Assembly (NCBI GenBank): GCA_004297165.1 | Contig: SCUJ01000006.1 | Location: 1,648,045 to 1,712,044 of the forward strand | Source of the DNA: Gammaproteobacteria bacterium | GTDB lineage: Bacteria > Pseudomonadota > Gammaproteobacteria > Eutrophobiales > Eutrophobiaceae | Reading direction: 5' to 3' | Length of the DNA: 64,000 nucleotides | Shown: one piece after another, positions 1-64,000 of the stretch | Layout: each line of letters starts with the position of its first letter | Numbering within the stretch: position 1 is the stretch's first letter | Notes under the pieces: generated by a model | Database searches by the model: none | What the model saw: only the letters and a program-made list of their open reading frames with translations | Told to the model about the DNA's origin: nothing | Program-made: the position numbers and the translations under genes

Positions 1-131
1 AGGAGCCTTTCGACACCGCGCATTTCATCGGCTTCACGATCGTCTGGTGCGCGCTGGTCATCTTCGCCTTCGAGAGTTATCACGCGAACCGCGCGCCCTC
101 CCAGCCGATCCCGGAACTGGGAGAGGGTTAG
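1..131 (+). CDS. 3' end of an upstream gene (C-terminal fragment of a hydrophobic membrane protein), stop TAG at 129-131
   Basis: Open frame from the window edge translating ...FIGFTIVWCALVIFAFESYHANRAPSQPIPELGEG*; hydrophobic C-terminus; no start in window. Confidence 0.3.
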   Translation, partial: EPFDTAHFIGFTIVWCALVIFAFESYHANRAPSQPIPELGEG

Positions 132-164
132 AGACCCGGCGCGAGCGACGAGGTTTGACAGACC

Positions 165-875
165 ATGTGCGGCAGATTGGCAGTCCCTGGAGAATCCGCC
201 ATCGCGCAATTCTTTCAGGCCGAACGTCAATCCGCGCAACCGTTCATGCGCCGTTTCAATGTGGCCCCGACCGCCCCGGTACCGATCGTTATCGCCAGGC
301 CTGACGGCCTCAGGGCAGTGCAATCCGCGCGCTGGGGCCTGGTCCCCCATTGGTGGCGGGAATCGAAGCTTCCCGGCCATACCTTCAACGCCCGCAGCGA
401 GGAGGTCCGGGAGAAGCCCATGTGGCGCAATGCCATCCGCAACGCCCGGTGTTTACTTCCGGCGGAGGGTTGGTACGAGTGGCGGATGCTGGAGGTTGTC
501 GATCGCGAGACGGGAGAAGTCACAAACACCAAGCAGCCCTATTTCATCCATGACGCGACCCGGCCGATGATCGCCCTGGCCGGGCTTTACTCCAGGCGGC
601 ATGAACCCGACGCCGGCTTCGAATACTCCAGCGCTGTGCTGACGCGCGCGGCGTCCCCGACCCTGCAAGCGATCCACAACCGGATGCCGGTGGTGCTGCG
701 CGAGGATGACTGGAGGATCTGGCTCGGCGCGCAGGAGTCTCCGGATGCGATCGATGCGGCCATCGCTGGATCCGAAGGCGAACTGGCCTTTCATCCGGTC
801 AGCGCCCGCGTCAACAACGCTCGGATCGATGGCGAATCGCTCATCGCACCGATAGAGATGAAGGAGCCTTGCTGA
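165..875 (+). CDS. yedK: SOS response-associated peptidase (SRAP/YedK family, abasic-site processing protein)
   Basis: 236 aa; begins MCGR (catalytic Cys2 of SRAP), GWYEW motif, length typical of family. Confidence 0.85.
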   Translation: MCGRLAVPGESAIAQFFQAERQSAQPFMRRFNVAPTAPVPIVIARPDGLRAVQSARWGLVPHWWRESKLPGHTFNARSEEVREKPMWRNAIRNARCLLPAEGWYEWRMLEVVDRETGEVTNTKQPYFIHDATRPMIALAGLYSRRHEPDAGFEYSSAVLTRAASPTLQAIHNRMPVVLREDDWRIWLGAQESPDAIDAAIAGSEGELAFHPVSARVNNARIDGESLIAPIEMKEPC

Positions 876-896
876 GCTAACCGTGTCACCTGCCAC

Positions 897-990
897 TATT
901 CCCCTCTCCCCACGCGGGAGAGGGGCAAGGGGAGAGGGGGCAAAGAAATCCACCCTCTCCCCGACCCTCCCCCGTCAAGGGGGAGGGAGA
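897..990. repeat. Cluster of short GC-rich inverted repeats (CCCTCTCCCC / GGGGAGAGGG units in both orientations) forming stacked hairpins between convergent genes; REP-like element or bidirectional terminator
   Basis: Seen directly: ccctctcccc at 902-911 and 953-961, reverse complements at 917-925 and 929-939, ccctccccc/gggggaggg pair at 965-987. Confidence 0.5.
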
Positions 991-1022
991 CTCATGTCAT
1001 CTTGATATTTTCATGCAGTGAA

Positions 1023-3647
1023 TCAGTGGCTCCTTGAATACCACCCGGCAGTGATCTGATACAACAGGCCGCACAGCAGAAATACAAATCCCGCAGAGAA
1101 CAACACCGCCAGTTGCCCGCCATCCAGGGGCACAATCCCGAACGGCGTCGTGAGCGGCGTGTACATCAACATGGCCTGCAACAGCAGGGAGACGACGACC
1201 GAGATCCACACCCAGATGTTGGAGCGGAGCGGGACGGCGTAACCGTGCCGGATGATGAAGACCAGGATGCATTCGTAGAGCACCACGAAATTGAAGACCA
1301 TGGTCTGCGCCAGCATGAGCGAAGACCCGTCCGCGCCGCCGTAGGCGCCAAACAACGATAGAGCGATGCTCATGCCCACCGTGCCCAGGGTCAGGATAGT
1401 GACGATCTGCGCCACGGGCAGGATCGGCTCCGCCCTCGGCTTTGGCTTGCGGCGCATGATGTCCACGCCATAAGGATCCACCGTGAAGGCCAGCGCCGGG
1501 GCGCCGTTGGTCACCATGTTGAGCCAGAGGAGGAGGATTGCGGTCAGCGGCAGATTCATCCCGAACAGCGCGGCCAGAAAGACAATCTGCACCTCGCCGA
1601 CGTTCCCGGACAGCAGCAACATGATCGACTTCTGGATGTTGTCGTAGATGCCGCGACCCTCCTCGATCGCGTTCACGACATGAGTGAAGCTGTCGTCCAG
1701 CAGGACAAAATCCGCCGCCTCCTTCGCCACCTCCGTGCCCGACCCGACCGCCACGCCAATATCGGCCTTTTTGAGGGCCGGGGCGTCGTTCACCCCGTCG
1801 CCCGTCATCGCCACCGTATGGCCCATGGCTTGCAGGCAGGTGACGATCCGCTGTTTGTGTTCCGGCACGACGCGGGCGAAGATCGCCGTGCCCCGCTCCA
1901 GACTGGCGCGTAATGCATCCGCATCCATGCCATCGAGCTCCGCGCCGGTCACCGCGAGATCGTCGATCCCGATCTGTCTGGCGATGGCCCGTGCGGTCTC
2001 GAGATAATCCCCCGTGATCATGATCACCCGGATCCCCGCCTGCCGGGTCCGCAGGATGGATCCCGCGACATCCGGACGCGGCGGATCGATCATCGCCTGC
2101 AAGCCCACGAATATGAGACCGGCCTCCGCGAATGGATCATTCTCATCGAGTTCCCGGTAGGCGAAACCGAGGACGCGCATGGCGGCGGAGGCATAACGTT
2201 TGTTCTGCTCCAGCACCAAGCGCCGCAACGGCTCGTCGAGTGGCGCGGTCTCGCCGTTGATCCGGATCCGGTCACAGCAATCCAGCAAAGCGCCGGGTGC
2301 GCCCTTGCTGTAGATCGTCCGTTTGCCCCCCTGCCCTGCCAGCACGCTCATGCATTTGCGCCGGGAGTCGAAGGGGATCTCGTCCAGGCGCGCGCACCGT
2401 TCATCGAGACCGGCCTTCCGGGCGCTGACCAGCAGGGCGGCCTCGGTGGGATCGCCGGTGATCGCCCAATCGCCTTCGCGCCGATTGAGCGTGCTGTTGT
2501 TGCAATGGAGTCCGATCCGGAGCAACTGCGCATCGGCGACCTCCACGCGGCCGCTGCCGGGGTTGTAGCCATGGCCGGCGAGTTCAAGCTCCTCGTCCGG
2601 GGTCCACAGATGCCGTACGGTCATCTGGTTCTGGGTCAAGGTCCCGGTCTTGTCGGTGCAGATCACATCGCAACTTCCCAGGGTCTCCACCGAGGAGAGA
2701 CGACGCACCAGGGCCTTTCTGCGCAGGAGCCGCTTGACGCCGATGCTGAGCGCGATCGTGACCACCGCCGGCAGGGCGGTCGGCACGGCCGCGACGGCCA
2801 GACTGATGGCGATGAAGGCAAAGGTCAGCAGTTGCTCCGCCGTCAGCCCCGTGGTGTGATAGGCGCGCAGGGAGGTGAGCAGCAACACGCACAGGCAAAT
2901 GCCGATGATCGCCCAGCCGATCAGCCGGCCGAAACGATCCAGCCGCCGTTGCAGCGGCGTGGGTTCCTCCGCGGCCTCCTTGATCAAGGTGGTGATGCGT
3001 CCGATCTCCGTATGCATGCCGGTGGCCGTCACCACTGCGCGGCCGTTGCCGGAGACGATCGCCGTGGAGGAAAACAGCATGTTGTGTCTGTCGGCCAGCG
3101 GCGTTTCGCCGCGAATGACGTCCGGAGTCTTGTCCACCGGGACGGATTCCCCCGTGAGCGCCGATTCGTCCACTTCGAGGCGCACCGCCTCGATGATCCG
3201 GGCATCCGCGGGGGTCTTGTCGCCGCTTTCAACGTAAATCACATCACCAGCGACGAGCTCCACCGCATCGACGACCCGCGCCTGTCCATCCCGGATTACC
3301 GTGGCGCGAATGTTGCCGAGTCGCTTCAGGGCCTCGAGCGATTTGTGCGCGGAGTATTCCTGAAAGAAACCGATCGCGGCGTTCATGATCAGGATGAACA
3401 GGATCACTGCGGAATCGAGATACTCGCCGATGATCACGGAGACCGCGACGGCGAACAGCAGCACGTAAACGATAAAGCTCTTGAACTGCCCGATGAGGAT
3501 CCGCAGCGGATTGACCGCGGACGCCGTATCGAGTTCGTTGCGGCCGTCCTTGATCAGGCGGCGCGCGGCCTCCGTCTCAGCGAGGCCGGCGGGACCGCTC
3601 TCCAGAGCCCGAAACGTCTCGGACGCCGGCATCTGGTGGAAATACAT
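1023..3647 (-). CDS. Cation-transporting P-type ATPase (P2-type, Ca2+/Mg2+-like)
   Basis: 874 aa; DKTGTLT phosphorylation motif, TGDGVNDAPALKKADIGVAVG hinge motif, 10 predicted TM segments. Confidence 0.9.
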   Translation of the reverse strand: MYFHQMPASETFRALESGPAGLAETEAARRLIKDGRNELDTASAVNPLRILIGQFKSFIVYVLLFAVAVSVIIGEYLDSAVILFILIMNAAIGFFQEYSAHKSLEALKRLGNIRATVIRDGQARVVDAVELVAGDVIYVESGDKTPADARIIEAVRLEVDESALTGESVPVDKTPDVIRGETPLADRHNMLFSSTAIVSGNGRAVVTATGMHTEIGRITTLIKEAAEEPTPLQRRLDRFGRLIGWAIIGICLCVLLLTSLRAYHTTGLTAEQLLTFAFIAISLAVAAVPTALPAVVTIALSIGVKRLLRRKALVRRLSSVETLGSCDVICTDKTGTLTQNQMTVRHLWTPDEELELAGHGYNPGSGRVEVADAQLLRIGLHCNNSTLNRREGDWAITGDPTEAALLVSARKAGLDERCARLDEIPFDSRRKCMSVLAGQGGKRTIYSKGAPGALLDCCDRIRINGETAPLDEPLRRLVLEQNKRYASAAMRVLGFAYRELDENDPFAEAGLIFVGLQAMIDPPRPDVAGSILRTRQAGIRVIMITGDYLETARAIARQIGIDDLAVTGAELDGMDADALRASLERGTAIFARVVPEHKQRIVTCLQAMGHTVAMTGDGVNDAPALKKADIGVAVGSGTEVAKEAADFVLLDDSFTHVVNAIEEGRGIYDNIQKSIMLLLSGNVGEVQIVFLAALFGMNLPLTAILLLWLNMVTNGAPALAFTVDPYGVDIMRRKPKPRAEPILPVAQIVTILTLGTVGMSIALSLFGAYGGADGSSLMLAQTMVFNFVVLYECILVFIIRHGYAVPLRSNIWVWISVVVSLLLQAMLMYTPLTTPFGIVPLDGGQLAVLFSAGFVFLLCGLLYQITAGWYSRSH

Positions 3648-3680
3648 GCGCGTTACCGGCGGTGCGGGGAATGTTGTCCG

Positions 3681-4166
3681 TTACTGGTAGTCAGGCATTT
3701 CTCCCGCCGGACCTGGACTGTAAGCCGGCGCCAGCAGGACATAACGGGAGTTGAGGAAGGTGACGATATCGACGAGCTGCTCGACGGTCATCTCGCGGCG
3801 GAACGGCATGGGCGAGTCCGCCCGGCCGCGTTCCCCGCGCGGCAGCCGGGCCAGGTAATCCCCGGATAGAACGTGGTTGGGATTGATGATCGAGGTGAGC
3901 AGTTCACCGTAGGTCTTGACGTGGATCACCTCCCCGCCCAACTCCAGGGCTGCCGGGGAATCCCCCTGCCAGGCAGGCAGTTCCACGCCGTTCACGGTAT
4001 GGCAGCGATTGCAGCCGAGCGCGATGAACGCCTCGCGGCCCTTGGCGATGTCGCCCATGACGATGGGGAAGCGGAAGCCTTCCTCCGTCGTGTTCATGTC
4101 CGTGGCGCAGCCTGCCAACATGGCCGCCGCCATCAATGCCCGCACTGCCGGGAACAGCGATTTCAT
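3681..4166 (-). CDS. Periplasmic c-type cytochrome (monoheme)
   Basis: Start at internal ATG (MKSLFPAVRALMAAAMLAGC signal/lipobox-like N-terminus) inside longer ORF 3681..4274; CNRCH heme-binding motif. Confidence 0.7.
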   Translation of the reverse strand: MKSLFPAVRALMAAAMLAGCATDMNTTEEGFRFPIVMGDIAKGREAFIALGCNRCHTVNGVELPAWQGDSPAALELGGEVIHVKTYGELLTSIINPNHVLSGDYLARLPRGERGRADSPMPFRREMTVEQLVDIVTFLNSRYVLLAPAYSPGPAGEMPDYQ

Positions 4167-4189
4167 GGCTCTCTCTACTCCAGTAGCGT

Positions 4190-4831
4190 TTACTTCTGCA
4201 TCGAGGCGAGCGCCGCCTTCTGCGCCGCGGCGATGGCCAGGGCGTGCTTGCCTTTGGCCATCAGATCGAACCAAGCGGCCAGGCCCTTGACCTCACCCCC
4301 GATATCCGAGCCATAAACCGCCTGCATCATGCTTCTGACGAGCATGAGCGAATGATAGGCGAAGATGTCGGCGTTGGTGAGCGCGGTCCCCGCGATATAA
4401 GGATTGAAACGCGCGACCCGGCCGAGGGCCGCAAGGCCCTTCGCCACGGCCGGCTTAATCTCCTCCCGCATGGCGTCGGACAGGGGCGCCTTGAAGAGCA
4501 CATGGCCCACGAGGCGGTGCGCCGGGGCCTCGATGTAGTGTTCCACGATGCGCATGATCTCGCGGGTCTTCGCCCTGGCCCAGGGGTCCGCGGGATAGAG
4601 TGCAGGAATGGGATGAACATCCTCGAGGTAATCCATGATGACGTTGGTCTCGACCAGAAATCCCGCGGCGGTTTCCAGACAGGGGACCTTCCCCATGGGG
4701 CTCTTCGCGAGATACGCGGGTTCCTGCGACGGGGTCGCCGGCACTTCCTCGAAGGCCACGCCCTTTTCCAGCAGGCAATGTTTGACCATGTTGTAATAGT
4801 TGCTGAGCGCCATACCGTGGAGTTTCAACAT
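4190..4831 (-). CDS. Glutathione S-transferase family protein
   Basis: 213 aa starting MLKLHGMALSNYYNMVKHCLLEKGVAFEE (GST N-terminal thioredoxin-like fold); ORF-track 435 aa ORF is an artefactual upstream extension overlapping the next gene. Confidence 0.8.
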   Translation of the reverse strand: MLKLHGMALSNYYNMVKHCLLEKGVAFEEVPATPSQEPAYLAKSPMGKVPCLETAAGFLVETNVIMDYLEDVHPIPALYPADPWARAKTREIMRIVEHYIEAPAHRLVGHVLFKAPLSDAMREEIKPAVAKGLAALGRVARFNPYIAGTALTNADIFAYHSLMLVRSMMQAVYGSDIGGEVKGLAAWFDLMAKGKHALAIAAAQKAALASMQK

Positions 4832-4887
4832 TGGGTTCACCTCGTTTGATTTGATGCGAAAGGATACCGGATCAACGCGGTCGCCGG

Positions 4888-6411
4888 CTACCAGAGATCC
4901 CGCAGGTAATCGATGATCGCCTTGCGCTTCACTGGATCGGCCACCTTCACCGTGGTCATCGCATTGCCGGGGACCAGCGCTTCCGGGTCGGTCAGAAACC
5001 GATCCAGCAATTCCTCCGTCCACACCCCGTCCAGCCCCCGAAAGGCCTCCGAGTAGACATAATCGGTCCGGTCCGCCTGCCTGCGCCCGACGATCATGAA
5101 CAGCGAGGGCGCGAGTCCGCCCGAGGTGACCCCGGTGGTATGACAGCCCGCGCACTCCTGGAAGAGCAGCGCGCCGCTGTCCTGTGATTTGGCCACCGTG
5201 AGCGAGATCAGATCGCCCCGCTCCCCCCACAGCCAGATCGCGCCATCGGGACCCAGCTCGATATCGCGGATGCGCCGCTCGATCGCCAGCGGTTCGGCAT
5301 AGACCACACGGGTCCCGTCCAGTTTCAGCCGGTGCAGGGACCGGCTCGCGAGCCCCGCCACCAGGATATCGCCCTGCCAGGCATCGAACTCGCTGCCTTC
5401 CACACGGATCAGGTTGGAGGCGCCGATCGAGGGCACGAAGGCATAGATCGGTTGTTCGAAACCCGCATGACTCCCCACTTGCGCGGCCGGGGGCCACTGG
5501 TAGCGGCCGTAGTCGGTGCCGTAGGTTACCCGCGGCCAGCCGTAGTCGCGCCCCTCGCGGACCAGGTTGATCTCGTCGCCGCCCCTGGGACCGTGCTCGC
5601 TCTCCCAGATATTGCCGGCTTTATCGATATACAGGCCCTGGGGATTGCGATGCCCCTTGGAATAGATGCGGCCGCTGTGTTTCTCGACATCGATCAGGAT
5701 GACCTTGCCGTACATGTGCGCAACGCTCCCGGCCATGGCGACGGGCTGGTTCCAGCCGTCGTGCTCCTGATCGCCGGTGGTGAACAGCAATTGTCCCGGC
5801 GCGAGCCAGGCCAGCCGCCCGCCCGATTCATGGCCGGCGAAGATGCGCCCGCGATTGCCCTTGTCGAGCGTCATGCATGGCGTCGTGTCATAGATCGTGG
5901 TCCATTCTCCAACCGGGCGCAGGTCACGGCTGAGCTCGATGGCGGAGACGCGCATGACCAGGCAATTCTGCTCAGTGATCCATTGATGATGCGAGGCGAA
6001 CAATTGCCAGCCGGCCGGGCGCTCCCGCACGTTGAGATCGATCACCCGGAAGAATTGCCGGCTGACCACCGGATCGGCGGCGGCGTCAAAGGCGTCCGGG
6101 TCGTGCGGCGTGTCGATGGGTAGACGCTCGGCAGTGATATTGTCATCGGCCTTGCGCACGAGGAAAAACGCCCCGGCCCCTGTGGCGCCGATGTAATCTT
6201 CGCCCACCCGAATAATCGCCCCGCCGGGCTGTTGGGCCTCCGGCGGCAGGAGATTATCGTAGTAATGGACTTCGACGGGGTGATAGGCCGTGCCGAGGAT
6301 CAGGGGGTTCTCTTTCGGGGCCGTCGCGGGTGGAATGGTCTGCGCCTCCAGCAATAACGGCGCGAGCGTCAGTACGATAAGTGCAACCGGGTTCAGGATT
6401 TTATTCTTCAT
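4888..6411 (-). CDS. PQQ-dependent soluble sugar (aldose/sorbosone) dehydrogenase fused to a C-terminal cytochrome c domain
   Basis: 507 aa; signal peptide; beta-propeller glucose/sorbosone dehydrogenase-like body; C-terminal CAGCH heme motif. Confidence 0.8.
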   Translation of the reverse strand: MKNKILNPVALIVLTLAPLLLEAQTIPPATAPKENPLILGTAYHPVEVHYYDNLLPPEAQQPGGAIIRVGEDYIGATGAGAFFLVRKADDNITAERLPIDTPHDPDAFDAAADPVVSRQFFRVIDLNVRERPAGWQLFASHHQWITEQNCLVMRVSAIELSRDLRPVGEWTTIYDTTPCMTLDKGNRGRIFAGHESGGRLAWLAPGQLLFTTGDQEHDGWNQPVAMAGSVAHMYGKVILIDVEKHSGRIYSKGHRNPQGLYIDKAGNIWESEHGPRGGDEINLVREGRDYGWPRVTYGTDYGRYQWPPAAQVGSHAGFEQPIYAFVPSIGASNLIRVEGSEFDAWQGDILVAGLASRSLHRLKLDGTRVVYAEPLAIERRIRDIELGPDGAIWLWGERGDLISLTVAKSQDSGALLFQECAGCHTTGVTSGGLAPSLFMIVGRRQADRTDYVYSEAFRGLDGVWTEELLDRFLTDPEALVPGNAMTTVKVADPVKRKAIIDYLRDLW

Positions 6412-6521
6412 GTTGAGTCACGGGATTTGCGTGAAGGAAGGAGTCTAGCGCATCCGCGGGTTTTGTTTCATCAAATGATGTTATGATTTCCCATCCATTA
6501 CCACATCCAAGGGGACCGGCG

Positions 6522-8264
6522 ATGCGCGACCAAACCCGAATCTCAAGCCATCTGTGGCGCGGCATGCTAATCATATGCTGCATGCTCTGCGGCCACTCCA
6601 TCCAGGCGCAGGACGCCGCCGAACCCACGTACACGGTGCTGAATCCCACCGGCTTCGCGCCGCCCATCGCCCGCAAATCCATGGCCCCCCGACCCGCCGA
6701 TCTGGCGGGAAAGACCATCTATCTCGTGGACGTCACCTTCGACAACGGCGATATGCTGCTGCTGGAGATGCAGAAATGGCTCGCCGCCAACCGCCCGGAG
6801 ATCAAGACCGAATTCCGGGTGAAAAAGGGCTTCTACGCCGCGGATGACCCGGAACTGTGGCAGGAGATGAAGGCCAACAACGGCCTGATGATCATGGCCA
6901 TCGGCCATTGAAGCACCTGCGCCCCGGCGGTCGTCGGGCATGTCGCGGAAGTGGAAAGCAACTTTGGCGTCCCCGCGGTCGGGGTCATCATCAATGTCCT
7001 GGAAGATCTGGTGCATGACAAGGCGCGGGAGGACGGCATGCCCGGACTCAGGCTCGCCTTTACGCCCACGCCTGTGGGCGGCAAGACGTCAGCGGAACTC
7101 GCGGAGTATGTGGCCGGCAACGATCCTCTCTCCGGCAAGCCGCTGATGGCGGAGATCCTCGATCACCTCACCCGTCCGCTGAACGCGGAGGAATCGCTCA
7201 CCGGGGAGATCGCGCGGCCCCGCCCCGCGAGCTTCGGTCCCTTGAGCATGAAGGACCTGCAACGGCAGTTCGACGATAGATTCTGGACCGATCAGCTCCC
7301 CATCATCCCGCCGACGCAGGAGCGGGTCGCCGCGATGTTGCGGCAGACCTCGCACAAGCCGGACGAGGTCATCGGCAGCATGCGCGTGACCAGCGAGCGG
7401 GAGGCGTGGTCCTATACCGTGGAGACCGTCGCCGTGAACGCCGTCATGGCCGGCGCCGCTCCTGAGCATTTCCCCGCGATCCTCGCGCTCGCCGCCGCGC
7501 GCACCAATGCCAAATCGAGTTCGACCTCCTCCATGGCCGCGATGGCGGTCTTCAACGGCCCCATCGTCGAGGAGTTGCAACTCAATTCCGGGACCGGCGC
7601 GCTCGGCCTCTACAACAAGGCCGGGGCCGTGATCGGTCGCGCCTGGAGCCTGCTCTCCGGCAACGTCACCGGCGGGTCCGTGCCGGGGCACACCTACATG
7701 GGCGTGCAGGGCAACCCGATGAGCGCGGTGCCCGCGGTGTTCGCCGAAAACGTCGCCGGCCTGCCGCCCGGCTGGAACCCCATCCACGTGCAGAAGGGCT
7801 TCAAGGCGGATGAGAGCGTGGTCAGCACCTTCTCCGGCTGCCAGAGCCAGAACACCATGATGATCCTCCAGGACGAGGACTGGGAATGGGTGCTGCAACG
7901 CTTCATCGGCGCGCTCGGCCCGCCCAACCGGGGCGACAAGACGCTGCTGGTGGATCCCGCGGTGACCGATCCGTTTCTCCGCTTCGGCTTCGACACCAAG
8001 GAGAAGCTGATCGCGTGGGTCGAGAAAAACGTCACCGTCCCGAAGAAACATTTCTGGCTGGATCAGGAGGTCATCAATTACAAACTGGGGCCGGCCCGGG
8101 CCGGCGTCGAGCCCTTTGCCTCCTGGTTGAAACTGCCCGATGACGCCCCTATCCCCTTCCTGAACAATGTGGAGGTGGTCGTGGTGGGCGGCAGCGGCAA
8201 CGTGCGCTGGAGCGTGAACGAATGCGGCTACCGGACCAGCGTGCGGCTCGCGGACTGGAAGTAA
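6522..8264 (+). CDS. Putative selenoprotein, uncharacterised family (copy 1): single in-frame TGA at 6909-6911 read as selenocysteine in a U-S-T-C motif; N-terminal signal peptide
   Basis: ORFs 6483..6911 and 6951..8264 are in the same frame, separated only by one TGA; second ORF starts with GTG not ATG; peptide across the stop (IGH-U-STCAPAVVG) conserved with paralog at 25148..26776; hairpin 12 nt after TGA; start chosen at ATG 6522 (RBS aagggga) giving MRDQTRISSHLWRGMLIICCMLCGHSIQAQD signal. Confidence 0.6.
6922..6939 (+). ncRNA. Candidate bacterial SECIS-like hairpin in mRNA (stem CCCGGCG/CGTCGGG, one G-U pair) beginning 12 nt downstream of the in-frame UGA
   Basis: Seen directly; same CCCG(A/G)CGGTCGTCGGG element at the equivalent position of the paralog with a compensatory A-U/G-U difference. 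Confidence 0.45.
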
Positions 8265-8269
8265 TCCCG

Positions 8270-9142
8270 ATGCAGATCACGCGCCGGAGATTCTTGCAGG
8301 CCGCCATCGCGGCGCCCGTCGCGTTGGGTCTGCCGACCATGGTCCGCGCCAACCCCTGGGGCGATGCGGGACATCGGATCATCGTCGGCGGCCCCTGGAC
8401 ACCGGGACTGCCGGCAATGGACTCATTTAGGATCATCTTGGCTCCCGCCCCAAGTCTTCAGGCAGGACATCCGCTCGTTGCGGATTCGATACGCGCCGGG
8501 AATGAGGACCTCGCAGCAACCTGCGCGCGCGATCCGCGACGCCTCGCGGGGCTTGCCGCACTCAGCGGGGACCCAAGGCTGGCGGCGCGCGAGCTGGAAC
8601 ATGCGATTGCGCTTGGTCTCAAAGGCGGCGTGTTGCATACCGGTTCGCCGGACGATCAATCCACTACCCGCTTCGATGCCGCCGCGGCTGAGACAGCGGA
8701 GGCCCTGGCGCTGCCTCTCTATCTGCATCCAGCGCCGGCGGCGGGCGTTCTCTCGAGGATACGGCTGCGCCTCCTCGGATTTATCCATGGCGGCCTGCTC
8801 GATCGCCACCCGCAACTGAACCTGATCATCGCCGGCGGCGCGGACCTCGCGGACTGGATCGCGCGCCTCGCCCGAATTGAAGACTCCGGCGTTCTGACCG
8901 GCATGGAGCACCTGCGCCAGGGCAAACGGCTGGAGCGGCGGATTGCCGAATATCTGCGCGCGCAGGTCCATTTCACCAGCGCAGGCATGACCGGGCGCGA
9001 GTCATTGCACAGCGCGGTGGCGGCGGTGGGACCGGGGCGCGTCATGCTTGGTGAGGACAATCACCCTTGGCTCGATGGATTACGATCCGGACGGGATGAA
9101 CAACTCCTGCGCGGGAATGCCTTGCGCGTCTTCAAGTTGTAG
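8270..9142 (+). CDS. Amidohydrolase-2 (TIM-barrel metal-dependent hydrolase) family protein with Tat-type signal
   Basis: Start at MQITRRRFLQAAIAAPVALGLP (twin-arginine motif) 5 nt after upstream stop; C-terminal LGEDNHPW resembles GSDYP motif of PF04909. Confidence 0.55.
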   Translation: MQITRRRFLQAAIAAPVALGLPTMVRANPWGDAGHRIIVGGPWTPGLPAMDSFRIILAPAPSLQAGHPLVADSIRAGNEDLAATCARDPRRLAGLAALSGDPRLAARELEHAIALGLKGGVLHTGSPDDQSTTRFDAAAAETAEALALPLYLHPAPAAGVLSRIRLRLLGFIHGGLLDRHPQLNLIIAGGADLADWIARLARIEDSGVLTGMEHLRQGKRLERRIAEYLRAQVHFTSAGMTGRESLHSAVAAVGPGRVMLGEDNHPWLDGLRSGRDEQLLRGNALRVFKL

Positions 9143-9247
9143 GGGCGAAAGATTTTTTCGTTTCAGGGAACAGAATTAATTCTGTCTCCAAGCACACCTT
9201 CAACAACGCATCCCAATGGCGATTGGGATCAATCAGGAGAAAACGAG

Positions 9248-10714
9248 ATGAGCGTGAATTTTTCCAGCAACCCGATGTTCAATGGGACCTTCAGCGAACC
9301 CTGCAGGGTCGAGGCGGATGTCTTCGACCTCGAGGTCGAGGGCGAATTGCCCGCCGATCTCGACGGGGCGTTCTACCGCGTCCAACCAGATTTCATCTAC
9401 CCGCCGCGTTATGCGAACGATGTCCCCTTCAACGGTGACGGCCATGTCAGCATGTTTCGTTTCGCAAACAGTCATGTGGATTTCAAGTGCCGCTACGTCA
9501 AGACCCAGCGCTACAAGGCGCAGGTCGCGGCCCGCCAGGCGCTGTACGGCACCTACCGCAACCGCGACACCGACGACCCCTCGGTGCGTAAACTGAGCGG
9601 CGGGACCGCCAACACGAATCTCATTTTCCACGCCGGCAAGTTATTCGCGATGAAGGAGGACAGCCCGCCGGTGCGCATCGACCCGCACACCCTGGAGACC
9701 CTGGATGATTACTACACCTTCAATGGCCGGCTGAAGAGCGAGACCTTCACCGCCCATCCCAAGCTCGACCCGATCTCCGGCGAGATGGTTGCGCTCAACT
9801 ACGAGGCCAGGGGCAACGGCTCGCGCGATGTCGCCATCTATTCCTTCGACAAGACCGGTGCGGTCAACTGGGAGACGTGGGTCAAGGTGCCCTACGCCGG
9901 GATGATCCACGACTTCGCCCTGACGCAGAAACACATCGCCTTCCTGGTCATCCCCATGGCGGTGAACATGGAACAGATGAAACAGGGCGGCGTGCATTTC
10001 GCCTGGGATTCCACGCTGCCCACCTGGCTCGGCGTGCTGGAGCGCGGCGGCGATGGCTCGGACCTGCGCTGGTTCAAGGGGCCGGAGCAGAGCGCCACCC
10101 ACGTGCTGAACGGTTTCTCCGACGGCAGCAAGGTCTATCTCGACATGGATATGTCCACGGGCAACCAGTTTCCCTTCTTCCCCATGCTGCACGAGCCCTA
10201 CGACTTTCAACGCGCCGCCGGCCGTCTGACGCGCCTATCCGTGGATCTCGCCGGCAAGGCGGAGACCTATGACAAAGAGATCCTCTATCCCGAGATCGGC
10301 GTACTGCCCCGCGCCGATGAACGCTACTGGTCCCTGCCCTACAAGGTGGGCTTCATGCCGGTGACGAACCTCGCCCGCCCCATGGACCCGGCGCTCACCG
10401 GCAACACCGGCCTCGTGTTGAACACCTGGACCCGCTTCGATCACGACCGCCGCAAGAGCACCGCCTTTCTGGTGGATAACGTCTCCAGCCTGCAGGAATG
10501 CCAGTTCGTCCCGCGCCGTAGCGACGCGCCCGAAGGCGCGGGCTATCTTATCGGCCTGTGCAACCGCCACGTCGAACGCCGCACCGATCTCCTCATCCTC
10601 GACGCCGAACACCTCGATGCAGGCCCCATCGCCACAGTCAAACTCCCACTGCGCCTGCGCAACGGCGTGCATGGGCATTGGGTGGCGGGGGAGGCGTTGC
10701 GGGGAAAGAAATAA
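9248..10714 (+). CDS. Carotenoid cleavage oxygenase family protein (RPE65/lignostilbene-alpha,beta-dioxygenase-like)
   Basis: 488 aa; family-typical length and conserved His-containing segments (FDGDGHV..., HDFALTQKH, ATHVLNGF, HGHWV). Confidence 0.85.
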   Translation: MSVNFSSNPMFNGTFSEPCRVEADVFDLEVEGELPADLDGAFYRVQPDFIYPPRYANDVPFNGDGHVSMFRFANSHVDFKCRYVKTQRYKAQVAARQALYGTYRNRDTDDPSVRKLSGGTANTNLIFHAGKLFAMKEDSPPVRIDPHTLETLDDYYTFNGRLKSETFTAHPKLDPISGEMVALNYEARGNGSRDVAIYSFDKTGAVNWETWVKVPYAGMIHDFALTQKHIAFLVIPMAVNMEQMKQGGVHFAWDSTLPTWLGVLERGGDGSDLRWFKGPEQSATHVLNGFSDGSKVYLDMDMSTGNQFPFFPMLHEPYDFQRAAGRLTRLSVDLAGKAETYDKEILYPEIGVLPRADERYWSLPYKVGFMPVTNLARPMDPALTGNTGLVLNTWTRFDHDRRKSTAFLVDNVSSLQECQFVPRRSDAPEGAGYLIGLCNRHVERRTDLLILDAEHLDAGPIATVKLPLRLRNGVHGHWVAGEALRGKK

Positions 10715-10731
10715 ATGTGAGGAATGTCCTT

Positions 10732-11415
10732 ATGTACACGCTCTACATCGCCAATAAAAACTATTCCTCCTGGTCGCTGCGGCCGTGGCTGTTGCTGCGG
10801 GAGTTGGGCATCCCGTTCGAGGAGAGGCTGATGCGATTCGAGTCGGCCTCGAACTGGGAGGCCTTTCGCAAGTTTTCGCCCAGCGGGCAGGTGCCTACGC
10901 TGCATGATGGTTCAACGGTGGTGTGGGATTCGCTGGCCATTACCGAATACCTTGCCGAACGACATAAAGGCGTCTGGCCCGAAGATGAAACGGCGCGCGC
11001 CTGGGCCCGTTGCGCGGCCGCGGAGATGCATTCCGGCTTCACAGTCCTGCGCACCCGGTGCTCCAACAGTTGCGGGGTGCGGGTCAGATTGAACGAAATA
11101 CCGGGGGATCTGCAACGCGATATCGGGAGGATCAACGAGTTGTGGAACGAGGGGCTCAAGCGGTTCGGCGGGCCTTTCCTTGCGGAATCAAAATTCACGG
11201 CGGTCGATGCCTTCTACGCGCCGGTGGCGTTCCGTTTCCAGACCTATGGGTTGAAGGCCGAGGGGACCGCGGCCGCTTACCTGGCTCGAATCCTCGCGTT
11301 GCCTTCGATGCGCAGTTGGTACGCGGATGCGTTGCAGGAACCGTGGCGAGAAGAGGCTCACGATGCGCATCTTGCCACCTATGGCACGGTCATCGAGGAT
11401 TTGCGGGCACAATAA
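10732..11415 (+). CDS. Glutathione S-transferase (YfcG/Nu-class-like)
   Basis: Start at ATG 10732 (MYTLYIANKNYSSWSLRPWLLLRELGIPFEE); ORF-track N-terminal extension is Arg/Pro-rich artefact. Confidence 0.8.
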   Translation: MYTLYIANKNYSSWSLRPWLLLRELGIPFEERLMRFESASNWEAFRKFSPSGQVPTLHDGSTVVWDSLAITEYLAERHKGVWPEDETARAWARCAAAEMHSGFTVLRTRCSNSCGVRVRLNEIPGDLQRDIGRINELWNEGLKRFGGPFLAESKFTAVDAFYAPVAFRFQTYGLKAEGTAAAYLARILALPSMRSWYADALQEPWREEAHDAHLATYGTVIEDLRAQ

Positions 11416-11437
11416 CTTGAGCTTGGAGGGAATGCCC

Positions 11438-11977
11438 ATGAAACGTCACACGATAATACCATTCATGGCCCTGGCCTGGTGCCTGGTCACCCCCGCCCCT
11501 GGTTTCACGCAGGACAATCTCGCCGAACCGTTGGAGCCTTTCCGCCCGTATCTCGAGAAAACCTGGAAAGGTCGATTCGAAAACCAGGGGGCGGAAAAAC
11601 CCGTCCATGACGTCTCGCGCTGGGAGCGCGCGCTCAATGGTCAGGCGGTTCGCGTGCTGCACTCCGTCAATGACGGCGAATACGGCGGCGAGTCGATCAT
11701 CTTCTGGGATGCCGAAAAAAAGGGCATCGTCTTTTATTATTTCACCACCGCGGGATATTTCACGACCGGCACCATGATTCTGGAGGACAACAAATTCGTC
11801 AGCCATGAATACGTGAAGGGCGCGACGGACGGCATAACGGAAGTCCGGAGTACAACCGAGATCACCCCCGATGGCAGGATGCTCAGCAAGGCGCGATATT
11901 TCCGGAACGGCCAATGGGAGGTGGGGCATGAGGTGACTTACGTAGAGGATGCCTCGGCACAGGTCGTGTTCAGATAA
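11438..11977 (+). CDS. Hypothetical secreted protein
   Basis: RBS ggaggg then ATG; signal peptide MKRHTIIPFMALAWCLVTPAPG; 3' end duplicated at 13579-13623. Confidence 0.5.
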   Translation: MKRHTIIPFMALAWCLVTPAPGFTQDNLAEPLEPFRPYLEKTWKGRFENQGAEKPVHDVSRWERALNGQAVRVLHSVNDGEYGGESIIFWDAEKKGIVFYYFTTAGYFTTGTMILEDNKFVSHEYVKGATDGITEVRSTTEITPDGRMLSKARYFRNGQWEVGHEVTYVEDASAQVVFR

Positions 11978-12013
11978 CAGGCCGCTTAGGCAAAGCCCGG
12001 GGTCATGGGGTGA

Positions 12014-13378
12014 TTACATAACCCATTGGGTTAACAGACCGGCCCCACCGCAGGCGACGATTACGGGAATGACTCCGATACGATAGCGAAACAGCGCGAC
12101 CGCAGCCGCGATTGCAATAATCGCCGCAGTCCATTCGAAGGGCTGTCCGAACCCTCCCGGCCACACCACGTGATACCCGAAGAACAACGCGAGATTCAAA
12201 ACGACACCGACCACCGCCGCGGTGATGGCCGTCAGCGGCGCGGTGAATTTCAGATCGCCGTAAGTGGATTCCACCAGCGGACCCCCGGCGAGAATAAACA
12301 GAAACGACGGCAGGAAGGTGAACCAGGTCACCAGCGTCGCCGCTGTGGCGCCGGCCAGGAATTGTTGATCAAGACCGAATGACTGCCCCACGTAGGCGCC
12401 AACGAAGCCGACAAAGGCCACCACCATGATCAGCGGTCCGGGCGTGGTCTCGCCAAGCGCGAGTCCGTCAATCATCTGGATCGGAGTCAGCCAGGCGTAG
12501 TAATCAACCGCCCCCTGATAGACATAGGGCAGGACGGCATAGGCGCCGCCGAACGTAAGCAGGGCGGCCTTCGTGAAAAACCAGCCCATCTGCGTCAGGG
12601 TGTCGTCCCACCCGCGGGCTAAGGTCAGCAACAGCATCGGTCCGGCCCACAACAGCGCGAATACGATCAGGATCTCCGCCAGGCGTAAGGGACTGAATCG
12701 GGCATGTGCCGGCGTTGGCGTCGTATCGTCTATCAGCGCGGGGCCGAACGATTGCCCCGCCGCGGCATGACCGCCGCCGATGCGGAAACACTCGGGCAGG
12801 TAGCGCCCTCCGAGCCACCCGGCGAGGGCAGCCGCAATGACGATGGCTGGGAACGGGACCGCGAACACGGCAATCGCGGCAAACGCAGCCGCCGCGATCG
12901 CCCTCAGGATCCAATTTCTCAGGGCGCTCGTCCCGATCCTATGGGCCGCGTGCAGTACGATCGCGGTTACCGCGGGTTTTATGCCGTAGAACAGACCGAC
13001 GATGAACGGCACGTCCCCAAAGACGATGTAGATCCACGACAGGCCGATCATGATGAACAGCGACGGCAGCACGAACAACGCGCCAGCGACCACACCTCCC
13101 CAGGTGCGGTGCATCAGCCAGCCGATGTAGGTCGCGAGCTGCTGGGCCTCCGGGCCCGGCAAGAGCATGCAGTAATTCAGCGCGTGCAGGAAACGCCGTT
13201 CGCTGATCCAGCGTCGGCGTTCGACCAGTTCAGTGTGCATAATCGAGATTTGGCCGGCGGGGCCGCCGAAGCTGATGAATCCCAGCTTCAGCCAGAAACG
13301 AAAGGCCTCCCCGAAGCTCACTTTCGGCGGGGACAACGGGATATTGGCCGGACGGGCTTTGAGATCTGCGGGAGTCAT
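12014..13378 (-). CDS. chrA: Chromate ion transporter (CHR family) ChrA
   Basis: 454 aa polytopic membrane protein; ChrA signature N-terminus FGEAFRFWLKLGFISFGGPAGQISIMHTELVERRRWISERRFLHALNYCMLLPGPEAQQLATYIGW; duplicated two-domain architecture. Confidence 0.9.
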   Translation of the reverse strand: MTPADLKARPANIPLSPPKVSFGEAFRFWLKLGFISFGGPAGQISIMHTELVERRRWISERRFLHALNYCMLLPGPEAQQLATYIGWLMHRTWGGVVAGALFVLPSLFIMIGLSWIYIVFGDVPFIVGLFYGIKPAVTAIVLHAAHRIGTSALRNWILRAIAAAAFAAIAVFAVPFPAIVIAAALAGWLGGRYLPECFRIGGGHAAAGQSFGPALIDDTTPTPAHARFSPLRLAEILIVFALLWAGPMLLLTLARGWDDTLTQMGWFFTKAALLTFGGAYAVLPYVYQGAVDYYAWLTPIQMIDGLALGETTPGPLIMVVAFVGFVGAYVGQSFGLDQQFLAGATAATLVTWFTFLPSFLFILAGGPLVESTYGDLKFTAPLTAITAAVVGVVLNLALFFGYHVVWPGGFGQPFEWTAAIIAIAAAVALFRYRIGVIPVIVACGGAGLLTQWVM

Positions 13379-13578
13379 GCGGGATGGCCCGCCGTAATGA
13401 CGACGATCAGCCCGTCAAACCATGCCGAGTAGTCGATCATCGTCCGTCTCCGAAAGCCGCGTGCCATCCGACAGGCATTCCAGTATCTAATAATACAGGG
13501 GACAGGTCACGATTTTGCAACCCTTGGTCTGCCCCTATTATCTTCTGCTACGGTCATCTAAGATTTGCGGACCAAGAG

Positions 13579-13623
13579 GTGAACTATGTGGAGGATGCCT
13601 CTGCACAAGTCGTGTTCAAATAA
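13579..13623 (+). pseudogene. Orphan remnant: about 45 nt near-copy of the 3' end (…YVEDASAQVVF[K/R]*) of gene 11438..11977
   Basis: Direct nucleotide comparison of 11933-11977 vs 13579-13623 (about 85% identical, same reading frame and stop). Confidence 0.4.
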
Positions 13624-13650
13624 TATTCCGCTGTCCTGAAGGAGGATCCG

Positions 13651-14064
13651 ATGAATAAAAACAAGCTGGTTCGTTCATTATCAAGTCTGCTGATCTTCGC
13701 GCTCGGGCTCGCTGCCGGACTAACCGCGCAGACCCTCACGGATGCGCCGCAGCGTATCGAGCAGCAGCGCACGGACCTGACGGGCGCGCCGGACATGGAG
13801 GTCATCGCCTCGATACTCGAACTCAAGCCCGGAGAAAGCGCCGATCGCCACCTTCACCACGGGGTCGAGGCATTCCATGTTCTGCAAGGGGCCCGGATTC
13901 AGGCGCAGGGACAGGATCCGACCACACTGGCGACCGGCTTCACATCGATGAATCTACGGGATGTCCCACACGCCGGTTTCACCGTCGTCGGCGACACTTC
14001 ATTGAAGCTCTTCACCGTGCATATCGTCGACAAGGGCAAGCCGCTTTACGACTTCGTGAAGTAG
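13651..14064 (+). CDS. Cupin domain-containing secreted protein
   Basis: 137 aa; signal peptide; HLHHGVEAFHVLQG cupin motif-like segment. Confidence 0.55.
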   Translation: MNKNKLVRSLSSLLIFALGLAAGLTAQTLTDAPQRIEQQRTDLTGAPDMEVIASILELKPGESADRHLHHGVEAFHVLQGARIQAQGQDPTTLATGFTSMNLRDVPHAGFTVVGDTSLKLFTVHIVDKGKPLYDFVK

Positions 14065-14066
14065 AG

Positions 14067-15752
14067 TTACTCGTCTCCTATCAGCACGGCGCCTTTGGAC
14101 ATGGGCTGCACATTGCGCTGGTAAATCCCGAGATAACCGCCGCGTTTTTGCAGGATGGGTTCGCCCCGTGCAGCCCGGCGCTGGTTCAGCACTTCGGCGG
14201 GGACGTCGAGATCGAGCCGGCGTTTCTCCACATCGATAACGATGGTGTCGCCTGTCTCCACCAATGATAACGGTCCGCCGATGGCGGCCTCTGGTGAGAC
14301 CTCGGCCACGGTCAGGCCCTTGTTGCAGAGCCCGGACAACTGACCGTCGGTGACGAGTCCGATCTCGGCGGAAAGCCCGAGGGCATCGAGCGCGAAGAGG
14401 ACCCCGCCCGCGCTCCCGCCCATGCCGGGCGAGCCCTTGGGGCCATCGCCACGGACGACGATAATCGAGCCGGATTTAATCTCGCCACGCTTCAACGCCT
14501 CGGTCGCCAGTGCACCATGTTCGAATACCACAGCGGGACCCGTCATGGCCAGGGTACGGTTCCTGCTGGTCCCCAGTTTGACGATGGCGCTCTCCGGCGC
14601 GAGCGTGCCGTGCAGGATGACGATGGGCGGCTTACTGGAGAATGGATTGCCGCGGGGACGAATCACCTCCTCATCGGCAACCTTCACTCCCTTGAGGTTT
14701 TCCCGCAGGGTCCTGCCGGTCACGGTCATCACATCGAGATCGAGCAAGTCCCCAAGCTGAGAGAGGATGGCCCGTGCCCCGCCCGCCGCCTCGAATTCCT
14801 CGATGGTGTTCTCGCCGTTGGGCCGCACGGCAGAGAGGACAGGGATACTGCGAGACAAGTCCTCGAACAGTTTGAAGACATCCAGATCCAGTCCCGTCTC
14901 AACGGCCGTGGCTTGCAAATGTTTGACGGCGTTGATCGAACCCGACACTGCGAGTACCGCGGCGGCGGCATTGTGAAAGGCGCCGGGCGTCAGAATCGTA
15001 CGCGGACGCAGGTCCTCCAGCACCATTTGCACGATACGCCTCGCGGCGGCGCGGGCATCGTCAAACATCTTGGGGCTGTTGGCGAGCACTGGGGCGCTGC
15101 CCGGCAACGCCATACCAATCGCCTCGCAGACGACATGCATGGTGTTGGCGGTGGCCATGCCCTGGCAGACGCCGGGACCGCGAATTGCATTCCCGCTTAT
15201 GCCCTTGAGTTGCTCCTGAGACAGCTTGCCCATCGCGGCATGGGTGGCGCCGAGGAAGACATCCTCGATATCCACATGTTTCCCTTCATAGACGCCGGCC
15301 GGCTGGTAGCCGCAGATCACGATGATGGTGGGGATGTTGAAGCGCCCCGCCGCCATCATGTGCGCGGGCGGGGTCTTGTCGCAGGAGGTCAGGCAGATCA
15401 TCCCGTCAAGCTGGGCGCCCTCCACCGCGATCTCCATGTCGTTGACGATGAGGTCCCGGGCCGAGAGGATGTAGCCGACGCTGCCGGCGCTGACGATGAA
15501 GTCGCTCGGTGCGGTGGTGCGGATCTCGAACGGCAGGCCGCCGGCCTCGCGAATCGTCTCCTTGACGACCTTGGCGATGCCGTCGAGATGGCTGAAACAG
15601 ATGGCGAGTTCCGAAGAGCTGTTGACCACCGCGATCTTGGGTTTTTCCATGTCCGCGTCCGTGAGCCCTAGCGCGGTCCATTGCGCCCTGCGCGTGGCCC
15701 AGCGTGGGGTGCCCGGTTCGAAGTTACTGCGCAATTTGACTGGATTTTTCAT
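14067..15752 (-). CDS. IlvD/EDD family dehydratase (dihydroxy-acid or sugar-acid dehydratase)
   Basis: 561 aa; CDKTPP and Fe-S ligand region, SGS...CPG motifs typical of IlvD/Edd family. Confidence 0.9.
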   Translation of the reverse strand: MKNPVKLRSNFEPGTPRWATRRAQWTALGLTDADMEKPKIAVVNSSSELAICFSHLDGIAKVVKETIREAGGLPFEIRTTAPSDFIVSAGSVGYILSARDLIVNDMEIAVEGAQLDGMICLTSCDKTPPAHMMAAGRFNIPTIIVICGYQPAGVYEGKHVDIEDVFLGATHAAMGKLSQEQLKGISGNAIRGPGVCQGMATANTMHVVCEAIGMALPGSAPVLANSPKMFDDARAAARRIVQMVLEDLRPRTILTPGAFHNAAAAVLAVSGSINAVKHLQATAVETGLDLDVFKLFEDLSRSIPVLSAVRPNGENTIEEFEAAGGARAILSQLGDLLDLDVMTVTGRTLRENLKGVKVADEEVIRPRGNPFSSKPPIVILHGTLAPESAIVKLGTSRNRTLAMTGPAVVFEHGALATEALKRGEIKSGSIIVVRGDGPKGSPGMGGSAGGVLFALDALGLSAEIGLVTDGQLSGLCNKGLTVAEVSPEAAIGGPLSLVETGDTIVIDVEKRRLDLDVPAEVLNQRRAARGEPILQKRGGYLGIYQRNVQPMSKGAVLIGDE

Positions 15753-15837
15753 TCACGCCCCCCATACGGACCAGAATTGGCCGGCTGTCGCAGTATAGGG
15801 ATGGCAGCCGGTGGGTTGAACAAGCGCCGGGGTGCGT

Positions 15838-16683
15838 TCAGCTTTCTCGATTTGTTATGAAATGCGGCTTACGTTCCCAGGGAGGGATCGGCTGCATGTG
15901 CGATTGCAGAAACTGGACCAGATCGTTGATCAGCGGTTTGTGCAGTTTGACGTTCGGGACCAGCGCCTTCAGCCACAAGCGCCGCAACGGAAACTCTTCC
16001 AGCAGGCTCACGAGGCGGCCGCGTTTCAGGTCCGTCTCCACCACGAAGCGCGGCAGTACCGCAACGCCAATACCAAGCAACGTGGCCTCCCGCAGGACGG
16101 TGGCCTCGTTGACATGGAGTTTGGAATGGATCTCCACCGTCAATGGACCGCGCGGTCCTTCGAAGGTCCAGGATTGCCCCAGCAGGATGGAGGTCAGGCA
16201 CTCATGATCCACGAGGTCGCGCGGTTGCAGCGGCCGGCCTTTCCGCGCCAGATAATCCGGCGCGGCGCACAAGACGAGCTGATAGGGGGTGAGCGGGATA
16301 TCCACTACGTTGGCATAGGAAGTGGGCGCGGCGGCAATCACCAGGTCAAAATTCTCGTCCATGGGATTGACGGAACGATCCACCACGGCGATCTCCAGAC
16401 TCACGCCGGGGTGTGCCGCCTGGAATTCGCAGAACAGCCGTCCCAGATATCTGGTGGTGACCGTGGTCGGGGCCTTGATGCGCAGATGGCCGTTGCTCCC
16501 CTTATGCGCGGACCGGTTGTTCTGGATGATGTCCTCCAGTTCCGTGACCAGCCGCTGATAGCGTGGCAGGATCCGCTCCCCCGCCTCGGTCAGTTTCAGG
16601 CCGCGCGTGGAACGCTGGAACAGTTTCTCGCCCATCTGCCGTTCAAGGCTGGTGATGCGCTTGGTGATGACGGAAGGCGCCAC
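15838..16683 (-). CDS. LysR-family transcriptional regulator (as called from GTG; HTH appears to continue upstream to about 16770 without a canonical start)
   Basis: Substrate-binding domain plus partial HTH (…SVITKRITSLERQMGEKLFQRSTRGLKLTEAGE); upstream in-frame translation continues LILNTLQNIKAFIQVARLASFSAAARELGV until a TAG. Confidence 0.75.
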   Translation of the reverse strand: MAPSVITKRITSLERQMGEKLFQRSTRGLKLTEAGERILPRYQRLVTELEDIIQNNRSAHKGSNGHLRIKAPTTVTTRYLGRLFCEFQAAHPGVSLEIAVVDRSVNPMDENFDLVIAAAPTSYANVVDIPLTPYQLVLCAAPDYLARKGRPLQPRDLVDHECLTSILLGQSWTFEGPRGPLTVEIHSKLHVNEATVLREATLLGIGVAVLPRFVVETDLKRGRLVSLLEEFPLRRLWLKALVPNVKLHKPLINDLVQFLQSHMQPIPPWERKPHFITNRES

Positions 16684-16965
16684 TCCAAGTTCACGGGCGG
16701 CGGCCGAGAAACTGGCGAGCCTCGCGACCTGGATGAAGGCCTTGATGTTTTGCAGGGTGTTCAGGATCAGCTACCTCAAAACGAGAAAACTGTTTGCCAA
16801 TTTTGACACGTTCTCGCGCTACGGATACCTGTCTATTATTACACACCCGCTGAAGGGGTTTTGCGACAATGTTGTATTTCGGTCGCGGCATTAAGATCAA
16901 ATCGAGGACATTCCCTCGCGGGGGGATTAATTCCTGACAGGTATATCCAGCATAGGGGGTTTGGT

Positions 16966-19551
16966 ATGTATCACATGTCAACACACAGGGGCATTACGCG
17001 TATCCTGGCAGCAAGCCTCACGCTATCCGGCCTGATCCTTCCTTCCATGACCAGCGCTCAGGGCACGGTCGAGGAGATTGTGGTCACGGCCCAGTTTCGT
17101 GAAGAAAACATCCAGGATGTGCCGCTATCCATCTCGGCGTTATCGGGGGATTCCCTGGAGTCGAAAAACGCCACGAGCGTGCTGGATATCGAAAAGTGGA
17201 CGCCCAACTTGCAGATCGATCAGCTAGGGTCAGGATGGGGGCCAACCATGGCGGTCAATGCGCGCGGCATGGGCCTGAACGATTTCAAGGCGGTCTTTGA
17301 GCCAGCGGTGCCGATTTACGTGGACGATGTCCTGTTGGGCCGGCCCACGGCTGGCAATCTGGATCTCCTGGACCTCGAGCGCGTGGAGGTCCTGCGTGGA
17401 CCCCAGGGAACCCTGTTCGGCAGCAACGCGGCGGGTGGCGTGATCCGACTGATCACCCGCAAGCCCACCGGCGACGGTCCCACGGTACTCGAAGCTACCA
17501 TGGGCAGCTACAACACCTTCAACACCCGTGGCTCCTTCGAAACCGCCCTCGGCGAGAACCTCTTCGGCCGCTTTTCCTTCTCCACCAAACGCCGGGACGG
17601 TTATGTCGATGTCCTGGACTTCACCTGTGAGATGATCCGTCGCGGCACGCCGCAACTGGCGGGTATCGGTGACGGCCTGGGCGCGGATGGCCCCGATGCC
17701 GGAACGGCACCGGATGTGGTTGTAGCGGGCAGTCCCGAGGATAATGCCTTTGGCATCCCCATACAGACCTCGCCCAACGGCACCAACGAAGGTTGCAAGG
17801 TGGACGAGATGGGGGACGAAGGCATCATTTCCGGAAGAGTGCAGGTCCGCTGGGCAGTGAGTGACTCCCTGGAATTCAATCTGGCCGGCGACGTGATGGA
17901 CATGGATCAGAAGAGCCCGCAGGATCATGTCGCCGATACGGCGGACCAAGCGTCGAACGGCGGCTTTGGTCTGGTTAATAGCAGTAACAATCTGGTGAAC
18001 ATCCCGAATTTCGGAGTACGGTACGATGATCGATTCGCGCCAAGCGATCCTTTCGTCAACTATTCCTCCTTCGTGGATCCCGGGATCACATTTGGCATCC
18101 TCGACCAGGCCGGAAACGCCACCGGACAAAAGATGCGCTATCCGGGGGGAATTCTGACACCCAACACCATGCAGGCAAGGCACTGGGGCGTGAGTGGCGC
18201 CATGGACTGGGCCATCAACGAGACCCTGAACGCCAGGGTGATCCTGGCCTACAGGGAGTTCGATTCCTACTTCGGCCGGGATTCCGATGGTTCACCCATT
18301 CCCCTCAATCATACCGTCGATACCTATAACGATGAGCAGTTCACAGTCGAGGGGCGCCTCAGCGGCCAACTCGCATTGGGATACGGATCGAGCAGTTGGA
18401 CCACAGACTGGACGGCGGGTATATTCTGGTATGACGCCTCGGACTACAACTCCAATATCTCGCTCCTGCACATGGGCGTCATCGGCGCGGGAGACATCGA
18501 TCGCATCGACGACCAGACCAACCAGAAACTGGGGATCTTCCTCCACACCATCACGGAGTTGACGGATCAATGGACCCTGACTGCCGGAGTGCGTTATACA
18601 TCTGATGAGAAGGACATCCTGCAGACGCGCATCAAGCGGATCCTGGAGAACAGGGCCTATGTACCGGCTGACTACCTGTTCCTGCCAACACCCCTGTCCC
18701 AGGACGCGGAACGGGTGACGCCCATGGCCAGTCTCTCCTACCAGTGGAACGACGACATCATGACCTACTTCACCTACCAGCAGGGTTTCCGCGGGGGTGG
18801 CTTCAATCCCAGACCGGCGAACCTGCTTACCATCGGCACATTCAACCCCGAGGAAGTGGAGAATTTCGAACTGGGCATAAAAAGCGACTGGCTGGATCAA
18901 CGTCTGCGCGTAAACGCCAATCTGTTCTACATGGATTATACGGACCTGCAATTGCCGGCCGTGGTGCTTGATCCACTCTCGGGGGTTCCCACCTTCCCGA
19001 CCAAAAATGCGGGTGAGGCTGACATGCTGGGCATCGAGATGGATTTCGTGGCCTATCCGACCGAACACATCTCCATCGATGGCACCTTTGGCTGGTTAGG
19101 ATTTTCCTATGTGGATCTCGGCTCCGCCGATCCGGCGGTTATCGCCAGCTTCCCCGGCGGCGGCGGCACCGCCATCGCCAATCCCTGCCTGGACTGCAGG
19201 CCGCTGCGTTCACCCGAGATAAGCGCCTCGCTGGGGGCGGCCTTCACCACCCCGATTAGCGGCGGGGAATGGGGGAATCTCACCCTGCGCGGCGATGTCT
19301 CCTACCAGTCGGAAACCAACTTCACGGCGAACAACTTTACCCGGGCCAACCAGAGCGCTTATTCCGTGTTCAACGCCCGCGCGACCTGGGTCTCGCCGAC
19401 CGAGGACTGGGAGCTGTCGGTCAGCGGCGCCAACCTGACTGACAAACTCTACAAGACCAGCGTGCTGGATTTCATGGACTCCCTGGGCGGCATCCAGTAC
19501 GGCTATGGTCTGCCGCGGATGGTATTTGGCAGCATCAAGAAACGCTTCTAG
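16966..19551 (+). CDS. TonB-dependent outer-membrane receptor
   Basis: Signal peptide, TonB box/plug (TVEEIVVTAQF…), C-terminal beta-barrel ending …KKRF; RBS aggggg before ATG 16966. Confidence 0.85.
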   Translation: MYHMSTHRGITRILAASLTLSGLILPSMTSAQGTVEEIVVTAQFREENIQDVPLSISALSGDSLESKNATSVLDIEKWTPNLQIDQLGSGWGPTMAVNARGMGLNDFKAVFEPAVPIYVDDVLLGRPTAGNLDLLDLERVEVLRGPQGTLFGSNAAGGVIRLITRKPTGDGPTVLEATMGSYNTFNTRGSFETALGENLFGRFSFSTKRRDGYVDVLDFTCEMIRRGTPQLAGIGDGLGADGPDAGTAPDVVVAGSPEDNAFGIPIQTSPNGTNEGCKVDEMGDEGIISGRVQVRWAVSDSLEFNLAGDVMDMDQKSPQDHVADTADQASNGGFGLVNSSNNLVNIPNFGVRYDDRFAPSDPFVNYSSFVDPGITFGILDQAGNATGQKMRYPGGILTPNTMQARHWGVSGAMDWAINETLNARVILAYREFDSYFGRDSDGSPIPLNHTVDTYNDEQFTVEGRLSGQLALGYGSSSWTTDWTAGIFWYDASDYNSNISLLHMGVIGAGDIDRIDDQTNQKLGIFLHTITELTDQWTLTAGVRYTSDEKDILQTRIKRILENRAYVPADYLFLPTPLSQDAERVTPMASLSYQWNDDIMTYFTYQQGFRGGGFNPRPANLLTIGTFNPEEVENFELGIKSDWLDQRLRVNANLFYMDYTDLQLPAVVLDPLSGVPTFPTKNAGEADMLGIEMDFVAYPTEHISIDGTFGWLGFSYVDLGSADPAVIASFPGGGGTAIANPCLDCRPLRSPEISASLGAAFTTPISGGEWGNLTLRGDVSYQSETNFTANNFTRANQSAYSVFNARATWVSPTEDWELSVSGANLTDKLYKTSVLDFMDSLGGIQYGYGLPRMVFGSIKKRF

Positions 19552-19580
19552 ACTGACGTCTTCATTTGGGTTACTTGTGA

Positions 19581-19614
19581 ACCCCCTGATGCGAATCAGG
19601 GGGTTTTTCTTTTA
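19581..19614 (+). terminator. Rho-independent terminator after the TonB receptor gene
   Basis: accccctgatgcgaatcagggggt hairpin followed by tttttctttt. Confidence 0.7.
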
Positions 19615-19647
19615 TCCTAGTAATTCTCCAATTTGAGGTTGCTTGTC

Positions 19648-21003
19648 ATGCGATCAGGTAATGGTGAAACGATAAGGGAGCCGGAACGTTCCATCCCGGT
19701 TTACGGAAGCACTGAGGTCCTCGTGGTCGGCGGGGGACCGGCCGGAGTCTGTGCCGCGATCGCCGCGGCGAGGGCCGGGGCCGAGGTCACGTTGGTGGAA
19801 CGCTATGGCTGTTTAGGCGGGTTGTCCACCGGCGGTCTCGTCATCTGGATCGACCGGATGACCGACTGGGAAGGCCGGTTGGTGGTCGGCGGGATCGGCA
19901 AGGAGATCACGGATGCCTGTGCGGCGGAGAAGGCCCTCATCGGCCCGCCGCCCGAACAATGGGGCTCGAAGGACCCGAAGCTCGCTGCCTACTGGGGCGT
20001 GCGCACCGCGGGTCACCGCGGCATCGTTAATTTTTCCCCCACGATCGATCCGGAAGTGCTGAAGCTGATCCTGAACGACATGGTGCGGGCAGCGAAGGTC
20101 AACGTGTTACTGCACAGTTGGGCGGTCGCCACTCTCTGCCGGGAGAATAAGGTCACCGGCGTCATCTTCGAAAGCAAGGAAGGCCGTTTCGCGATAAAAG
20201 CGGACATCACCATCGACTGTTCGGGTGATGGCGATATCTTCGCCAAGGCCGGGGCTGTATTTGAAAACGATTTTGACGGCGTCTCTGCTCACGCCCGGCT
20301 GAACACCAGTTTTCGCTTCGGCAACGTGGATATGCGCCGCTACCTGGATTTCCGGATGATCCATCCGGAACAGTACAGTACGCTCATGCGGGAGGCCAGC
20401 CACGAGGACGAGTGGCTTACGAATACAGCCTTTGTCACGCCCAATGACACCATCGCCCTTTTCCTGACTCCCAAATTCAGCGGCTATTCGGCCCTCAAGG
20501 TCGACGACCTCACCGAGGTGGAATTTCGCTCGCGGGACGTCATGCGTCAGGTGCTCGCCTGGTACCGAACCAGGATGCCGGGTTTTGAGCGGGCCTGGAT
20601 CCACGATACGGCCTCGCAGGTCGGCACCCGGCACAGCCGGCGTCTGAGAGGGATCGAGTGCGTGAGCAGCAAGGTGTGGCGGACGGACGGTTCCAGCGTG
20701 AACAGTATCGGCCTGTGCCCCGGACTCTCGCCGGAGTTCCCGACACTCGAGATCCCATATGGTGTGCTCTTGCCGGAGCGTATCGACGGCGTGCTGGCGG
20801 CAGGCCGCAATCTATCCTGTGATACGACTTCCCATGCCGCCTTAAGGGAGATCCCGGAATGCTGGGTGATGGGTCATGCTGCTGGAGTCGGAGCGGCGCT
20901 TGCAGTACATTCGAAGCAGACAGTTCGATCCGTGCCAATTGTGGAAATACAAAGTGAACTCGAACGCCAAGGTGCTATCGTCAGGCGGCAGGAGAGGAAA
21001 TAA
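19648..21003 (+). CDS. FAD-dependent oxidoreductase (PF12831-like, GG-x-STGG type)
   Basis: VLVVGGGPAGVCAAIAAARAGAEVTLVE Rossmann FAD motif near N-terminus; start at ATG 19648. Confidence 0.8.
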   Translation: MRSGNGETIREPERSIPVYGSTEVLVVGGGPAGVCAAIAAARAGAEVTLVERYGCLGGLSTGGLVIWIDRMTDWEGRLVVGGIGKEITDACAAEKALIGPPPEQWGSKDPKLAAYWGVRTAGHRGIVNFSPTIDPEVLKLILNDMVRAAKVNVLLHSWAVATLCRENKVTGVIFESKEGRFAIKADITIDCSGDGDIFAKAGAVFENDFDGVSAHARLNTSFRFGNVDMRRYLDFRMIHPEQYSTLMREASHEDEWLTNTAFVTPNDTIALFLTPKFSGYSALKVDDLTEVEFRSRDVMRQVLAWYRTRMPGFERAWIHDTASQVGTRHSRRLRGIECVSSKVWRTDGSSVNSIGLCPGLSPEFPTLEIPYGVLLPERIDGVLAAGRNLSCDTTSHAALREIPECWVMGHAAGVGAALAVHSKQTVRSVPIVEIQSELERQGAIVRRQERK

Positions 21004-21008
21004 AAAAA

Positions 21009-21036
21009 CAACGGCGGGTCGCTGGACCCGCCGTTG
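21009..21036. terminator. Bidirectional terminator hairpin between convergent genes (A-tract on + side gives U-tract for the minus-strand receptor gene)
   Basis: caacggcgggtc-gctg-gacccgccgttg perfect 12-bp stem; near-identical hairpin recurs at 27374-27399. Confidence 0.65.
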
Positions 21037-21062
21037 TTAAAGATACTACTTTTATCTGCTTA

Positions 21063-24000
21063 TTAGTATGATGCCTTGAAGCCCACGAAGAAGCGGCGAC
21101 CGATGGTGTCGTAATACCCACCGCTATATCCGCCCAGCGTAGGCAGGCTATAGACGCCAGCGCCGCGGCAGCCCGGCGCATCGCCACACAGAGCAGTCGT
21201 GCTGATGTCCGAACCGGGCGCATAGCCGGTTGTACTCGCAAAGTGGTTCGGTTCGATATCTAGCACGTTCGTGATTCCGCCGCGCAGCGCGAACGTCTCG
21301 TTGATGCGCCAGTTAAGTGACAGATCGAGGATATCGTAGCTATCGGTCTTGATCTCCGTGCTTGGCACATAGCCCAATGTGACACCCGGTGCGCCCGCGG
21401 TAACCGCTGCGTTATTCTCGATGATCGCCAGTTGTGACGCTTTTCCTGCGGACCATACAGATGGCAAATGGCGCCACCGCAAGGCGACGTTCCAGTCATC
21501 CAGCGAGTAGCTTAGGGAACTGAAAAACCGATATTCATAAGCCCCAGCCTGAGTCCCAGGGAGGTTTGGTCCCAGCGAACCCTTCCATTCGGTCTCTATG
21601 TCAAACGACGCGGGGGACTGCTTGGTGGTGTAGTAGTCCAGGATCGTGCCCTGCACGCCCAAGCCGAGCCGGCCGGGCACATCTACGCCCAGATCCGCGA
21701 TCTCGCTGGACCAGTTCAGCATAATGTCGAAGCCTGAGGTCTCGATCGTAGCCTGGTTATCATACGAGAGCGTGGTGCTCAGCGAGACGCCGGTGCTGGT
21801 CTGGTCGCGCGGCACCAACCGGCAACCCAGCGTCGCCGCCTGCTCCGCCGCCTCCGCCGCGGTGGTAACGGTACGCGAGCCGAAACAACGGTAATTGGCG
21901 TAATCGATCGAATACGTCATGATGGCGTCCTCGATGTTTACCATCCACCAATCAAGCACCAGATTCACACCGGAAAGCCATGGGTTCTCGAATGGCGAAG
22001 AGAGCACAAAACCGGCCGTCCAGGTGTCTGCCTTCTCCGGTCGCAGTTCCGGGTTACCCTGTTGCAGGATCCATGCAAATCCGCCCCCGCCCGCTTGAGC
22101 GACAGCGTTCGTTACGTTGTAGAACTGGTTCTCCGCCACGCTGCCGGGACCGCCCATCATCTGCTGGCAGATCAAATGCGTACTGTCCGCACCGGCTTGC
22201 GTCTGTCCCGGAGCAAGCGCGGGGAGCGACTCGGTTCCGCTAAGTGTCGGGTCGATGCCGCCCGTGAAGCCGCCGGCGCCGAAAGGCGCGTTCGCGCGCA
22301 CCGAACATGGATCCCCGAAACTGCCGCCGCCGGCTATAATCTCCTGCGGGTTCAGGAACAGCTCGCCCAGGTTCGGTGAGCGTGTGGCGCGGTTATATCC
22401 ACCGCGCAACCGCAGCCAGTCCTTGACCTCCCAACTGCCCAAGAGCTTGTACGTCCACTCCGAGTTGTCCGTCTCATCGTAAATCGAGTAACGGGCGCCC
22501 ATCTCAAGCTCGAACTTCTGCACATACGGCAGGTCTGCCGCCACCGGGATCAGCGCCTCTAAGTAGAAATCATCCGCCATCGTACTAGCATTCAGATAGC
22601 CTGTCGGATAAACGCCAATCACCTCGTCAGTAAAGGACCGCTCCGATTGCAGGACGTCGGGATAAAAGATTCCGTTGACCTTGCGGTGCTGGTATCCCAT
22701 GGCGCCACGGGCCTCCCCGGCCGGCAGGTCATAGACACCGCCTTGCAGGTTCACCTCCACGATATCCTGGCGCATCTCTGTACGTGTCTGCAGCACTGCG
22801 TAGATGGCATCGAGACAGTCCTGCGACATCGGCGCATCGCCAAGAAAATACGTGTCATAGAATCCCGACCCGCAAGTAAAATCTCCCGCGCCGAACGCCC
22901 CCCTGGCAGCATTCACATCCCTTCCCGCCGCTGGAGTGGCGGGCAAGTTATAGATCGGGCCGACCGTATAGACGATATTACCCGTGCCTGAAGCGCCGCG
23001 GCCGTAATCGGGAAGGTTGGTCAAGGCGCGATAACGGGCCAGTGACAGGTTGCCCTCGGCGACGTTATAGACGCCTGACTCCCCATGCGAGGCATACAGC
23101 TCGGCGGTCCAATCGCGGAACGGCAATTCGATGTTGACCCCACCTTCGACTTGCCAAGTCTCATTCGTGTTGTAGGTATTGCGCGGTGGCGTGCTGTACG
23201 ACGGATTCCAGTTCGGAATCCAGTCCGCCGCCTGCTGCGAGGCACTCACCGGCTGACCGTTCCACGTTCCAACGAGTGCCGTATTAGTCGTCGCCCGAGG
23301 ATTAGGCGCCCCACCGGGTAATGTTGCAGAACAACCCGACTGCCCTGTGAGGCAATAAGTTGGCCAGCCCCGGCTGTTTAGCAGGATGGCCAACTCTGTC
23401 GGCACCGGATGATAATTGACAGCAGTACCGATGAGAGTATTGCCAGCGGCAAGCGATACGTTCTTATTGGTAAAATTACTGACTCCAGCAGTCGTACTAC
23501 AACCTGTAGTATTGGCTTGGCAATACTTCCAGGCGCCCGAGCCTGTCGGGATGAAATTCGGGTTGGCGTATGCGGAGGGATTCGCCAGAACTGCGGTAAC
23601 CACCGCCGGATCCGCGAAGTTTAATGCCGGGTTCACGGGACTATCGAACGTCGGGTTATAGGGTACCGAGGTCTCCCAACCGAAGGTCACTGAAGTTGTC
23701 TGCAACAGTGTGCGCGTCCGGCTCTCCGCGAATCTCGCCCCGCCGAAAAGTTCGATTCGGTCGGTCAAGTCGAAGTTTCCCGAGGTGAAAATCGAATACC
23801 GATCCTGCGGAGCGCTCGCATATCCCAAAGTACTGTTCCACTTCAGACCATCGAAAACCGTATTGTTGGTCGGGTCCGTGGCATCGAGAGTTTTCTGTAA
23901 TGCGTAAGTCTGCCCGTCCACAGTGATTTTGTGACGGGATTGTCCGCGGGCGCTGCCCAAGGCAAAGATGGTGCTGTCCGGGTTAATATAGTAGGTGCGG

Positions 24001-24935
24001 GAGTTGCCCACACCGGAGCCCGGAGCAACGTCAAAGTATACCGTCGAACCGGATACGGTAGCTGAGGATCTGCCAAAGGGGCTGCCGCCGCCGAACAACA
24101 CGTTAACAGCAGGCTGAGTCGGGCAATTTTGGTTACAGAAATACGCTCCGACGCCCTTAAGGCCGGTCACGGATGCCGAACCGGTTCGATCGGATGCCCA
24201 GAGGTCCGTATAGATGTCCCGCTCGATCTGGGCGGCTTCCTCCCTCTCGTAGCGTTCCAAACCAACCGTGACATTACCTCGGTCATCGGCTAGATTGGCG
24301 CCTAACGAGGCTGAGATGCGGCTTTCCGTGCCATCGCCAGCCTCGGTGATACCATACTGGCCATCGAACTCGAAGCCCTCGTAATCCTTCCTGGTTATGA
24401 AGTTGGTCACGCCACCCACCGCATCCGCGCCATACACGGAAGAGGCGCCCCCGGTAATCGTCTCCACACGCTGAAGCAGGGCTGAAGGGATGCTGTTGGC
24501 ATCCGTCACCATAAGTGGGTTTACCGGGACAGGTCGATGTCCGTCGAGTAACACCAAGCTTCGGTTGGGGCCAAAGCCGCGAAGCGAGATGGAGGCGATA
24601 CCCACTGAATTCGTCGGGGTGATCTGCACATCGCCTTGCGTAGTCACGGGCGAGGCGGCCGGGTTATATTCCGGCAACTGATTCAGATAAGACTCGACGT
24701 TCAAGCCGGTCTGTTGTTCGAACGCCTCGGACTCGATGGTTACGATTGGGCTGTTCGAGACATAGTCGCGGCGGACGATACGGCTACCGGTGACCGTGAC
24801 CTCCTCCAGATCTTCTCCTTCATCCTGCGCCTGGACGACGACGCCCAAGGAAAGCATGACGAAAGAGGATATTAACGCTTGATAGTACAAAAACCGGCAC
24901 TGACGAAGACAGCAGATGTACAAAGACTTGAACAT
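21063..24935 (-). CDS. Giant TonB-dependent receptor (about 1290 aa), tandem paralog A
   Basis: Signal peptide (…VVVQAQDEG), TonB box EEVTVTGSRIV, plug domain about 90% identical to paralog B, long barrel ending …GFKASY; start at second ATG with GGGGG RBS. Confidence 0.85.
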   Translation of the reverse strand: MFKSLYICCLRQCRFLYYQALISSFVMLSLGVVVQAQDEGEDLEEVTVTGSRIVRRDYVSNSPIVTIESEAFEQQTGLNVESYLNQLPEYNPAASPVTTQGDVQITPTNSVGIASISLRGFGPNRSLVLLDGHRPVPVNPLMVTDANSIPSALLQRVETITGGASSVYGADAVGGVTNFITRKDYEGFEFDGQYGITEAGDGTESRISASLGANLADDRGNVTVGLERYEREEAAQIERDIYTDLWASDRTGSASVTGLKGVGAYFCNQNCPTQPAVNVLFGGGSPFGRSSATVSGSTVYFDVAPGSGVGNSRTYYINPDSTIFALGSARGQSRHKITVDGQTYALQKTLDATDPTNNTVFDGLKWNSTLGYASAPQDRYSIFTSGNFDLTDRIELFGGARFAESRTRTLLQTTSVTFGWETSVPYNPTFDSPVNPALNFADPAVVTAVLANPSAYANPNFIPTGSGAWKYCQANTTGCSTTAGVSNFTNKNVSLAAGNTLIGTAVNYHPVPTELAILLNSRGWPTYCLTGQSGCSATLPGGAPNPRATTNTALVGTWNGQPVSASQQAADWIPNWNPSYSTPPRNTYNTNETWQVEGGVNIELPFRDWTAELYASHGESGVYNVAEGNLSLARYRALTNLPDYGRGASGTGNIVYTVGPIYNLPATPAAGRDVNAARGAFGAGDFTCGSGFYDTYFLGDAPMSQDCLDAIYAVLQTRTEMRQDIVEVNLQGGVYDLPAGEARGAMGYQHRKVNGIFYPDVLQSERSFTDEVIGVYPTGYLNASTMADDFYLEALIPVAADLPYVQKFELEMGARYSIYDETDNSEWTYKLLGSWEVKDWLRLRGGYNRATRSPNLGELFLNPQEIIAGGGSFGDPCSVRANAPFGAGGFTGGIDPTLSGTESLPALAPGQTQAGADSTHLICQQMMGGPGSVAENQFYNVTNAVAQAGGGGFAWILQQGNPELRPEKADTWTAGFVLSSPFENPWLSGVNLVLDWWMVNIEDAIMTYSIDYANYRCFGSRTVTTAAEAAEQAATLGCRLVPRDQTSTGVSLSTTLSYDNQATIETSGFDIMLNWSSEIADLGVDVPGRLGLGVQGTILDYYTTKQSPASFDIETEWKGSLGPNLPGTQAGAYEYRFFSSLSYSLDDWNVALRWRHLPSVWSAGKASQLAIIENNAAVTAGAPGVTLGYVPSTEIKTDSYDILDLSLNWRINETFALRGGITNVLDIEPNHFASTTGYAPGSDISTTALCGDAPGCRGAGVYSLPTLGGYSGGYYDTIGRRFFVGFKASY

Positions 24936-25147
24936 TGAAATTCCCCCCATGGATTGGATCCGTCTCAATCCGGCTTCACTGATAAGCCGAACCAAGATTC
25001 TTTATTACTTCTAGGAGGGATACTACAAAATCCAGTGCTCGGTTGTAAAGCGCTCTTAATTAAAGGGGTCGGAGTGGCGAATCTTGTATTCGCCATGGGA
25101 TAGAGGGCGATCACGAGGATCGCCTCTACGGTTCAGTTCGCGATGTA

Positions 25148-26776
25148 TCACCGCCATTCATCCACTGAAATTGTTTTCAAGTAGGTACCGCTCAGGATCT
25201 TCCACATGGCCCCGGTCTCGCCACCGACCACCACCACGCTGATATCCTCGGGTCGGAACATCTTGAGCGGCGTACCCGGTTCTGCCTTGAGAAAACTCGC
25301 ATACGGCTCGATCCCTGCGACCGCCTGCGGCAGTAGCAGGGTTTGTACCCACTGGTTATCCCAATATTCTCGTGCCGGGAGCAGACTGTTCTCCACGCAC
25401 CACTGGATAAGCTTCTGTTTAGTGTCAAAGCCCCTGTCGACAAAGCCTCTTGCAACCAGAGGGTCCAGCGCCAACACCGGACCGCTATAGGGGTCGCAGG
25501 CCGCGAGTGAACGGCGGAATTTTTCCTCCCAGGTCTCGCGGGGGCCTCCACCGAACTGGATATACCAGCCGCCCATGAACAGGCTCACGGCGCTATCTTC
25601 GGCCTTGTGTCCGTGTTGCACATGAAAGGGTTCCCAGGGGCTGCGTTCCTCGTTTTCCGCGAAGACCGCGCTGTAGGAATGCACGTTTCCCTGCGAGCCC
25701 ATGAAGCTCTCGCTTGGAACCGAGCCTCCCTGGAGATTCTGTGACAAGAGACCGTAGGCGCGGCCGATCGTAGCATTGGCGTGGTTGTAGGGCCCCATGG
25801 CCCCGATGCCGGAGTTCATGTTGATCTCGTTGCGCACCGGCCCGTTGACCATGGCAATCGTCGCCTGCGAGGTCGTACTGCTGGAACGCGCCGTGACGCA
25901 GGAGGCGGCCAGCGCCAGGATGACCGGAAAATATTCAGGCCGGGCCCCGGCCATGACCGCGTTCACGGCGACCTTTTCCACGGTGTATTCCCAGAGCTCG
26001 CGAAACCGGGCGGGTTGCAGGCGGCCCACCACTTTATCCGGGGCATGACTCGTGGCCTTGAGCATTGCCTCGACCCTGGCCTCGGTCGGCAGGACGATGG
26101 GCAGGAAATCCGTCCAGCGGTTCTCCTCGAAACGCTGATACAGGTTATCCTCCGTGTCGGGATCCAGCAGCCTTGGCGTGGAGCGATCGAAATCCATTCC
26201 CGCCTCATCCTCCTGCCGCAAAACGTCGGTGAGACCGTCGATCAGGCGTTTGATGAAGGGACCACCCTCGACCGCATCATCTCCTTCAATGTAGGCGCGC
26301 AGCTCCCCGGCGGATCGACCGACGACAGGTTGCGGTACAAAGGCCTGGCGCAGGGTGGGCAGGCCGTTGACCCTGGCGACGGAACGAACGAGCCGGGTGA
26401 AGACGTGGGTATGGACGGAGACCGTGGGTATGCCGTCCGCCTCCAATGCAATTGCTAGCCCGACGACCGTCGGGCTGCAAGAACTTCAAAGCCCCACGCC
26501 GAGGATAGCCGCATCACCCTCCGCCACGATTATTTCACGCATCGCCGGATCGTCGACCCAGCTTTCATGGGGTTTGATTGTCCGTACGATAACCCGCGGC
26601 AGGTGCTGTTCGAACCAGTCACGCAACTGATTCATGAACACCTCTGAATTGTCGAACAAACAATCCACAAGGTACAGGATCTTCCCGTCCAGGGCCTCGA
26701 GTCTGGGGGCAAGTCGTTTGCCAGAGACTTTCGGTGGATACCCTCTCGGGTCATGGACTCGAATTAATGAAGACAT
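25148..26776 (-). CDS. Putative selenoprotein, uncharacterised family (copy 2): single in-frame TGA at 26486-26488 read as selenocysteine in U-S-S-C motif; no signal peptide
   Basis: ORFs 26486..26776 and 25148..26446 are in the same frame separated by one TGA; downstream ORF begins with TTG; conserved peptide VGL-U-SSCSPTVVG; hairpin AGCCCGACG-GT-CGTCGGGCT 10 nt after UGA (+ coords 26457-26476). Confidence 0.6.
26457..26476 (-). ncRNA. Candidate bacterial SECIS-like hairpin downstream of the in-frame UGA of selenoprotein copy 2
   Basis: Perfect 9-bp inverted repeat containing GGTCGTCGGG core shared with copy 1. Confidence 0.45.
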
Positions 26777-26797
26777 AAAACTTGTCCTTTACCTTGG

Positions 26798-27310
26798 TTA
26801 CCTGGCCCGTTTCACATAAATGAACCCGCCTCTGTCCTCGGCTGTCAGTTTGTAGCCGCCACCGAAGATCGTCGGGTAGATTCGCACCCGCTGTCCCACC
26901 GTCAGTTCATAACGCCGGGTGACATGTTGCTGCCAAATTTGGCCGTTCTGCAGAGTAACGATCCAGCCATCCGGACGTTTTTCCAGCGCGGCTATCGTGT
27001 CTACCAATTCAGTCGTTTCTTCAGCTTCCGAATTTCTCTGGCGCGCCATCTCCTGCCGTAGCCTCTGGTTCTCAATCATCAGGCGCTGCGCATCTGCCGC
27101 TTGTGGCTGATTATCTACGAGACTGTCATAACAAGCAGCGCGAGCCGCGATGACCTGGATCGCACGGCACCGATTGAGGGCTTGATCGCTACCTTGTGCG
27201 ACAGCTTCCGTCCAAGTTATTGCAGCAGCGACCAGCAGGAAGGTAGAGGGTATATTCGAACAAAATATTGATGGTTTTTTTTGATGACGTTGTGGTCTTT
27301 GCGGCTTCAT
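26798..27310 (-). CDS. Hypothetical secreted/periplasmic protein with coiled-coil segment
   Basis: 170 aa; hydrophobic signal-like N-region; 21 nt upstream of selenoprotein copy 2 on the same strand. Confidence 0.45.
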   Translation of the reverse strand: MKPQRPQRHQKKPSIFCSNIPSTFLLVAAAITWTEAVAQGSDQALNRCRAIQVIAARAACYDSLVDNQPQAADAQRLMIENQRLRQEMARQRNSEAEETTELVDTIAALEKRPDGWIVTLQNGQIWQQHVTRRYELTVGQRVRIYPTIFGGGYKLTAEDRGGFIYVKRAR

Positions 27311-27373
27311 GTACAGAGAACTCCTGATTCGACAACGGGACGCCTATTTTCATTTTTCTGACGCACAAAGTAA

Positions 27374-27399
27374 AACGGCGGGTCGATTGACCCGCCGTT
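27374..27399 (-). terminator. Terminator hairpin after giant TonB receptor paralog B
   Basis: aacggcgggtc-gatt-gacccgccgtt; T-rich tract follows on minus strand; same stem as 21009-21036. Confidence 0.65.
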
Positions 27400-27425
27400 G
27401 TTACGCTTACTACTTTACTTTGCTA

Positions 27426-30400
27426 TTAGTACGAGACTTTCAACCCTACAAAGAAGCGGCGACCCAGGGTGTCGTAGTAACCACCATTAAAACCACCCTG
27501 TGTATACAGACTGCGTCCGTTCGGGTTTATACAACCAGGCGCTCCGCCACAGACCGCCTGCAGAGAGGCAGAGTCAGGATATTGCTCAGGTGTATAACCC
27601 GCTGTGCTGCCGACATTTTCCGGTTCTGTATCGAGCAGGTTAGTTATACCTGCTCGAAACGTAAACGTCTCGTTGTAATTCCAGTTGGCTGCCAAATCGA
27701 AGATATTGTAACTGTCAGTCTCTATTTCCGTAGTTGGCGTGTAACCCAGCAGTAGACCCGGTGTACCTGCCGAAACAGCAGTATTATTCTCGATGATGGC
27801 CATCTGGGAAGCGTAACCAGCAGTCCAAACCGACGGCAGATGACGCCAGCGCATCGTTACACTCCAGTTGTCCAGGTTATAACTAAGCGCACCGAATATG
27901 CGATAGTCATAGGCCCCGGCGTTGGTTCCGGGCAGAGTCGGGCCCAAGGAGCCGGTCCAATCTGTTTCCACATCGAAGGATGCGACTGATTGCTTCGTGA
28001 TATATTCGTTCAAGATCGTCGTCTGCAGATTGAAACCCAAGCCACCTGGCACATTAATGCCAAGATCCTGGAGCTGAGCCGACCAGTTGAACGCGATATC
28101 AAAACCAGAGGTATCAATCGTGGCCAAATTATCGTAGATCAGCGTGGAAGTAAGACCTGATCCATTGCGTTGGTCGCGGGGAAGGTTTTGACAGGCTGGA
28201 GTACTAGCCTGCGCTGCCGCTTCTGCTGGTGTACTCACGATCGTGCCAAAGCATTGAAAGTTGGCATAATCGACTGACCGCGTCATGATGGCATTATTGA
28301 TTTCCACCATGTACCAGTCGAACGACAGCGTGATGCCTGAAAGCCATGGATTCTCCAACGGCGAGCTAACAACAAACCCGGCTGTCCAGGTGTCCGCCTT
28401 TTCAGGACTCAGGGCAGTGTTCCCTTCCTGCAGTACCCAGGCGAAACCACCTCCAGCCGCAGCAACGGCATCAAGTCCTGAACGATAGAAATAGTCAGCG
28501 CCAGCAGTACCCATCAAAGCTTCACAAATCAATTGAGAGCTATTCGCGCCTGCCAGTGTTTGACCAGGCGCCAGCGTCGGAGCCGTTTCACTGGGATTCG
28601 TCACAATCGGGTCAGTCGCAAGAGATGTTCCGCCGGCACCGAAGGGAGAATTACTGCGGATAGCGCATGGGTCACCGAAGTTACCACCAGCGCCGAATAC
28701 TTCCTGCTTGTTCAGGAATAATTCACCCAGGTTGGGCGACCGAGTGGCCTTGTTGAAGCCACCACGCAGGCGCAACCAGTCTTGTGCCTCCCAGTTGCCC
28801 AGGATCTTCCAAGTCCATGCCGTGTCACCCGTCTCTTCATAATCCGAATAGCGGGCGCCAGTTTCTATTTCGAATTTCTGCATGTATGGCAGATCCGCCA
28901 CCACCGGTATTAATGCCTCGACATAGAAATCGTCGGCCGTTGTGGTTTCATCCAGATATCCGGTGGGATAGACGCCTACCACTTGATCGGTGAAGGAATC
29001 TTCCGACTGAAGGATATCAGGATTGAACTTGCCATTAACATTGCGGTGCTGGAACCCAATCGCGGATCGAAGTTCGCCGGCCGGGAGGTCATACACCCCG
29101 CCCTGGAGGTTCACTTCCACGATATCCTGGGCCATTTCCGTGCGGGTTTGCAGAGTGGCATTGATGGCATTGAAGCAGTCTTCCGACAGCGGTTGATCGC
29201 CCCCAAAGTACGTATCGTAGAAACCTGAAGTACATTCGAAATCACCGACACCGAAGGCCGGTCGGATCGAATTTACTGTTTCGACTCCATTTTCGGAAAC
29301 TACGGTGTAAGTCTGGTTACCAGTACCAACTGCGCCACGACCATAGTCAGGCAGATTGGTCAGGGCACGGTAACGACTCAATGACAGGTTACCGCCAGCG
29401 ACGTTATAGGTGCTGGATTCGCCGTGGGAGAAATAGACTTCACCAGTCCAGTCGCGGAATGGCAACTCGAAATCCACGCCGCCTTCAACCTGCCAAGTCT
29501 GGATAGTGTTGTAGGTGTTACGTGGCGGCAGGCTGGTATCGGGATTCCACTGCGGTTGCCAACGTGCAGCCGGGCCGGTATTAGCAACAGGGGTACCTGC
29601 CAAAGCCGGGTCGCGTGTCACTACTGTGAAATCACCCTGGAACGGCAGCGGGCAGGCAAAGGTGCCATACAGACAGTACGTATGTACGTTCCTGCTGTTC
29701 AGCAACATGGCAAGTTGCGCCGGTACGGGATGCCCTGCGCCGGGACTCCCGGTCGGGATGAAGCCCGGATTTGCGTACGCTGCGGGGTTGGCCGCGACAA
29801 GCTGCATCAGAGCGACATCATCATAATTGAGCGTCGGGTCGATCGGACTGTCTGTCGTTGGATTATAAGGAACACTTGTTTCCCAACCACTGATGGCATT
29901 GGTACCGAACAAAATAGTGCTAGTCTTGCTTTCCGCATAGTTCACTTTAGCAAATACCGAGACCGTATCTGTTACATCAAAGTGGCTCGATGCAAAGGCA
30001 GAATAACGGTCTTGTGGCGCACTGGCGTAAGCCTTGGTGTTATTCCATTTAATTCCATCCATGGTTCTCAAACCGGCCGCATCACTGTTATCCAGAGCGG
30101 TACGGTGGGCATATTGCAAGCCATCGAAAGTGCCTTTGAATTTGGACTGACCCAAAGGTGTCTGGAACGGGAACCCGGCTGTCCAAATGGTGCCATCCGC
30201 ATTGAACTGTATATCAACGTAGGTTGGCATTTCACCTGTAGCAGGGGCGAAACCAGCGAAGAACGCGCTGGGATTCTGGCCACCGAACAAGCCCCTTAGA
30301 GCCGCATTGGATGGGCAATTGGGGTCACAACTGTACGCATTTGTACCCTGGATGAAAATGAAGGAACCTGCTGTATCCGGATCGGCCCAGTAGTCCTTGT

Positions 30401-31127
30401 AAATATCCCTTTCTATCTGCATGGCCTCTTTCCTTTCATAGCGCTCGAGACCAAGAGTTACGTTGCCGCGATCATCAGCAAAATTCGCCCCGAACAAGGC
30501 GGAGATACGGCTTTCCTCGCCGTCTCCTGCCTCCGATATACCGTACTGGCCATCGAACTCGAAGCCCTCGTAATCCTTCCGCAGAATAAAGTTGGTCACG
30601 CCACCCACCGCATCAGCACCATACACAGACGAGGCGCCGCCGGTGATTGTTTCCACACGCTGTATAAGAGCTGAGGGGACGCCGTTGATATCGGTTACCA
30701 TCAGGGCGTTGACCGGGACCGGCCGCTTACCGTCAACCAGGGCCAAACTGCGGTTAGGGCCGAAGCCGCGCAATGAGATGGAGGCGATACCCACTGAATT
30801 CACTGGTGTGATCTGCACATCGCCTTGGGTGGTAACCGGCGAGGCGGCCGGATTGTATTCCGGCAACTGGTTCAGGTAGGACTCAACATTCAGCCCGGTC
30901 TGCTGTTCGAATGCCTCGGACTCGATGGTCACGATCGGGCTGTTCGACACGTAGTCGCGGCGGACGATACGGCTACCGGTAACCGTAACCTCCTCCAATT
31001 CGCCTCCTGCTTGATCCTGCGCCTGGGCACCGCTGCCCAGGGAAAACAACGATAACGCGGATATCAGCGCCGGGCGCGGCAATAACCGGCTCAGACGGAG
31101 TGTGCGAAAGTACAAAGACCTTATCAT
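27426..31127 (-). CDS. Giant TonB-dependent receptor (about 1230 aa), tandem paralog B
   Basis: Signal peptide (…GSGAQAQDQ), TonB box EEVTVTGSRIV, plug and barrel; C-terminus …VGLKVSY. Confidence 0.85.
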   Translation of the reverse strand: MIRSLYFRTLRLSRLLPRPALISALSLFSLGSGAQAQDQAGGELEEVTVTGSRIVRRDYVSNSPIVTIESEAFEQQTGLNVESYLNQLPEYNPAASPVTTQGDVQITPVNSVGIASISLRGFGPNRSLALVDGKRPVPVNALMVTDINGVPSALIQRVETITGGASSVYGADAVGGVTNFILRKDYEGFEFDGQYGISEAGDGEESRISALFGANFADDRGNVTLGLERYERKEAMQIERDIYKDYWADPDTAGSFIFIQGTNAYSCDPNCPSNAALRGLFGGQNPSAFFAGFAPATGEMPTYVDIQFNADGTIWTAGFPFQTPLGQSKFKGTFDGLQYAHRTALDNSDAAGLRTMDGIKWNNTKAYASAPQDRYSAFASSHFDVTDTVSVFAKVNYAESKTSTILFGTNAISGWETSVPYNPTTDSPIDPTLNYDDVALMQLVAANPAAYANPGFIPTGSPGAGHPVPAQLAMLLNSRNVHTYCLYGTFACPLPFQGDFTVVTRDPALAGTPVANTGPAARWQPQWNPDTSLPPRNTYNTIQTWQVEGGVDFELPFRDWTGEVYFSHGESSTYNVAGGNLSLSRYRALTNLPDYGRGAVGTGNQTYTVVSENGVETVNSIRPAFGVGDFECTSGFYDTYFGGDQPLSEDCFNAINATLQTRTEMAQDIVEVNLQGGVYDLPAGELRSAIGFQHRNVNGKFNPDILQSEDSFTDQVVGVYPTGYLDETTTADDFYVEALIPVVADLPYMQKFEIETGARYSDYEETGDTAWTWKILGNWEAQDWLRLRGGFNKATRSPNLGELFLNKQEVFGAGGNFGDPCAIRSNSPFGAGGTSLATDPIVTNPSETAPTLAPGQTLAGANSSQLICEALMGTAGADYFYRSGLDAVAAAGGGFAWVLQEGNTALSPEKADTWTAGFVVSSPLENPWLSGITLSFDWYMVEINNAIMTRSVDYANFQCFGTIVSTPAEAAAQASTPACQNLPRDQRNGSGLTSTLIYDNLATIDTSGFDIAFNWSAQLQDLGINVPGGLGFNLQTTILNEYITKQSVASFDVETDWTGSLGPTLPGTNAGAYDYRIFGALSYNLDNWSVTMRWRHLPSVWTAGYASQMAIIENNTAVSAGTPGLLLGYTPTTEIETDSYNIFDLAANWNYNETFTFRAGITNLLDTEPENVGSTAGYTPEQYPDSASLQAVCGGAPGCINPNGRSLYTQGGFNGGYYDTLGRRFFVGLKVSY

Positions 31128-31323
31128 CTTGTTATCCCCCATGGGTTTGTAGGCAATTCGTGCAGGCTTCGCGTGGAAGCCGGACAACTGTGTTGTAATA
31201 TTATCCCGTCGGATATTACGAAATCAAGCATGTTGATACAACGTGTCTTAAAAACAACACGACATAACACATTGTTACTAGCGATTGTTGCTCAACTTCG
31301 ACCAGTGTGCCACTTTGAGAACA

Positions 31324-32478
31324 TCACCACCATAAATCCTTGGTGGCAAGCTTCGCCCCCGCGACCAGCGCCTCGAATTTGGCCCACATGACCTGGGGAT
31401 GCACACGGGCGATGCGTTGTGCCTGGGCAAAGCCGCAGTCGGCGCCGGCAATGACATTTTCCCGGCCAACAATCCGGGCGAAACGTACAATTCGATCGGC
31501 GACCACCTGGGGGTGTTCAACCGTCGTCGTGTGATGGGTGATGACGCCGGGAATAAGGATTTTCCCCTCCGGCAGCCGTACTTTCTCCCAGACCCGCCAC
31601 TCATGTTCATGTCGGGGATTCGCGGCCTCGATCGAATAGGCCCCGGCCCTAACCTGCAGGATCAATCGCGCCATCTCCGAGAGCGGGGCGTCTGACACGT
31701 GCGGGACATGCCAACTGCCGAAGCAGATATGGTAGCGAATACGATCTTCAGGGATTCCGGACAAGGCGTGATTAAGAGCCTCCACACGCAATTCTGCCCA
31801 TTGCCGGTATTTGTCCGGGCTCTGTTGCACGAGATGATCGTACATATTGGCGAGTACGGCATCGTCCACCTGTACCAGCAGACCGGCGGCATGAATCTGA
31901 AGATATTCCTCCCGCAGGGCCTCGGCCAAGGCATGTATATATTCCCGCTCCGTGGCGTAATGCTCATTTACCCCGTTAAATGCGGCGCTGGCAGGCGCAA
32001 CCGTGGTGAGAAAGGCCTCCGTGACAATTACTTTGGTTAATGCCTTTTTGAATAACTCGATATTTGTGGCGATAGAGCGCTGGTCCACATAACGAATGGG
32101 TCCGGTGCAGGCATCGACGGGCAACCCTTCTACGCCCACGGGCATTTCGAGGGCGAAAAATTCTTTGAAGCGTTCCCGATCCCTGCCCAGCCAGTCGGCG
32201 GGGATCTTTTGTTGCGGCCGGTTTTCGAACCCGCTGATACGCTCCAGGATGTAATTGGCCCAACTGGATTTACCGAATTCACCATCGTTGACGATATCGA
32301 TGCCGATCTCGACCTGACGCTTGACCACATCGTCGATTGCCATCTGCATGGTGGACCGGTAATTCGCATCTTCCAGCGGCGGCTTGCCGGTGTATGCCTT
32401 GGTGAAAGAAACCAGGGATTCCGGCCGGATCAGGCTGCCGACATGAGTGGTGAGAATTCGATCTGTACTACGTTTCAT
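31324..32478 (-). CDS. Cobalamin-independent methionine synthase (MetE C-terminal/UROD-like) family Zn methyltransferase
   Basis: 384 aa; His-x-Cys (IRYHICFGSWH) and downstream Cys (GADCGFAQ) Zn-ligand pattern typical of MetE-like enzymes. Confidence 0.75.
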   Translation of the reverse strand: MKRSTDRILTTHVGSLIRPESLVSFTKAYTGKPPLEDANYRSTMQMAIDDVVKRQVEIGIDIVNDGEFGKSSWANYILERISGFENRPQQKIPADWLGRDRERFKEFFALEMPVGVEGLPVDACTGPIRYVDQRSIATNIELFKKALTKVIVTEAFLTTVAPASAAFNGVNEHYATEREYIHALAEALREEYLQIHAAGLLVQVDDAVLANMYDHLVQQSPDKYRQWAELRVEALNHALSGIPEDRIRYHICFGSWHVPHVSDAPLSEMARLILQVRAGAYSIEAANPRHEHEWRVWEKVRLPEGKILIPGVITHHTTTVEHPQVVADRIVRFARIVGRENVIAGADCGFAQAQRIARVHPQVMWAKFEALVAGAKLATKDLWW

Positions 32479-32503
32479 CTGAATTTATTTCCCTGGATAG
32501 CGG

Positions 32504-33613
32504 TTAACGAAAACTGTCGGCGACCTGTTTATGGACCTCCATGAGCTTAGGGATGGTATCCACCTGCCTGCGCCCCCAACCACACTCCGTAGCGATCCCG
32601 AATCCACCCTGATAATGACGGCGGAAGGACTCCAGGCGTTTCAACGTTCCCGGCACGCCGTCCGTGAGATGAACGAGGCCGATATAGAGTTTGGTGGACC
32701 CTACCGCCAGATCGCGCAACGGTTCGAAATAGGCATCGTCGCTGCGATTCCTCGGGACCGGCATGTGCACATAATCGAAGCGCCTTCCGGCATGTTTAAC
32801 CGCCAGATTCGCCATGCGCACCGCCACGCCCAGGTCTTTTGGTTCTATCAGATGGGAATGTTCCAGATCGCCGTAGCATAAATGCATGCCGAGCGTTACC
32901 TCGGAAGGAATCCCCGGCGACAACTCCGCGAGATAGGCGGCATAGCGCTCATAGGGATCGCCCTCTGCCTTCCAGGCGAGAGGTTCCCGGCCCAGATAAT
33001 CGCCGGTATCGCACGCGAAAACCTCCCAGCAGACATCCCACTGGATGGACAGATCCGTAGCCGGGATCGCGCGCAGCAGTATGGCGACCTCCCTTTTCAA
33101 GACGTCGACGATCGCCTGTGTCATGATCCTAAAATCCCGTTTGTCCCCCGTGCACCAGCGAGTGAAATCCTCGGGAAATGGGAAATTCACCTGATAGCGG
33201 GTATGCCGGGGGATGATGCCGGCATCCCGCAAATTGCGGAAAGTCGCATAACACTCGATGGCGAAATCGGCGTAATGAATGGTATCGAATTGAATCTTGT
33301 CGACGCTGTCCTTGACCTTGCAACGCCACATCTCTTCCCAACTCGTGGGGAGCCAGTCGGGGATATCCTTCTTGAAGACTGTTTTGTCGCGATTCGGTTT
33401 GGGTTTGTTGGTGATGATAATCCCGGGATTGGGTTCGTAGACATGCGGGGCATTAAACACCACCCACATGTTCCGATAGCCGGGTTCGCCGTGGGAGAGA
33501 CCGGCGAGTCGATCGCCCAGCGCCGGGGCGAGCAATCTGAAGGTGTCTTCCGCCGTGGCGCACGGCACGCTGCCCACCATTAAAACGGATCTATCCCGCA
33601 TATAATCATTCAT
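32504..33613 (-). CDS. Second MetE-like/UROD-like putative methyltransferase (paralogous fold)
   Basis: 369 aa; MHLCYGDLEH and ATECGWG motifs mirror the Zn-ligand pattern of the neighbour. Confidence 0.55.
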   Translation of the reverse strand: MNDYMRDRSVLMVGSVPCATAEDTFRLLAPALGDRLAGLSHGEPGYRNMWVVFNAPHVYEPNPGIIITNKPKPNRDKTVFKKDIPDWLPTSWEEMWRCKVKDSVDKIQFDTIHYADFAIECYATFRNLRDAGIIPRHTRYQVNFPFPEDFTRWCTGDKRDFRIMTQAIVDVLKREVAILLRAIPATDLSIQWDVCWEVFACDTGDYLGREPLAWKAEGDPYERYAAYLAELSPGIPSEVTLGMHLCYGDLEHSHLIEPKDLGVAVRMANLAVKHAGRRFDYVHMPVPRNRSDDAYFEPLRDLAVGSTKLYIGLVHLTDGVPGTLKRLESFRRHYQGGFGIATECGWGRRQVDTIPKLMEVHKQVADSFR

Positions 33614-33844
33614 GAACGATTCCTCATCTCAAAGCCGGAACGAAATCCGGCGTAAAGGGCTCGCCTCACCAGGCGGCCCTTCCAAAAGACCTCTACACCG
33701 ATTGCCGGTTTAACATGAAATACCTGGCCTGGCAACAATGCCTCCTTGGCCTTATTTGTGATGACAAAACCTCACTTATACTTGGTATATATTTAGTTGT
33801 ACCTTAACAATACCTTTACCACTCCAACTACAGGAGTTTCAGAG

Positions 33845-35239
33845 ATGAGCAAGAAGAGTCTGGAAGAGTTGTTAAAATCGTTCGGCAACCCGGTGCAGAT
33901 GCTGCGCAATTCCAAGACCGGCCCCAATGTCTACCCTGGCGTACCGCCGGAATTCACCAACTGGCGCGATGAACAGTCGGCCTGGCAGAAGACCTGCGTC
34001 CTCTTCAACCAGTCCTATCACATGGCCGATCTCGCGGTGGAAGGACCGGACGCGCTCAAACTGTTGAGCCATCTCGGGGTAAACACCTTCGCCAATTTCA
34101 GCATCGACAAGGCCAAGCAGTTTGTGCCGTGCAGTTATGACGGCCATATCATCGGCGATGTCATCCTCTTCTACCTTGCCGATAAGAAATTCAACCTGGT
34201 TGGGCGCATCCCCGTACTGAACTGGGTCATGTTCCATGCGGCAACCGGCGGGTATGACGTCAAGGTGGAACTGGACGAGCGCTCCGCCGCCCGGCCCGAC
34301 CCCTTCAACCGCAAGTCCTACCGCTTCCAGATCCAGGGCCCCAACGCCATGAAGACGATTGAAAAGGTCACCGGGAAGAAACCGCCGGAACTGAAATTCT
34401 TCAACATGTGCGGCATGAGCATCGCCGGAAAACAGGTCCGCGCCTTACGCCATGGCATGGCCGGGCAACCCGGATTCGAGCTGTTCGGTCCCTGGGCGGA
34501 TGGCGAGGCGGTGCGGGAGGCCCTGGTCAAGGCCGGCGAGGAATTCGGCCTGCGCCAGGTGGGCGGACGCGCCTATTCCTCCAACACCCTGGAATCCGGC
34601 TGGATCCCTTCTCCGCTTCCCGCCATCTATTCAGGCGCGAAAATGAAACCCTACCGGGAATGGCTCACGGAAGACAGCTACGAGGCCAGGGCCTCGATCG
34701 GCGGCAGTTTCAACTCGGCGAAAATCGAGGATTATTATCTGACACCCTGGGACGTGGGATACGGGCCGTTCGTGAAGTTCGACCACGAGTTCATCGGCCG
34801 GGAGGCGCTCGAACAGATGGCGAAACACCCGCTGCGAACCAAGGTCACGCTGGCGCTAGACAGCGCGGATGTCACCCGCGCCATCAGCAGCCAACTGGAC
34901 AAGGGCGACCGGGCGAAATTCATCGAGTTTCCCTCCGCCGTGTATTCCATGCATCCCTATGACAAGGTCACGGTCAAGGGCAAGACCGTCGGCGTTTCCA
35001 CCTGGATCGGCTACAGTTCCAACGAGCGCAGGATGCTGACGCTCGCCATCCTCGATAATGAATACGCCAAGCCCGGCACGGATGTGACCCTGGTGTGGGG
35101 CGAGGAAGGCGGCGGCACCGCGAAGCCCACCGTGGAGCCGCATGTCCAGACCGAGATCAGGGCGACAGTCAGCCCGGTGCCTTATTCGGAGGTCGCGCGG
35201 AAGGAGTATGCTGAGGGTTGGCGCACAGGGAAATTCTAA
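33845..35239 (+). CDS. Aminomethyltransferase (GcvT) family protein, tetrahydrofolate-dependent demethylase-like (LigM/DmdA-type)
   Basis: 464 aa, RBS aggag; GcvT-family architecture and size closer to LigM-type aryl-O-demethylases than to GcvT. Confidence 0.75.
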   Translation: MSKKSLEELLKSFGNPVQMLRNSKTGPNVYPGVPPEFTNWRDEQSAWQKTCVLFNQSYHMADLAVEGPDALKLLSHLGVNTFANFSIDKAKQFVPCSYDGHIIGDVILFYLADKKFNLVGRIPVLNWVMFHAATGGYDVKVELDERSAARPDPFNRKSYRFQIQGPNAMKTIEKVTGKKPPELKFFNMCGMSIAGKQVRALRHGMAGQPGFELFGPWADGEAVREALVKAGEEFGLRQVGGRAYSSNTLESGWIPSPLPAIYSGAKMKPYREWLTEDSYEARASIGGSFNSAKIEDYYLTPWDVGYGPFVKFDHEFIGREALEQMAKHPLRTKVTLALDSADVTRAISSQLDKGDRAKFIEFPSAVYSMHPYDKVTVKGKTVGVSTWIGYSSNERRMLTLAILDNEYAKPGTDVTLVWGEEGGGTAKPTVEPHVQTEIRATVSPVPYSEVARKEYAEGWRTGKF

Positions 35240-35401
35240 CAGGCAGTTGAATCACTGCTGCGCTAGGCATTACTGCGTTGCGAGCGTGCTCGAAATCCTC
35301 ATTTACCACAGTGTAAACTACGGTTTCTCGCACGCTTGCGCCTTGTCCTGCCGTCGCTCGCGACGTGTTTCAACAGCCTGTTAAGCAAATCTTACGGCAT
35401 T

Positions 35402-36103
35402 CTATCCCGTAAGCCATTCTTGCAGGGCGCGGGAAACTTCTTCCGGCCTCTCCATCGTCACCATATGCCCGGCGTGCTCGATGATGACCAGGTCCGAGTT
35501 CCTGATCTCAGCGGCCATGGCCGCATGCTGCTCCGGCGGCGACCATTCATCCTCCCGACCGCATAATAACAATGTAGGACAGGCGATCATGCGCGGCACT
35601 ATCGTGGCATCCGGACGTTGCAGCAGCGCGTGGATCTGGCCTTCGAATTCCGCAACGGTGGTGCGGGTGATCATCCGTTCGATCGCATCGAGCAACTTCC
35701 GGTCATTCCGGCGATCCGGATGCACCATGGTTGGGATCCAGGCCGCTGCGACCGCTGGCATGCCCTGCCTGGCGGCGATATCCAGGTAGACCTGCCTTTT
35801 GGCCGGTTCCCCAGCCCCGGCTGGGTGTACGCCGGTATCCAGCAATGCGAGCCGCGTGACGCGCTCGGGCGCCAGGCGATAAACCTCCAGCGCCACCCGT
35901 CCGCCCATGGAATGTCCCGCCACGGCGAATTGCGTCGGCGCCAGCGCCAATGACTTCCGCGCCATCTCCACCAGGGAATCGAGGCCGCGAAATTCCGGCA
36001 CGATGATGTCCGCGATATCCCTCAGTGAATCGATCTGGCGCCGCCAGACATCGGCATCGCACATGAGGCCGGGCAAGAGCAATAACGGGATCTTTTTGGG
36101 CAT
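35402..36103 (-). CDS. Alpha/beta hydrolase fold protein
   Basis: GHSMGG nucleophile elbow, catalytic His near C-terminus. Confidence 0.8.
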   Translation of the reverse strand: MPKKIPLLLLPGLMCDADVWRRQIDSLRDIADIIVPEFRGLDSLVEMARKSLALAPTQFAVAGHSMGGRVALEVYRLAPERVTRLALLDTGVHPAGAGEPAKRQVYLDIAARQGMPAVAAAWIPTMVHPDRRNDRKLLDAIERMITRTTVAEFEGQIHALLQRPDATIVPRMIACPTLLLCGREDEWSPPEQHAAMAAEIRNSDLVIIEHAGHMVTMERPEEVSRALQEWLTG

Positions 36104-36106
36104 GAT

Positions 36107-36985
36107 TTACTTGGGATCCGTCTCCATGGGCAATGCGGGATCCTGCGTCCATTCGGAGAGCGAGCCGTCGTAGACCGCGACATTCTTCACGCCGAGCAGG
36201 GTTAGGGCCAGCGCATCGCTGCTGGCCGCGATGCCGCCGCCGCAATAAGTGATCACCCGTTTCGCCGCAAAAGCCCCAGTAGCAGCAAAGCGGTCGCGTA
36301 ATGCCTCGGGTTGCAGATACTCACCGGACTTTTCATCCACCAGCCACTGACAGTAGACATTGCGGCTGCCGGGGATCCGTCCGGCCCTCGGCAGGTTGTT
36401 CAATTTTCCGCTGAAGGACTCCGGCGACAGGGCGTTGATCAGGCAGGTATCCGAATTGGCGATCGAACTCAGGACTTCCCGTCGATCCGCCATCAATCCG
36501 GAGCGCGGCCGGCAGGTGAATCTTTCCGGAGGGTAACGCTCCTCTGCATCACTGACCGGCAATCGCTCCGTCAACCATTTCCGCCACCCCCCGTTCAATA
36601 CGGCGGCATCATCGAATCCGCAGACCCGCAACATCCACCATACCCTCGCGGCCCAGGCGTGATTGCTGCGGTCATACAATACAACCTTCGTTCCGTCTCC
36701 CACCCCCAATTCGGCCATCAGGCGGCTGAACTCCTCGATTGGCGGCATCATCAGTGGGATCGCCTGATTAGGATCGCTTAACTCTTCCAGGACATCGACG
36801 TGGATACTGCCGGGGATATGGCTATGCCGCCACTCACCGCTGCCGCTGGCGAATGAATAGCTGCCATCCTCATGATGTTGTGTGACGACGCCGCAATCCA
36901 GGATTCGGATATTGGGCTCGCCGAGATGGTGCGCGAGCCAGGCGGTATTCACCAGAGGTGGAGTAAAACCTTCAATTCCGGTCAT
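36107..36985 (-). CDS. sseA: 3-mercaptopyruvate/thiosulfate sulfurtransferase (tandem rhodanese domains)
   Basis: 292 aa; two rhodanese domains, active-site Cys in CGGGIAASS-like loop. Confidence 0.85.
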   Translation of the reverse strand: MTGIEGFTPPLVNTAWLAHHLGEPNIRILDCGVVTQHHEDGSYSFASGSGEWRHSHIPGSIHVDVLEELSDPNQAIPLMMPPIEEFSRLMAELGVGDGTKVVLYDRSNHAWAARVWWMLRVCGFDDAAVLNGGWRKWLTERLPVSDAEERYPPERFTCRPRSGLMADRREVLSSIANSDTCLINALSPESFSGKLNNLPRAGRIPGSRNVYCQWLVDEKSGEYLQPEALRDRFAATGAFAAKRVITYCGGGIAASSDALALTLLGVKNVAVYDGSLSEWTQDPALPMETDPK

Positions 36986-37200
36986 GTGCAGTTACCGCTT
37001 TGATCGATACGAGGTTGATGCCTTCGATAATTACTTAAACCCGTCGCGCCTGCAACCCTCATTATTATTGCGACCATAAGCCATGCTGGCGCATCTTGAA
37101 AAATAACCGGCGAATCCTTATTTAACTCTCTGCCGTGAGTCTCAAGCAGATCGCGGCATGACATTACTTATCATTTAATCGCTCAACTGGAGGATTGGAA

Positions 37201-37653
37201 ATGAATACCATCGATTTGACCCCCTTGTACCGCAGCACGATTGGCTTTGACCGCTTCTCGTCCCTGTTGGATAACGCCTTGCGTACCGATCAAGGCCATA
37301 CCGGCTACCCGCCTTACAACATCGAGGTGACCGGGGAAGATGAATACCTGATATCGCTAGCCGTGGCGGGTTTCGAACTCAACGAACTCGAGATCCAGGT
37401 CGAGCGCGATGTGCTGACCATCAAAGGCCGGAAGGCCGTCGAGACGAAAGGGCGCCGCTACCTGCACCAGGGTATTGCGAACCGCTCCTTCGAACGCAAG
37501 TTCAACCTGGCGGACCATGTCAAGGTAACCGGGGCATCCCTGAATAACGGACTACTCAATGTTCATCTGGCGCGGGAGATCCCCGAGTCGATGAAGCCCA
37601 GGACTATTGCCATAAACAGCACGGGTCCGCGCGTTGTGGATCAGGCGGCCTGA
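37201..37653 (+). CDS. ibpA: Small heat-shock protein (Hsp20/IbpA family)
   Basis: N-terminus MNTIDLTPLYRSTIGFDRF matches IbpA-like start; alpha-crystallin domain. Confidence 0.85.
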   Translation: MNTIDLTPLYRSTIGFDRFSSLLDNALRTDQGHTGYPPYNIEVTGEDEYLISLAVAGFELNELEIQVERDVLTIKGRKAVETKGRRYLHQGIANRSFERKFNLADHVKVTGASLNNGLLNVHLAREIPESMKPRTIAINSTGPRVVDQAA

Positions 37654-37758
37654 AGAGCAATCCGATGTAACCGGGTGGCGGCGCTGCCGCCACACCGGTG
37701 TTTTAATTGTGGTATAACTATCATGCAATCGATAATCCCGAACAGGAGTAGAACCCCG

Positions 37759-39114
37759 ATGAACCTGGCTAGAACCGGAATCTTGTTGGCCCTGATCCTT
37801 AGCTCAGTCCTGTCCCACGCGGCCCTGCCGCTCGCGGATTCGCAGGGTCGGGAGTTGCCTTCTCTCTCCCCGATGCTGAAGCAGGTCAATCCGGCCGTGG
37901 TCAACATCGCCACCTACTCCACGCGGCAGGCCTATAATCCGCTGTTGAACGACCCCTTCTTCCGGCGCTTCTTCAACATCCCTGAAGAGGAATTTCAGCA
38001 ACAACCGCAAAAGCGCCAGCAGAGCGCCGGGTCCGGCGTCATCGTGGACGCCGAGAAGGGCATCATCATCACCAACGTCCATGTGATCAAGGACGCCGAT
38101 GAGGTCCAGGTCAGCCTGAACGACGGACGCAGTTTCACGGCGAAGATAAAGGGAACCGATCCGGAACTGGACATCGCCATCCTGGAAATCGATGCCGATA
38201 ATCTTTCAAAAGTGGCTTTGGCGAATTCCGATCTCCTCGAGATCGGCGATTTCGTGGTGGCCATCGGCAATCCCTTTGCCCTGGGGCAGACCGTGACGAC
38301 CGGCGTGGTCAGCGCCCTCGGCCGCTCGGGGCTCGGCATCGAAGGCTACGAGAATTTCATCCAGACCGACGCCTCGATCAATCCCGGCAACTCAGGCGGC
38401 GCTCTGGTCAATCTGCGCGGCGAGTTGATCGGCATCAACACCGCGATCATCTCGCCGGCTGGCGGCAACGTGGGGATCGGTTTTGCCATCCCCATCAACA
38501 TGGCGAAGGCCAGCATGGATCAGATCCTGGACCATGGCGAGGTCCGCCGCGGCCAGATCGGCGTCAACATCCAGGACATCACCCCGGACCTGCGTTCGGC
38601 GTTCGATCTCGATAATGGCCAGCAGGGTGTGCTGATCACAGGGGTCGGAGAGGATTCACCCGCGGAGAAGGCGGGTCTCCAGGCCGGGGATGTAATCGTC
38701 TCCGTGGATGGCGAGGCGACCGCCTCCGTCGGCCAATTGCGCAGCCAGATTGGCATCAAGGGCATTGGCGATGAAGTAAAGCTTGCCTTGATCAGGGACG
38801 GCCGAAAACTGAACGTCGAACTCGAGGTCGGCGAACCGCAAAACATCTCGAGCATCAGCGGGAGATTGCAGGAACTACTGGACGGCACCCGCTTCGAGGA
38901 CAACCCGGATGGCGAGGGCGTCATCGTGGCGAACATTGCGCCCAATTCCCCCGCGGCCTACAGCGGACTGCGGCCCGGCGATGTGATCATCGGCGCCAAC
39001 CGCAGGCAGATCACCGACACCAAGAGCCTGCAGGAGTCGCTCAGCCTCAATCCCGATCAGGCGCTGCTGCGGATTAGACGCGGTGGGGTCACGCTGTTTC
39101 TGGTCTTGAGATAA
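37759..39114 (+). CDS. degQ: Periplasmic serine endoprotease DegQ/DegP (HtrA family) with two PDZ domains
   Basis: Signal peptide, GNSGGAL catalytic Ser motif, two PDZ domains; start at ATG 37759 with aggag RBS. Confidence 0.9.
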   Translation: MNLARTGILLALILSSVLSHAALPLADSQGRELPSLSPMLKQVNPAVVNIATYSTRQAYNPLLNDPFFRRFFNIPEEEFQQQPQKRQQSAGSGVIVDAEKGIIITNVHVIKDADEVQVSLNDGRSFTAKIKGTDPELDIAILEIDADNLSKVALANSDLLEIGDFVVAIGNPFALGQTVTTGVVSALGRSGLGIEGYENFIQTDASINPGNSGGALVNLRGELIGINTAIISPAGGNVGIGFAIPINMAKASMDQILDHGEVRRGQIGVNIQDITPDLRSAFDLDNGQQGVLITGVGEDSPAEKAGLQAGDVIVSVDGEATASVGQLRSQIGIKGIGDEVKLALIRDGRKLNVELEVGEPQNISSISGRLQELLDGTRFEDNPDGEGVIVANIAPNSPAAYSGLRPGDVIIGANRRQITDTKSLQESLSLNPDQALLRIRRGGVTLFLVLR

Positions 39115-39169
39115 CAATCCGTTGAACCACCTCTCGCCGCCTGTCAACGGCGATTTCGTTCGCAGAATT

Positions 39170-39197
39170 GTAGGGGCGAAATATTTTTCGCCCCTAC
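39170..39197. terminator. Perfect 12-bp hairpin gtaggggcgaaa/tttcgcccctac between convergent degQ and cysS
   Basis: Seen directly; related half-motif TTGTAGGGGCGAAAG at 9137-9151. Confidence 0.5.
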
Positions 39198-39330
39198 AGA
39201 ATCGATAACCTTCACGACCCTCACATCCCACTCATGCTAATCCTGATCAGCCATCCGGTGTAGGCGACGAAACGGACCAGGATCACGACGCGCACATGAC
39301 CATAAACACGGTCAATATCACCATTATAAA

Positions 39331-40710
39331 TCAGCGCCGGGAGCGCTGTACCCGGCTCCCGGAAGGGGTATCCTCAAGAGTATAGCCGGCTGCCGCAATC
39401 TCACCGCGCAGGGCATCGGCGTCCTGCCAGCGCTTCTCCCCCCGCGCCAGGTCGCGCGCGAGGATGAGGGCCTGTATCGCCTCGGGGATGATCTCTTCCA
39501 CGGGCTGCCATTCCGCGAGTTTCAAGCCGAGGACCTGATCGAAGTGCAGCAGGGTCGCCTTGCGTGTGGACTCAGAGATCTGCGAGTGTACCAGTTCCCA
39601 GACGAGCGCCACGGCGCGCGGTGTATTGAGGTCATCGTTGATCAGGTCGAGAAACCGCCCGAGCCATTCCGGGTCCGGCACGCCTGGCGCCGCCCAGTCA
39701 TGACAGGCATTGCGCAATCGCGCTAGCGCGGTCGTCGCGCCGTCCAGGCTTTCCCAGGTGAACTTCAGGTCGCCGCGATAATGCGCGGTGAGGCAGAGAT
39801 AGCGATACGCGAGGGGGTCGTAGCCCCGGTCGCTGAGGCTTTGCAGCCGCAGAAATTCGCCGGCGGATTTCGCCATCTTGCCCTGATCGAGTTCGAGGAA
39901 ATAACCGTGCAGCCAGTAGTTCGCGAGCCGGGTGCCGTAGCAGGCCTCGGCCTGCGCGATCTCGTTGCTGTGATGCACGGGGATGTGATCCTTGCCGCCG
40001 CAATGGATATCGAACTGTTCACCCAGATATTTCGCCGACATCGCGGAACACTCGATGTGCCAGCCGGGGAAACCCTTGCCCCAGGGGCTGTCCCATTCCA
40101 TCTGCCGGATGCTGTCCGGTGGGCTGAACTTCCAGAGCGCGAAATCGGTGGGATGCCGTTTCTCGCCCTGCTCCACCCGGGCGCCTGCCTGCAAACCCGC
40201 GGCGTCCAGTCGCGCGAGATGGCCGTAGTCCGGCAGCCGCGAGGTATCGAAATAGATCCCGTCCGCCGTCCGGTAGGTAAAGCCCTTCTGTTCCATCGTC
40301 TCGATGTCGCGGATCTGTTCGGGGATGTGATCGGTGGCCCGGCACCAGATCGTGGGTTCCAGAATATTCAACGCCTTGATGTCGGACTGAAAGGCCTCCG
40401 TGTAGCGCCGCGCAATCTCCCAGGCGCTGAGGCCCGTGCGCTTGGCCCCTTTCTCCATCTTGTCCTCGCCGGTATCGGCGTCGGAGACCAGATGCCCCAC
40501 ATCGGTGATGTTCATGACGTGCCGCACCGCGAAGCCGTTGTATTCCAGGACGCGGCGCAGAATGTCCTCGAAGATATAGGTGCGCAGGTTGCCAATGTGC
40601 GCGTAATCGTAGACGGTCGGTCCGCAGGCATACATACCCGCCGCGCCGGGCCGGATGGGGATAAACTCGCGCACCGCGCGGGTATAGGTGTCGAACAGAT
40701 GAAGTTTCAT
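39331..40710 (-). CDS. cysS: Cysteine--tRNA ligase
   Basis: 459 aa; HIGN(L) and KMAKS class-I motifs; Zn-binding Cys. Confidence 0.95.
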   Translation of the reverse strand: MKLHLFDTYTRAVREFIPIRPGAAGMYACGPTVYDYAHIGNLRTYIFEDILRRVLEYNGFAVRHVMNITDVGHLVSDADTGEDKMEKGAKRTGLSAWEIARRYTEAFQSDIKALNILEPTIWCRATDHIPEQIRDIETMEQKGFTYRTADGIYFDTSRLPDYGHLARLDAAGLQAGARVEQGEKRHPTDFALWKFSPPDSIRQMEWDSPWGKGFPGWHIECSAMSAKYLGEQFDIHCGGKDHIPVHHSNEIAQAEACYGTRLANYWLHGYFLELDQGKMAKSAGEFLRLQSLSDRGYDPLAYRYLCLTAHYRGDLKFTWESLDGATTALARLRNACHDWAAPGVPDPEWLGRFLDLINDDLNTPRAVALVWELVHSQISESTRKATLLHFDQVLGLKLAEWQPVEEIIPEAIQALILARDLARGEKRWQDADALRGEIAAAGYTLEDTPSGSRVQRSRR

Positions 40711-40861
40711 TGTGTCAGTATCAAGGGGAATCTGTGACCTGCAAGCGGTTGGATATCAGGCCGGTGCGAAAAGTATACCGTGCGCCTGTCCGTACTCACA
40801 CCGTCTTTTCATGTACGTTACGCAGGGCTACCATGTCCGGAATGCCTTCCTGCGCCAACCC

Positions 40862-42343
40862 ATGAATTCATCCGCCGCTGACTATTCAGTAAGGAAACAC
40901 CATTACGCGTCCGAACTCGCCACCTTCCTGCCGCGAGAGGCGATCATCGACTCGCCCGAGGAACTTGCACCGTACGAATCCGACGCCCTCACCGTATACC
41001 GATCGCTGCCGCTGCTCGCGGTGCTGCCGGAGACCGTCGAACAGGTGCAACGGATTATGCGCTGGTGCCGGGACAACCGCGTGCCGGTCGTCGCTCGTGG
41101 TGCGGGGACAGGTCTCTCCGGCGGGGCCTTGCCGCACCGCGACGGCATCCTGCTGGTGCTCACCCGCCTCAATCGAATCCTCGATCTGGATCCGGAACGC
41201 GGCATCGCGCGGGTGCAGCCGGGCGTGGCGAACCTCGCGATCTCCGAGGCCGCGCAGCCCTTTGGTCTGTATTACGCACCCGATCCTTCCTCGCAGGTTG
41301 CCTGCACCATCGGCGGCAACGTGGCGGAGAACTCCGGCGGGGTGCACTGTCTCAAGTACGGGCTGACGGTGCACAACGTGCTGGAGATCAAGGTTGTCAC
41401 CATCGATGGGGATCTGATCACCATCGGTTCGCAATCCCTGGAGACGCCGGGCTACGACCTGCTCGCCCTGCTGATCGGCTCCGAAGGCATGCTCGCCGTC
41501 ACCGTGGAGATCACGGTGCGATTGCTGCCGCTGCCGGAGACCGCGCGTCTCGTCGTGGCGAGTTTCGCCGCCATCCGGGACGCCGGCAATGCCGTGTCCC
41601 GCCTCATCGCCCGTGGCGTCATCCCGGCCGGATTGGAATTGATGGATCGCCGCGCGATTGAAGCCGCCGAGGCGTATGCCCGGTGCGGTTATCCGCTGGA
41701 CGCGGAGGCCTTGCTGCTCTGCGAAGTGGATGGCTGTCCGGAGGATGTGGAACGGCAGATCGCGCTCGCACGGGAGGTCTTCACGGGATGTGGCGCGGCC
41801 GAAATCCGGATTGCGTGCGATGAGAGCGAGCGCCTGCTGCTCTGGAAAGGCCGCAAATCGGCCTTCCCTGCGGTAGGCCGGCTCGCGCCGGACTACTACT
41901 GCATGGACGGTACGATACCCCGCCGCCGGCTGGCTGAGGTCCTGGAACGGATCTCCGGGTTCTCGGTGGAGTATGGACTGCCGGTCGCCAATGTCTTCCA
42001 CGCGGGCGACGGCAATCTTCACCCGCTGATATTGTTTGACGCCAATAATCCCGGCGAACTGGAACGCACACTTGAGATGGGTTCGCGCATCCTGCGCCTG
42101 TGCGTGGAGGTGGGCGGCACGATCACGGGTGAACACGGCGTCGGCGTGGAAAAGATCAACGATATGTGCGCGCAGTTCAACGCCGCGGAGCTGCGGCAGT
42201 TTCACGCCCTGAAGGCCGCCTTCGATCCCGACGGCCTCATGAACCCCGGCAAGGCGGTGCCGACCCTGGAACGCTGCGCCGAATTCGGGGCGATGCACGT
42301 CCACGGGAATGAGGCGCCACATCCGGGGCTGGAGCGGTTCTAA
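40862..42343 (+). CDS. glcD: Glycolate oxidase FAD-linked subunit GlcD
   Basis: 493 aa FAD-binding PCMH domain plus C-terminal FAD-oxidase domain; ORF-track N-terminal extension rejected. Confidence 0.9.
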   Translation: MNSSAADYSVRKHHYASELATFLPREAIIDSPEELAPYESDALTVYRSLPLLAVLPETVEQVQRIMRWCRDNRVPVVARGAGTGLSGGALPHRDGILLVLTRLNRILDLDPERGIARVQPGVANLAISEAAQPFGLYYAPDPSSQVACTIGGNVAENSGGVHCLKYGLTVHNVLEIKVVTIDGDLITIGSQSLETPGYDLLALLIGSEGMLAVTVEITVRLLPLPETARLVVASFAAIRDAGNAVSRLIARGVIPAGLELMDRRAIEAAEAYARCGYPLDAEALLLCEVDGCPEDVERQIALAREVFTGCGAAEIRIACDESERLLLWKGRKSAFPAVGRLAPDYYCMDGTIPRRRLAEVLERISGFSVEYGLPVANVFHAGDGNLHPLILFDANNPGELERTLEMGSRILRLCVEVGGTITGEHGVGVEKINDMCAQFNAAELRQFHALKAAFDPDGLMNPGKAVPTLERCAEFGAMHVHGNEAPHPGLERF

Positions 42344-42351
42344 CTCATCGG

Positions 42352-42858
42352 TCAGGATGCCGCAAGCAACGCCGTTCGGCGGGCCAGACTCTCCCTGGGC
42401 CAGTAGACCTCGCGGTCGTAATACTCGGGGACTGCCGGGGTTTCCGGCGGCAGGATAACCCAGGGCTGTTTGGTAGAAGTAAAGATATGGATATCCGGCG
42501 GCAGTTTATCCGGATCATCCAGGGTACCCACCCGCACGAAACTCACCCTGGGACCGGCCCCGGCATAATGGCTCCATACCGCGACCCAACAGCGCGGACA
42601 GCGTGCGATCTGCTGCCCCTTGCCGCTTGCCGAGGGTGTGAGGATTATCTCCGGCGCGGCGCCAAGGAGCGTTACCCGATCCGCCTCAATCATGGCGTTC
42701 AAGGCGAACGCAGCGCCGCTCTCGCGCTGGCACCAGCGGCAGTGGCAGCAGTGGACGAACAAAGGCGGGGTTTCCAGTTGGTAGCGGACCTCGCGGCAGT
42801 CGCAACCGCCGGGGAGAGGGTAAATTAAAGTGGTCGAAGTCACGATTGCATCCTCCAT
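42352..42858 (-). CDS. GFA (glutathione-dependent formaldehyde-activating/CENP-V) family Zn protein
   Basis: Cys clusters GGCDCREVRY … CCHCRWCQRESG … CPRC typical of GFA family. Confidence 0.65.
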   Translation of the reverse strand: MEDAIVTSTTLIYPLPGGCDCREVRYQLETPPLFVHCCHCRWCQRESGAAFALNAMIEADRVTLLGAAPEIILTPSASGKGQQIARCPRCWVAVWSHYAGAGPRVSFVRVGTLDDPDKLPPDIHIFTSTKQPWVILPPETPAVPEYYDREVYWPRESLARRTALLAAS

Positions 42859-43026
42859 TCCGACTGATCCGCGCCAGCATTCTGTGTCTTTCACACAGTG
42901 TCGATAAACAAACACACGCCCACAATGCCGAACCGTCACATGTCCGATTGAAGAACCTAAAATAAGAGAGCGCGTTATTTTAAGATCCTGACTTTACATA
43001 AATCCATGCTGGGGTTGTTAGATTAA

Positions 43027-45093
43027 TTATTCTTCCAGCCCCAGTTGCGAAAGGATAAAGGCATAATCGAAGGCTACCTCGCGCAGGGCGTCGTAGCGGC
43101 CGCTGGATCCGCCGTGGCCGGAGTGCATGTCGATCTGGAACAGGAGCGGGTTGGAGTCCGTCTTCAGGGTCCGGAGTTTCGCCACGTATTTCGCCGGTTC
43201 CCAGTACATCACCTGGCTGTCGTTCAGGGACGTGCGCACCAGCATGGCGGGGTAATCCCGCGCCGCAAGATTGCTGTAAGGACAATAACGGCGCATGACC
43301 CGATACTCGTCCTCCACCTGGGGATTGCCCCACTCCTCCCATTCGCCCGCGGTGAGTGGCAGATCGGCATCCAGCATGGTGTTGATGACGTCGACGAAGG
43401 GCACCACGGCGACCACAGCGCGAAAGAGGTTCGGCCGCAGGTTGACGACCGCGCCCATCAACAACCCGCCCGCGCTGCGCCCAGTGATGGCGAGGCGATT
43501 GGGTGTCGTGTAGCGTTCCCGGATGAGATGTTCCGCGACGTCGATGAAGTCGGTAAAGGTGTTCATCTTCCTCGCCATCCTGCCCGCGTCATGCCACGGC
43601 TTGCCCATTTCCCCGCCGCCGCGGATGTGGGCGATGGCGAAGGTCATGCCGCGATCCAGCAGGGAGAGCCGATTCGAGGAAAAGAAGATCGGGAACGGGA
43701 TGCCGTAGGCCCCATAGCCGGAAAGCAGCATGGGCGCGCCGTTTTCATGTCCGGCATCCGTTCGGGAAACCAGGGAAACCGGGACCCGTGCGCCGTCGCG
43801 GGCGGTGACATGAATGCGCTCCGAGCGGTAGTCGGCAGGATTGTAACCGCCGAGGACCTCGGTCTGTTTCAGCAGCGTGCGCTCGCGCGTTTGCATGTCG
43901 TAATCGTAGATGGATCGCGGTTTGATCAGCGATTCGTAGGCGAAGCGAAAGAGACGCGAATCGAACTCCGCGTTGATCTCCGGATGTGCGTCGTAGACCG
44001 GTTCCGGCAGTTCGATACGATGCCTCGCGCCGTTGCTCAGATCCATGATCGTGAAATGCGGCAGGCCGTCCTCCCGTTCGCAGAGCACGATGTAGTCGCG
44101 AAAGCACTCCACGTCCTCCAGCATCACCGTCTCGCGCTGCGGCAGGACTTCCTCCCAGTGCTCCCGATCGGGATGCGTTACCGGCGCGCGCGCCAGGCGG
44201 AAATTCAATCCTTTATCGTTCGTCCGGAGATAGAAATGATCGCCATGATGCTCGGGATAATATTCCTCCCGGTGGCGGCGCGGGGCGATCAGGCGCCATT
44301 CGCCCTCGGGATCGTCGGCGCGCAGGTAACGGGCCTCGCTGGTGGTCAGGCTGGTGCAGAGCAGAAACAAATAGGCGCGGCTGCAGCTTGGCGTGACATG
44401 GACGCTGAATAGATCGTCCGTTTCCTCATACAGCAACTCTGCCTGTTCGGAAGGATTGCCCGCGATCTGGCGATACAACCGGTAACTGCGTTTGGCGTCG
44501 TTCTCGATCGTGAAAAAGATGGTCCGATGATCCGCGGCCCAGGCGACAGAGGTCACCCTGTCCTGAAAACCTGGCAGGATTGCGTTACTCGCGAGGTCCT
44601 TCACCTGCAACCGGTATTGACGGAAACCCGTGTTGTCGGTGGAGTAGGCCAGCAGCCGGCCGTCATGGCTCGGTTCGAAATCCCCAAGCGCCATATACGC
44701 CTCGCCTTCGGCCATGACGTTCAGATCGAGCAACACGACCTCCGCGGCATCCGGTTGAATGGCCTTGCGGCAATGGATCGGATATTGGCGGCCCGCCTCG
44801 GTGCGGGTGTAATAAAGCCAGGCCCCATCCCGCCACGGCACGCCGAGATCGGTCTGCTTGATGCGGGCGAGCATCTCCTGATACAGGCGTTCGCGGAACC
44901 CCGCAGTATCCTCAAGACAGTTTTCGGTGTAGGCATTTTCCGCTTCGAGGTAACGGATCGTCTCGGGGTTGTCCTGCTCCCGCAAATAAAAATAATCGTC
45001 AACGAAACGCTCGCCATGGAGCGTATATTCCCGCGGGATTTTTCGGGCTACAGGCTGTGTGGTCATCGGCAGAATATTGGATTGTGAATTCAA
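43027..45093 (-). CDS. ptrB: Oligopeptidase B (S9A prolyl oligopeptidase family)
   Basis: 688 aa; beta-propeller plus peptidase domain with GRSAGG nucleophile motif. Confidence 0.9.
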   Translation of the reverse strand: MNSQSNILPMTTQPVARKIPREYTLHGERFVDDYFYLREQDNPETIRYLEAENAYTENCLEDTAGFRERLYQEMLARIKQTDLGVPWRDGAWLYYTRTEAGRQYPIHCRKAIQPDAAEVVLLDLNVMAEGEAYMALGDFEPSHDGRLLAYSTDNTGFRQYRLQVKDLASNAILPGFQDRVTSVAWAADHRTIFFTIENDAKRSYRLYRQIAGNPSEQAELLYEETDDLFSVHVTPSCSRAYLFLLCTSLTTSEARYLRADDPEGEWRLIAPRRHREEYYPEHHGDHFYLRTNDKGLNFRLARAPVTHPDREHWEEVLPQRETVMLEDVECFRDYIVLCEREDGLPHFTIMDLSNGARHRIELPEPVYDAHPEINAEFDSRLFRFAYESLIKPRSIYDYDMQTRERTLLKQTEVLGGYNPADYRSERIHVTARDGARVPVSLVSRTDAGHENGAPMLLSGYGAYGIPFPIFFSSNRLSLLDRGMTFAIAHIRGGGEMGKPWHDAGRMARKMNTFTDFIDVAEHLIRERYTTPNRLAITGRSAGGLLMGAVVNLRPNLFRAVVAVVPFVDVINTMLDADLPLTAGEWEEWGNPQVEDEYRVMRRYCPYSNLAARDYPAMLVRTSLNDSQVMYWEPAKYVAKLRTLKTDSNPLLFQIDMHSGHGGSSGRYDALREVAFDYAFILSQLGLEE

Positions 45094-45171
45094 TGTGCAA
45101 GATGGCTGTGATTTGGGGCAATCGAGTATACTCGAACCTCGTTTTCAATGAACCTGTAAGGAGCCTTTGCG

Positions 45172-45789
45172 ATGTTCACCAGATCTGTGCGACTGTTTAT
45201 TTCCCTGCTGTTGGTAATGTTCTCCGGGATGGGCATGGTCATGGCCCAGGGTCAAGGCCCAGGTCCAGGTCCCGGTCCGGGCAGACCCGGCGGAGGCGGT
45301 GGTGGTGGCGGATTCTTTCTCCCGCCCTTGCTGATGGAAACGACTGCCTTCGAGGACGGCGGCATCATTCCTCCCAAATACGTCAGCCGCGGCGAGAACG
45401 TCCAACCTGGTTTCACGTTCAAGAACGCCCCGGAAGGGACGGTAAGTTATGCCATCGTCCTGCGTGACTTGGACGTCGCCTTCATGGGCGGACCGACGGG
45501 CATCCTGCATTGGCTGGCCTGGAACATCCCGGCCGAGGCGGGCGGCATTCCGGAAGGCAGTCTGCCGGAAGGCTCGGTGACCGGGGCGAACCTGATGCGC
45601 CAGAATACCTACATGGGACCGGGCGCTCCCAACGGCCCCCGCTATCACCATTATGTATTCGAGCTCTACGCCCTGAACGCCAAGCTGGACCTGCCGGCGA
45701 CGGCCAGCGTGGATGAGTTGATGGCCGCCCTGCAGGGCAAGGTCGTCGCGAAAGCTGCCTACGTCGGCCGCTTCCGTAGTGGCGAGTAA
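45172..45789 (+). CDS. YbhB/YbcL (PEBP/Raf-kinase-inhibitor-like) family protein with signal peptide and Gly/Pro low-complexity linker
   Basis: PEBP core (…GILHWLAWNIPAE…YHHYVFELYALN…); N-terminal QGQGPGPGPGPGRPGGGGGGGG. Confidence 0.8.
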   Translation: MFTRSVRLFISLLLVMFSGMGMVMAQGQGPGPGPGPGRPGGGGGGGGFFLPPLLMETTAFEDGGIIPPKYVSRGENVQPGFTFKNAPEGTVSYAIVLRDLDVAFMGGPTGILHWLAWNIPAEAGGIPEGSLPEGSVTGANLMRQNTYMGPGAPNGPRYHHYVFELYALNAKLDLPATASVDELMAALQGKVVAKAAYVGRFRSGE

Positions 45790-45878
45790 CTTCCGTAACC
45801 TGACTGATATCACCTCCGGCTGTTCTTCGGAGGCGGCACGCGCCGCCTCCGAAGGGCGCCATAAAATCTTCTGACGAC

Positions 45879-46937
45879 GTGGCGGGCGACGCCACTCTTG
45901 AACTTCAAGCCTTGGTGTCCGGGGCAATCCGGCGCCATTCCCCGCTGAACATCCAGGGCGGCGGCACGAAACAATTTCTGCGTCCGCCCGGGTCTGGCGA
46001 GACGCTGGACGTTACGCCCCACCACGGCATCATCAACTACGAACCTTCCGAACTGGTCATCACCGCCCGCGCGGGCACGCCCCTGCGGGAAATGGAAAAC
46101 GCGCTGGCCGGCGAATCCCAGATGCTCGCCTTCGAACCGCCGCATTTCGGCGAGGGCGCGACCCTGGGCGGGACGCTTGCCTGCGGGTTATCCGGTCCAC
46201 GCCGCGCCCATTGCGGTGGGGCGCGGGATTTCATCCTAGGAATGCGGATCATCAACGGCCATGGCGAGGTCATGCGTTTCGGCGGCGAGGTGCTGAAGAA
46301 CGTGGCCGGCTACGATGTCTCGCGTCTGATGGTGGGGGCCTACGGCAGTCTGGGCCTGATCCTCGATGCCTCGCTCAAGGTGCTGCCCCGGCCGGAGACG
46401 GAGATTACTGTGGTACTGACCTATTCCCAAACTGCCGGACTGGCATTTGTTTCCAGTCTCGCACGGAGATCATTACCGGTCTCCGCCACGCTAGTGGAAC
46501 GGGACAAGGTCTACCTCCGTCTATCCGGCAGCGCGGCCGCCATCACCGCCGCTCATAAACAATTGGGCGGAGAATCGCATGAGACGGCCGCATTCTGGAA
46601 TGCAGTCAAAGAACACCAGCACAATTTCTTCCGGATCGAAAGACCCCTGTGGCGGCTGACCCTGCCGGCGCATGCGCCGCTCGCCGATCTTGGCGGGGAA
46701 TATCTCATCGAGTGGGCGGGCGCATTGCGCTGGCTAAAGAGCGATGCGGATCCCACGCGGATCAAAAAATACGTCAGAGAATACGGTGGACATGCCCGGC
46801 GCATTGATGGGGCGGACACGGCGGTGCTTGAGCATGCGGATCTGCCGGAACCGCTCATGCGGCTCCATGCCCGCACACGCGCTGCATTCGATCCCCTGCG
46901 CATCTTCAATCCCGGCTGCCTGCATCCCCTGCTCTGA
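45879..46937 (+). CDS. glcE: Glycolate oxidase FAD-binding subunit GlcE
   Basis: Collinear similarity to E. coli GlcE (…IINYEPSELVITARAGTPL…NVAGYDVSRLMVGAYGSLG…WAGALRWLKS…); GTG start. Confidence 0.85.
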   Translation: MAGDATLELQALVSGAIRRHSPLNIQGGGTKQFLRPPGSGETLDVTPHHGIINYEPSELVITARAGTPLREMENALAGESQMLAFEPPHFGEGATLGGTLACGLSGPRRAHCGGARDFILGMRIINGHGEVMRFGGEVLKNVAGYDVSRLMVGAYGSLGLILDASLKVLPRPETEITVVLTYSQTAGLAFVSSLARRSLPVSATLVERDKVYLRLSGSAAAITAAHKQLGGESHETAAFWNAVKEHQHNFFRIERPLWRLTLPAHAPLADLGGEYLIEWAGALRWLKSDADPTRIKKYVREYGGHARRIDGADTAVLEHADLPEPLMRLHARTRAAFDPLRIFNPGCLHPLL

Positions 46938-46954
46938 TAAAATCAGCGCCCATC

Positions 46955-48175
46955 ATGCAGACCAGGATTGAAGCGCGCCATCTCAAGGCCCCTGCCGGCG
47001 TCGAGGCCGATCGGATCCTGCGCTCCTGCGTCCATTGCGGATTCTGTCTGTCGGCCTGCCCGACCTACCGATTGCTTGGCAACGAGACGGACAGCCCGCG
47101 GGGACGGATCTATCTGATCAAGCAACTGCTGGAAGGCGCGGGCGCGAGCGACCTTACCCGTCTGCATCTCGACCGCTGCCTGACCTGCCTCGCCTGCGAG
47201 AGCGCCTGCCCATCGGGGGTGAATTACCATCGCCTCGTCAGCACCGGCCGGCTGCTGGTGGAACAACAGACCGTGCGTCCGTTGCGGGAGCGTTTCCTGC
47301 GCGTCTTGCTGCGTCTCGTTCTGCCCTATTCCTATCGCGTAAGGTTGTTGCTCCAGCCTGTTAAGTGGTTGCGCCCGATCCTGCCCGCGGCCTTGCGCCG
47401 CAGGATCCCCGAGAATTTGGCAGCCGGGGAATGGCCGCCAAAAAGGCACAAACGCGCGATGCTCGCGCTCGCCGGTTGCGTCCAGACCGCCGCCAGGCCG
47501 CGTATCGACGCCGCCGCGGCGCGGGTGCTGGACCGGCTCGGCATCAGCCTCATCACCGCGAAAGACAGCGGGTGTTGCGGCGCGCTGAGCTACCACCTGA
47601 ACGCCCACGCGGAGGCAGAGACCTTTATGCGCCGCAACATCGACGCGTGGTGGCCCCATATCGAACAGGGCGCCGAGGCCATTGTGATCACGGCCAGCGG
47701 CTGCGGTGTGCAGGTCAAGGACTACGGCAAGCTGCTGGCCCATGACCCTGACTACGCGGAAAAGGCTGCACGGGTGGCGAGTCTTGCGCGCGACCTCTGC
47801 GAGGTCCTCGAAGGGGAGGATCTGGATCCGCTCCGCACTAATGCGGCAGGCGCAACCAGGCTGGCATTCCATTCGCCCTGCTCCCTTCAACACGGACAGC
47901 GCCTGGACGGAAAGACCGAGCAGGTCCTGCGGCGGCTGGGATACGAACCTGGCATTGTCCCCGACCGGCAGATCTGTTGCGGCTCGGCGGGGAGTTACTC
48001 CCTGTTGCAGCCGGAGATCTCCCAACGCCTGTTACAGGACAAGATCGCCGCGCTGGAAAAATCCCGGCCGGACCTCATCGCCACCGCCAACATCGGCTGC
48101 CTGCTGCACCTGCAATCCGCCACGACGATCCCGGTGATTCACTGGATCGAACTTCTCGATCCGCTGCGTCACTGA
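46955..48175 (+). CDS. glcF: Glycolate oxidase iron-sulfur subunit GlcF
   Basis: Two CxxCxxCxxxCP ferredoxin motifs plus two CCG domains. Confidence 0.9.
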   Translation: MQTRIEARHLKAPAGVEADRILRSCVHCGFCLSACPTYRLLGNETDSPRGRIYLIKQLLEGAGASDLTRLHLDRCLTCLACESACPSGVNYHRLVSTGRLLVEQQTVRPLRERFLRVLLRLVLPYSYRVRLLLQPVKWLRPILPAALRRRIPENLAAGEWPPKRHKRAMLALAGCVQTAARPRIDAAAARVLDRLGISLITAKDSGCCGALSYHLNAHAEAETFMRRNIDAWWPHIEQGAEAIVITASGCGVQVKDYGKLLAHDPDYAEKAARVASLARDLCEVLEGEDLDPLRTNAAGATRLAFHSPCSLQHGQRLDGKTEQVLRRLGYEPGIVPDRQICCGSAGSYSLLQPEISQRLLQDKIAALEKSRPDLIATANIGCLLHLQSATTIPVIHWIELLDPLRH

Positions 48176-48271
48176 CCGAGTTCATGCCGCCGCCCGCCGA
48201 AATGGACATGACAGGCGGTGACGGCTCTTCTATGCTCTCCTCATGTTTCATTGCAACCGAGGAGCGAATCC

Positions 48272-48643
48272 ATGAACAGCGAAACCATGAACGAAGCGGC
48301 GAAATCCGGCGAAATGAAGAACAATCTCACCTCCCCCGAACATTGGCAGCGGCTGGTCTTCATGCTGCTCTTCGCGATCATGCTGCATGTCGCGAGCATC
48401 GCCATGTGGGTGCTGGTGGCCCTCCAATTCATCTTCACCCTGCTGACCGGCAAGGACAACCGCAACCTGCGCGACCTGGGCAAATCCATGACCCTGTTTA
48501 TCAGCCAGGCGCTGGACTACCTCACCTTCAATACGGAAACGAAGCCCTTTCCCTTCGCCGACTGGCCGCGAGCCGCAAGCGCCGACGCCCAGAATCAGGC
48601 CATGACCGCGCCTGCCGAAACCAAACCCGAAGAGCATTCATAA
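48272..48643 (+). CDS. DUF4389-like small membrane protein
   Basis: RBS gaggag then ATG; two TM helices; immediately upstream of LiaF-like gene. Confidence 0.5.
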   Translation: MNSETMNEAAKSGEMKNNLTSPEHWQRLVFMLLFAIMLHVASIAMWVLVALQFIFTLLTGKDNRNLRDLGKSMTLFISQALDYLTFNTETKPFPFADWPRAASADAQNQAMTAPAETKPEEHS

Positions 48644-48658
48644 CCCGGACGCTGCGTC

Positions 48659-49354
48659 ATGGCTAAACTGAAAGAACTGTTGCATCCGCGCTCCATGGTC
48701 GGGCTGGTCATCATCCTCATCGCGCTCGTTGTCTTTTTCGATGTGCTGGGCATCAACATCTTCAACAAGATCCTCAGCAATTGGCCGCTGGGACTCATGA
48801 TCATCGGCATCGCCATGCTCTATGGCCCGGAAAAACCCGCGAACCGGACGCTGCCCTATATCCTGATCGTCGTCGGCGCGCTCTTCTTTCTGGGACAGCT
48901 CCACTGGTTTAACTTTCGCATGGGCCGGTTGATCTTCCCGCTGATCCTGCTGGCCATCGGCGTTTATATCCTCATGCCGCAATTTGGCCGCGCGGGGCCG
49001 GGAGCGTTTCCGGAAAACCGGATCTCCATCTTCACGGTGCTGGGCGGCGGCGAATACAACACCCGCTCTGCGAATCTCACCGGCGGCCATATCGTCTCCA
49101 TCCTTGGCGGCGCCGACGTGGATATCCGCGATGCGGATATCGAGGGCGAGAGTATGGAAATCAACATCCTCGCCCTGATGGGCGGCGTCGAGATCCGCGT
49201 GCCCCTGCACTGGCAGGTGAGCATGCGCGCGGTGCCGTTCCTGGGCGGGGTCTCCAACCAGACCACCTTCCTCGCGGATAAATTGCAAATGCCGAAAAAG
49301 ACCCTGGTCATCCGCGGCCTTGCGCTGATGGGCGGGATCGACGTCCGTAACTGA
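48659..49354 (+). CDS. LiaF-like (cell-wall-active-antibiotic response, DUF2154) membrane protein
   Basis: N-terminal TM segments followed by beta-rich repeat domain (…GGADVDIRDADIEG…MGGVEIRVP…MGGIDVR). Confidence 0.6.
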   Translation: MAKLKELLHPRSMVGLVIILIALVVFFDVLGINIFNKILSNWPLGLMIIGIAMLYGPEKPANRTLPYILIVVGALFFLGQLHWFNFRMGRLIFPLILLAIGVYILMPQFGRAGPGAFPENRISIFTVLGGGEYNTRSANLTGGHIVSILGGADVDIRDADIEGESMEINILALMGGVEIRVPLHWQVSMRAVPFLGGVSNQTTFLADKLQMPKKTLVIRGLALMGGIDVRN

Positions 49355-50421
49355 TGCACCCGCTCTTCACGCAGGGCAGATATCTGCTGGCGGGGGCGGC
49401 CTTGTGGCTGGTCCTGTCCGGGCTGGCCAGTCATCTCCTCTACCGTATGCAGGAGATCGGGCTGCATGTCGCGATTGCGCTCTATTTCCCGCTGTTGTTC
49501 CTGTTCTTCTTTTTCTGCCTCGCCAATTACTACGTGTGTTTGGAATTCCCGATCCGCCGAACCCCCTTCCTGCGACTGATTGCGACACAGGTCGTCGCCA
49601 ATGGCGCAACCGTGGCGCTGTGGCTGCTGGCCGGGTATCTCCATGTCTGGTTTCTCAACCGCATCTACCCGGACCATTGGTTCAAACTCTACCAGGATTC
49701 GCTCGCGAGCCTCGGCGGGATTGGCGCCCTGCTCTACTGCTTCTGGATCCTGGCCCATTACATCTTTCTCATGGCGCGCCAGCACGAGGCCATCGAGCGC
49801 GAGGCCCTGCAAAAGCGACTGCTGATCAGCGAGACCGAACTGCAAGCGGTCAAGACCGCCGTCCATCCGCATTTTCTTTATAACAGTCTGAACACTGTAG
49901 CCAATCTGGCTTTGGTGGAACCGGGGAAGATCCACAACCTCTGCCTGCAGATCTCGGATTTCCTGCGTTACAGCGTAAGTTATGGCCGGAAGGCCATGGC
50001 GACCGTCGGCGACGAACTCGCGCACATCCAGAATTATCTCGGGATCGAGCGGGAACGCTTCGGCAAGCGTCTCCAGGTCCAGTTCGAGATCGACGAGACC
50101 GCACGCCAGGAACCCTTGCCGCCGTTGCTGCTTTTCCCCCTGGTCGAAAACAGCATCAAACACGGCATCGACAGTCTGCTGGAGGGTGGAACCGTCACCA
50201 TCCGGATTCATTATGCGGGCGATGACCTCTGCATCGACGTCGATAATCCCTATGATGAACTGGGCATGAAACAAAACGGCGCCGGCATTGGCCTCGAGGC
50301 CGTCATTAAAAGAGTGCAGGCGCAATACGGTCGACAGGGTCAGGTCACGAGCGAACGCGGCAACGGCCGGTTCCGCATCGAACTCCGGCTGCCCCGGCAA
50401 CGCGCCCTGCCGGCTCCATGA
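49354..50421 (+). CDS. Sensor histidine kinase, LytS/YehU (His_kinase PF06580) type
   Basis: Multi-TM N-terminus; HPHFLYNSLNTV H-box; start overlaps upstream stop; stop overlaps regulator start. Confidence 0.85.
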   Translation: MHPLFTQGRYLLAGAALWLVLSGLASHLLYRMQEIGLHVAIALYFPLLFLFFFFCLANYYVCLEFPIRRTPFLRLIATQVVANGATVALWLLAGYLHVWFLNRIYPDHWFKLYQDSLASLGGIGALLYCFWILAHYIFLMARQHEAIEREALQKRLLISETELQAVKTAVHPHFLYNSLNTVANLALVEPGKIHNLCLQISDFLRYSVSYGRKAMATVGDELAHIQNYLGIERERFGKRLQVQFEIDETARQEPLPPLLLFPLVENSIKHGIDSLLEGGTVTIRIHYAGDDLCIDVDNPYDELGMKQNGAGIGLEAVIKRVQAQYGRQGQVTSERGNGRFRIELRLPRQRALPAP

Positions 50422-51170
50422 CCATCTCGGCCATCGTCGTCGATGATGAGCAGCATGCCCGGCAGGGGTTGATCGCCGCCCTGCGCGTGCATCCTGGAAT
50501 TACGATCATTGCCGAATGCGGGAACGGCCAGGAGGCCGTACAGGCGGTCCATGTATTACGTCCCGATCTGATGTTCCTCGACATACAGATGCCGAGGCTG
50601 GATGGGTTCGATGTCCTGGAACTCCTCGGCCGCGAGACCCCGGTCGTCGTCTTCGTAACGGCCCATGATGAATACGCCATCCGGGCCTTCGACAGCAACG
50701 CGCTGGATTACCTGCTGAAACCCATCAATCCGGCGCGGCTCGCCCGGACAGTCGATCGGATCGAACAGCGATTGCAGCAGGACGAAAGAGATCGTTATGT
50801 GGGGATCACAACCGGGCGGCAGGAGTTACAGGCGCCCTTGCGGCGGATCCTGGTGCGGGATGGAGGCGATGTCCATGTCATCCCGACAGACGAGGTGATC
50901 TATTTCGAGGCCGCTGACGATTATGTCGCGATCCACCTGCCGGACCGTACTCTGATCAAGCAGGACCGTCTGCAACGCCTGGCGGATCTCGTCGATCCGG
51001 GCTGTTTCTGCCGCGTCCATCGCGGCTATCTCATCAATCTCTCCCAGCTAAAGGGGATCGAGTCGGAAACGAAGGATCAGCGGGTTGCGGTTCTCAAAAC
51101 GGGACAGCGGCTCCCCATCAGCCGCAGTGGGTATAATCGTTTGAGATCCGCACTCCAATCCTCCAGATAA
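50418..51170 (+). CDS. LytTR-family two-component response regulator (AlgR/LytR-like)
   Basis: REC domain (VVDDEQ…LDIQMP) plus C-terminal LytTR DNA-binding domain. Confidence 0.9.
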   Translation: MTISAIVVDDEQHARQGLIAALRVHPGITIIAECGNGQEAVQAVHVLRPDLMFLDIQMPRLDGFDVLELLGRETPVVVFVTAHDEYAIRAFDSNALDYLLKPINPARLARTVDRIEQRLQQDERDRYVGITTGRQELQAPLRRILVRDGGDVHVIPTDEVIYFEAADDYVAIHLPDRTLIKQDRLQRLADLVDPGCFCRVHRGYLINLSQLKGIESETKDQRVAVLKTGQRLPISRSGYNRLRSALQSSR

Positions 51171-51464
51171 TCACAGTATTCAAAATCAAAATACTCCCCG
51201 TAAAAAACCCGTACCTGTCGGTCTGGTTTACATCCCTATATACCTCAAAACAGGTATGAATTACCTTGAGAATCAATGAGGAAAGCTCGTAAACCTGCGT
51301 TACAAACACGACCAGTTGTCGGATTTGTTTACATGACTCAATTCGTATGTCCAATAACTCATTGAATATTCTAATATTTATATATTGGCATAATACGTGC
51401 TGGTCTTAAGATTATGGTGGTGAATATTTTTCACTTTGAAACAATTCTTAAGAGGAATTCATAC

Positions 51465-52283
51465 ATGAAGATTAAGGCCTTACTTTCCAGCGTCCTGCTT
51501 CTCTCTGGTACGGCGCAAGTGGCCCACGCCACGCTGCTCTCCGATCCAAATGACTCTCGTAGTTGGCAAGGAGCAACCGTTGGCACTTTCGCGGCACTGT
51601 ATTACGGTTCCAACACGCTTGCTACCCGAACGGCCGTTGTCACCAACAGTTTGCTGGATGACGGCGTTTTCAACCCAACCGGTTATACGGCTGGCACCAT
51701 GATGAGCACACCCTGGCTGACCGGCGGCGGTGGAGGTTGCTTGGGTATCTCCAGCGACCTTACAGGCACCGGGAGTTATGACTATTCCTGCTCCGGTAGT
51801 TCCGCCGCCACGCACGGCAACGCCATAGATAACTTGTGGTTCCAGACCAGCGGAGCCGTCGGTGAGACTGTGTTCGATCTGGGTTTCTCCGCCTCCAAGG
51901 CGGCTGTATTCAACTCCATTGACCATGGACCTCTGCCAGGTGAGGCCATTGAATCCACGGTCTACCTCTCCAACGATCTGTCGACTTGGACCGTGGCCGT
52001 AGTTGAAAGAGTCTGGCTGGAGGGCTTCATGTCCAATACGGGGATTCTTTGGGATGGCTTTACCTATGCCGTGGGCACCGGCACCAGTGCTACATTCCGC
52101 TATGCTTCAATAATCCACGGTGGATCTGGCGCGCTGGTCCATGATGGTGACAATGAAATCAATGGCATCATGGGTCTGAAGTCGGATTACACACCTGTCA
52201 GTGTTCCTGAACCTGCGAGCCTCGTCATTCTTGCCATGGGCCTCTTGGGCTTGGGATTCTCCGGACGCAACAGGAAAAAATAA
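51465..52283 (+). CDS. PEP-CTERM sorting-domain secreted protein
   Basis: Signal peptide; C-terminal VPEPASLVILAMGLLGLGFSGRNRKK (PEP motif, TM helix, basic tail). Confidence 0.8.
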   Translation: MKIKALLSSVLLLSGTAQVAHATLLSDPNDSRSWQGATVGTFAALYYGSNTLATRTAVVTNSLLDDGVFNPTGYTAGTMMSTPWLTGGGGGCLGISSDLTGTGSYDYSCSGSSAATHGNAIDNLWFQTSGAVGETVFDLGFSASKAAVFNSIDHGPLPGEAIESTVYLSNDLSTWTVAVVERVWLEGFMSNTGILWDGFTYAVGTGTSATFRYASIIHGGSGALVHDGDNEINGIMGLKSDYTPVSVPEPASLVILAMGLLGLGFSGRNRKK

Positions 52284-52388
52284 AATCATTATCATAATGA
52301 CACACTACTACGCCCTCTCCGGAGGGCGTAATAGTTTCTGTCTTCAGCGAAAATGTCTGAATAAATAGCAGAAACGCGTGATCATCGG

Positions 52389-52901
52389 TCAGGGTTTGAG
52401 CAGTGATTCGCTGAATTTGTAGCGTGTTCCAGTCTCCCGAAACTCGACATGGGCCGCGCCCGTGACACGCAGCAACTTGATCCTCCAGCCAGCGGCAGTT
52501 CTCTCAAAGGTATCCTCGTAGATACTGTAACTGGTCCCGGCGCCCTTCGGCGTCCGGTAATGCAGTATGGCGTGCCACTGACCTGTGGCGTTATCGCCAT
52601 CAATGGCGATAACCGGGTTCATGACATTGTGAATGATGAAGGGGAAGGTATCGCGAAATCCCTGCATCATTATAAGAATCGCCTCCCGTCCTTCGGCGAG
52701 CGGAAGCGTCGGGCGTCCGTCCCATACAGCGTCCTCGGTAAAGAGTTCACCGAGGATTTTCAAATCATGCGTGGTGCGATCCCACCCGCCGTCGCAGGCA
52801 TTACAGTAGCGGGACTTCAGCTCGATTATCGCGCGATAGTCTTCCATTTCCAGCAGACGTCCCTGCATATCCGCCTCCTCCATCCCAGAAACCACTGTCA
52901 T
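52389..52901 (-). CDS. Nuclear transport factor 2 (SnoaL-like) family protein
   Basis: 170 aa; SnoaL/NTF2-like fold pattern. Confidence 0.55.
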   Translation of the reverse strand: MTVVSGMEEADMQGRLLEMEDYRAIIELKSRYCNACDGGWDRTTHDLKILGELFTEDAVWDGRPTLPLAEGREAILIMMQGFRDTFPFIIHNVMNPVIAIDGDNATGQWHAILHYRTPKGAGTSYSIYEDTFERTAAGWRIKLLRVTGAAHVEFRETGTRYKFSESLLKP

Positions 52902-53929
52902 CAGCCTCGTCGTCGGATTTTCTTGTCCGTTCCATCCGGCTGATCGCGCGGGGGATTGATGCTGCTGCCTGGGGGGACAAGCGTATCGATGCGATCCAGG
53001 ACACTGGCTTCGAGCCGCAGGTCCCCAGCCGGTAACAGACCTTCCAGATGCGCCATGGTTCGCGGGCCGATGATGGCGGAGGTGACAGCGGGGTGTTCAA
53101 GGACGAAGGCCACCGCGAGTTGCGCCAGGGTTATCCCGGCGGCGTCCGCCAGTTTGCCAAGCTCCGCGGCCAGATGCAGCTTGCGTTGATAGAGCTCCGC
53201 CTCCGGGTCGAAACCGCCATAGAAACGCTGCGCGAAACGGCTGATGCGATTATCCGTTTTAAGATCGGCGATCAGTTTGTACTTGCCGCTCAGGAATCCG
53301 CCGTCCAGCGGGCTGAAGGTGATCACCCCCATGCCATAGCGCTGGCAGGCCGGCAGAACGAAGCGCTCGATGTCGCGGGAGAAGATGGAATACCAGGGCT
53401 GTTCGCAACGAAACCGCAAGAAACCACGCCGTTCTGCGAGCCAGTGGGATTCGACGATGCGATCAGGGGGAAACATCGATGAACCGAAATGGCGGATCTT
53501 GCCCTGGCGCACCAGCTCCGTCAGGGTAAACAGGATCTCTTCGAGATCAGTCTGTTCATCGTAACGGTGGATCTGATAAAGGTCGATGTAATCGGTGCCG
53601 AGGCGTTGCATGCTGTTCTCCACCTCCCGGACAATCCATTTCCGGGAGCCGCCATGTTCGTTCGCGCCCTCGCCCATGGGGAAGAAAAACTTGGTCGCGA
53701 GCACTGCCTTTTCACGCCGTCCCGCAAGCGCCTTGCCAACTATGCGCTCCGATTCCCCCGCAGAGTAGACATCCGCGGTGTCGATGAAATTGATGCCCGA
53801 ATCCAATGCCTTGTGAATGATGCGAACACAATCCTCGTGATCCGGATTACCGATGGCACCGAACATCATACTGCCGAGACACAGCCGGCTGACCTGTATG
53901 CCGGTACCGCCCAATGTGGTTGTCTGCAT
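52901..53929 (-). CDS. Aldo/keto reductase
   Basis: 342 aa; AKR catalytic tetrad context (IDTADVYS…). Confidence 0.9.
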   Translation of the reverse strand: MQTTTLGGTGIQVSRLCLGSMMFGAIGNPDHEDCVRIIHKALDSGINFIDTADVYSAGESERIVGKALAGRREKAVLATKFFFPMGEGANEHGGSRKWIVREVENSMQRLGTDYIDLYQIHRYDEQTDLEEILFTLTELVRQGKIRHFGSSMFPPDRIVESHWLAERRGFLRFRCEQPWYSIFSRDIERFVLPACQRYGMGVITFSPLDGGFLSGKYKLIADLKTDNRISRFAQRFYGGFDPEAELYQRKLHLAAELGKLADAAGITLAQLAVAFVLEHPAVTSAIIGPRTMAHLEGLLPAGDLRLEASVLDRIDTLVPPGSSINPPRDQPDGTDKKIRRRG

Positions 53930-54100
53930 GGCTATTCTTCCCCTGTAGTTGGCGGGCGGGATTGCGTGATAAGAGTCGAATCGGACGTCGAGGTGATGCG
54001 CCTTCTGCGCATTTAACCATCACACTCTCGCACTGGCAACGACTGCGAAAAATCAGGGACCTGCTGCACGGGGGTGAGTGCGCCCCCTGCCGGGAGCATC

Positions 54101-54124
54101 AAAAAAAACCCCGCCGAAGCGGGG
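54101..54124 (-). terminator. Rho-independent terminator of PEP-CTERM gene
   Basis: ccccgc-cgaa-gcgggg hairpin, 8-nt U tract on minus strand. Confidence 0.8.
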
Positions 54125-54145
54125 TTTGTGTGGCTAATGCTGTGA

Positions 54146-54973
54146 TTACGCTTTCTTACGCCTTGCGAAACCGAAGCCTGCCAAGCCAAGGCCAAGAAGG
54201 ACCAGGGAGGCGGGTTCGGGAACGTTTTCGTCTCCGGTGATGGTCCGGCCACTCGATAACAGGCCCGAAAATCCTGTACCACCCATACCCGGTGCCGCAT
54301 CGTAAAAGTTATGGGTGAAACCGAGCGTTGCAAAGTAAGCCATGTCATAACCCTGGTGCTCCCAGCAACCGAGATCTATTGCCGGCTGGGTGAACCCATT
54401 GGCCAGACCCTCAGCCGTGACTCTCTCGCCGTCGTCGCATGTGGTACCCGAACCAAGGCCGCCGCCCACGCCAATAACGTGCGAATTGCCAAACCCACCG
54501 GTACCCACCGCAAAATCCCAAGCAGCGCTACCTGTGTAGTCTGCAATCATAATCGTACCGCCAGCCCCAAGGTATGCGAGGATGTCCGCCTCATGACCCA
54601 CCTGTTTGGTGTCTTCGATGCAACAACCGCCAGCTGCAAGGAAGTACAATGCTGAATAACCACTAAGGGGACCCATCGTGGTCATGTCCGCAAAGGTCGT
54701 GATGCTATGACTGCCCGAAGTGACCCCGCCAAAGGTTCCGGCGCCAATGACGGCAATGGGTCGCGGATCAGATCCACCAATAGCGCTGAACGCCTGGTCC
54801 CTGTAAGTTACAGCTGCCGAGTTGGGAAAGGACCCCGTTGTATGGTATCCAATCGCGTCGCTGCCTTCCAAAATGATGGTCCCCGCCCCAGCCTGACCTG
54901 CGAGCAATCCGACTGTCAGAATAAAGCCCAGTACCAACGCACTAAATGTCTTGCTACATGTCATTTTACTCAT
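54146..54973 (-). CDS. PEP-CTERM sorting-domain secreted protein
   Basis: Signal peptide; C-terminal VPEPASLVLLGLGLAGFGFARRKKA. Confidence 0.8.
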   Translation of the reverse strand: MSKMTCSKTFSALVLGFILTVGLLAGQAGAGTIILEGSDAIGYHTTGSFPNSAAVTYRDQAFSAIGGSDPRPIAVIGAGTFGGVTSGSHSITTFADMTTMGPLSGYSALYFLAAGGCCIEDTKQVGHEADILAYLGAGGTIMIADYTGSAAWDFAVGTGGFGNSHVIGVGGGLGSGTTCDDGERVTAEGLANGFTQPAIDLGCWEHQGYDMAYFATLGFTHNFYDAAPGMGGTGFSGLLSSGRTITGDENVPEPASLVLLGLGLAGFGFARRKKA

Positions 54974-55549
54974 GGTTCTGCTCCTTTATAACGTCATTAG
55001 TTACAGAATTGACAGCGATTACAGATGAAGACTGGTGATCTACTATACAATTCTTATGCCAAAATAATTTAATACAATTTAATCAATAAGTTATTATTAA
55101 CTCTCTTTATTGTGGGGTGTAAGATTTGTAAACTTATTCGACACTACTCGCTTATCATTAACTAGCCCTTTATCAATAAAATTTCATTTGAAATAGCCAG
55201 TTAACAGGGAATCTTCTGATTTAGAATTGGTGTAAATTAATTCGACAAACATCTGAAGGAATTTAAAGATAACAGACACCGTAAATATTGGGACGAGATT
55301 TCGCGCTTTAAACAAATGAACCTGTAATCGTCGTGGCGCCTGTGGGAAGGCCGCTTTTAGTGCAATGTTTACGAGTCGCAGGCTTATCTGCTGTAGAGCA
55401 AATACTAATGTGGGTTTCACCGTGTCGAGGCAGACCAAAGAAGGAACAGGAAATATCGAGGCTACCCGAAGTAATTCGATATTCGAAATCAACTATCGAT
55501 AAATAACGTTAGTACAAATTAGTGCATGTTGGCGGTGATCTTAGGCAGG

Positions 55550-56185
55550 CTACGACTGGATGCGACGACGCATACCAAGCAGGACAATGCATCCCGAGAG
55601 CAGTAGTGCTATGCCAGCGGGTTCGGGCACGTTCACGATGTTGAAAGTAAAGTCATCCATAACAAAATAGTTTCCGTCACCAACGTCTTCATCATCCGCA
55701 TCCGTACCGCCGTATGGGGTAAACAACAGCTCATCAATTCCTTCGTAGTCGAATGTGAAGAAAACCGGGGCTGTGTTATCGACAACAACTGTCGAGCTAT
55801 ATAGCGTGTTGCCCGCCGTCTTTCCGATCACATCAATACTCATATCTGTACTCCAAGCAGCCGTAAGATATGTGCCGACAAAATCGAAAAGCCCAACAGT
55901 TACGGAAACAATCGATTGCTCGGTCTCGTAGCTATTGAAAACAGCAGTTTCCCCCATCGTTCCATTGTCGTAACCCGATCCTGGCCACAAGGCATGGCCC
56001 TTAACAAGGGCGAAGTTGCTGTTCCAGACAAACCCGCCATAAGCCCCAACCGAATCGCAACAATCGATGACAGTAAGCCCCTCAAAATCCAGGACAATGG
56101 CACGCACTTCAGTTGGACCGGATATTACGAGAACGCTGAGTATTACAGCGAAGAACTTTCTGACTACTTGATAAAGCATATTCAT
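55550..56185 (-). CDS. PEP-CTERM sorting-domain secreted protein
   Basis: Signal peptide; C-terminal VPEPAGIALLLSGCIVLLGMRRR. Confidence 0.75.
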   Translation of the reverse strand: MNMLYQVVRKFFAVILSVLVISGPTEVRAIVLDFEGLTVIDCCDSVGAYGGFVWNSNFALVKGHALWPGSGYDNGTMGETAVFNSYETEQSIVSVTVGLFDFVGTYLTAAWSTDMSIDVIGKTAGNTLYSSTVVVDNTAPVFFTFDYEGIDELLFTPYGGTDADDEDVGDGNYFVMDDFTFNIVNVPEPAGIALLLSGCIVLLGMRRRIQS

Positions 56186-56384
56186 TAACTCGACCGAGCT
56201 GCAATAACTGCGCCAGAGACTGGATTATTCCAATAATTCATATAGTTAGAATTTACTCGTTCATTGGTATGCGTATGTTTGTAAAGAGATTCGACAGGCA
56301 ATATATGAATCACATAAATAAATTTCACTAATGATCAATAGGTTAGATATTTCTATCTATACGTAACGACTGTAAAAGTTTCCG

Positions 56385-57794
56385 TCAATGATCGTGTTCG
56401 TCACCGCTCGATTCATACCACGCAAGCTTCTTATTCAACTGTACCACCTCCCCGATGATAAGCATGGCCGGGGCCTTGAGCCCCGCACCCTGAACCATCT
56501 CCGCCATCGCTCCGACACTGGAAATCAACACCCGCTGGTCAGGCAGGGTCCCGCGTTCGATGATGGCCGCCGGCATCGCGAGCGACATGCCGTGCCCGAC
56601 CAGTCCTTGTGCAATCTCATTGAGTCCATGGACTCCCATATAAATCGCGAGCGTCTGACGCGGCCGCACCAGGGCCTCCCAGTCAAGATCCAGACGGCCG
56701 TCCTGCAAATGTCCGGTGACAAACAGGCAGGACTGCGCATAATCGCGGTGGGTCAGGGGGATGCCGGCATAACTCGCGCAGCCGGTGGCAGCGGTGATTC
56801 CCGGCACCACCTGGAAGGGGATCCCGGCCTCGGCCAAGCCATCGATCTCCTCGCCGCCGCGGCCGAAGATGAAGGGATCGCCGCCCTTGAGCCGCAGCAC
56901 CCGTTGCCCCTCCCGCGCCAGGCGTATCAATAAAGAATTGATCTCCTCTTGCGGCAGGGCATGCCGATCCCGCTCCTTGCCGACATAGATGCGTTCGGCG
57001 TCCCGCCGCACGAGGTCCAACACCGCAGGCGCGACCAGGCGATCATGCAGGACGACATCCGCCTGCTGCATGAGCCGCAAGGCGCGAAAGGTGAGCAGAT
57101 CCGGGTCGCCGGGCCCGGCCCCCACGAGGTACACGGCGCCACGGTTCAGGTCCTGATCGGAGTCATCGAGTAAACGCCGTGACAACAGCCGCCGGGCTTC
57201 CTCTTCCTGGCCGCCGAAGAGCAACTCGGCCACCGGTCCTTGAATAATCGTCTCCCAGAAACGCCGCCGCAAGTGCATGGCGGGGAATTTCCGCCGCGCC
57301 TGTTCGCGAAACTCCCCGAGCAGCCGCGCCAGGCGGCCGTAACCCGCGGGGATGAAGCTCTCCAGGCGCGCACGCAGCAGGCGCGCCAGCACCGGCGATT
57401 CACCCCCGGTGGAAACGGCGACGATGACCGGGGCGCGATCAATAACCGAGGGCATGATGAAGGTGCAGAGCGCAGGATCGTCCACCACATTGACGGGGAT
57501 CGATCTGTCTCTGGCTAATTCGGCGACTTCACCGTTGAGCCGTCGATCATCCGTCGCGGCAATGACCAGCGCCTGGCCATCGAGATGCACTGTCTCGAAC
57601 TCCCTAGCGAGATGACTGATCCTTTGACTGGCGGCAAGGTCTTGCAGTTGGACGCACAAGGCGCGCGCCACCACCTGCACGCGGGCATCCGCGCGCAGTA
57701 ACTGTTCAATCTTGCGCAGGGCAACCTCACCGCCACCCACAACCAGGCAGGAATGGTCCGTTAAATTCAGAAAAATGGGGAATCCGTGAGCCAT
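56385..57794 (-). CDS. cysG: Siroheme synthase (precorrin-2 dehydrogenase/ferrochelatase plus uroporphyrinogen-III C-methyltransferase)
   Basis: 469 aa; N-terminal NAD-binding VVGGGEVALRK, C-terminal SAM methyltransferase (VYLVGAGPGDPDLLT). Confidence 0.9.
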   Translation of the reverse strand: MAHGFPIFLNLTDHSCLVVGGGEVALRKIEQLLRADARVQVVARALCVQLQDLAASQRISHLAREFETVHLDGQALVIAATDDRRLNGEVAELARDRSIPVNVVDDPALCTFIMPSVIDRAPVIVAVSTGGESPVLARLLRARLESFIPAGYGRLARLLGEFREQARRKFPAMHLRRRFWETIIQGPVAELLFGGQEEEARRLLSRRLLDDSDQDLNRGAVYLVGAGPGDPDLLTFRALRLMQQADVVLHDRLVAPAVLDLVRRDAERIYVGKERDRHALPQEEINSLLIRLAREGQRVLRLKGGDPFIFGRGGEEIDGLAEAGIPFQVVPGITAATGCASYAGIPLTHRDYAQSCLFVTGHLQDGRLDLDWEALVRPRQTLAIYMGVHGLNEIAQGLVGHGMSLAMPAAIIERGTLPDQRVLISSVGAMAEMVQGAGLKAPAMLIIGEVVQLNKKLAWYESSGDEHDH

Positions 57795-57802
57795 GACAAT
57801 AC

Positions 57803-59110
57803 TTAAACAGATTCGCGCCTGCGATTTAACAGCAGATACACCGCCACACCGGACAGGATCGTCAGCAAGGCGGCCAGCATCTGCACCGGCGTGCGCAACG
57901 CCGCGAGCGCCACAAACAGCAGGGTGAATGATACATAGATCATGGGCGCCCAGGGATAACCAGGCAGCGAAGCGCCGGACCCTGGCGTCCTTTTAACCAG
58001 GATGAAGAGGCTGCCGACAGTGACCGCAGCGCTGATGGACAAGGTCATGCCGAGGTAGGACAGGAGTTCCCGCAGGCTGCTGATCCAGACGACCACAATC
58101 GCGAGCAGTGCCTGCAACGCAGTCGCCAACCCGGGCGCGGCGGATTCGCGCAGACCCAGGCAGCGCGGCAGTAATCCGTCATCGGCCATCCGCGCATAGA
58201 CCCTCGGTCCGGCCATGATCATGGCGGAGACCGAGGTGGCAAGCGCCAGGATGATGATCGCGCGCACCAAGCCAGCGAGCGCATCCCCGCCGAGATACGC
58301 GGCGGCGACCGCGGCGACGTCGCCGCGGCCCGCGATGGTCTCTGCCTCGGGAGCGAGCACGAAGAACGCATTCAACAGCAGATACAGCGCCATCACAATG
58401 ACCGTGGCGATGAGCATCGCCCGGGGCACCGTGCTCACCGGATCCCGCGCCTCGCCCGCGATGTAGGTTGCGGCGTTGAATCCGGAGTAGCTGAAGGAGA
58501 CCCACATCAGGGTGACCGCGAAGGCGCTGAGCGAGAATGCACTTATGCCGGTTGGGTTCTCCGGCAAGCCGGACAGAGCGACCTTGTGCAGTCCGATAAT
58601 CAGACCTCCGATGACAATGAACCCCACGATGAGAACCAGCTTGAGGATGACGACGCCATTCTGCACCAGTGCACCCTGCCCGACCTGCCGTCCGTGCAAC
58701 AGGGCGACGAGACAGATGGCCAGAGTCGCGAGCACATTTTCCGGCAATGCATCCACTGGCAACAGGGGGAGCAGATAGACCTCAAGGCCGAGCGCGGCGG
58801 CTGCAATGGCGCCGGTAAATCCGGCAACGAGGGAGATCCAGCCGGCGATGAAACCCGCCAGTGGATGGATGTTCCGCGAGAGGTAGAGATACTCCCCGCC
58901 CGACAAGGGCCGCAGGCGCGCCAGTGCCCCATAACTCATGGCGCCGCAGACGGCGAGAATCCCACCCGCCAGCCAGGCACAGAGCACTAGAATGGGATCG
59001 CCGAGATCCGCCATGGCATATCCGGATGTTGTGAATACCCCGGCCCCGATCATATTTGCCACCACCAGGCAGATCAGGGTAAACAGCCCCAGCGAGTGTC
59101 TGCCTGTCAT
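57803..59110 (-). CDS. Amino acid permease (APC family)
   Basis: Start at internal ATG MTGRHSLGLFTLICLVVANMIGAGVF; 12 TM; upstream extension in ORF track is low complexity. Confidence 0.8.
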   Translation of the reverse strand: MTGRHSLGLFTLICLVVANMIGAGVFTTSGYAMADLGDPILVLCAWLAGGILAVCGAMSYGALARLRPLSGGEYLYLSRNIHPLAGFIAGWISLVAGFTGAIAAAALGLEVYLLPLLPVDALPENVLATLAICLVALLHGRQVGQGALVQNGVVILKLVLIVGFIVIGGLIIGLHKVALSGLPENPTGISAFSLSAFAVTLMWVSFSYSGFNAATYIAGEARDPVSTVPRAMLIATVIVMALYLLLNAFFVLAPEAETIAGRGDVAAVAAAYLGGDALAGLVRAIIILALATSVSAMIMAGPRVYARMADDGLLPRCLGLRESAAPGLATALQALLAIVVVWISSLRELLSYLGMTLSISAAVTVGSLFILVKRTPGSGASLPGYPWAPMIYVSFTLLFVALAALRTPVQMLAALLTILSGVAVYLLLNRRRESV

Positions 59111-59141
59111 CCGCGCTGCGCCGGAAGCGGCCCTTGAGGCA

Positions 59142-59708
59142 TCAGGTCCTGGGCAGGGTAACGCCGGTCTGGCCTTGATACTTGCCGCCACGGTCCTTGT
59201 AGGAGGTCTCGCAGACCTCGTCGGATTCGAGGAAGATGACCTGCGCCACACCCTCGTTGGCGTAGATCCTGGCCGGCAGTGGCGTGGTGTTGGAGAATTC
59301 CAGGGTGACGTGCCCTTCCCACTCCGGCTCGAGCGGGGTGACGTTGACGATGATCCCGCAGCGGGCGTAGGTGGATTTGCCGAGGCAGATGGTCAGGATG
59401 TTCCGCGGGATGCGGAAATACTCCACGGTGCGCGCCAGGGCAAAGGAGTTGGGCGGGATGATGCACACCTCCGCGTTCACATTGACGAAGCTGCTGGAAT
59501 CGAAGGCCTTGGGATCGACAACCGCGGAATTGATGTTGGTGAAGATGCGGAATTCCGGGGCGCAGCGGACATCGTAGCCGTAGCTCGAAGTCCCGTAGGA
59601 GATCAGCCGGCGGTCGCCATTCTGCTTGACCTGGCGCGGCTCAAACGGATCGATGAGGCCGTGTTGCTCCGCCATGCGGCGGATCCACTTGTCGGATTTG
59701 ACCGTCAT
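59142..59708 (-). CDS. dcd: dCTP deaminase
   Basis: 188 aa; conserved Dcd sequence throughout. Confidence 0.95.
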
Positions 59709-60793
59709 CAGTTGTTCTGGATCACGATCTTGGGGAACCGCGCGCTGTAGTCCTTCGCGCGCATCGAGAGTTTCGCCGCCGTCCGGCGGGCCATCCGCCG
59801 GTAGATGGAGGCGATGTGCGAATCCGGCGCGATGGCGACTGTGGGCCGGCCGTTATCCGCGCCCTCGCGGATGCTGACATCCAGCGGCAACTGGCCGAGG
59901 AGGTCCACGCCATACTGTTCGGACATCTGCTGGCCGCCGCCCGATCCGAAGATCGCCTCTTCGTGCCCGCACTTGCTGCAGATGTGAATGCTCATGTTCT
60001 CGACGATCCCGAGCACCGGCACATTGACCTCCTGGAACATCCGCAGACCCTTCTTTGCGTCCAGCAGGGCGATGTCCTGCGGGGTGGTGACGATGACCGC
60101 GCCGCTGACCGGGATCTTCTGGCACAGCGTCAACTGGATGTCGCCCGTGCCCGGCGGGAGGTCGATCACCAGGTAATCGAGGTCGCTCCAGCGGGTCTGG
60201 GTCAGGAGTTGTTCAAGTGCAGAAGTCACCATTGGTCCGCGCCAGATCATCGGGTCTTCCTCGTTGATCAGATAACCGATGGACATGGATTGCAGCTTGT
60301 AACTGATGTTCGGCGCCATGGTTTTGCCGTCGCTGCTATCGGGCCGGGCCCGGCAGCCCAGCATGCGCGGCTGGCTCGGTCCGTAGATGTCGGCATCGAG
60401 TATGCCCACATTCGCGCCCTCTGCCTGCAGGGCCAGCGCGAGATTGACGGCGGTGGTGGATTTGCCCACGCCGCCCTTGCCTGAGGCGACAGCGATGGTG
60501 TTCTTGATCCCGGCCAGGGGTTTCACGCCCTGTTGTACCGCGTGGGAGATGATCTTCGAGGTGATCTTGACCTCGACCGTGCCCGCGATCGGTTCGAGCT
60601 TTTGCCGGATGGCCTGGGCCAGTTCCTCCCGATAGCCGTTGGCGGGATATCCCAGTTCGATATTGACGGTGACGCGATCCTTGCCGATATCGATATCCTT
60701 CACGGCCCCGGCGGCGACCAGGTCCGAATCGAGATTCTGATCGCGCACCTCTTTAAGGGCGGCCTTGATTTGTGCTTGGGTGACTTCAGACAT
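59708..60793 (-). CDS. apbC: Iron-sulfur cluster carrier ATPase ApbC/Mrp
   Basis: Walker [10 protein letters not shown], Mrp signature, CxxC near C-terminus; divergent from metG as in enterobacteria. Confidence 0.9.
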
Positions 60794-60945
60794 GAGTGGG
60801 ACCATCCAACGGAAAACAGGGCAGGTATTCTACCGATTCCGCCGCCGTGCTTCACGCAAAACTTCCCGCGGGATTTTCCCTCCCGCCCTTCAAGCCCCAC
60901 GTCATTAGTGATAACTTACCCGCTCGAATTTTCGGACTGCGAGTC

Positions 60946-63018
60946 ATGCCCCCAAAGAAGCGAAGGATTCTGGTCACCAGCGCCCTGCCCTATGCCAACG
61001 GACCGATCCACATCGGCCACCTGGTCGAATACATCCAGACGGACATCTGGGTGCGGTTCCTCAAGATGCGCTATCCGGAGCGGGACGGCCACAAGGTCCA
61101 TTATGTCTGCGCCGACGACACCCACGGCACGCCCGTCATGCTGCGCGCAGAGAAGGAAGGGGTTACACCGGAGGCGTTGATCCAGCGCATGCAGGTGGAA
61201 CACCTGCGCGACTTCCAGGGTTTCCACATCGAGTTCGACAACTATTACTCGACGCATTCGGCCGAGAATCGTCATTTCGCGGAGTTTATCTACGCCAGCC
61301 TGCGGGACAAGGACCTGATCGATAAGCGCACCATCGAACAGCTCTACGATCCGGTCAAGCAGATGTTCCTGCCGGACCGTTTCGTCAAGGGTGAATGCCC
61401 GAAGTGCGGCGCGAGGGATCAATACGGCGATTCCTGCGAGGCATGCAGTTCCACCTATTCTCCGGCGGACCTGATCAACCCCTATTCGGCGGTGTCCGGC
61501 GCGACCCCGGTAAAAAAACAATCCGAGCATTACTTCTTCAAACTCTCCGACCTACGCTGTGTGGAATTTCTGCGGGAATGGACCCGGCGCGCGCTGCAAA
61601 CAGAGGCGGCCAACAAACTGGACGAGTGGTTCAAGATCGGGCTGTCGGACTGGGACATCTCGCGCGATGCCCCCTATTTCGGCTTCGAGATCCCGGACGC
61701 GCCGGGCAAATATTTTTACGTGTGGCTGGATGCCCCGATCGGCTACATGGCGAGTTTCAGGGACCTGTGCAATAAACAAGGGCTGGATTTCGACGCCTAC
61801 TGGAAAGGCAAGGAGACCGAGCTCTATCACTTCATCGGCAAGGACATCCTTTATTTCCATGCCTTATTCTGGCCGGCCATGTTGCACTTCGCCGACTTTC
61901 GCGCACCGAATGGAATCTTCACCCACGGCTTCCTGACCGTGAACGGCGAGAAGATGTCCAAGTCGCGCGGCACCTTCATCAACGCCGCGAGCTATCTGGA
62001 GCACGGCCTAAACCCGGAATATCTGCGTTACTACTACGCCGCGAAACTCAACGGCACGATGGAGGATGTGGACCTCAGCTTTGATGACTTCGTCGCCAGG
62101 GTGAACAGCGATCTGGTTGGGAAGTTCGTCAATATCGCGGCGCGGGCCGCCGGTTTCATCCAGAAGCAATTCGGAGGCGCCCTCGCCGACTGCGCGGGGC
62201 ACATCAAGATCGACGAACGACAGGTCGGTGACATCGGAGTTTTATTAGAGTCGCGCGAATTCGGCAAGGCCATCCGCGAGATCATGGCAGCAGCTGATCG
62301 CGTCAACAAATACGTCGATGACAAGCGGCCTTGGGAACTGGCTAAAGATCCTGCCATGAAGTCTGAACTGCATCAGGTGTGCAGCGTCGCCATTAACGAA
62401 TTCCGCCGGATCGCCATATTTTTAAAACCCGTGCTGCCGGAACTGGCAAGAGCGACGGAGTCATTCCTCAATACCCGACCTTTCCAATGGTCTGACGCTC
62501 TGCAACTCTTGCCCGCCGGTCATCGCATCAATGACTATAAACACCTGATGACCCGCGTCGATCCAAAAAAGATTACCGCGCTGGTAGAAGCCAACCAGGA
62601 GACTCTCAAACCTACAGCCCCGCCGCCGCATTCGCAGCTAAGGCATGCACTGCACCAGGAGAATATCGTGGAAACTGTCAATCAAACTCCCGCCATCAGT
62701 ATCGACGACTTCGGCAAGGTCGATCTGCGCGTCGCCCGGATCGCGAATGCTGAACACGTCGACGGCGCGGACAAACTTTTGAAACTGACGCTGGACGCTG
62801 GCGAACTCGGCACGCGCCAGGTCTTCGCCGGCATCAAGTCGGCCTATGACCCGGAACAGTTAAAAGGACGCCTCACGGTCATGGTCGCCAACCTCGCACC
62901 CCGCAAGATGAAGTTCGGCGTCTCCGAGGGCATGGTGCTCGCCGCGAGCGGTAAGACGCCGGGCATCTACCTGCTCACGCCAGATTCCGGCGCCGAACCG
63001 GGGATGCGGATCAAATAA
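60946..63018 (+). CDS. metG: Methionine--tRNA ligase
   Basis: 690 aa; HIGH (HIGHLVEY) and KMSKS motifs; Zn knuckle CPKCG…CEAC; C-terminal tRNA-binding domain. Confidence 0.95.
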
Positions 63019-63036
63019 GGGCGGCTGGGACGCGCG

Positions 63037-63624
63037 GTGAACATGTCCGAATCGGCCGCCATTCTGTTCAGCGCCTGCCTGCTCAACAACCTGATCCTGA
63101 CACATGGTCTCGGCATCCTGCCGGGACTCTCTCCCGCCGGGAACTGGTCAGCCGCAACCGGGCTCGCCCGCGTGATGCTGATCCTGCTGCCGCTTTGCAC
63201 CCTATCGGCGAACCTGCTGACGAATCACATCCTCGCGCCATTGGGGCTGGAATACCTGCAACTCATCTGCCTCGTGCTGGCGCTGCCCATCATCGTCCTT
63301 GCGCTGCTTGCACTCTTGCGACGGTGGGCCCCGGACATCGTCCGCAGATACTCGGTGTTTGTGCCGATTGCGCTGTTCAACACCGCGGTAATCGGCGCGG
63401 CCCTGCTCGATGAACGCGCTGGGCACGGCGCCTTCGCAGCGTTGCTGTTCGGCCTCGGTGCGGGTGCGGGTTACGGTCTGGTCATTTTGCTGCTCACCGA
63501 ATTGCAACAGCGTCTCGTCCCGGCTGAGATCCCGGCCAGCTTTCGCGGCCTGCCGATCCAGCTCATCACCCTCGGCCTTCTCGCCATGGCCTTCACCGGG
63601 CTTTCCGGCCCCGGCTCGCCTTGA
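63037..63624 (+). CDS. rnfA: Rnf/Rsx electron transport complex subunit A
   Basis: 195 aa, 6 TM, RnfA-typical sequence. Confidence 0.9.
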   Translation: MNMSESAAILFSACLLNNLILTHGLGILPGLSPAGNWSAATGLARVMLILLPLCTLSANLLTNHILAPLGLEYLQLICLVLALPIIVLALLALLRRWAPDIVRRYSVFVPIALFNTAVIGAALLDERAGHGAFAALLFGLGAGAGYGLVILLLTELQQRLVPAEIPASFRGLPIQLITLGLLAMAFTGLSGPGSP

Positions 63625-64000
63625 TCGCCTCCCTTCCGGCCGCTTTCCTTATCATCCTGCCGCTGCTCCTCATCCTTGCCCGGCTGCTGAAGTTTTTGCC
63701 CGAAAATAATAATGACGCGATCACTCGATTGACAGAGGACCTCGATCGCATCCTCCCGCAGACCCAATGCCGCCAATGCGGCTATGACGGTTGTGAACCG
63801 TATGCGCGGGCCGTCGCGAAAGGCACAGTCGCGCTAAATCTATGCGTCCCCGGCGGGTCTGCGACTGAGAGAGGGATCGCCCGGATCCTGGGACGCGAAC
63901 CAGCCACAAGCACAAATAAGGAGGCGCACGATGCGGATCCACAGATCGCTGTAATCGACGCGGCGAGATGCATCGGCTGCGTCAAGTGCATCCGCGCCTG
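63621..64000 (+). CDS. rnfB: Rnf/Rsx electron transport complex subunit B (5' partial in window; TTG start overlapping rnfA stop)
   Basis: N-terminal membrane anchor then CRQCGYDGCEPYA and CIGCVKCI ferredoxin-like Cys motifs; runs off window end. Confidence 0.75.
   Translation, partial: MIASLPAAFLIILPLLLILARLLKFLPENNNDAITRLTEDLDRILPQTQCRQCGYDGCEPYARAVAKGTVALNLCVPGGSATERGIARILGREPATSTNKEAHDADPQIAVIDAARCIGCVKCIRA

What the first reader, a model, noticed from the sequence alone, without database searches (positions are those of the whole stretch)
31324..35239. Demethylase module: LigM/DmdA-like THF aminomethyltransferase divergent from two MetE-like Zn methyltransferases
A GcvT-family protein of LigM size (THF-dependent methyl-group remover) is divergently transcribed from two adjacent paralogous MetE-like/UROD-fold proteins that carry His-x-Cys … Cys zinc-ligand patterns. 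One plausible coupling is that methyl groups moved onto THF by the demethylase are then passed to a thiol acceptor by the MetE-like enzymes, regenerating THF. Alternatively the MetE-like proteins could themselves be O/S-methyl transferases acting on a methoxylated or methylated-sulfur substrate.
Basis: partly seen in the sequence, partly recalled or inferred. Interest (0 to 1): 0.6.

Follow-up and report, generated by a model that had tools for sequence, protein, structure and literature searches.

The report
Syringate demethylase beside two MetE-like enzymes
A known type of lignin-aromatic demethylase gene sits back-to-back with two uncharacterised zinc enzymes built like the catalytic half of methionine synthase, a pairing that recurs in several uncultured soil bacteria and may show a new way of handling the methyl groups stripped from plant aromatics.

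Summary
Three genes lie at the stated coordinates.

- **C (33845-35239, +)** is a DesA-type, tetrahydrofolate (THF)-dependent syringate O-demethylase. It passes the NCBIfam DesA equivalog cut-off and is far from GcvT and DmdA.
- **A (31324-32478, -)** is a single-barrel MetE homologue. It keeps all four zinc ligands and all three homocysteine-binding residues. It lacks the N-terminal barrel and the glutamate that anchors the pterin ring.
- **B (32504-33613, -)** matches no Pfam, NCBIfam or PDB sequence. A confident model folds like the MetE catalytic barrel, and His-x-Cys...Cys is invariant.

A and B are not recent paralogues; only profile and fold comparison link them.

The arrangement esterase <- DesA | B -> A -> UGSC selenoprotein recurs in at least five other metagenomic contigs. 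Two more contigs keep B next to DesA alone.

Best reading, unproven: this is a cluster for breaking down a methoxylated aromatic acid, and B and A pass aromatic-derived methyl groups to a thiol. The donor would be DesA's 5-methyl-THF or the methoxy group itself. Sequence cannot decide between them.

This is a new variant of a known kind, of moderate interest.

The parts
33845..35239 (+). Gene C: DesA-type THF-dependent syringate O-demethylase, 464 aa. The ORF as listed starts at the TTG at 33797.
   Evidence: NCBIfam NF047633 SyrngDmethDesA scores 873.4 bits (cut-off 800). The LigM model scores 646.8 (cut-off 580). GcvT and DmdA models fall far below their cut-offs. Pfam GCV_T E 2.9e-39. Solved LigM 5tl4 scores 542 bits over residues 5-461, and the Tyr of 'GRAYSSN' aligns with the Tyr of LigM 'SRAYPSN'. 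AGGAG lies 8 nt before the ATG at 33845.
33614..33844 (.). 231-bp divergent intergenic region between B and DesA; presumed promoter and regulatory region.
   Evidence: Sequence. Weak sigma-70-like matches on both strands, not above the shuffled expectation. Relatives L084, L117 and L118 carry an AraC-family gene between DesA and B (L084 also a TonB-dependent receptor gene); the window has no detectable homologue of the L118 AraC gene.
32504..33613 (-). Gene B: 369-aa member of an uncharacterised family with no Pfam model; MetE-type (beta/alpha)8 barrel with a predicted zinc site.
   Evidence: No Pfam, NCBIfam or PDB sequence hit. 1618 homologues, those named all called 'hypothetical'; 3629 50%-identity clusters. 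Invariant G42-E43, Q191-x-D193, E197, H244-x-C246, H315, E343-C344. AF2 pLDDT 92.4, pTM 0.91. Foldseek top 11 PDB hits are all MetE or B12-independent methionine synthase, E 5e-8 to 2e-6. hhalign against the A family puts the motifs in register.
31324..32478 (-). Gene A: 384-aa single-barrel MetE homologue ('cobalamin-independent methionine synthase II family'), 25 bp downstream of B.
   Evidence: Pfam Meth_synt_2 E 9e-17. Every NCBIfam methionine-synthase model scores far below cut-off; the best is 98 bits against 576. S15, E67, D205, H250, C252, E284 and C348 are invariant. The alignment places five of them (E67, D205, H250, C252, C348) on the T. maritima counterparts of E. coli MetE E484, D599, H641, C643, C726; S15 and E284 are matched by motif (residue list from PMC7857596). 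N211 stands where T. maritima MetE has the pterin-binding Glu583.
35402..36103 (-). Alpha/beta-hydrolase (carboxylesterase-like), conserved partner of DesA.
   Evidence: Pfam Abhydrolase_1 and Abhydrolase_6. Best PDB relative is esterase 4uhc, E 1.6e-27. Found next to the DesA gene at 65-81% identity in L084, L087, L088, L117 and L118.
27426..31187 (-). Large TonB-dependent receptor directly downstream of A; probably the last gene of the B-A transcription unit in this window.
   Evidence: Plug and TonB_dep_Rec_b-barrel domains. It is followed by the hairpin at 27374-27399. It is absent from this position in relatives, where A is followed directly by the UGSC gene.
27374..27399 (-). Terminator-like hairpin (11-bp stem, 8 G-C pairs) followed by a T-rich tail.
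   Evidence: The overall count of terminator-like sites is not above the shuffles, so this is suggestive only.
25148..26776 (-). UGSC-family selenoprotein fused to a ~370-aa domain of unknown function, 542 aa if TGA 26486-26488 is read as selenocysteine (motif U-S-S-C).
   Evidence: One frame with a single in-frame TGA. Pfam UGSC and NCBIfam NF041046 hits. The same TGA occurs in all related loci, and database homologues are called from just after it at 413-435 aa. It lies directly after A in L084, L087, L117 and L118, and beside A in L086.
26457..26476 (-). Candidate bacterial SECIS (selenocysteine-insertion) hairpin AGCCCGAC-GGTC-GTCGGGCT, starting 9 nt after the TGA.
   Evidence: Conserved in six other sequences; the window's second UGSC gene has a related but distinct hairpin. 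One compensatory change is seen (C:G to U:A in L085 and L087). No Rfam family matched.
14067..21003 (.). IlvD/Edd-family dehydratase (14067-15752, -), TonB-dependent receptor (16861-19551, +) and FAD_oxidored PF12831 protein (19633-21003, +). These are orthologues of genes that directly follow the UGSC gene in relative L118.
   Evidence: Pfam. Identity to the L118 genes is 66%, 88% and 82% (L118 gene order).

Best explanation
This is a conserved gene cluster of uncultured soil and aquifer Gammaproteobacteria for breaking down a syringate-type methoxylated aromatic acid.

Proposed steps:
1. The substrate enters through TonB-dependent receptors.
2. A carboxylesterase-like hydrolase and the DesA-type enzyme act on it. 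DesA transfers one O-methyl group to tetrahydrofolate, giving 3-O-methylgallate and 5-methyl-THF.
3. The divergent operon encodes two single-barrel MetE-superfamily zinc enzymes, B and A. Each activates a thiol on zinc; by its binding residues this is a homocysteine-like amino-acid thiol. Each transfers an aromatic-derived methyl group onto that thiol.
4. My preferred version is that the donor is DesA's 5-methyl-THF, so that THF is released for further turnover. The direct donor (the remaining methoxy group of 3-O-methylgallate) is nearly as likely.
5. The UGSC selenoprotein is probably a redox or thiol/selenol helper for this step.

Shown here: the identity of DesA, the MetE fold with conserved zinc and substrate residues in A and B, and the conserved linkage.

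Inferred: all catalytic activities, the methyl donor, the thiol acceptor, and any A-B complex.
For: - DesA identity.
- A keeps the seven functional residues of methionine synthases.
- B keeps the Glu and Asp that bind the amino group, His-x-Cys...Cys, and a His/Gln at the position of the fourth ligand. It has a MetE-barrel fold.
- Both keep a His in the position of the MetE 'DIHSP' histidine, a candidate general acid.
- Synteny: esterase-DesA | B-A-UGSC occurs in the window, L084/85, L087, L088 (partial), L117 and L118. B and DesA lie co-directionally without A in L005 and L006. A more distant B + A + DesA-like trio occurs in L058.
- B and A lie within about 6 kb of each other in L027, L086, L121 and L122.
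- The annotated stretches of L084, L117 and L118 (about 18-21 kb each) list no MTHFR, FolD or PurU domain, so no other outlet for 5-methyl-THF is encoded locally.
- Precedent for two separately encoded MetE barrels forming a complex: split MetE (PMC7857596). Folate binds in the cleft between the two barrels (PMC539065).
Against: - No activity has been measured.
- Characterised single-barrel MetE relatives (MesA-D) do not use methyl-THF (PMC7857596).
- A has Asn at the pterin-anchoring Glu583 position and lacks the DMV motif.
- B is not a Meth_synt_1 (N-terminal barrel) homologue.
- A orthologues at 65-70% identity, and most B relatives, lie far from any GcvT-family gene. They sit with VOC/glyoxalase, DUF6152, TauD and oxygenase genes. 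Their chemistry therefore cannot depend on a neighbouring THF demethylase.
- A catabolic methyl flux onto homocysteine would need a way to recycle the product, and none is visible here.
Confidence: 0.4

Rival explanations
1. B and/or A are folate- and corrinoid-independent, ether-cleaving methyltransferases. A zinc-bound thiolate (or the selenolate of the UGSC protein) attacks the methyl carbon of an aryl methyl ether such as 3-O-methylgallate. A conserved histidine protonates the leaving phenolate. DesA removes the first methoxy group and B/A the second. This is the direct-donor option inside the best explanation, scored here on its own.
For: - Syringate has two methoxy groups, and the cluster has only one THF demethylase.
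- The B family sits among ring-hydroxylating and ring-cleaving enzymes: FAD ring hydroxylase, Rieske oxygenase, BphC-type dioxygenase, Amidohydro_2.
- B occurs fused to a catechol 1,2-dioxygenase-like domain, a flavin reductase and a GST.
- A lacks folate determinants.
- Single-barrel relatives use non-folate donors.
Against: - No zinc-thiolate enzyme is known to demethylate aryl methyl ethers without a corrinoid. No paper in the library links MetE-like proteins to O-demethylation.
- The fusions are single sequences and could be gene-calling artefacts.
- The fate of the methylated thiol is unexplained.
Confidence: 0.2
2. B and A use their zinc-thiolate site for a different alkylation in aromatic catabolism, as in epoxyalkane:CoM transferase. 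A thiol would be added to an epoxide, quinone or quinone-methide intermediate. The UGSC selenoprotein would later remove the thiol reductively, by analogy with beta-etherase followed by a glutathione lyase. DesA would be only a pathway neighbour.
For: - Recurrent partners of A and B are VOC/glyoxalase-fold proteins with weak FosA- or FosB-like thiol-transferase matches, GSTs, TauD-family dioxygenases and SnoaL-like proteins.
- The UxxC selenoprotein is co-operonic.
- The MetE superfamily is known to contain an epoxide-opening thiol transferase (my own knowledge, not tested here).
Against: - A's retention of the full homocysteine-binding triad points to a methionine-synthase-like substrate.
- No epoxide-forming monooxygenase is conserved in the cluster.
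- The UGSC fusion also occurs without A or B.
Confidence: 0.2
3. The linkage has no shared chemistry. A is a biosynthetic 'core' methionine synthase with an unknown donor, B is an unrelated catabolic enzyme, and both merely share a regulon or a genomic island with DesA.
For: - A has a complete methionine-synthase residue set.
- The A family is very large and highly conserved: 8000 hits (the search's scoring limit), with the top 120 at 65% identity or more.
- Gene order around the core is fluid: receptor genes are inserted, and the AraC gene is present or absent.
Against: - B-DesA adjacency is kept across different gene orders and at 59-91% B identity. That is hard to get by chance for a gene present about once per genome.
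- A is flanked by receptor and regulator genes typical of catabolic islands, not by methionine-biosynthesis genes.
Confidence: 0.15

Closest known systems
DesA / LigM, THF-dependent aryl O-demethylases of Sphingobium sp. SYK-6 and Novosphingobium aromaticivorans (GcvT fold)
   Same: Gene C passes the DesA equivalog model. It aligns end to end with solved LigM (542 bits) and keeps the tyrosine that I recall as catalytic in LigM. Same size and domain make-up.
   Different: The host is an uncultured gammaproteobacterium, not a sphingomonad. From memory, ligM in SYK-6 lies next to metF and ligH, which process 5-methyl-THF. No such domains are listed in the related contigs; here the neighbours are an esterase and two MetE-like genes. 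Substrate range is untested.
MetE, cobalamin-independent methionine synthase (E. coli, T. maritima)
   Same: A and B share the catalytic (beta/alpha)8 barrel. They share the His-x-Cys...Cys zinc motif and the Glu and Asp that bind the amino group of homocysteine. A also has the Ser and the Glu zinc ligand.
   Different: - Both are single barrels of about 370-385 aa with no Meth_synt_1 barrel.
- A has Asn at the pterin-anchoring Glu583 position and no DMV motif.
- B has His/Gln instead of the Glu zinc ligand.
- Both score far below every MetE model cut-off.
Core (folate-independent) methionine synthases MesA-MesD and split MetE (Price et al. 2021, PMC7857596)
   Same: Single-barrel architecture with conserved zinc and homocysteine residues, and an unknown or non-folate methyl donor. 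Two adjacent barrel genes recall split MetE.
   Different: - A matches the NCBIfam 'methionine synthase' single-barrel models only weakly (39-98 bits against cut-offs of 258-576), and MesD structure 3rpd at only 27 bits.
- No DUF1852 (MesX) or corrinoid-protein gene is nearby.
- Unlike split MetE, both partners keep a metal site, and B is not a Meth_synt_1 protein.
UGSC-containing selenoprotein family, including the 'UGSC/Unknown_1 fusion' (Zhang & Gladyshev 2008, PMC2398784)
   Same: In-frame TGA in a UxxC motif, a hairpin downstream, and fusion to a conserved domain of unknown function.
   Different: The family's function is unknown. A link to MetE-like genes and DesA was not mentioned in the passages I read, and no paper found in the library describes it. 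The motif here is U-S-S-C or U-S-T-C rather than U-G-S-C.

Membership tests
DesA/LigM THF-dependent aryl O-demethylase | GcvT-type folate-binding domain | tested here: met
   PF01571 E 2.9e-39, residues 33-254.
DesA/LigM THF-dependent aryl O-demethylase | Score above the curated equivalog cut-off, and clearly separated from GcvT and DmdA | tested here: met
   DesA model 873.4 bits (cut-off 800). LigM model 646.8 (cut-off 580). GcvT models 30-84 (cut-offs 236-459). DmdA 54 (cut-off 410).
DesA/LigM THF-dependent aryl O-demethylase | Full-length LigM architecture and the active-site tyrosine (LigM Tyr247; residue role from memory) | tested here: met
   Aligned over 5-461 with 5tl4. The Tyr of 'GRAYSSN' is opposite the Tyr of 'SRAYPSN'.
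DesA/LigM THF-dependent aryl O-demethylase | THF-dependent demethylation of syringate to 3-O-methylgallate | not testable with these tools
   Needs an enzyme assay.
MetE (EC 2.1.1.14) | Two face-to-face barrels (Meth_synt_1 + Meth_synt_2, about 750 aa) | tested here: not met
   A is 384 aa with Meth_synt_2 only. B is 369 aa with no Pfam hit.
MetE (EC 2.1.1.14) | Zinc ligands His-Cys-Glu-Cys | tested here: met
   A: H250, C252, E284, C348 are invariant. B: H244, C246, C344 are invariant, but H283 (His or Gln) replaces the Glu. The feature is fully met for A and three of four for B.
MetE (EC 2.1.1.14) | Homocysteine-binding Ser, Glu and Asp (E. coli S433, E484, D599) | tested here: met
   A: S15, E67, D205 are invariant. 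B: E43 and D193 are invariant; position 15 is Ser, Gly or Ala.
MetE (EC 2.1.1.14) | Pterin-binding Glu583 and the DMV motif (T. maritima numbering) | tested here: not met
   A has N211 opposite Glu583 and 'SWA' opposite DMV. For B the alignment is too uncertain to say; an invariant E197 lies two residues away in the motif.
MetE (EC 2.1.1.14) | Score above the curated model cut-offs | tested here: not met
   A scores 43-50 bits against cut-offs of 541-930. B has no hit.
Core methionine synthases MesA-MesD | Single catalytic barrel with conserved zinc and homocysteine residues | tested here: met
   for A. Partly met for B.
Core methionine synthases MesA-MesD | Sequence membership in one of the four families, and the partner gene (MesX/DUF1852 or a corrinoid protein) | tested here: not met
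   All single-barrel 'methionine synthase' models score far below cut-off. MesD structure 3rpd scores only 27 bits. No DUF1852 or corrinoid-protein gene is listed in the annotated genes around A or B or among the window ORFs scanned. The mapping of NCBIfam models to Mes families is my assumption.
UGSC selenoprotein family | In-frame UGA in a UxxC motif with a downstream SECIS hairpin | tested here: met
   TGA at 26486-26488 in L-U-S-S-C. The hairpin is conserved, with one compensatory pair change in relatives.
UGSC selenoprotein family | Score above the curated model cut-off | tested here: inconclusive
   Pfam PF24696 scores 33.5 bits on the post-TGA fragment (cut-off 25). NCBIfam NF041046 scores 64.6, below its cut-off of 125. 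Selenocysteine incorporation itself is not testable here, and no sel genes or tRNA-Sec are in the window.

The most novel reading that the evidence does not exclude
B and A, possibly as a heteromeric face-to-face double barrel and helped by the UGSC selenoprotein, form a previously unknown aerobic route. It would move methyl groups of lignin-derived methoxy-aromatics onto a thiol or selenol. One version frees THF from DesA's 5-methyl-THF without MetF, FolD or PurU. The other cleaves the aryl methyl ether directly, without folate, corrinoid or oxygen. The Pfam-less B family (about 3600 50%-identity clusters) would then be a new class of catabolic zinc alkyltransferases.
Probability: 0.2. Interest if true: 0.8.

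Novelty: new variant of a known kind. Interest (0 to 1): 0.55.

Why it matters
Removing O-methyl groups is a rate-limiting step in turning lignin aromatics into useful products. The THF-dependent route stalls unless 5-methyl-THF is recycled. If B/A regenerate THF, or demethylate directly using a thiol, they would give a compact, oxygen-independent module for engineering. They would also assign a function to two large families that are currently labelled 'hypothetical' (B) or given methionine-synthase names on family resemblance alone (A), and give a first physiological context to the abundant UGSC selenoprotein. If instead the link is only co-regulation, the finding is an ordinary DesA locus with two unexplained neighbours.

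Tried and rejected
- **PDB sequence searches for B.** B alone and as a profile gave nothing. Only fold comparison worked.
- **A universal partner for the B family.** I clustered 977 ORFs around 79 B loci. No neighbour family occurs in more than 9 loci, so there is no family-wide partner.
- **DmtS as a possible MetE-like demethylase.** Rejected: it is VanA-like (PMC8091115).
- **DesC/DesD as an analogue of the esterase.** The paper gave no family information.
- **AlphaFold model of the UGSC C-terminal domain.** pLDDT was 51.8, too poor for a fold search. A PDB profile search found nothing.
- **Rfam and tRNA scans of the window.** Nothing found.
- **Literature searches** linking MetE-like proteins with O-demethylation or syringate. 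Nothing found.
- **NCBIfam on the recurrent partners of A** (VOC proteins, DUF6152, a 250-aa protein). Uninformative.
- **Contexts in cultured genomes** (Nocardia, Catalimonadaceae). Uninformative.
- **The DMSP/DmdA reading.** Rejected on model scores.
- **Recent paralogy of A and B.** Rejected.

Full report
**1. Observation**

The window carries three ORFs exactly where stated: A at 31324-32478 (-), B at 32504-33613 (-) and C at 33797-35239 (+).

C most likely starts at the ATG at 33845, giving 464 aa.
- An AGGAG lies 8 nt upstream.
- Homologues are 464-465 aa.
- The DesA model begins at residue 5 of this version.

B and A are 25 bp apart on the minus strand. B and C are divergent across 231 bp.

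**2. Gene C is a DesA-type O-demethylase**

C has the GCV_T folate-binding domain (E 2.9e-39). NCBIfam scores are:

| Model | Bits | Cut-off |
|---|---|---|
| Syringate O-demethylase DesA (equivalog) | 873.4 | 800 |
| Vanillate/3-O-methylgallate O-demethylase LigM | 646.8 | 580 |
| GcvT (three models) | 30-84 | 236-459 |
| DmdA | 54 | 410 |

Solved LigM (5tl4/5x1i) aligns over residues 5-461 at 542 bits. The tyrosine I recall as catalytic in LigM (Tyr247) is conserved.

A DMSP/DmdA reading can be dropped.

**3. Gene A is a single-barrel MetE homologue with an intact active site**

A matches Pfam Meth_synt_2 (E 9e-17). It matches PDB MetE catalytic domains and the YxjG-like protein 1ypx. Every curated methionine-synthase model scores far below its cut-off.

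In 17 family members, S15, E67, D205, H250, C252, E284 and C348 are invariant. The alignment to T. maritima MetE places five of them on the counterparts of E. coli E484, D599, H641, C643 and C726; S15 and E284 are matched by motif to S433 and E665. These are the substrate- and zinc-binding residues listed by Price et al. (PMC7857596).

A has no N-terminal barrel. It has Asn211 where T. maritima MetE has Glu583, which clamps the pterin, and 'SWA' in place of the invariant DMV motif.

A histidine (H316) aligns with the His of the MetE 'DIHSP' motif, a proposed general acid.

**4. Gene B belongs to a large, unnamed family with a MetE fold**

B has no Pfam, NCBIfam or PDB sequence match, even as a 25-sequence profile.

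It has 1618 homologues, and those that carry a name are all called 'hypothetical'. They come from Steroidobacteraceae, other Gammaproteobacteria, Binatia, Acidobacteriota, Rokubacteria, Nocardia and others. An exhaustive profile search finds 3629 50%-identity clusters.

The AlphaFold model is confident (pLDDT 92.4, pTM 0.91). Its eleven best PDB matches are all MetE or B12-independent methionine synthases (E 5e-8 to 2e-6, TM 0.57-0.66). The next hits are generic TIM barrels at E of 8e-4 or weaker.

Invariant residues include G42-E43, Q191-x-D193, E197, H244-x-C246, H315 and E343-C344.

Profile-profile alignment with the A family (E 0.0044, 301 columns) puts these motifs in register:

| B | A |
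|---|---|
| VGS | VGS |
| DGE | DGE |
| QWD | QVDD |
| HxC | HxC |
| ECG | DCG |

B's His283 (Gln in some members) lies opposite A's zinc ligand Glu284.

So the zinc-ligand pattern survives careful alignment. However, A and B are not paralogues in any recent sense, since BLASTP finds nothing significant.

**5. Conserved gene neighbourhood**

The arrangement below recurs with B at 78-91% identity:

esterase <- DesA <- (AraC) | B -> A -> UGSC/Sec fusion

- It is found in L084/L085, L087, L088 (truncated), L117 (Gammaproteobacteria bacterium RIFCSPLOWO2_02_FULL_56_15) and L118.
- L118 continues with an IlvD/Edd dehydratase, a PF12831 flavoprotein, an MFS transporter and a TonB-dependent receptor. 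The orthologues of the dehydratase, flavoprotein and receptor lie at 14-21 kb in the window.
- In the window a large receptor gene and a small secreted-protein gene are inserted between A and the UGSC gene, and no homologue of the L118 AraC gene is detected.

At 59-63% B identity, L005 and L006 keep B followed by DesA on the same strand, without A or UGSC. A distant locus, L058, has B (39%), A (43%) and a DesA-like gene (46%) within 20 kb.

At 64-69% B identity, B and an A orthologue lie within about 6 kb in L027, L086, L121 and L122. There they are accompanied by IclR regulators, TonB-dependent receptors, VOC/glyoxalase proteins, DUF6152 or TauD-family dioxygenases, and no DesA.

Summary of the linkage:
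- B and A are recurrent partners.
- DesA plus its esterase is a frequent but not obligatory third party.
- The B-DesA link persists through rearrangement, which argues for function rather than chance.

Family-wide picture:
- Across 79 loci, B has no universal neighbour.
- Its neighbours are mostly catabolic oxidoreductases: FAD ring hydroxylase, Rieske oxygenase, BphC-type dioxygenase, luciferase-like monooxygenase, Amidohydro_2, GMC oxidoreductase and CoA-transferase.
- Single sequences fuse the B domain to a catechol-1,2-dioxygenase-like domain, a flavin reductase, a GST or an ornithine-cyclodeaminase-family domain.
- A orthologues elsewhere sit with further Meth_synt_2 paralogues, VOC proteins, DUF6152 and receptors.

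**6. The third operon member is a selenoprotein**

Downstream, 26776-25148 (-) is one reading frame broken by a single TGA (26486-26488) in the motif L-U-S-S-C. It matches the UGSC (seleno)protein family.

The TGA and a hairpin starting 9 nt after it (AGCCCGAC-GGTC-GTCGGGCT) are conserved in all related loci. One compensatory change, C:G to U:A, is seen.

The homology search reached its 8000-candidate limit; the 120 homologues listed are called from after the TGA at 404-444 aa, mostly 435. One relative lies beside selA and selB.

This corresponds to the 'UGSC/Unknown_1 fusion' noted in ocean metagenomes, whose function is unknown (PMC2398784).

The fusion also occurs away from A and B. It is therefore a helper recruited to this operon, not an exclusive partner.

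**7. Mechanism**

What is shown:
- a bona fide DesA-type enzyme;
- two MetE-barrel proteins whose conserved residues are those that bind zinc and an amino-acid thiol;
- conserved linkage among them.

What follows from established knowledge: DesA converts syringate and THF to 3-O-methylgallate and 5-methyl-THF. MetE-superfamily zinc sites activate thiols for alkyl transfer.

I therefore commit to this reading: B and A are thiol S-methyl (or S-alkyl) transferases serving methoxy-aromatic catabolism. Confidence is about 0.4 for the methyl-to-thiol idea as a whole.

Within it I slightly prefer 5-methyl-THF as donor.
- The B-DesA minimal pair fits this.
- No MTHFR, FolD or PurU domain is listed in the annotated stretches of L084, L117 and L118.
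- Split MetE shows that two separately encoded barrels can form a folate cleft.

The counter-evidence is real.
- Known single-barrel relatives do not use methyl-THF.
- A lacks the pterin-binding residues.
- Most A and B relatives have no THF demethylase nearby.

Direct, folate-independent demethylation of the second methoxy group is nearly as plausible. Non-methyl thiol chemistry, of the epoxide or quinone-adduct type, is nearly as plausible too. Mere co-location remains possible.

**8. Comparison and novelty**

Gene C is a new member of a known family.

A is an uncharacterised branch of the 'methionine synthase II' family. It is neither MetE nor, as far as the curated models show, MesA-D.

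B is a family with no Pfam model and no literature that I could find.

No paper found in the library describes the link of DesA with MetE-like genes and a UGSC selenoprotein.

Overall this is a new variant of a known kind. It is interesting mainly because it makes a concrete, testable proposal for how methyl groups from lignin aromatics are handled.

Noticed in passing
window 25148-26776 (-); TGA at 26486-26488; hairpin 26457-26476: UGSC-family selenoprotein fused to a ~370-aa unknown domain. It is read through one in-frame TGA (U-S-S-C) followed by a conserved SECIS-like hairpin.
   Followed up: partly
window about 6564-8264 (+); TGA at 6909-6911: A second, divergent UGSC-fusion gene (30-45% identity to the first; motif H-U-S-T-C). 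It has its own TGA and hairpin and an apparent N-terminal signal peptide. It is followed by an Amidohydro_2 gene (8222-9142), an RPE65/lignostilbene-dioxygenase-like gene (9248-10714) and a GST (10558-11415). This looks like a second aromatic-catabolic cluster with a selenoprotein.
   Followed up: partly
window 21063-24995 (-) and 27426-31187 (-): Two unusually long TonB-dependent receptors (ORFs of 1310 and 1253 aa; start codons uncertain). The plug domain is normal but the barrel is very extended. They are inserted into a cluster that lacks them in relatives.
   Followed up: no
window 26798-27310 (-): A 170-aa ORF with a signal-peptide-like N-terminus and no family match, lying between the receptor and the UGSC gene. 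It is absent from the related loci.
   Followed up: no
P0505, P0375, P0437, P0393, P0494, P0361 (B-family representatives): The B domain occurs fused to a catechol-1,2-dioxygenase-like domain, a flavin reductase, a GST, an ornithine-cyclodeaminase-family domain and a weak SAM-methyltransferase-like region. P0361 (712 aa) matches the B profile in two stretches and has no Pfam hit. Their genomic context could not be looked up.
   Followed up: partly
L111-L114, L027, L119: A pair made of DUF6152 and an unnamed ~242-250-aa protein recurs next to A orthologues (L111-L114, L027), next to a B homologue (L027) and next to a UGSC fusion (L119; L115/L116 show a cut DUF6152 only). This hints at a wider uncharacterised gene network.
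   Followed up: no
window 40712-48175 and 42352-42939: Glycolate-oxidase-like genes (a FAD-linked oxidase at 40712-42343; FAD_binding_4 and CCG iron-sulfur genes at 45879-48175) and a glutathione-dependent formaldehyde-activating (GFA) family gene. They lie a few kb from the DesA cluster. No link was tested.
   Followed up: no
window 51414-52283 (+), 54146-54973 (-); GC dip at 54-56 kb: Two PEP-CTERM proteins and a local drop in G+C to 0.49, against about 0.60 elsewhere.
   Followed up: no
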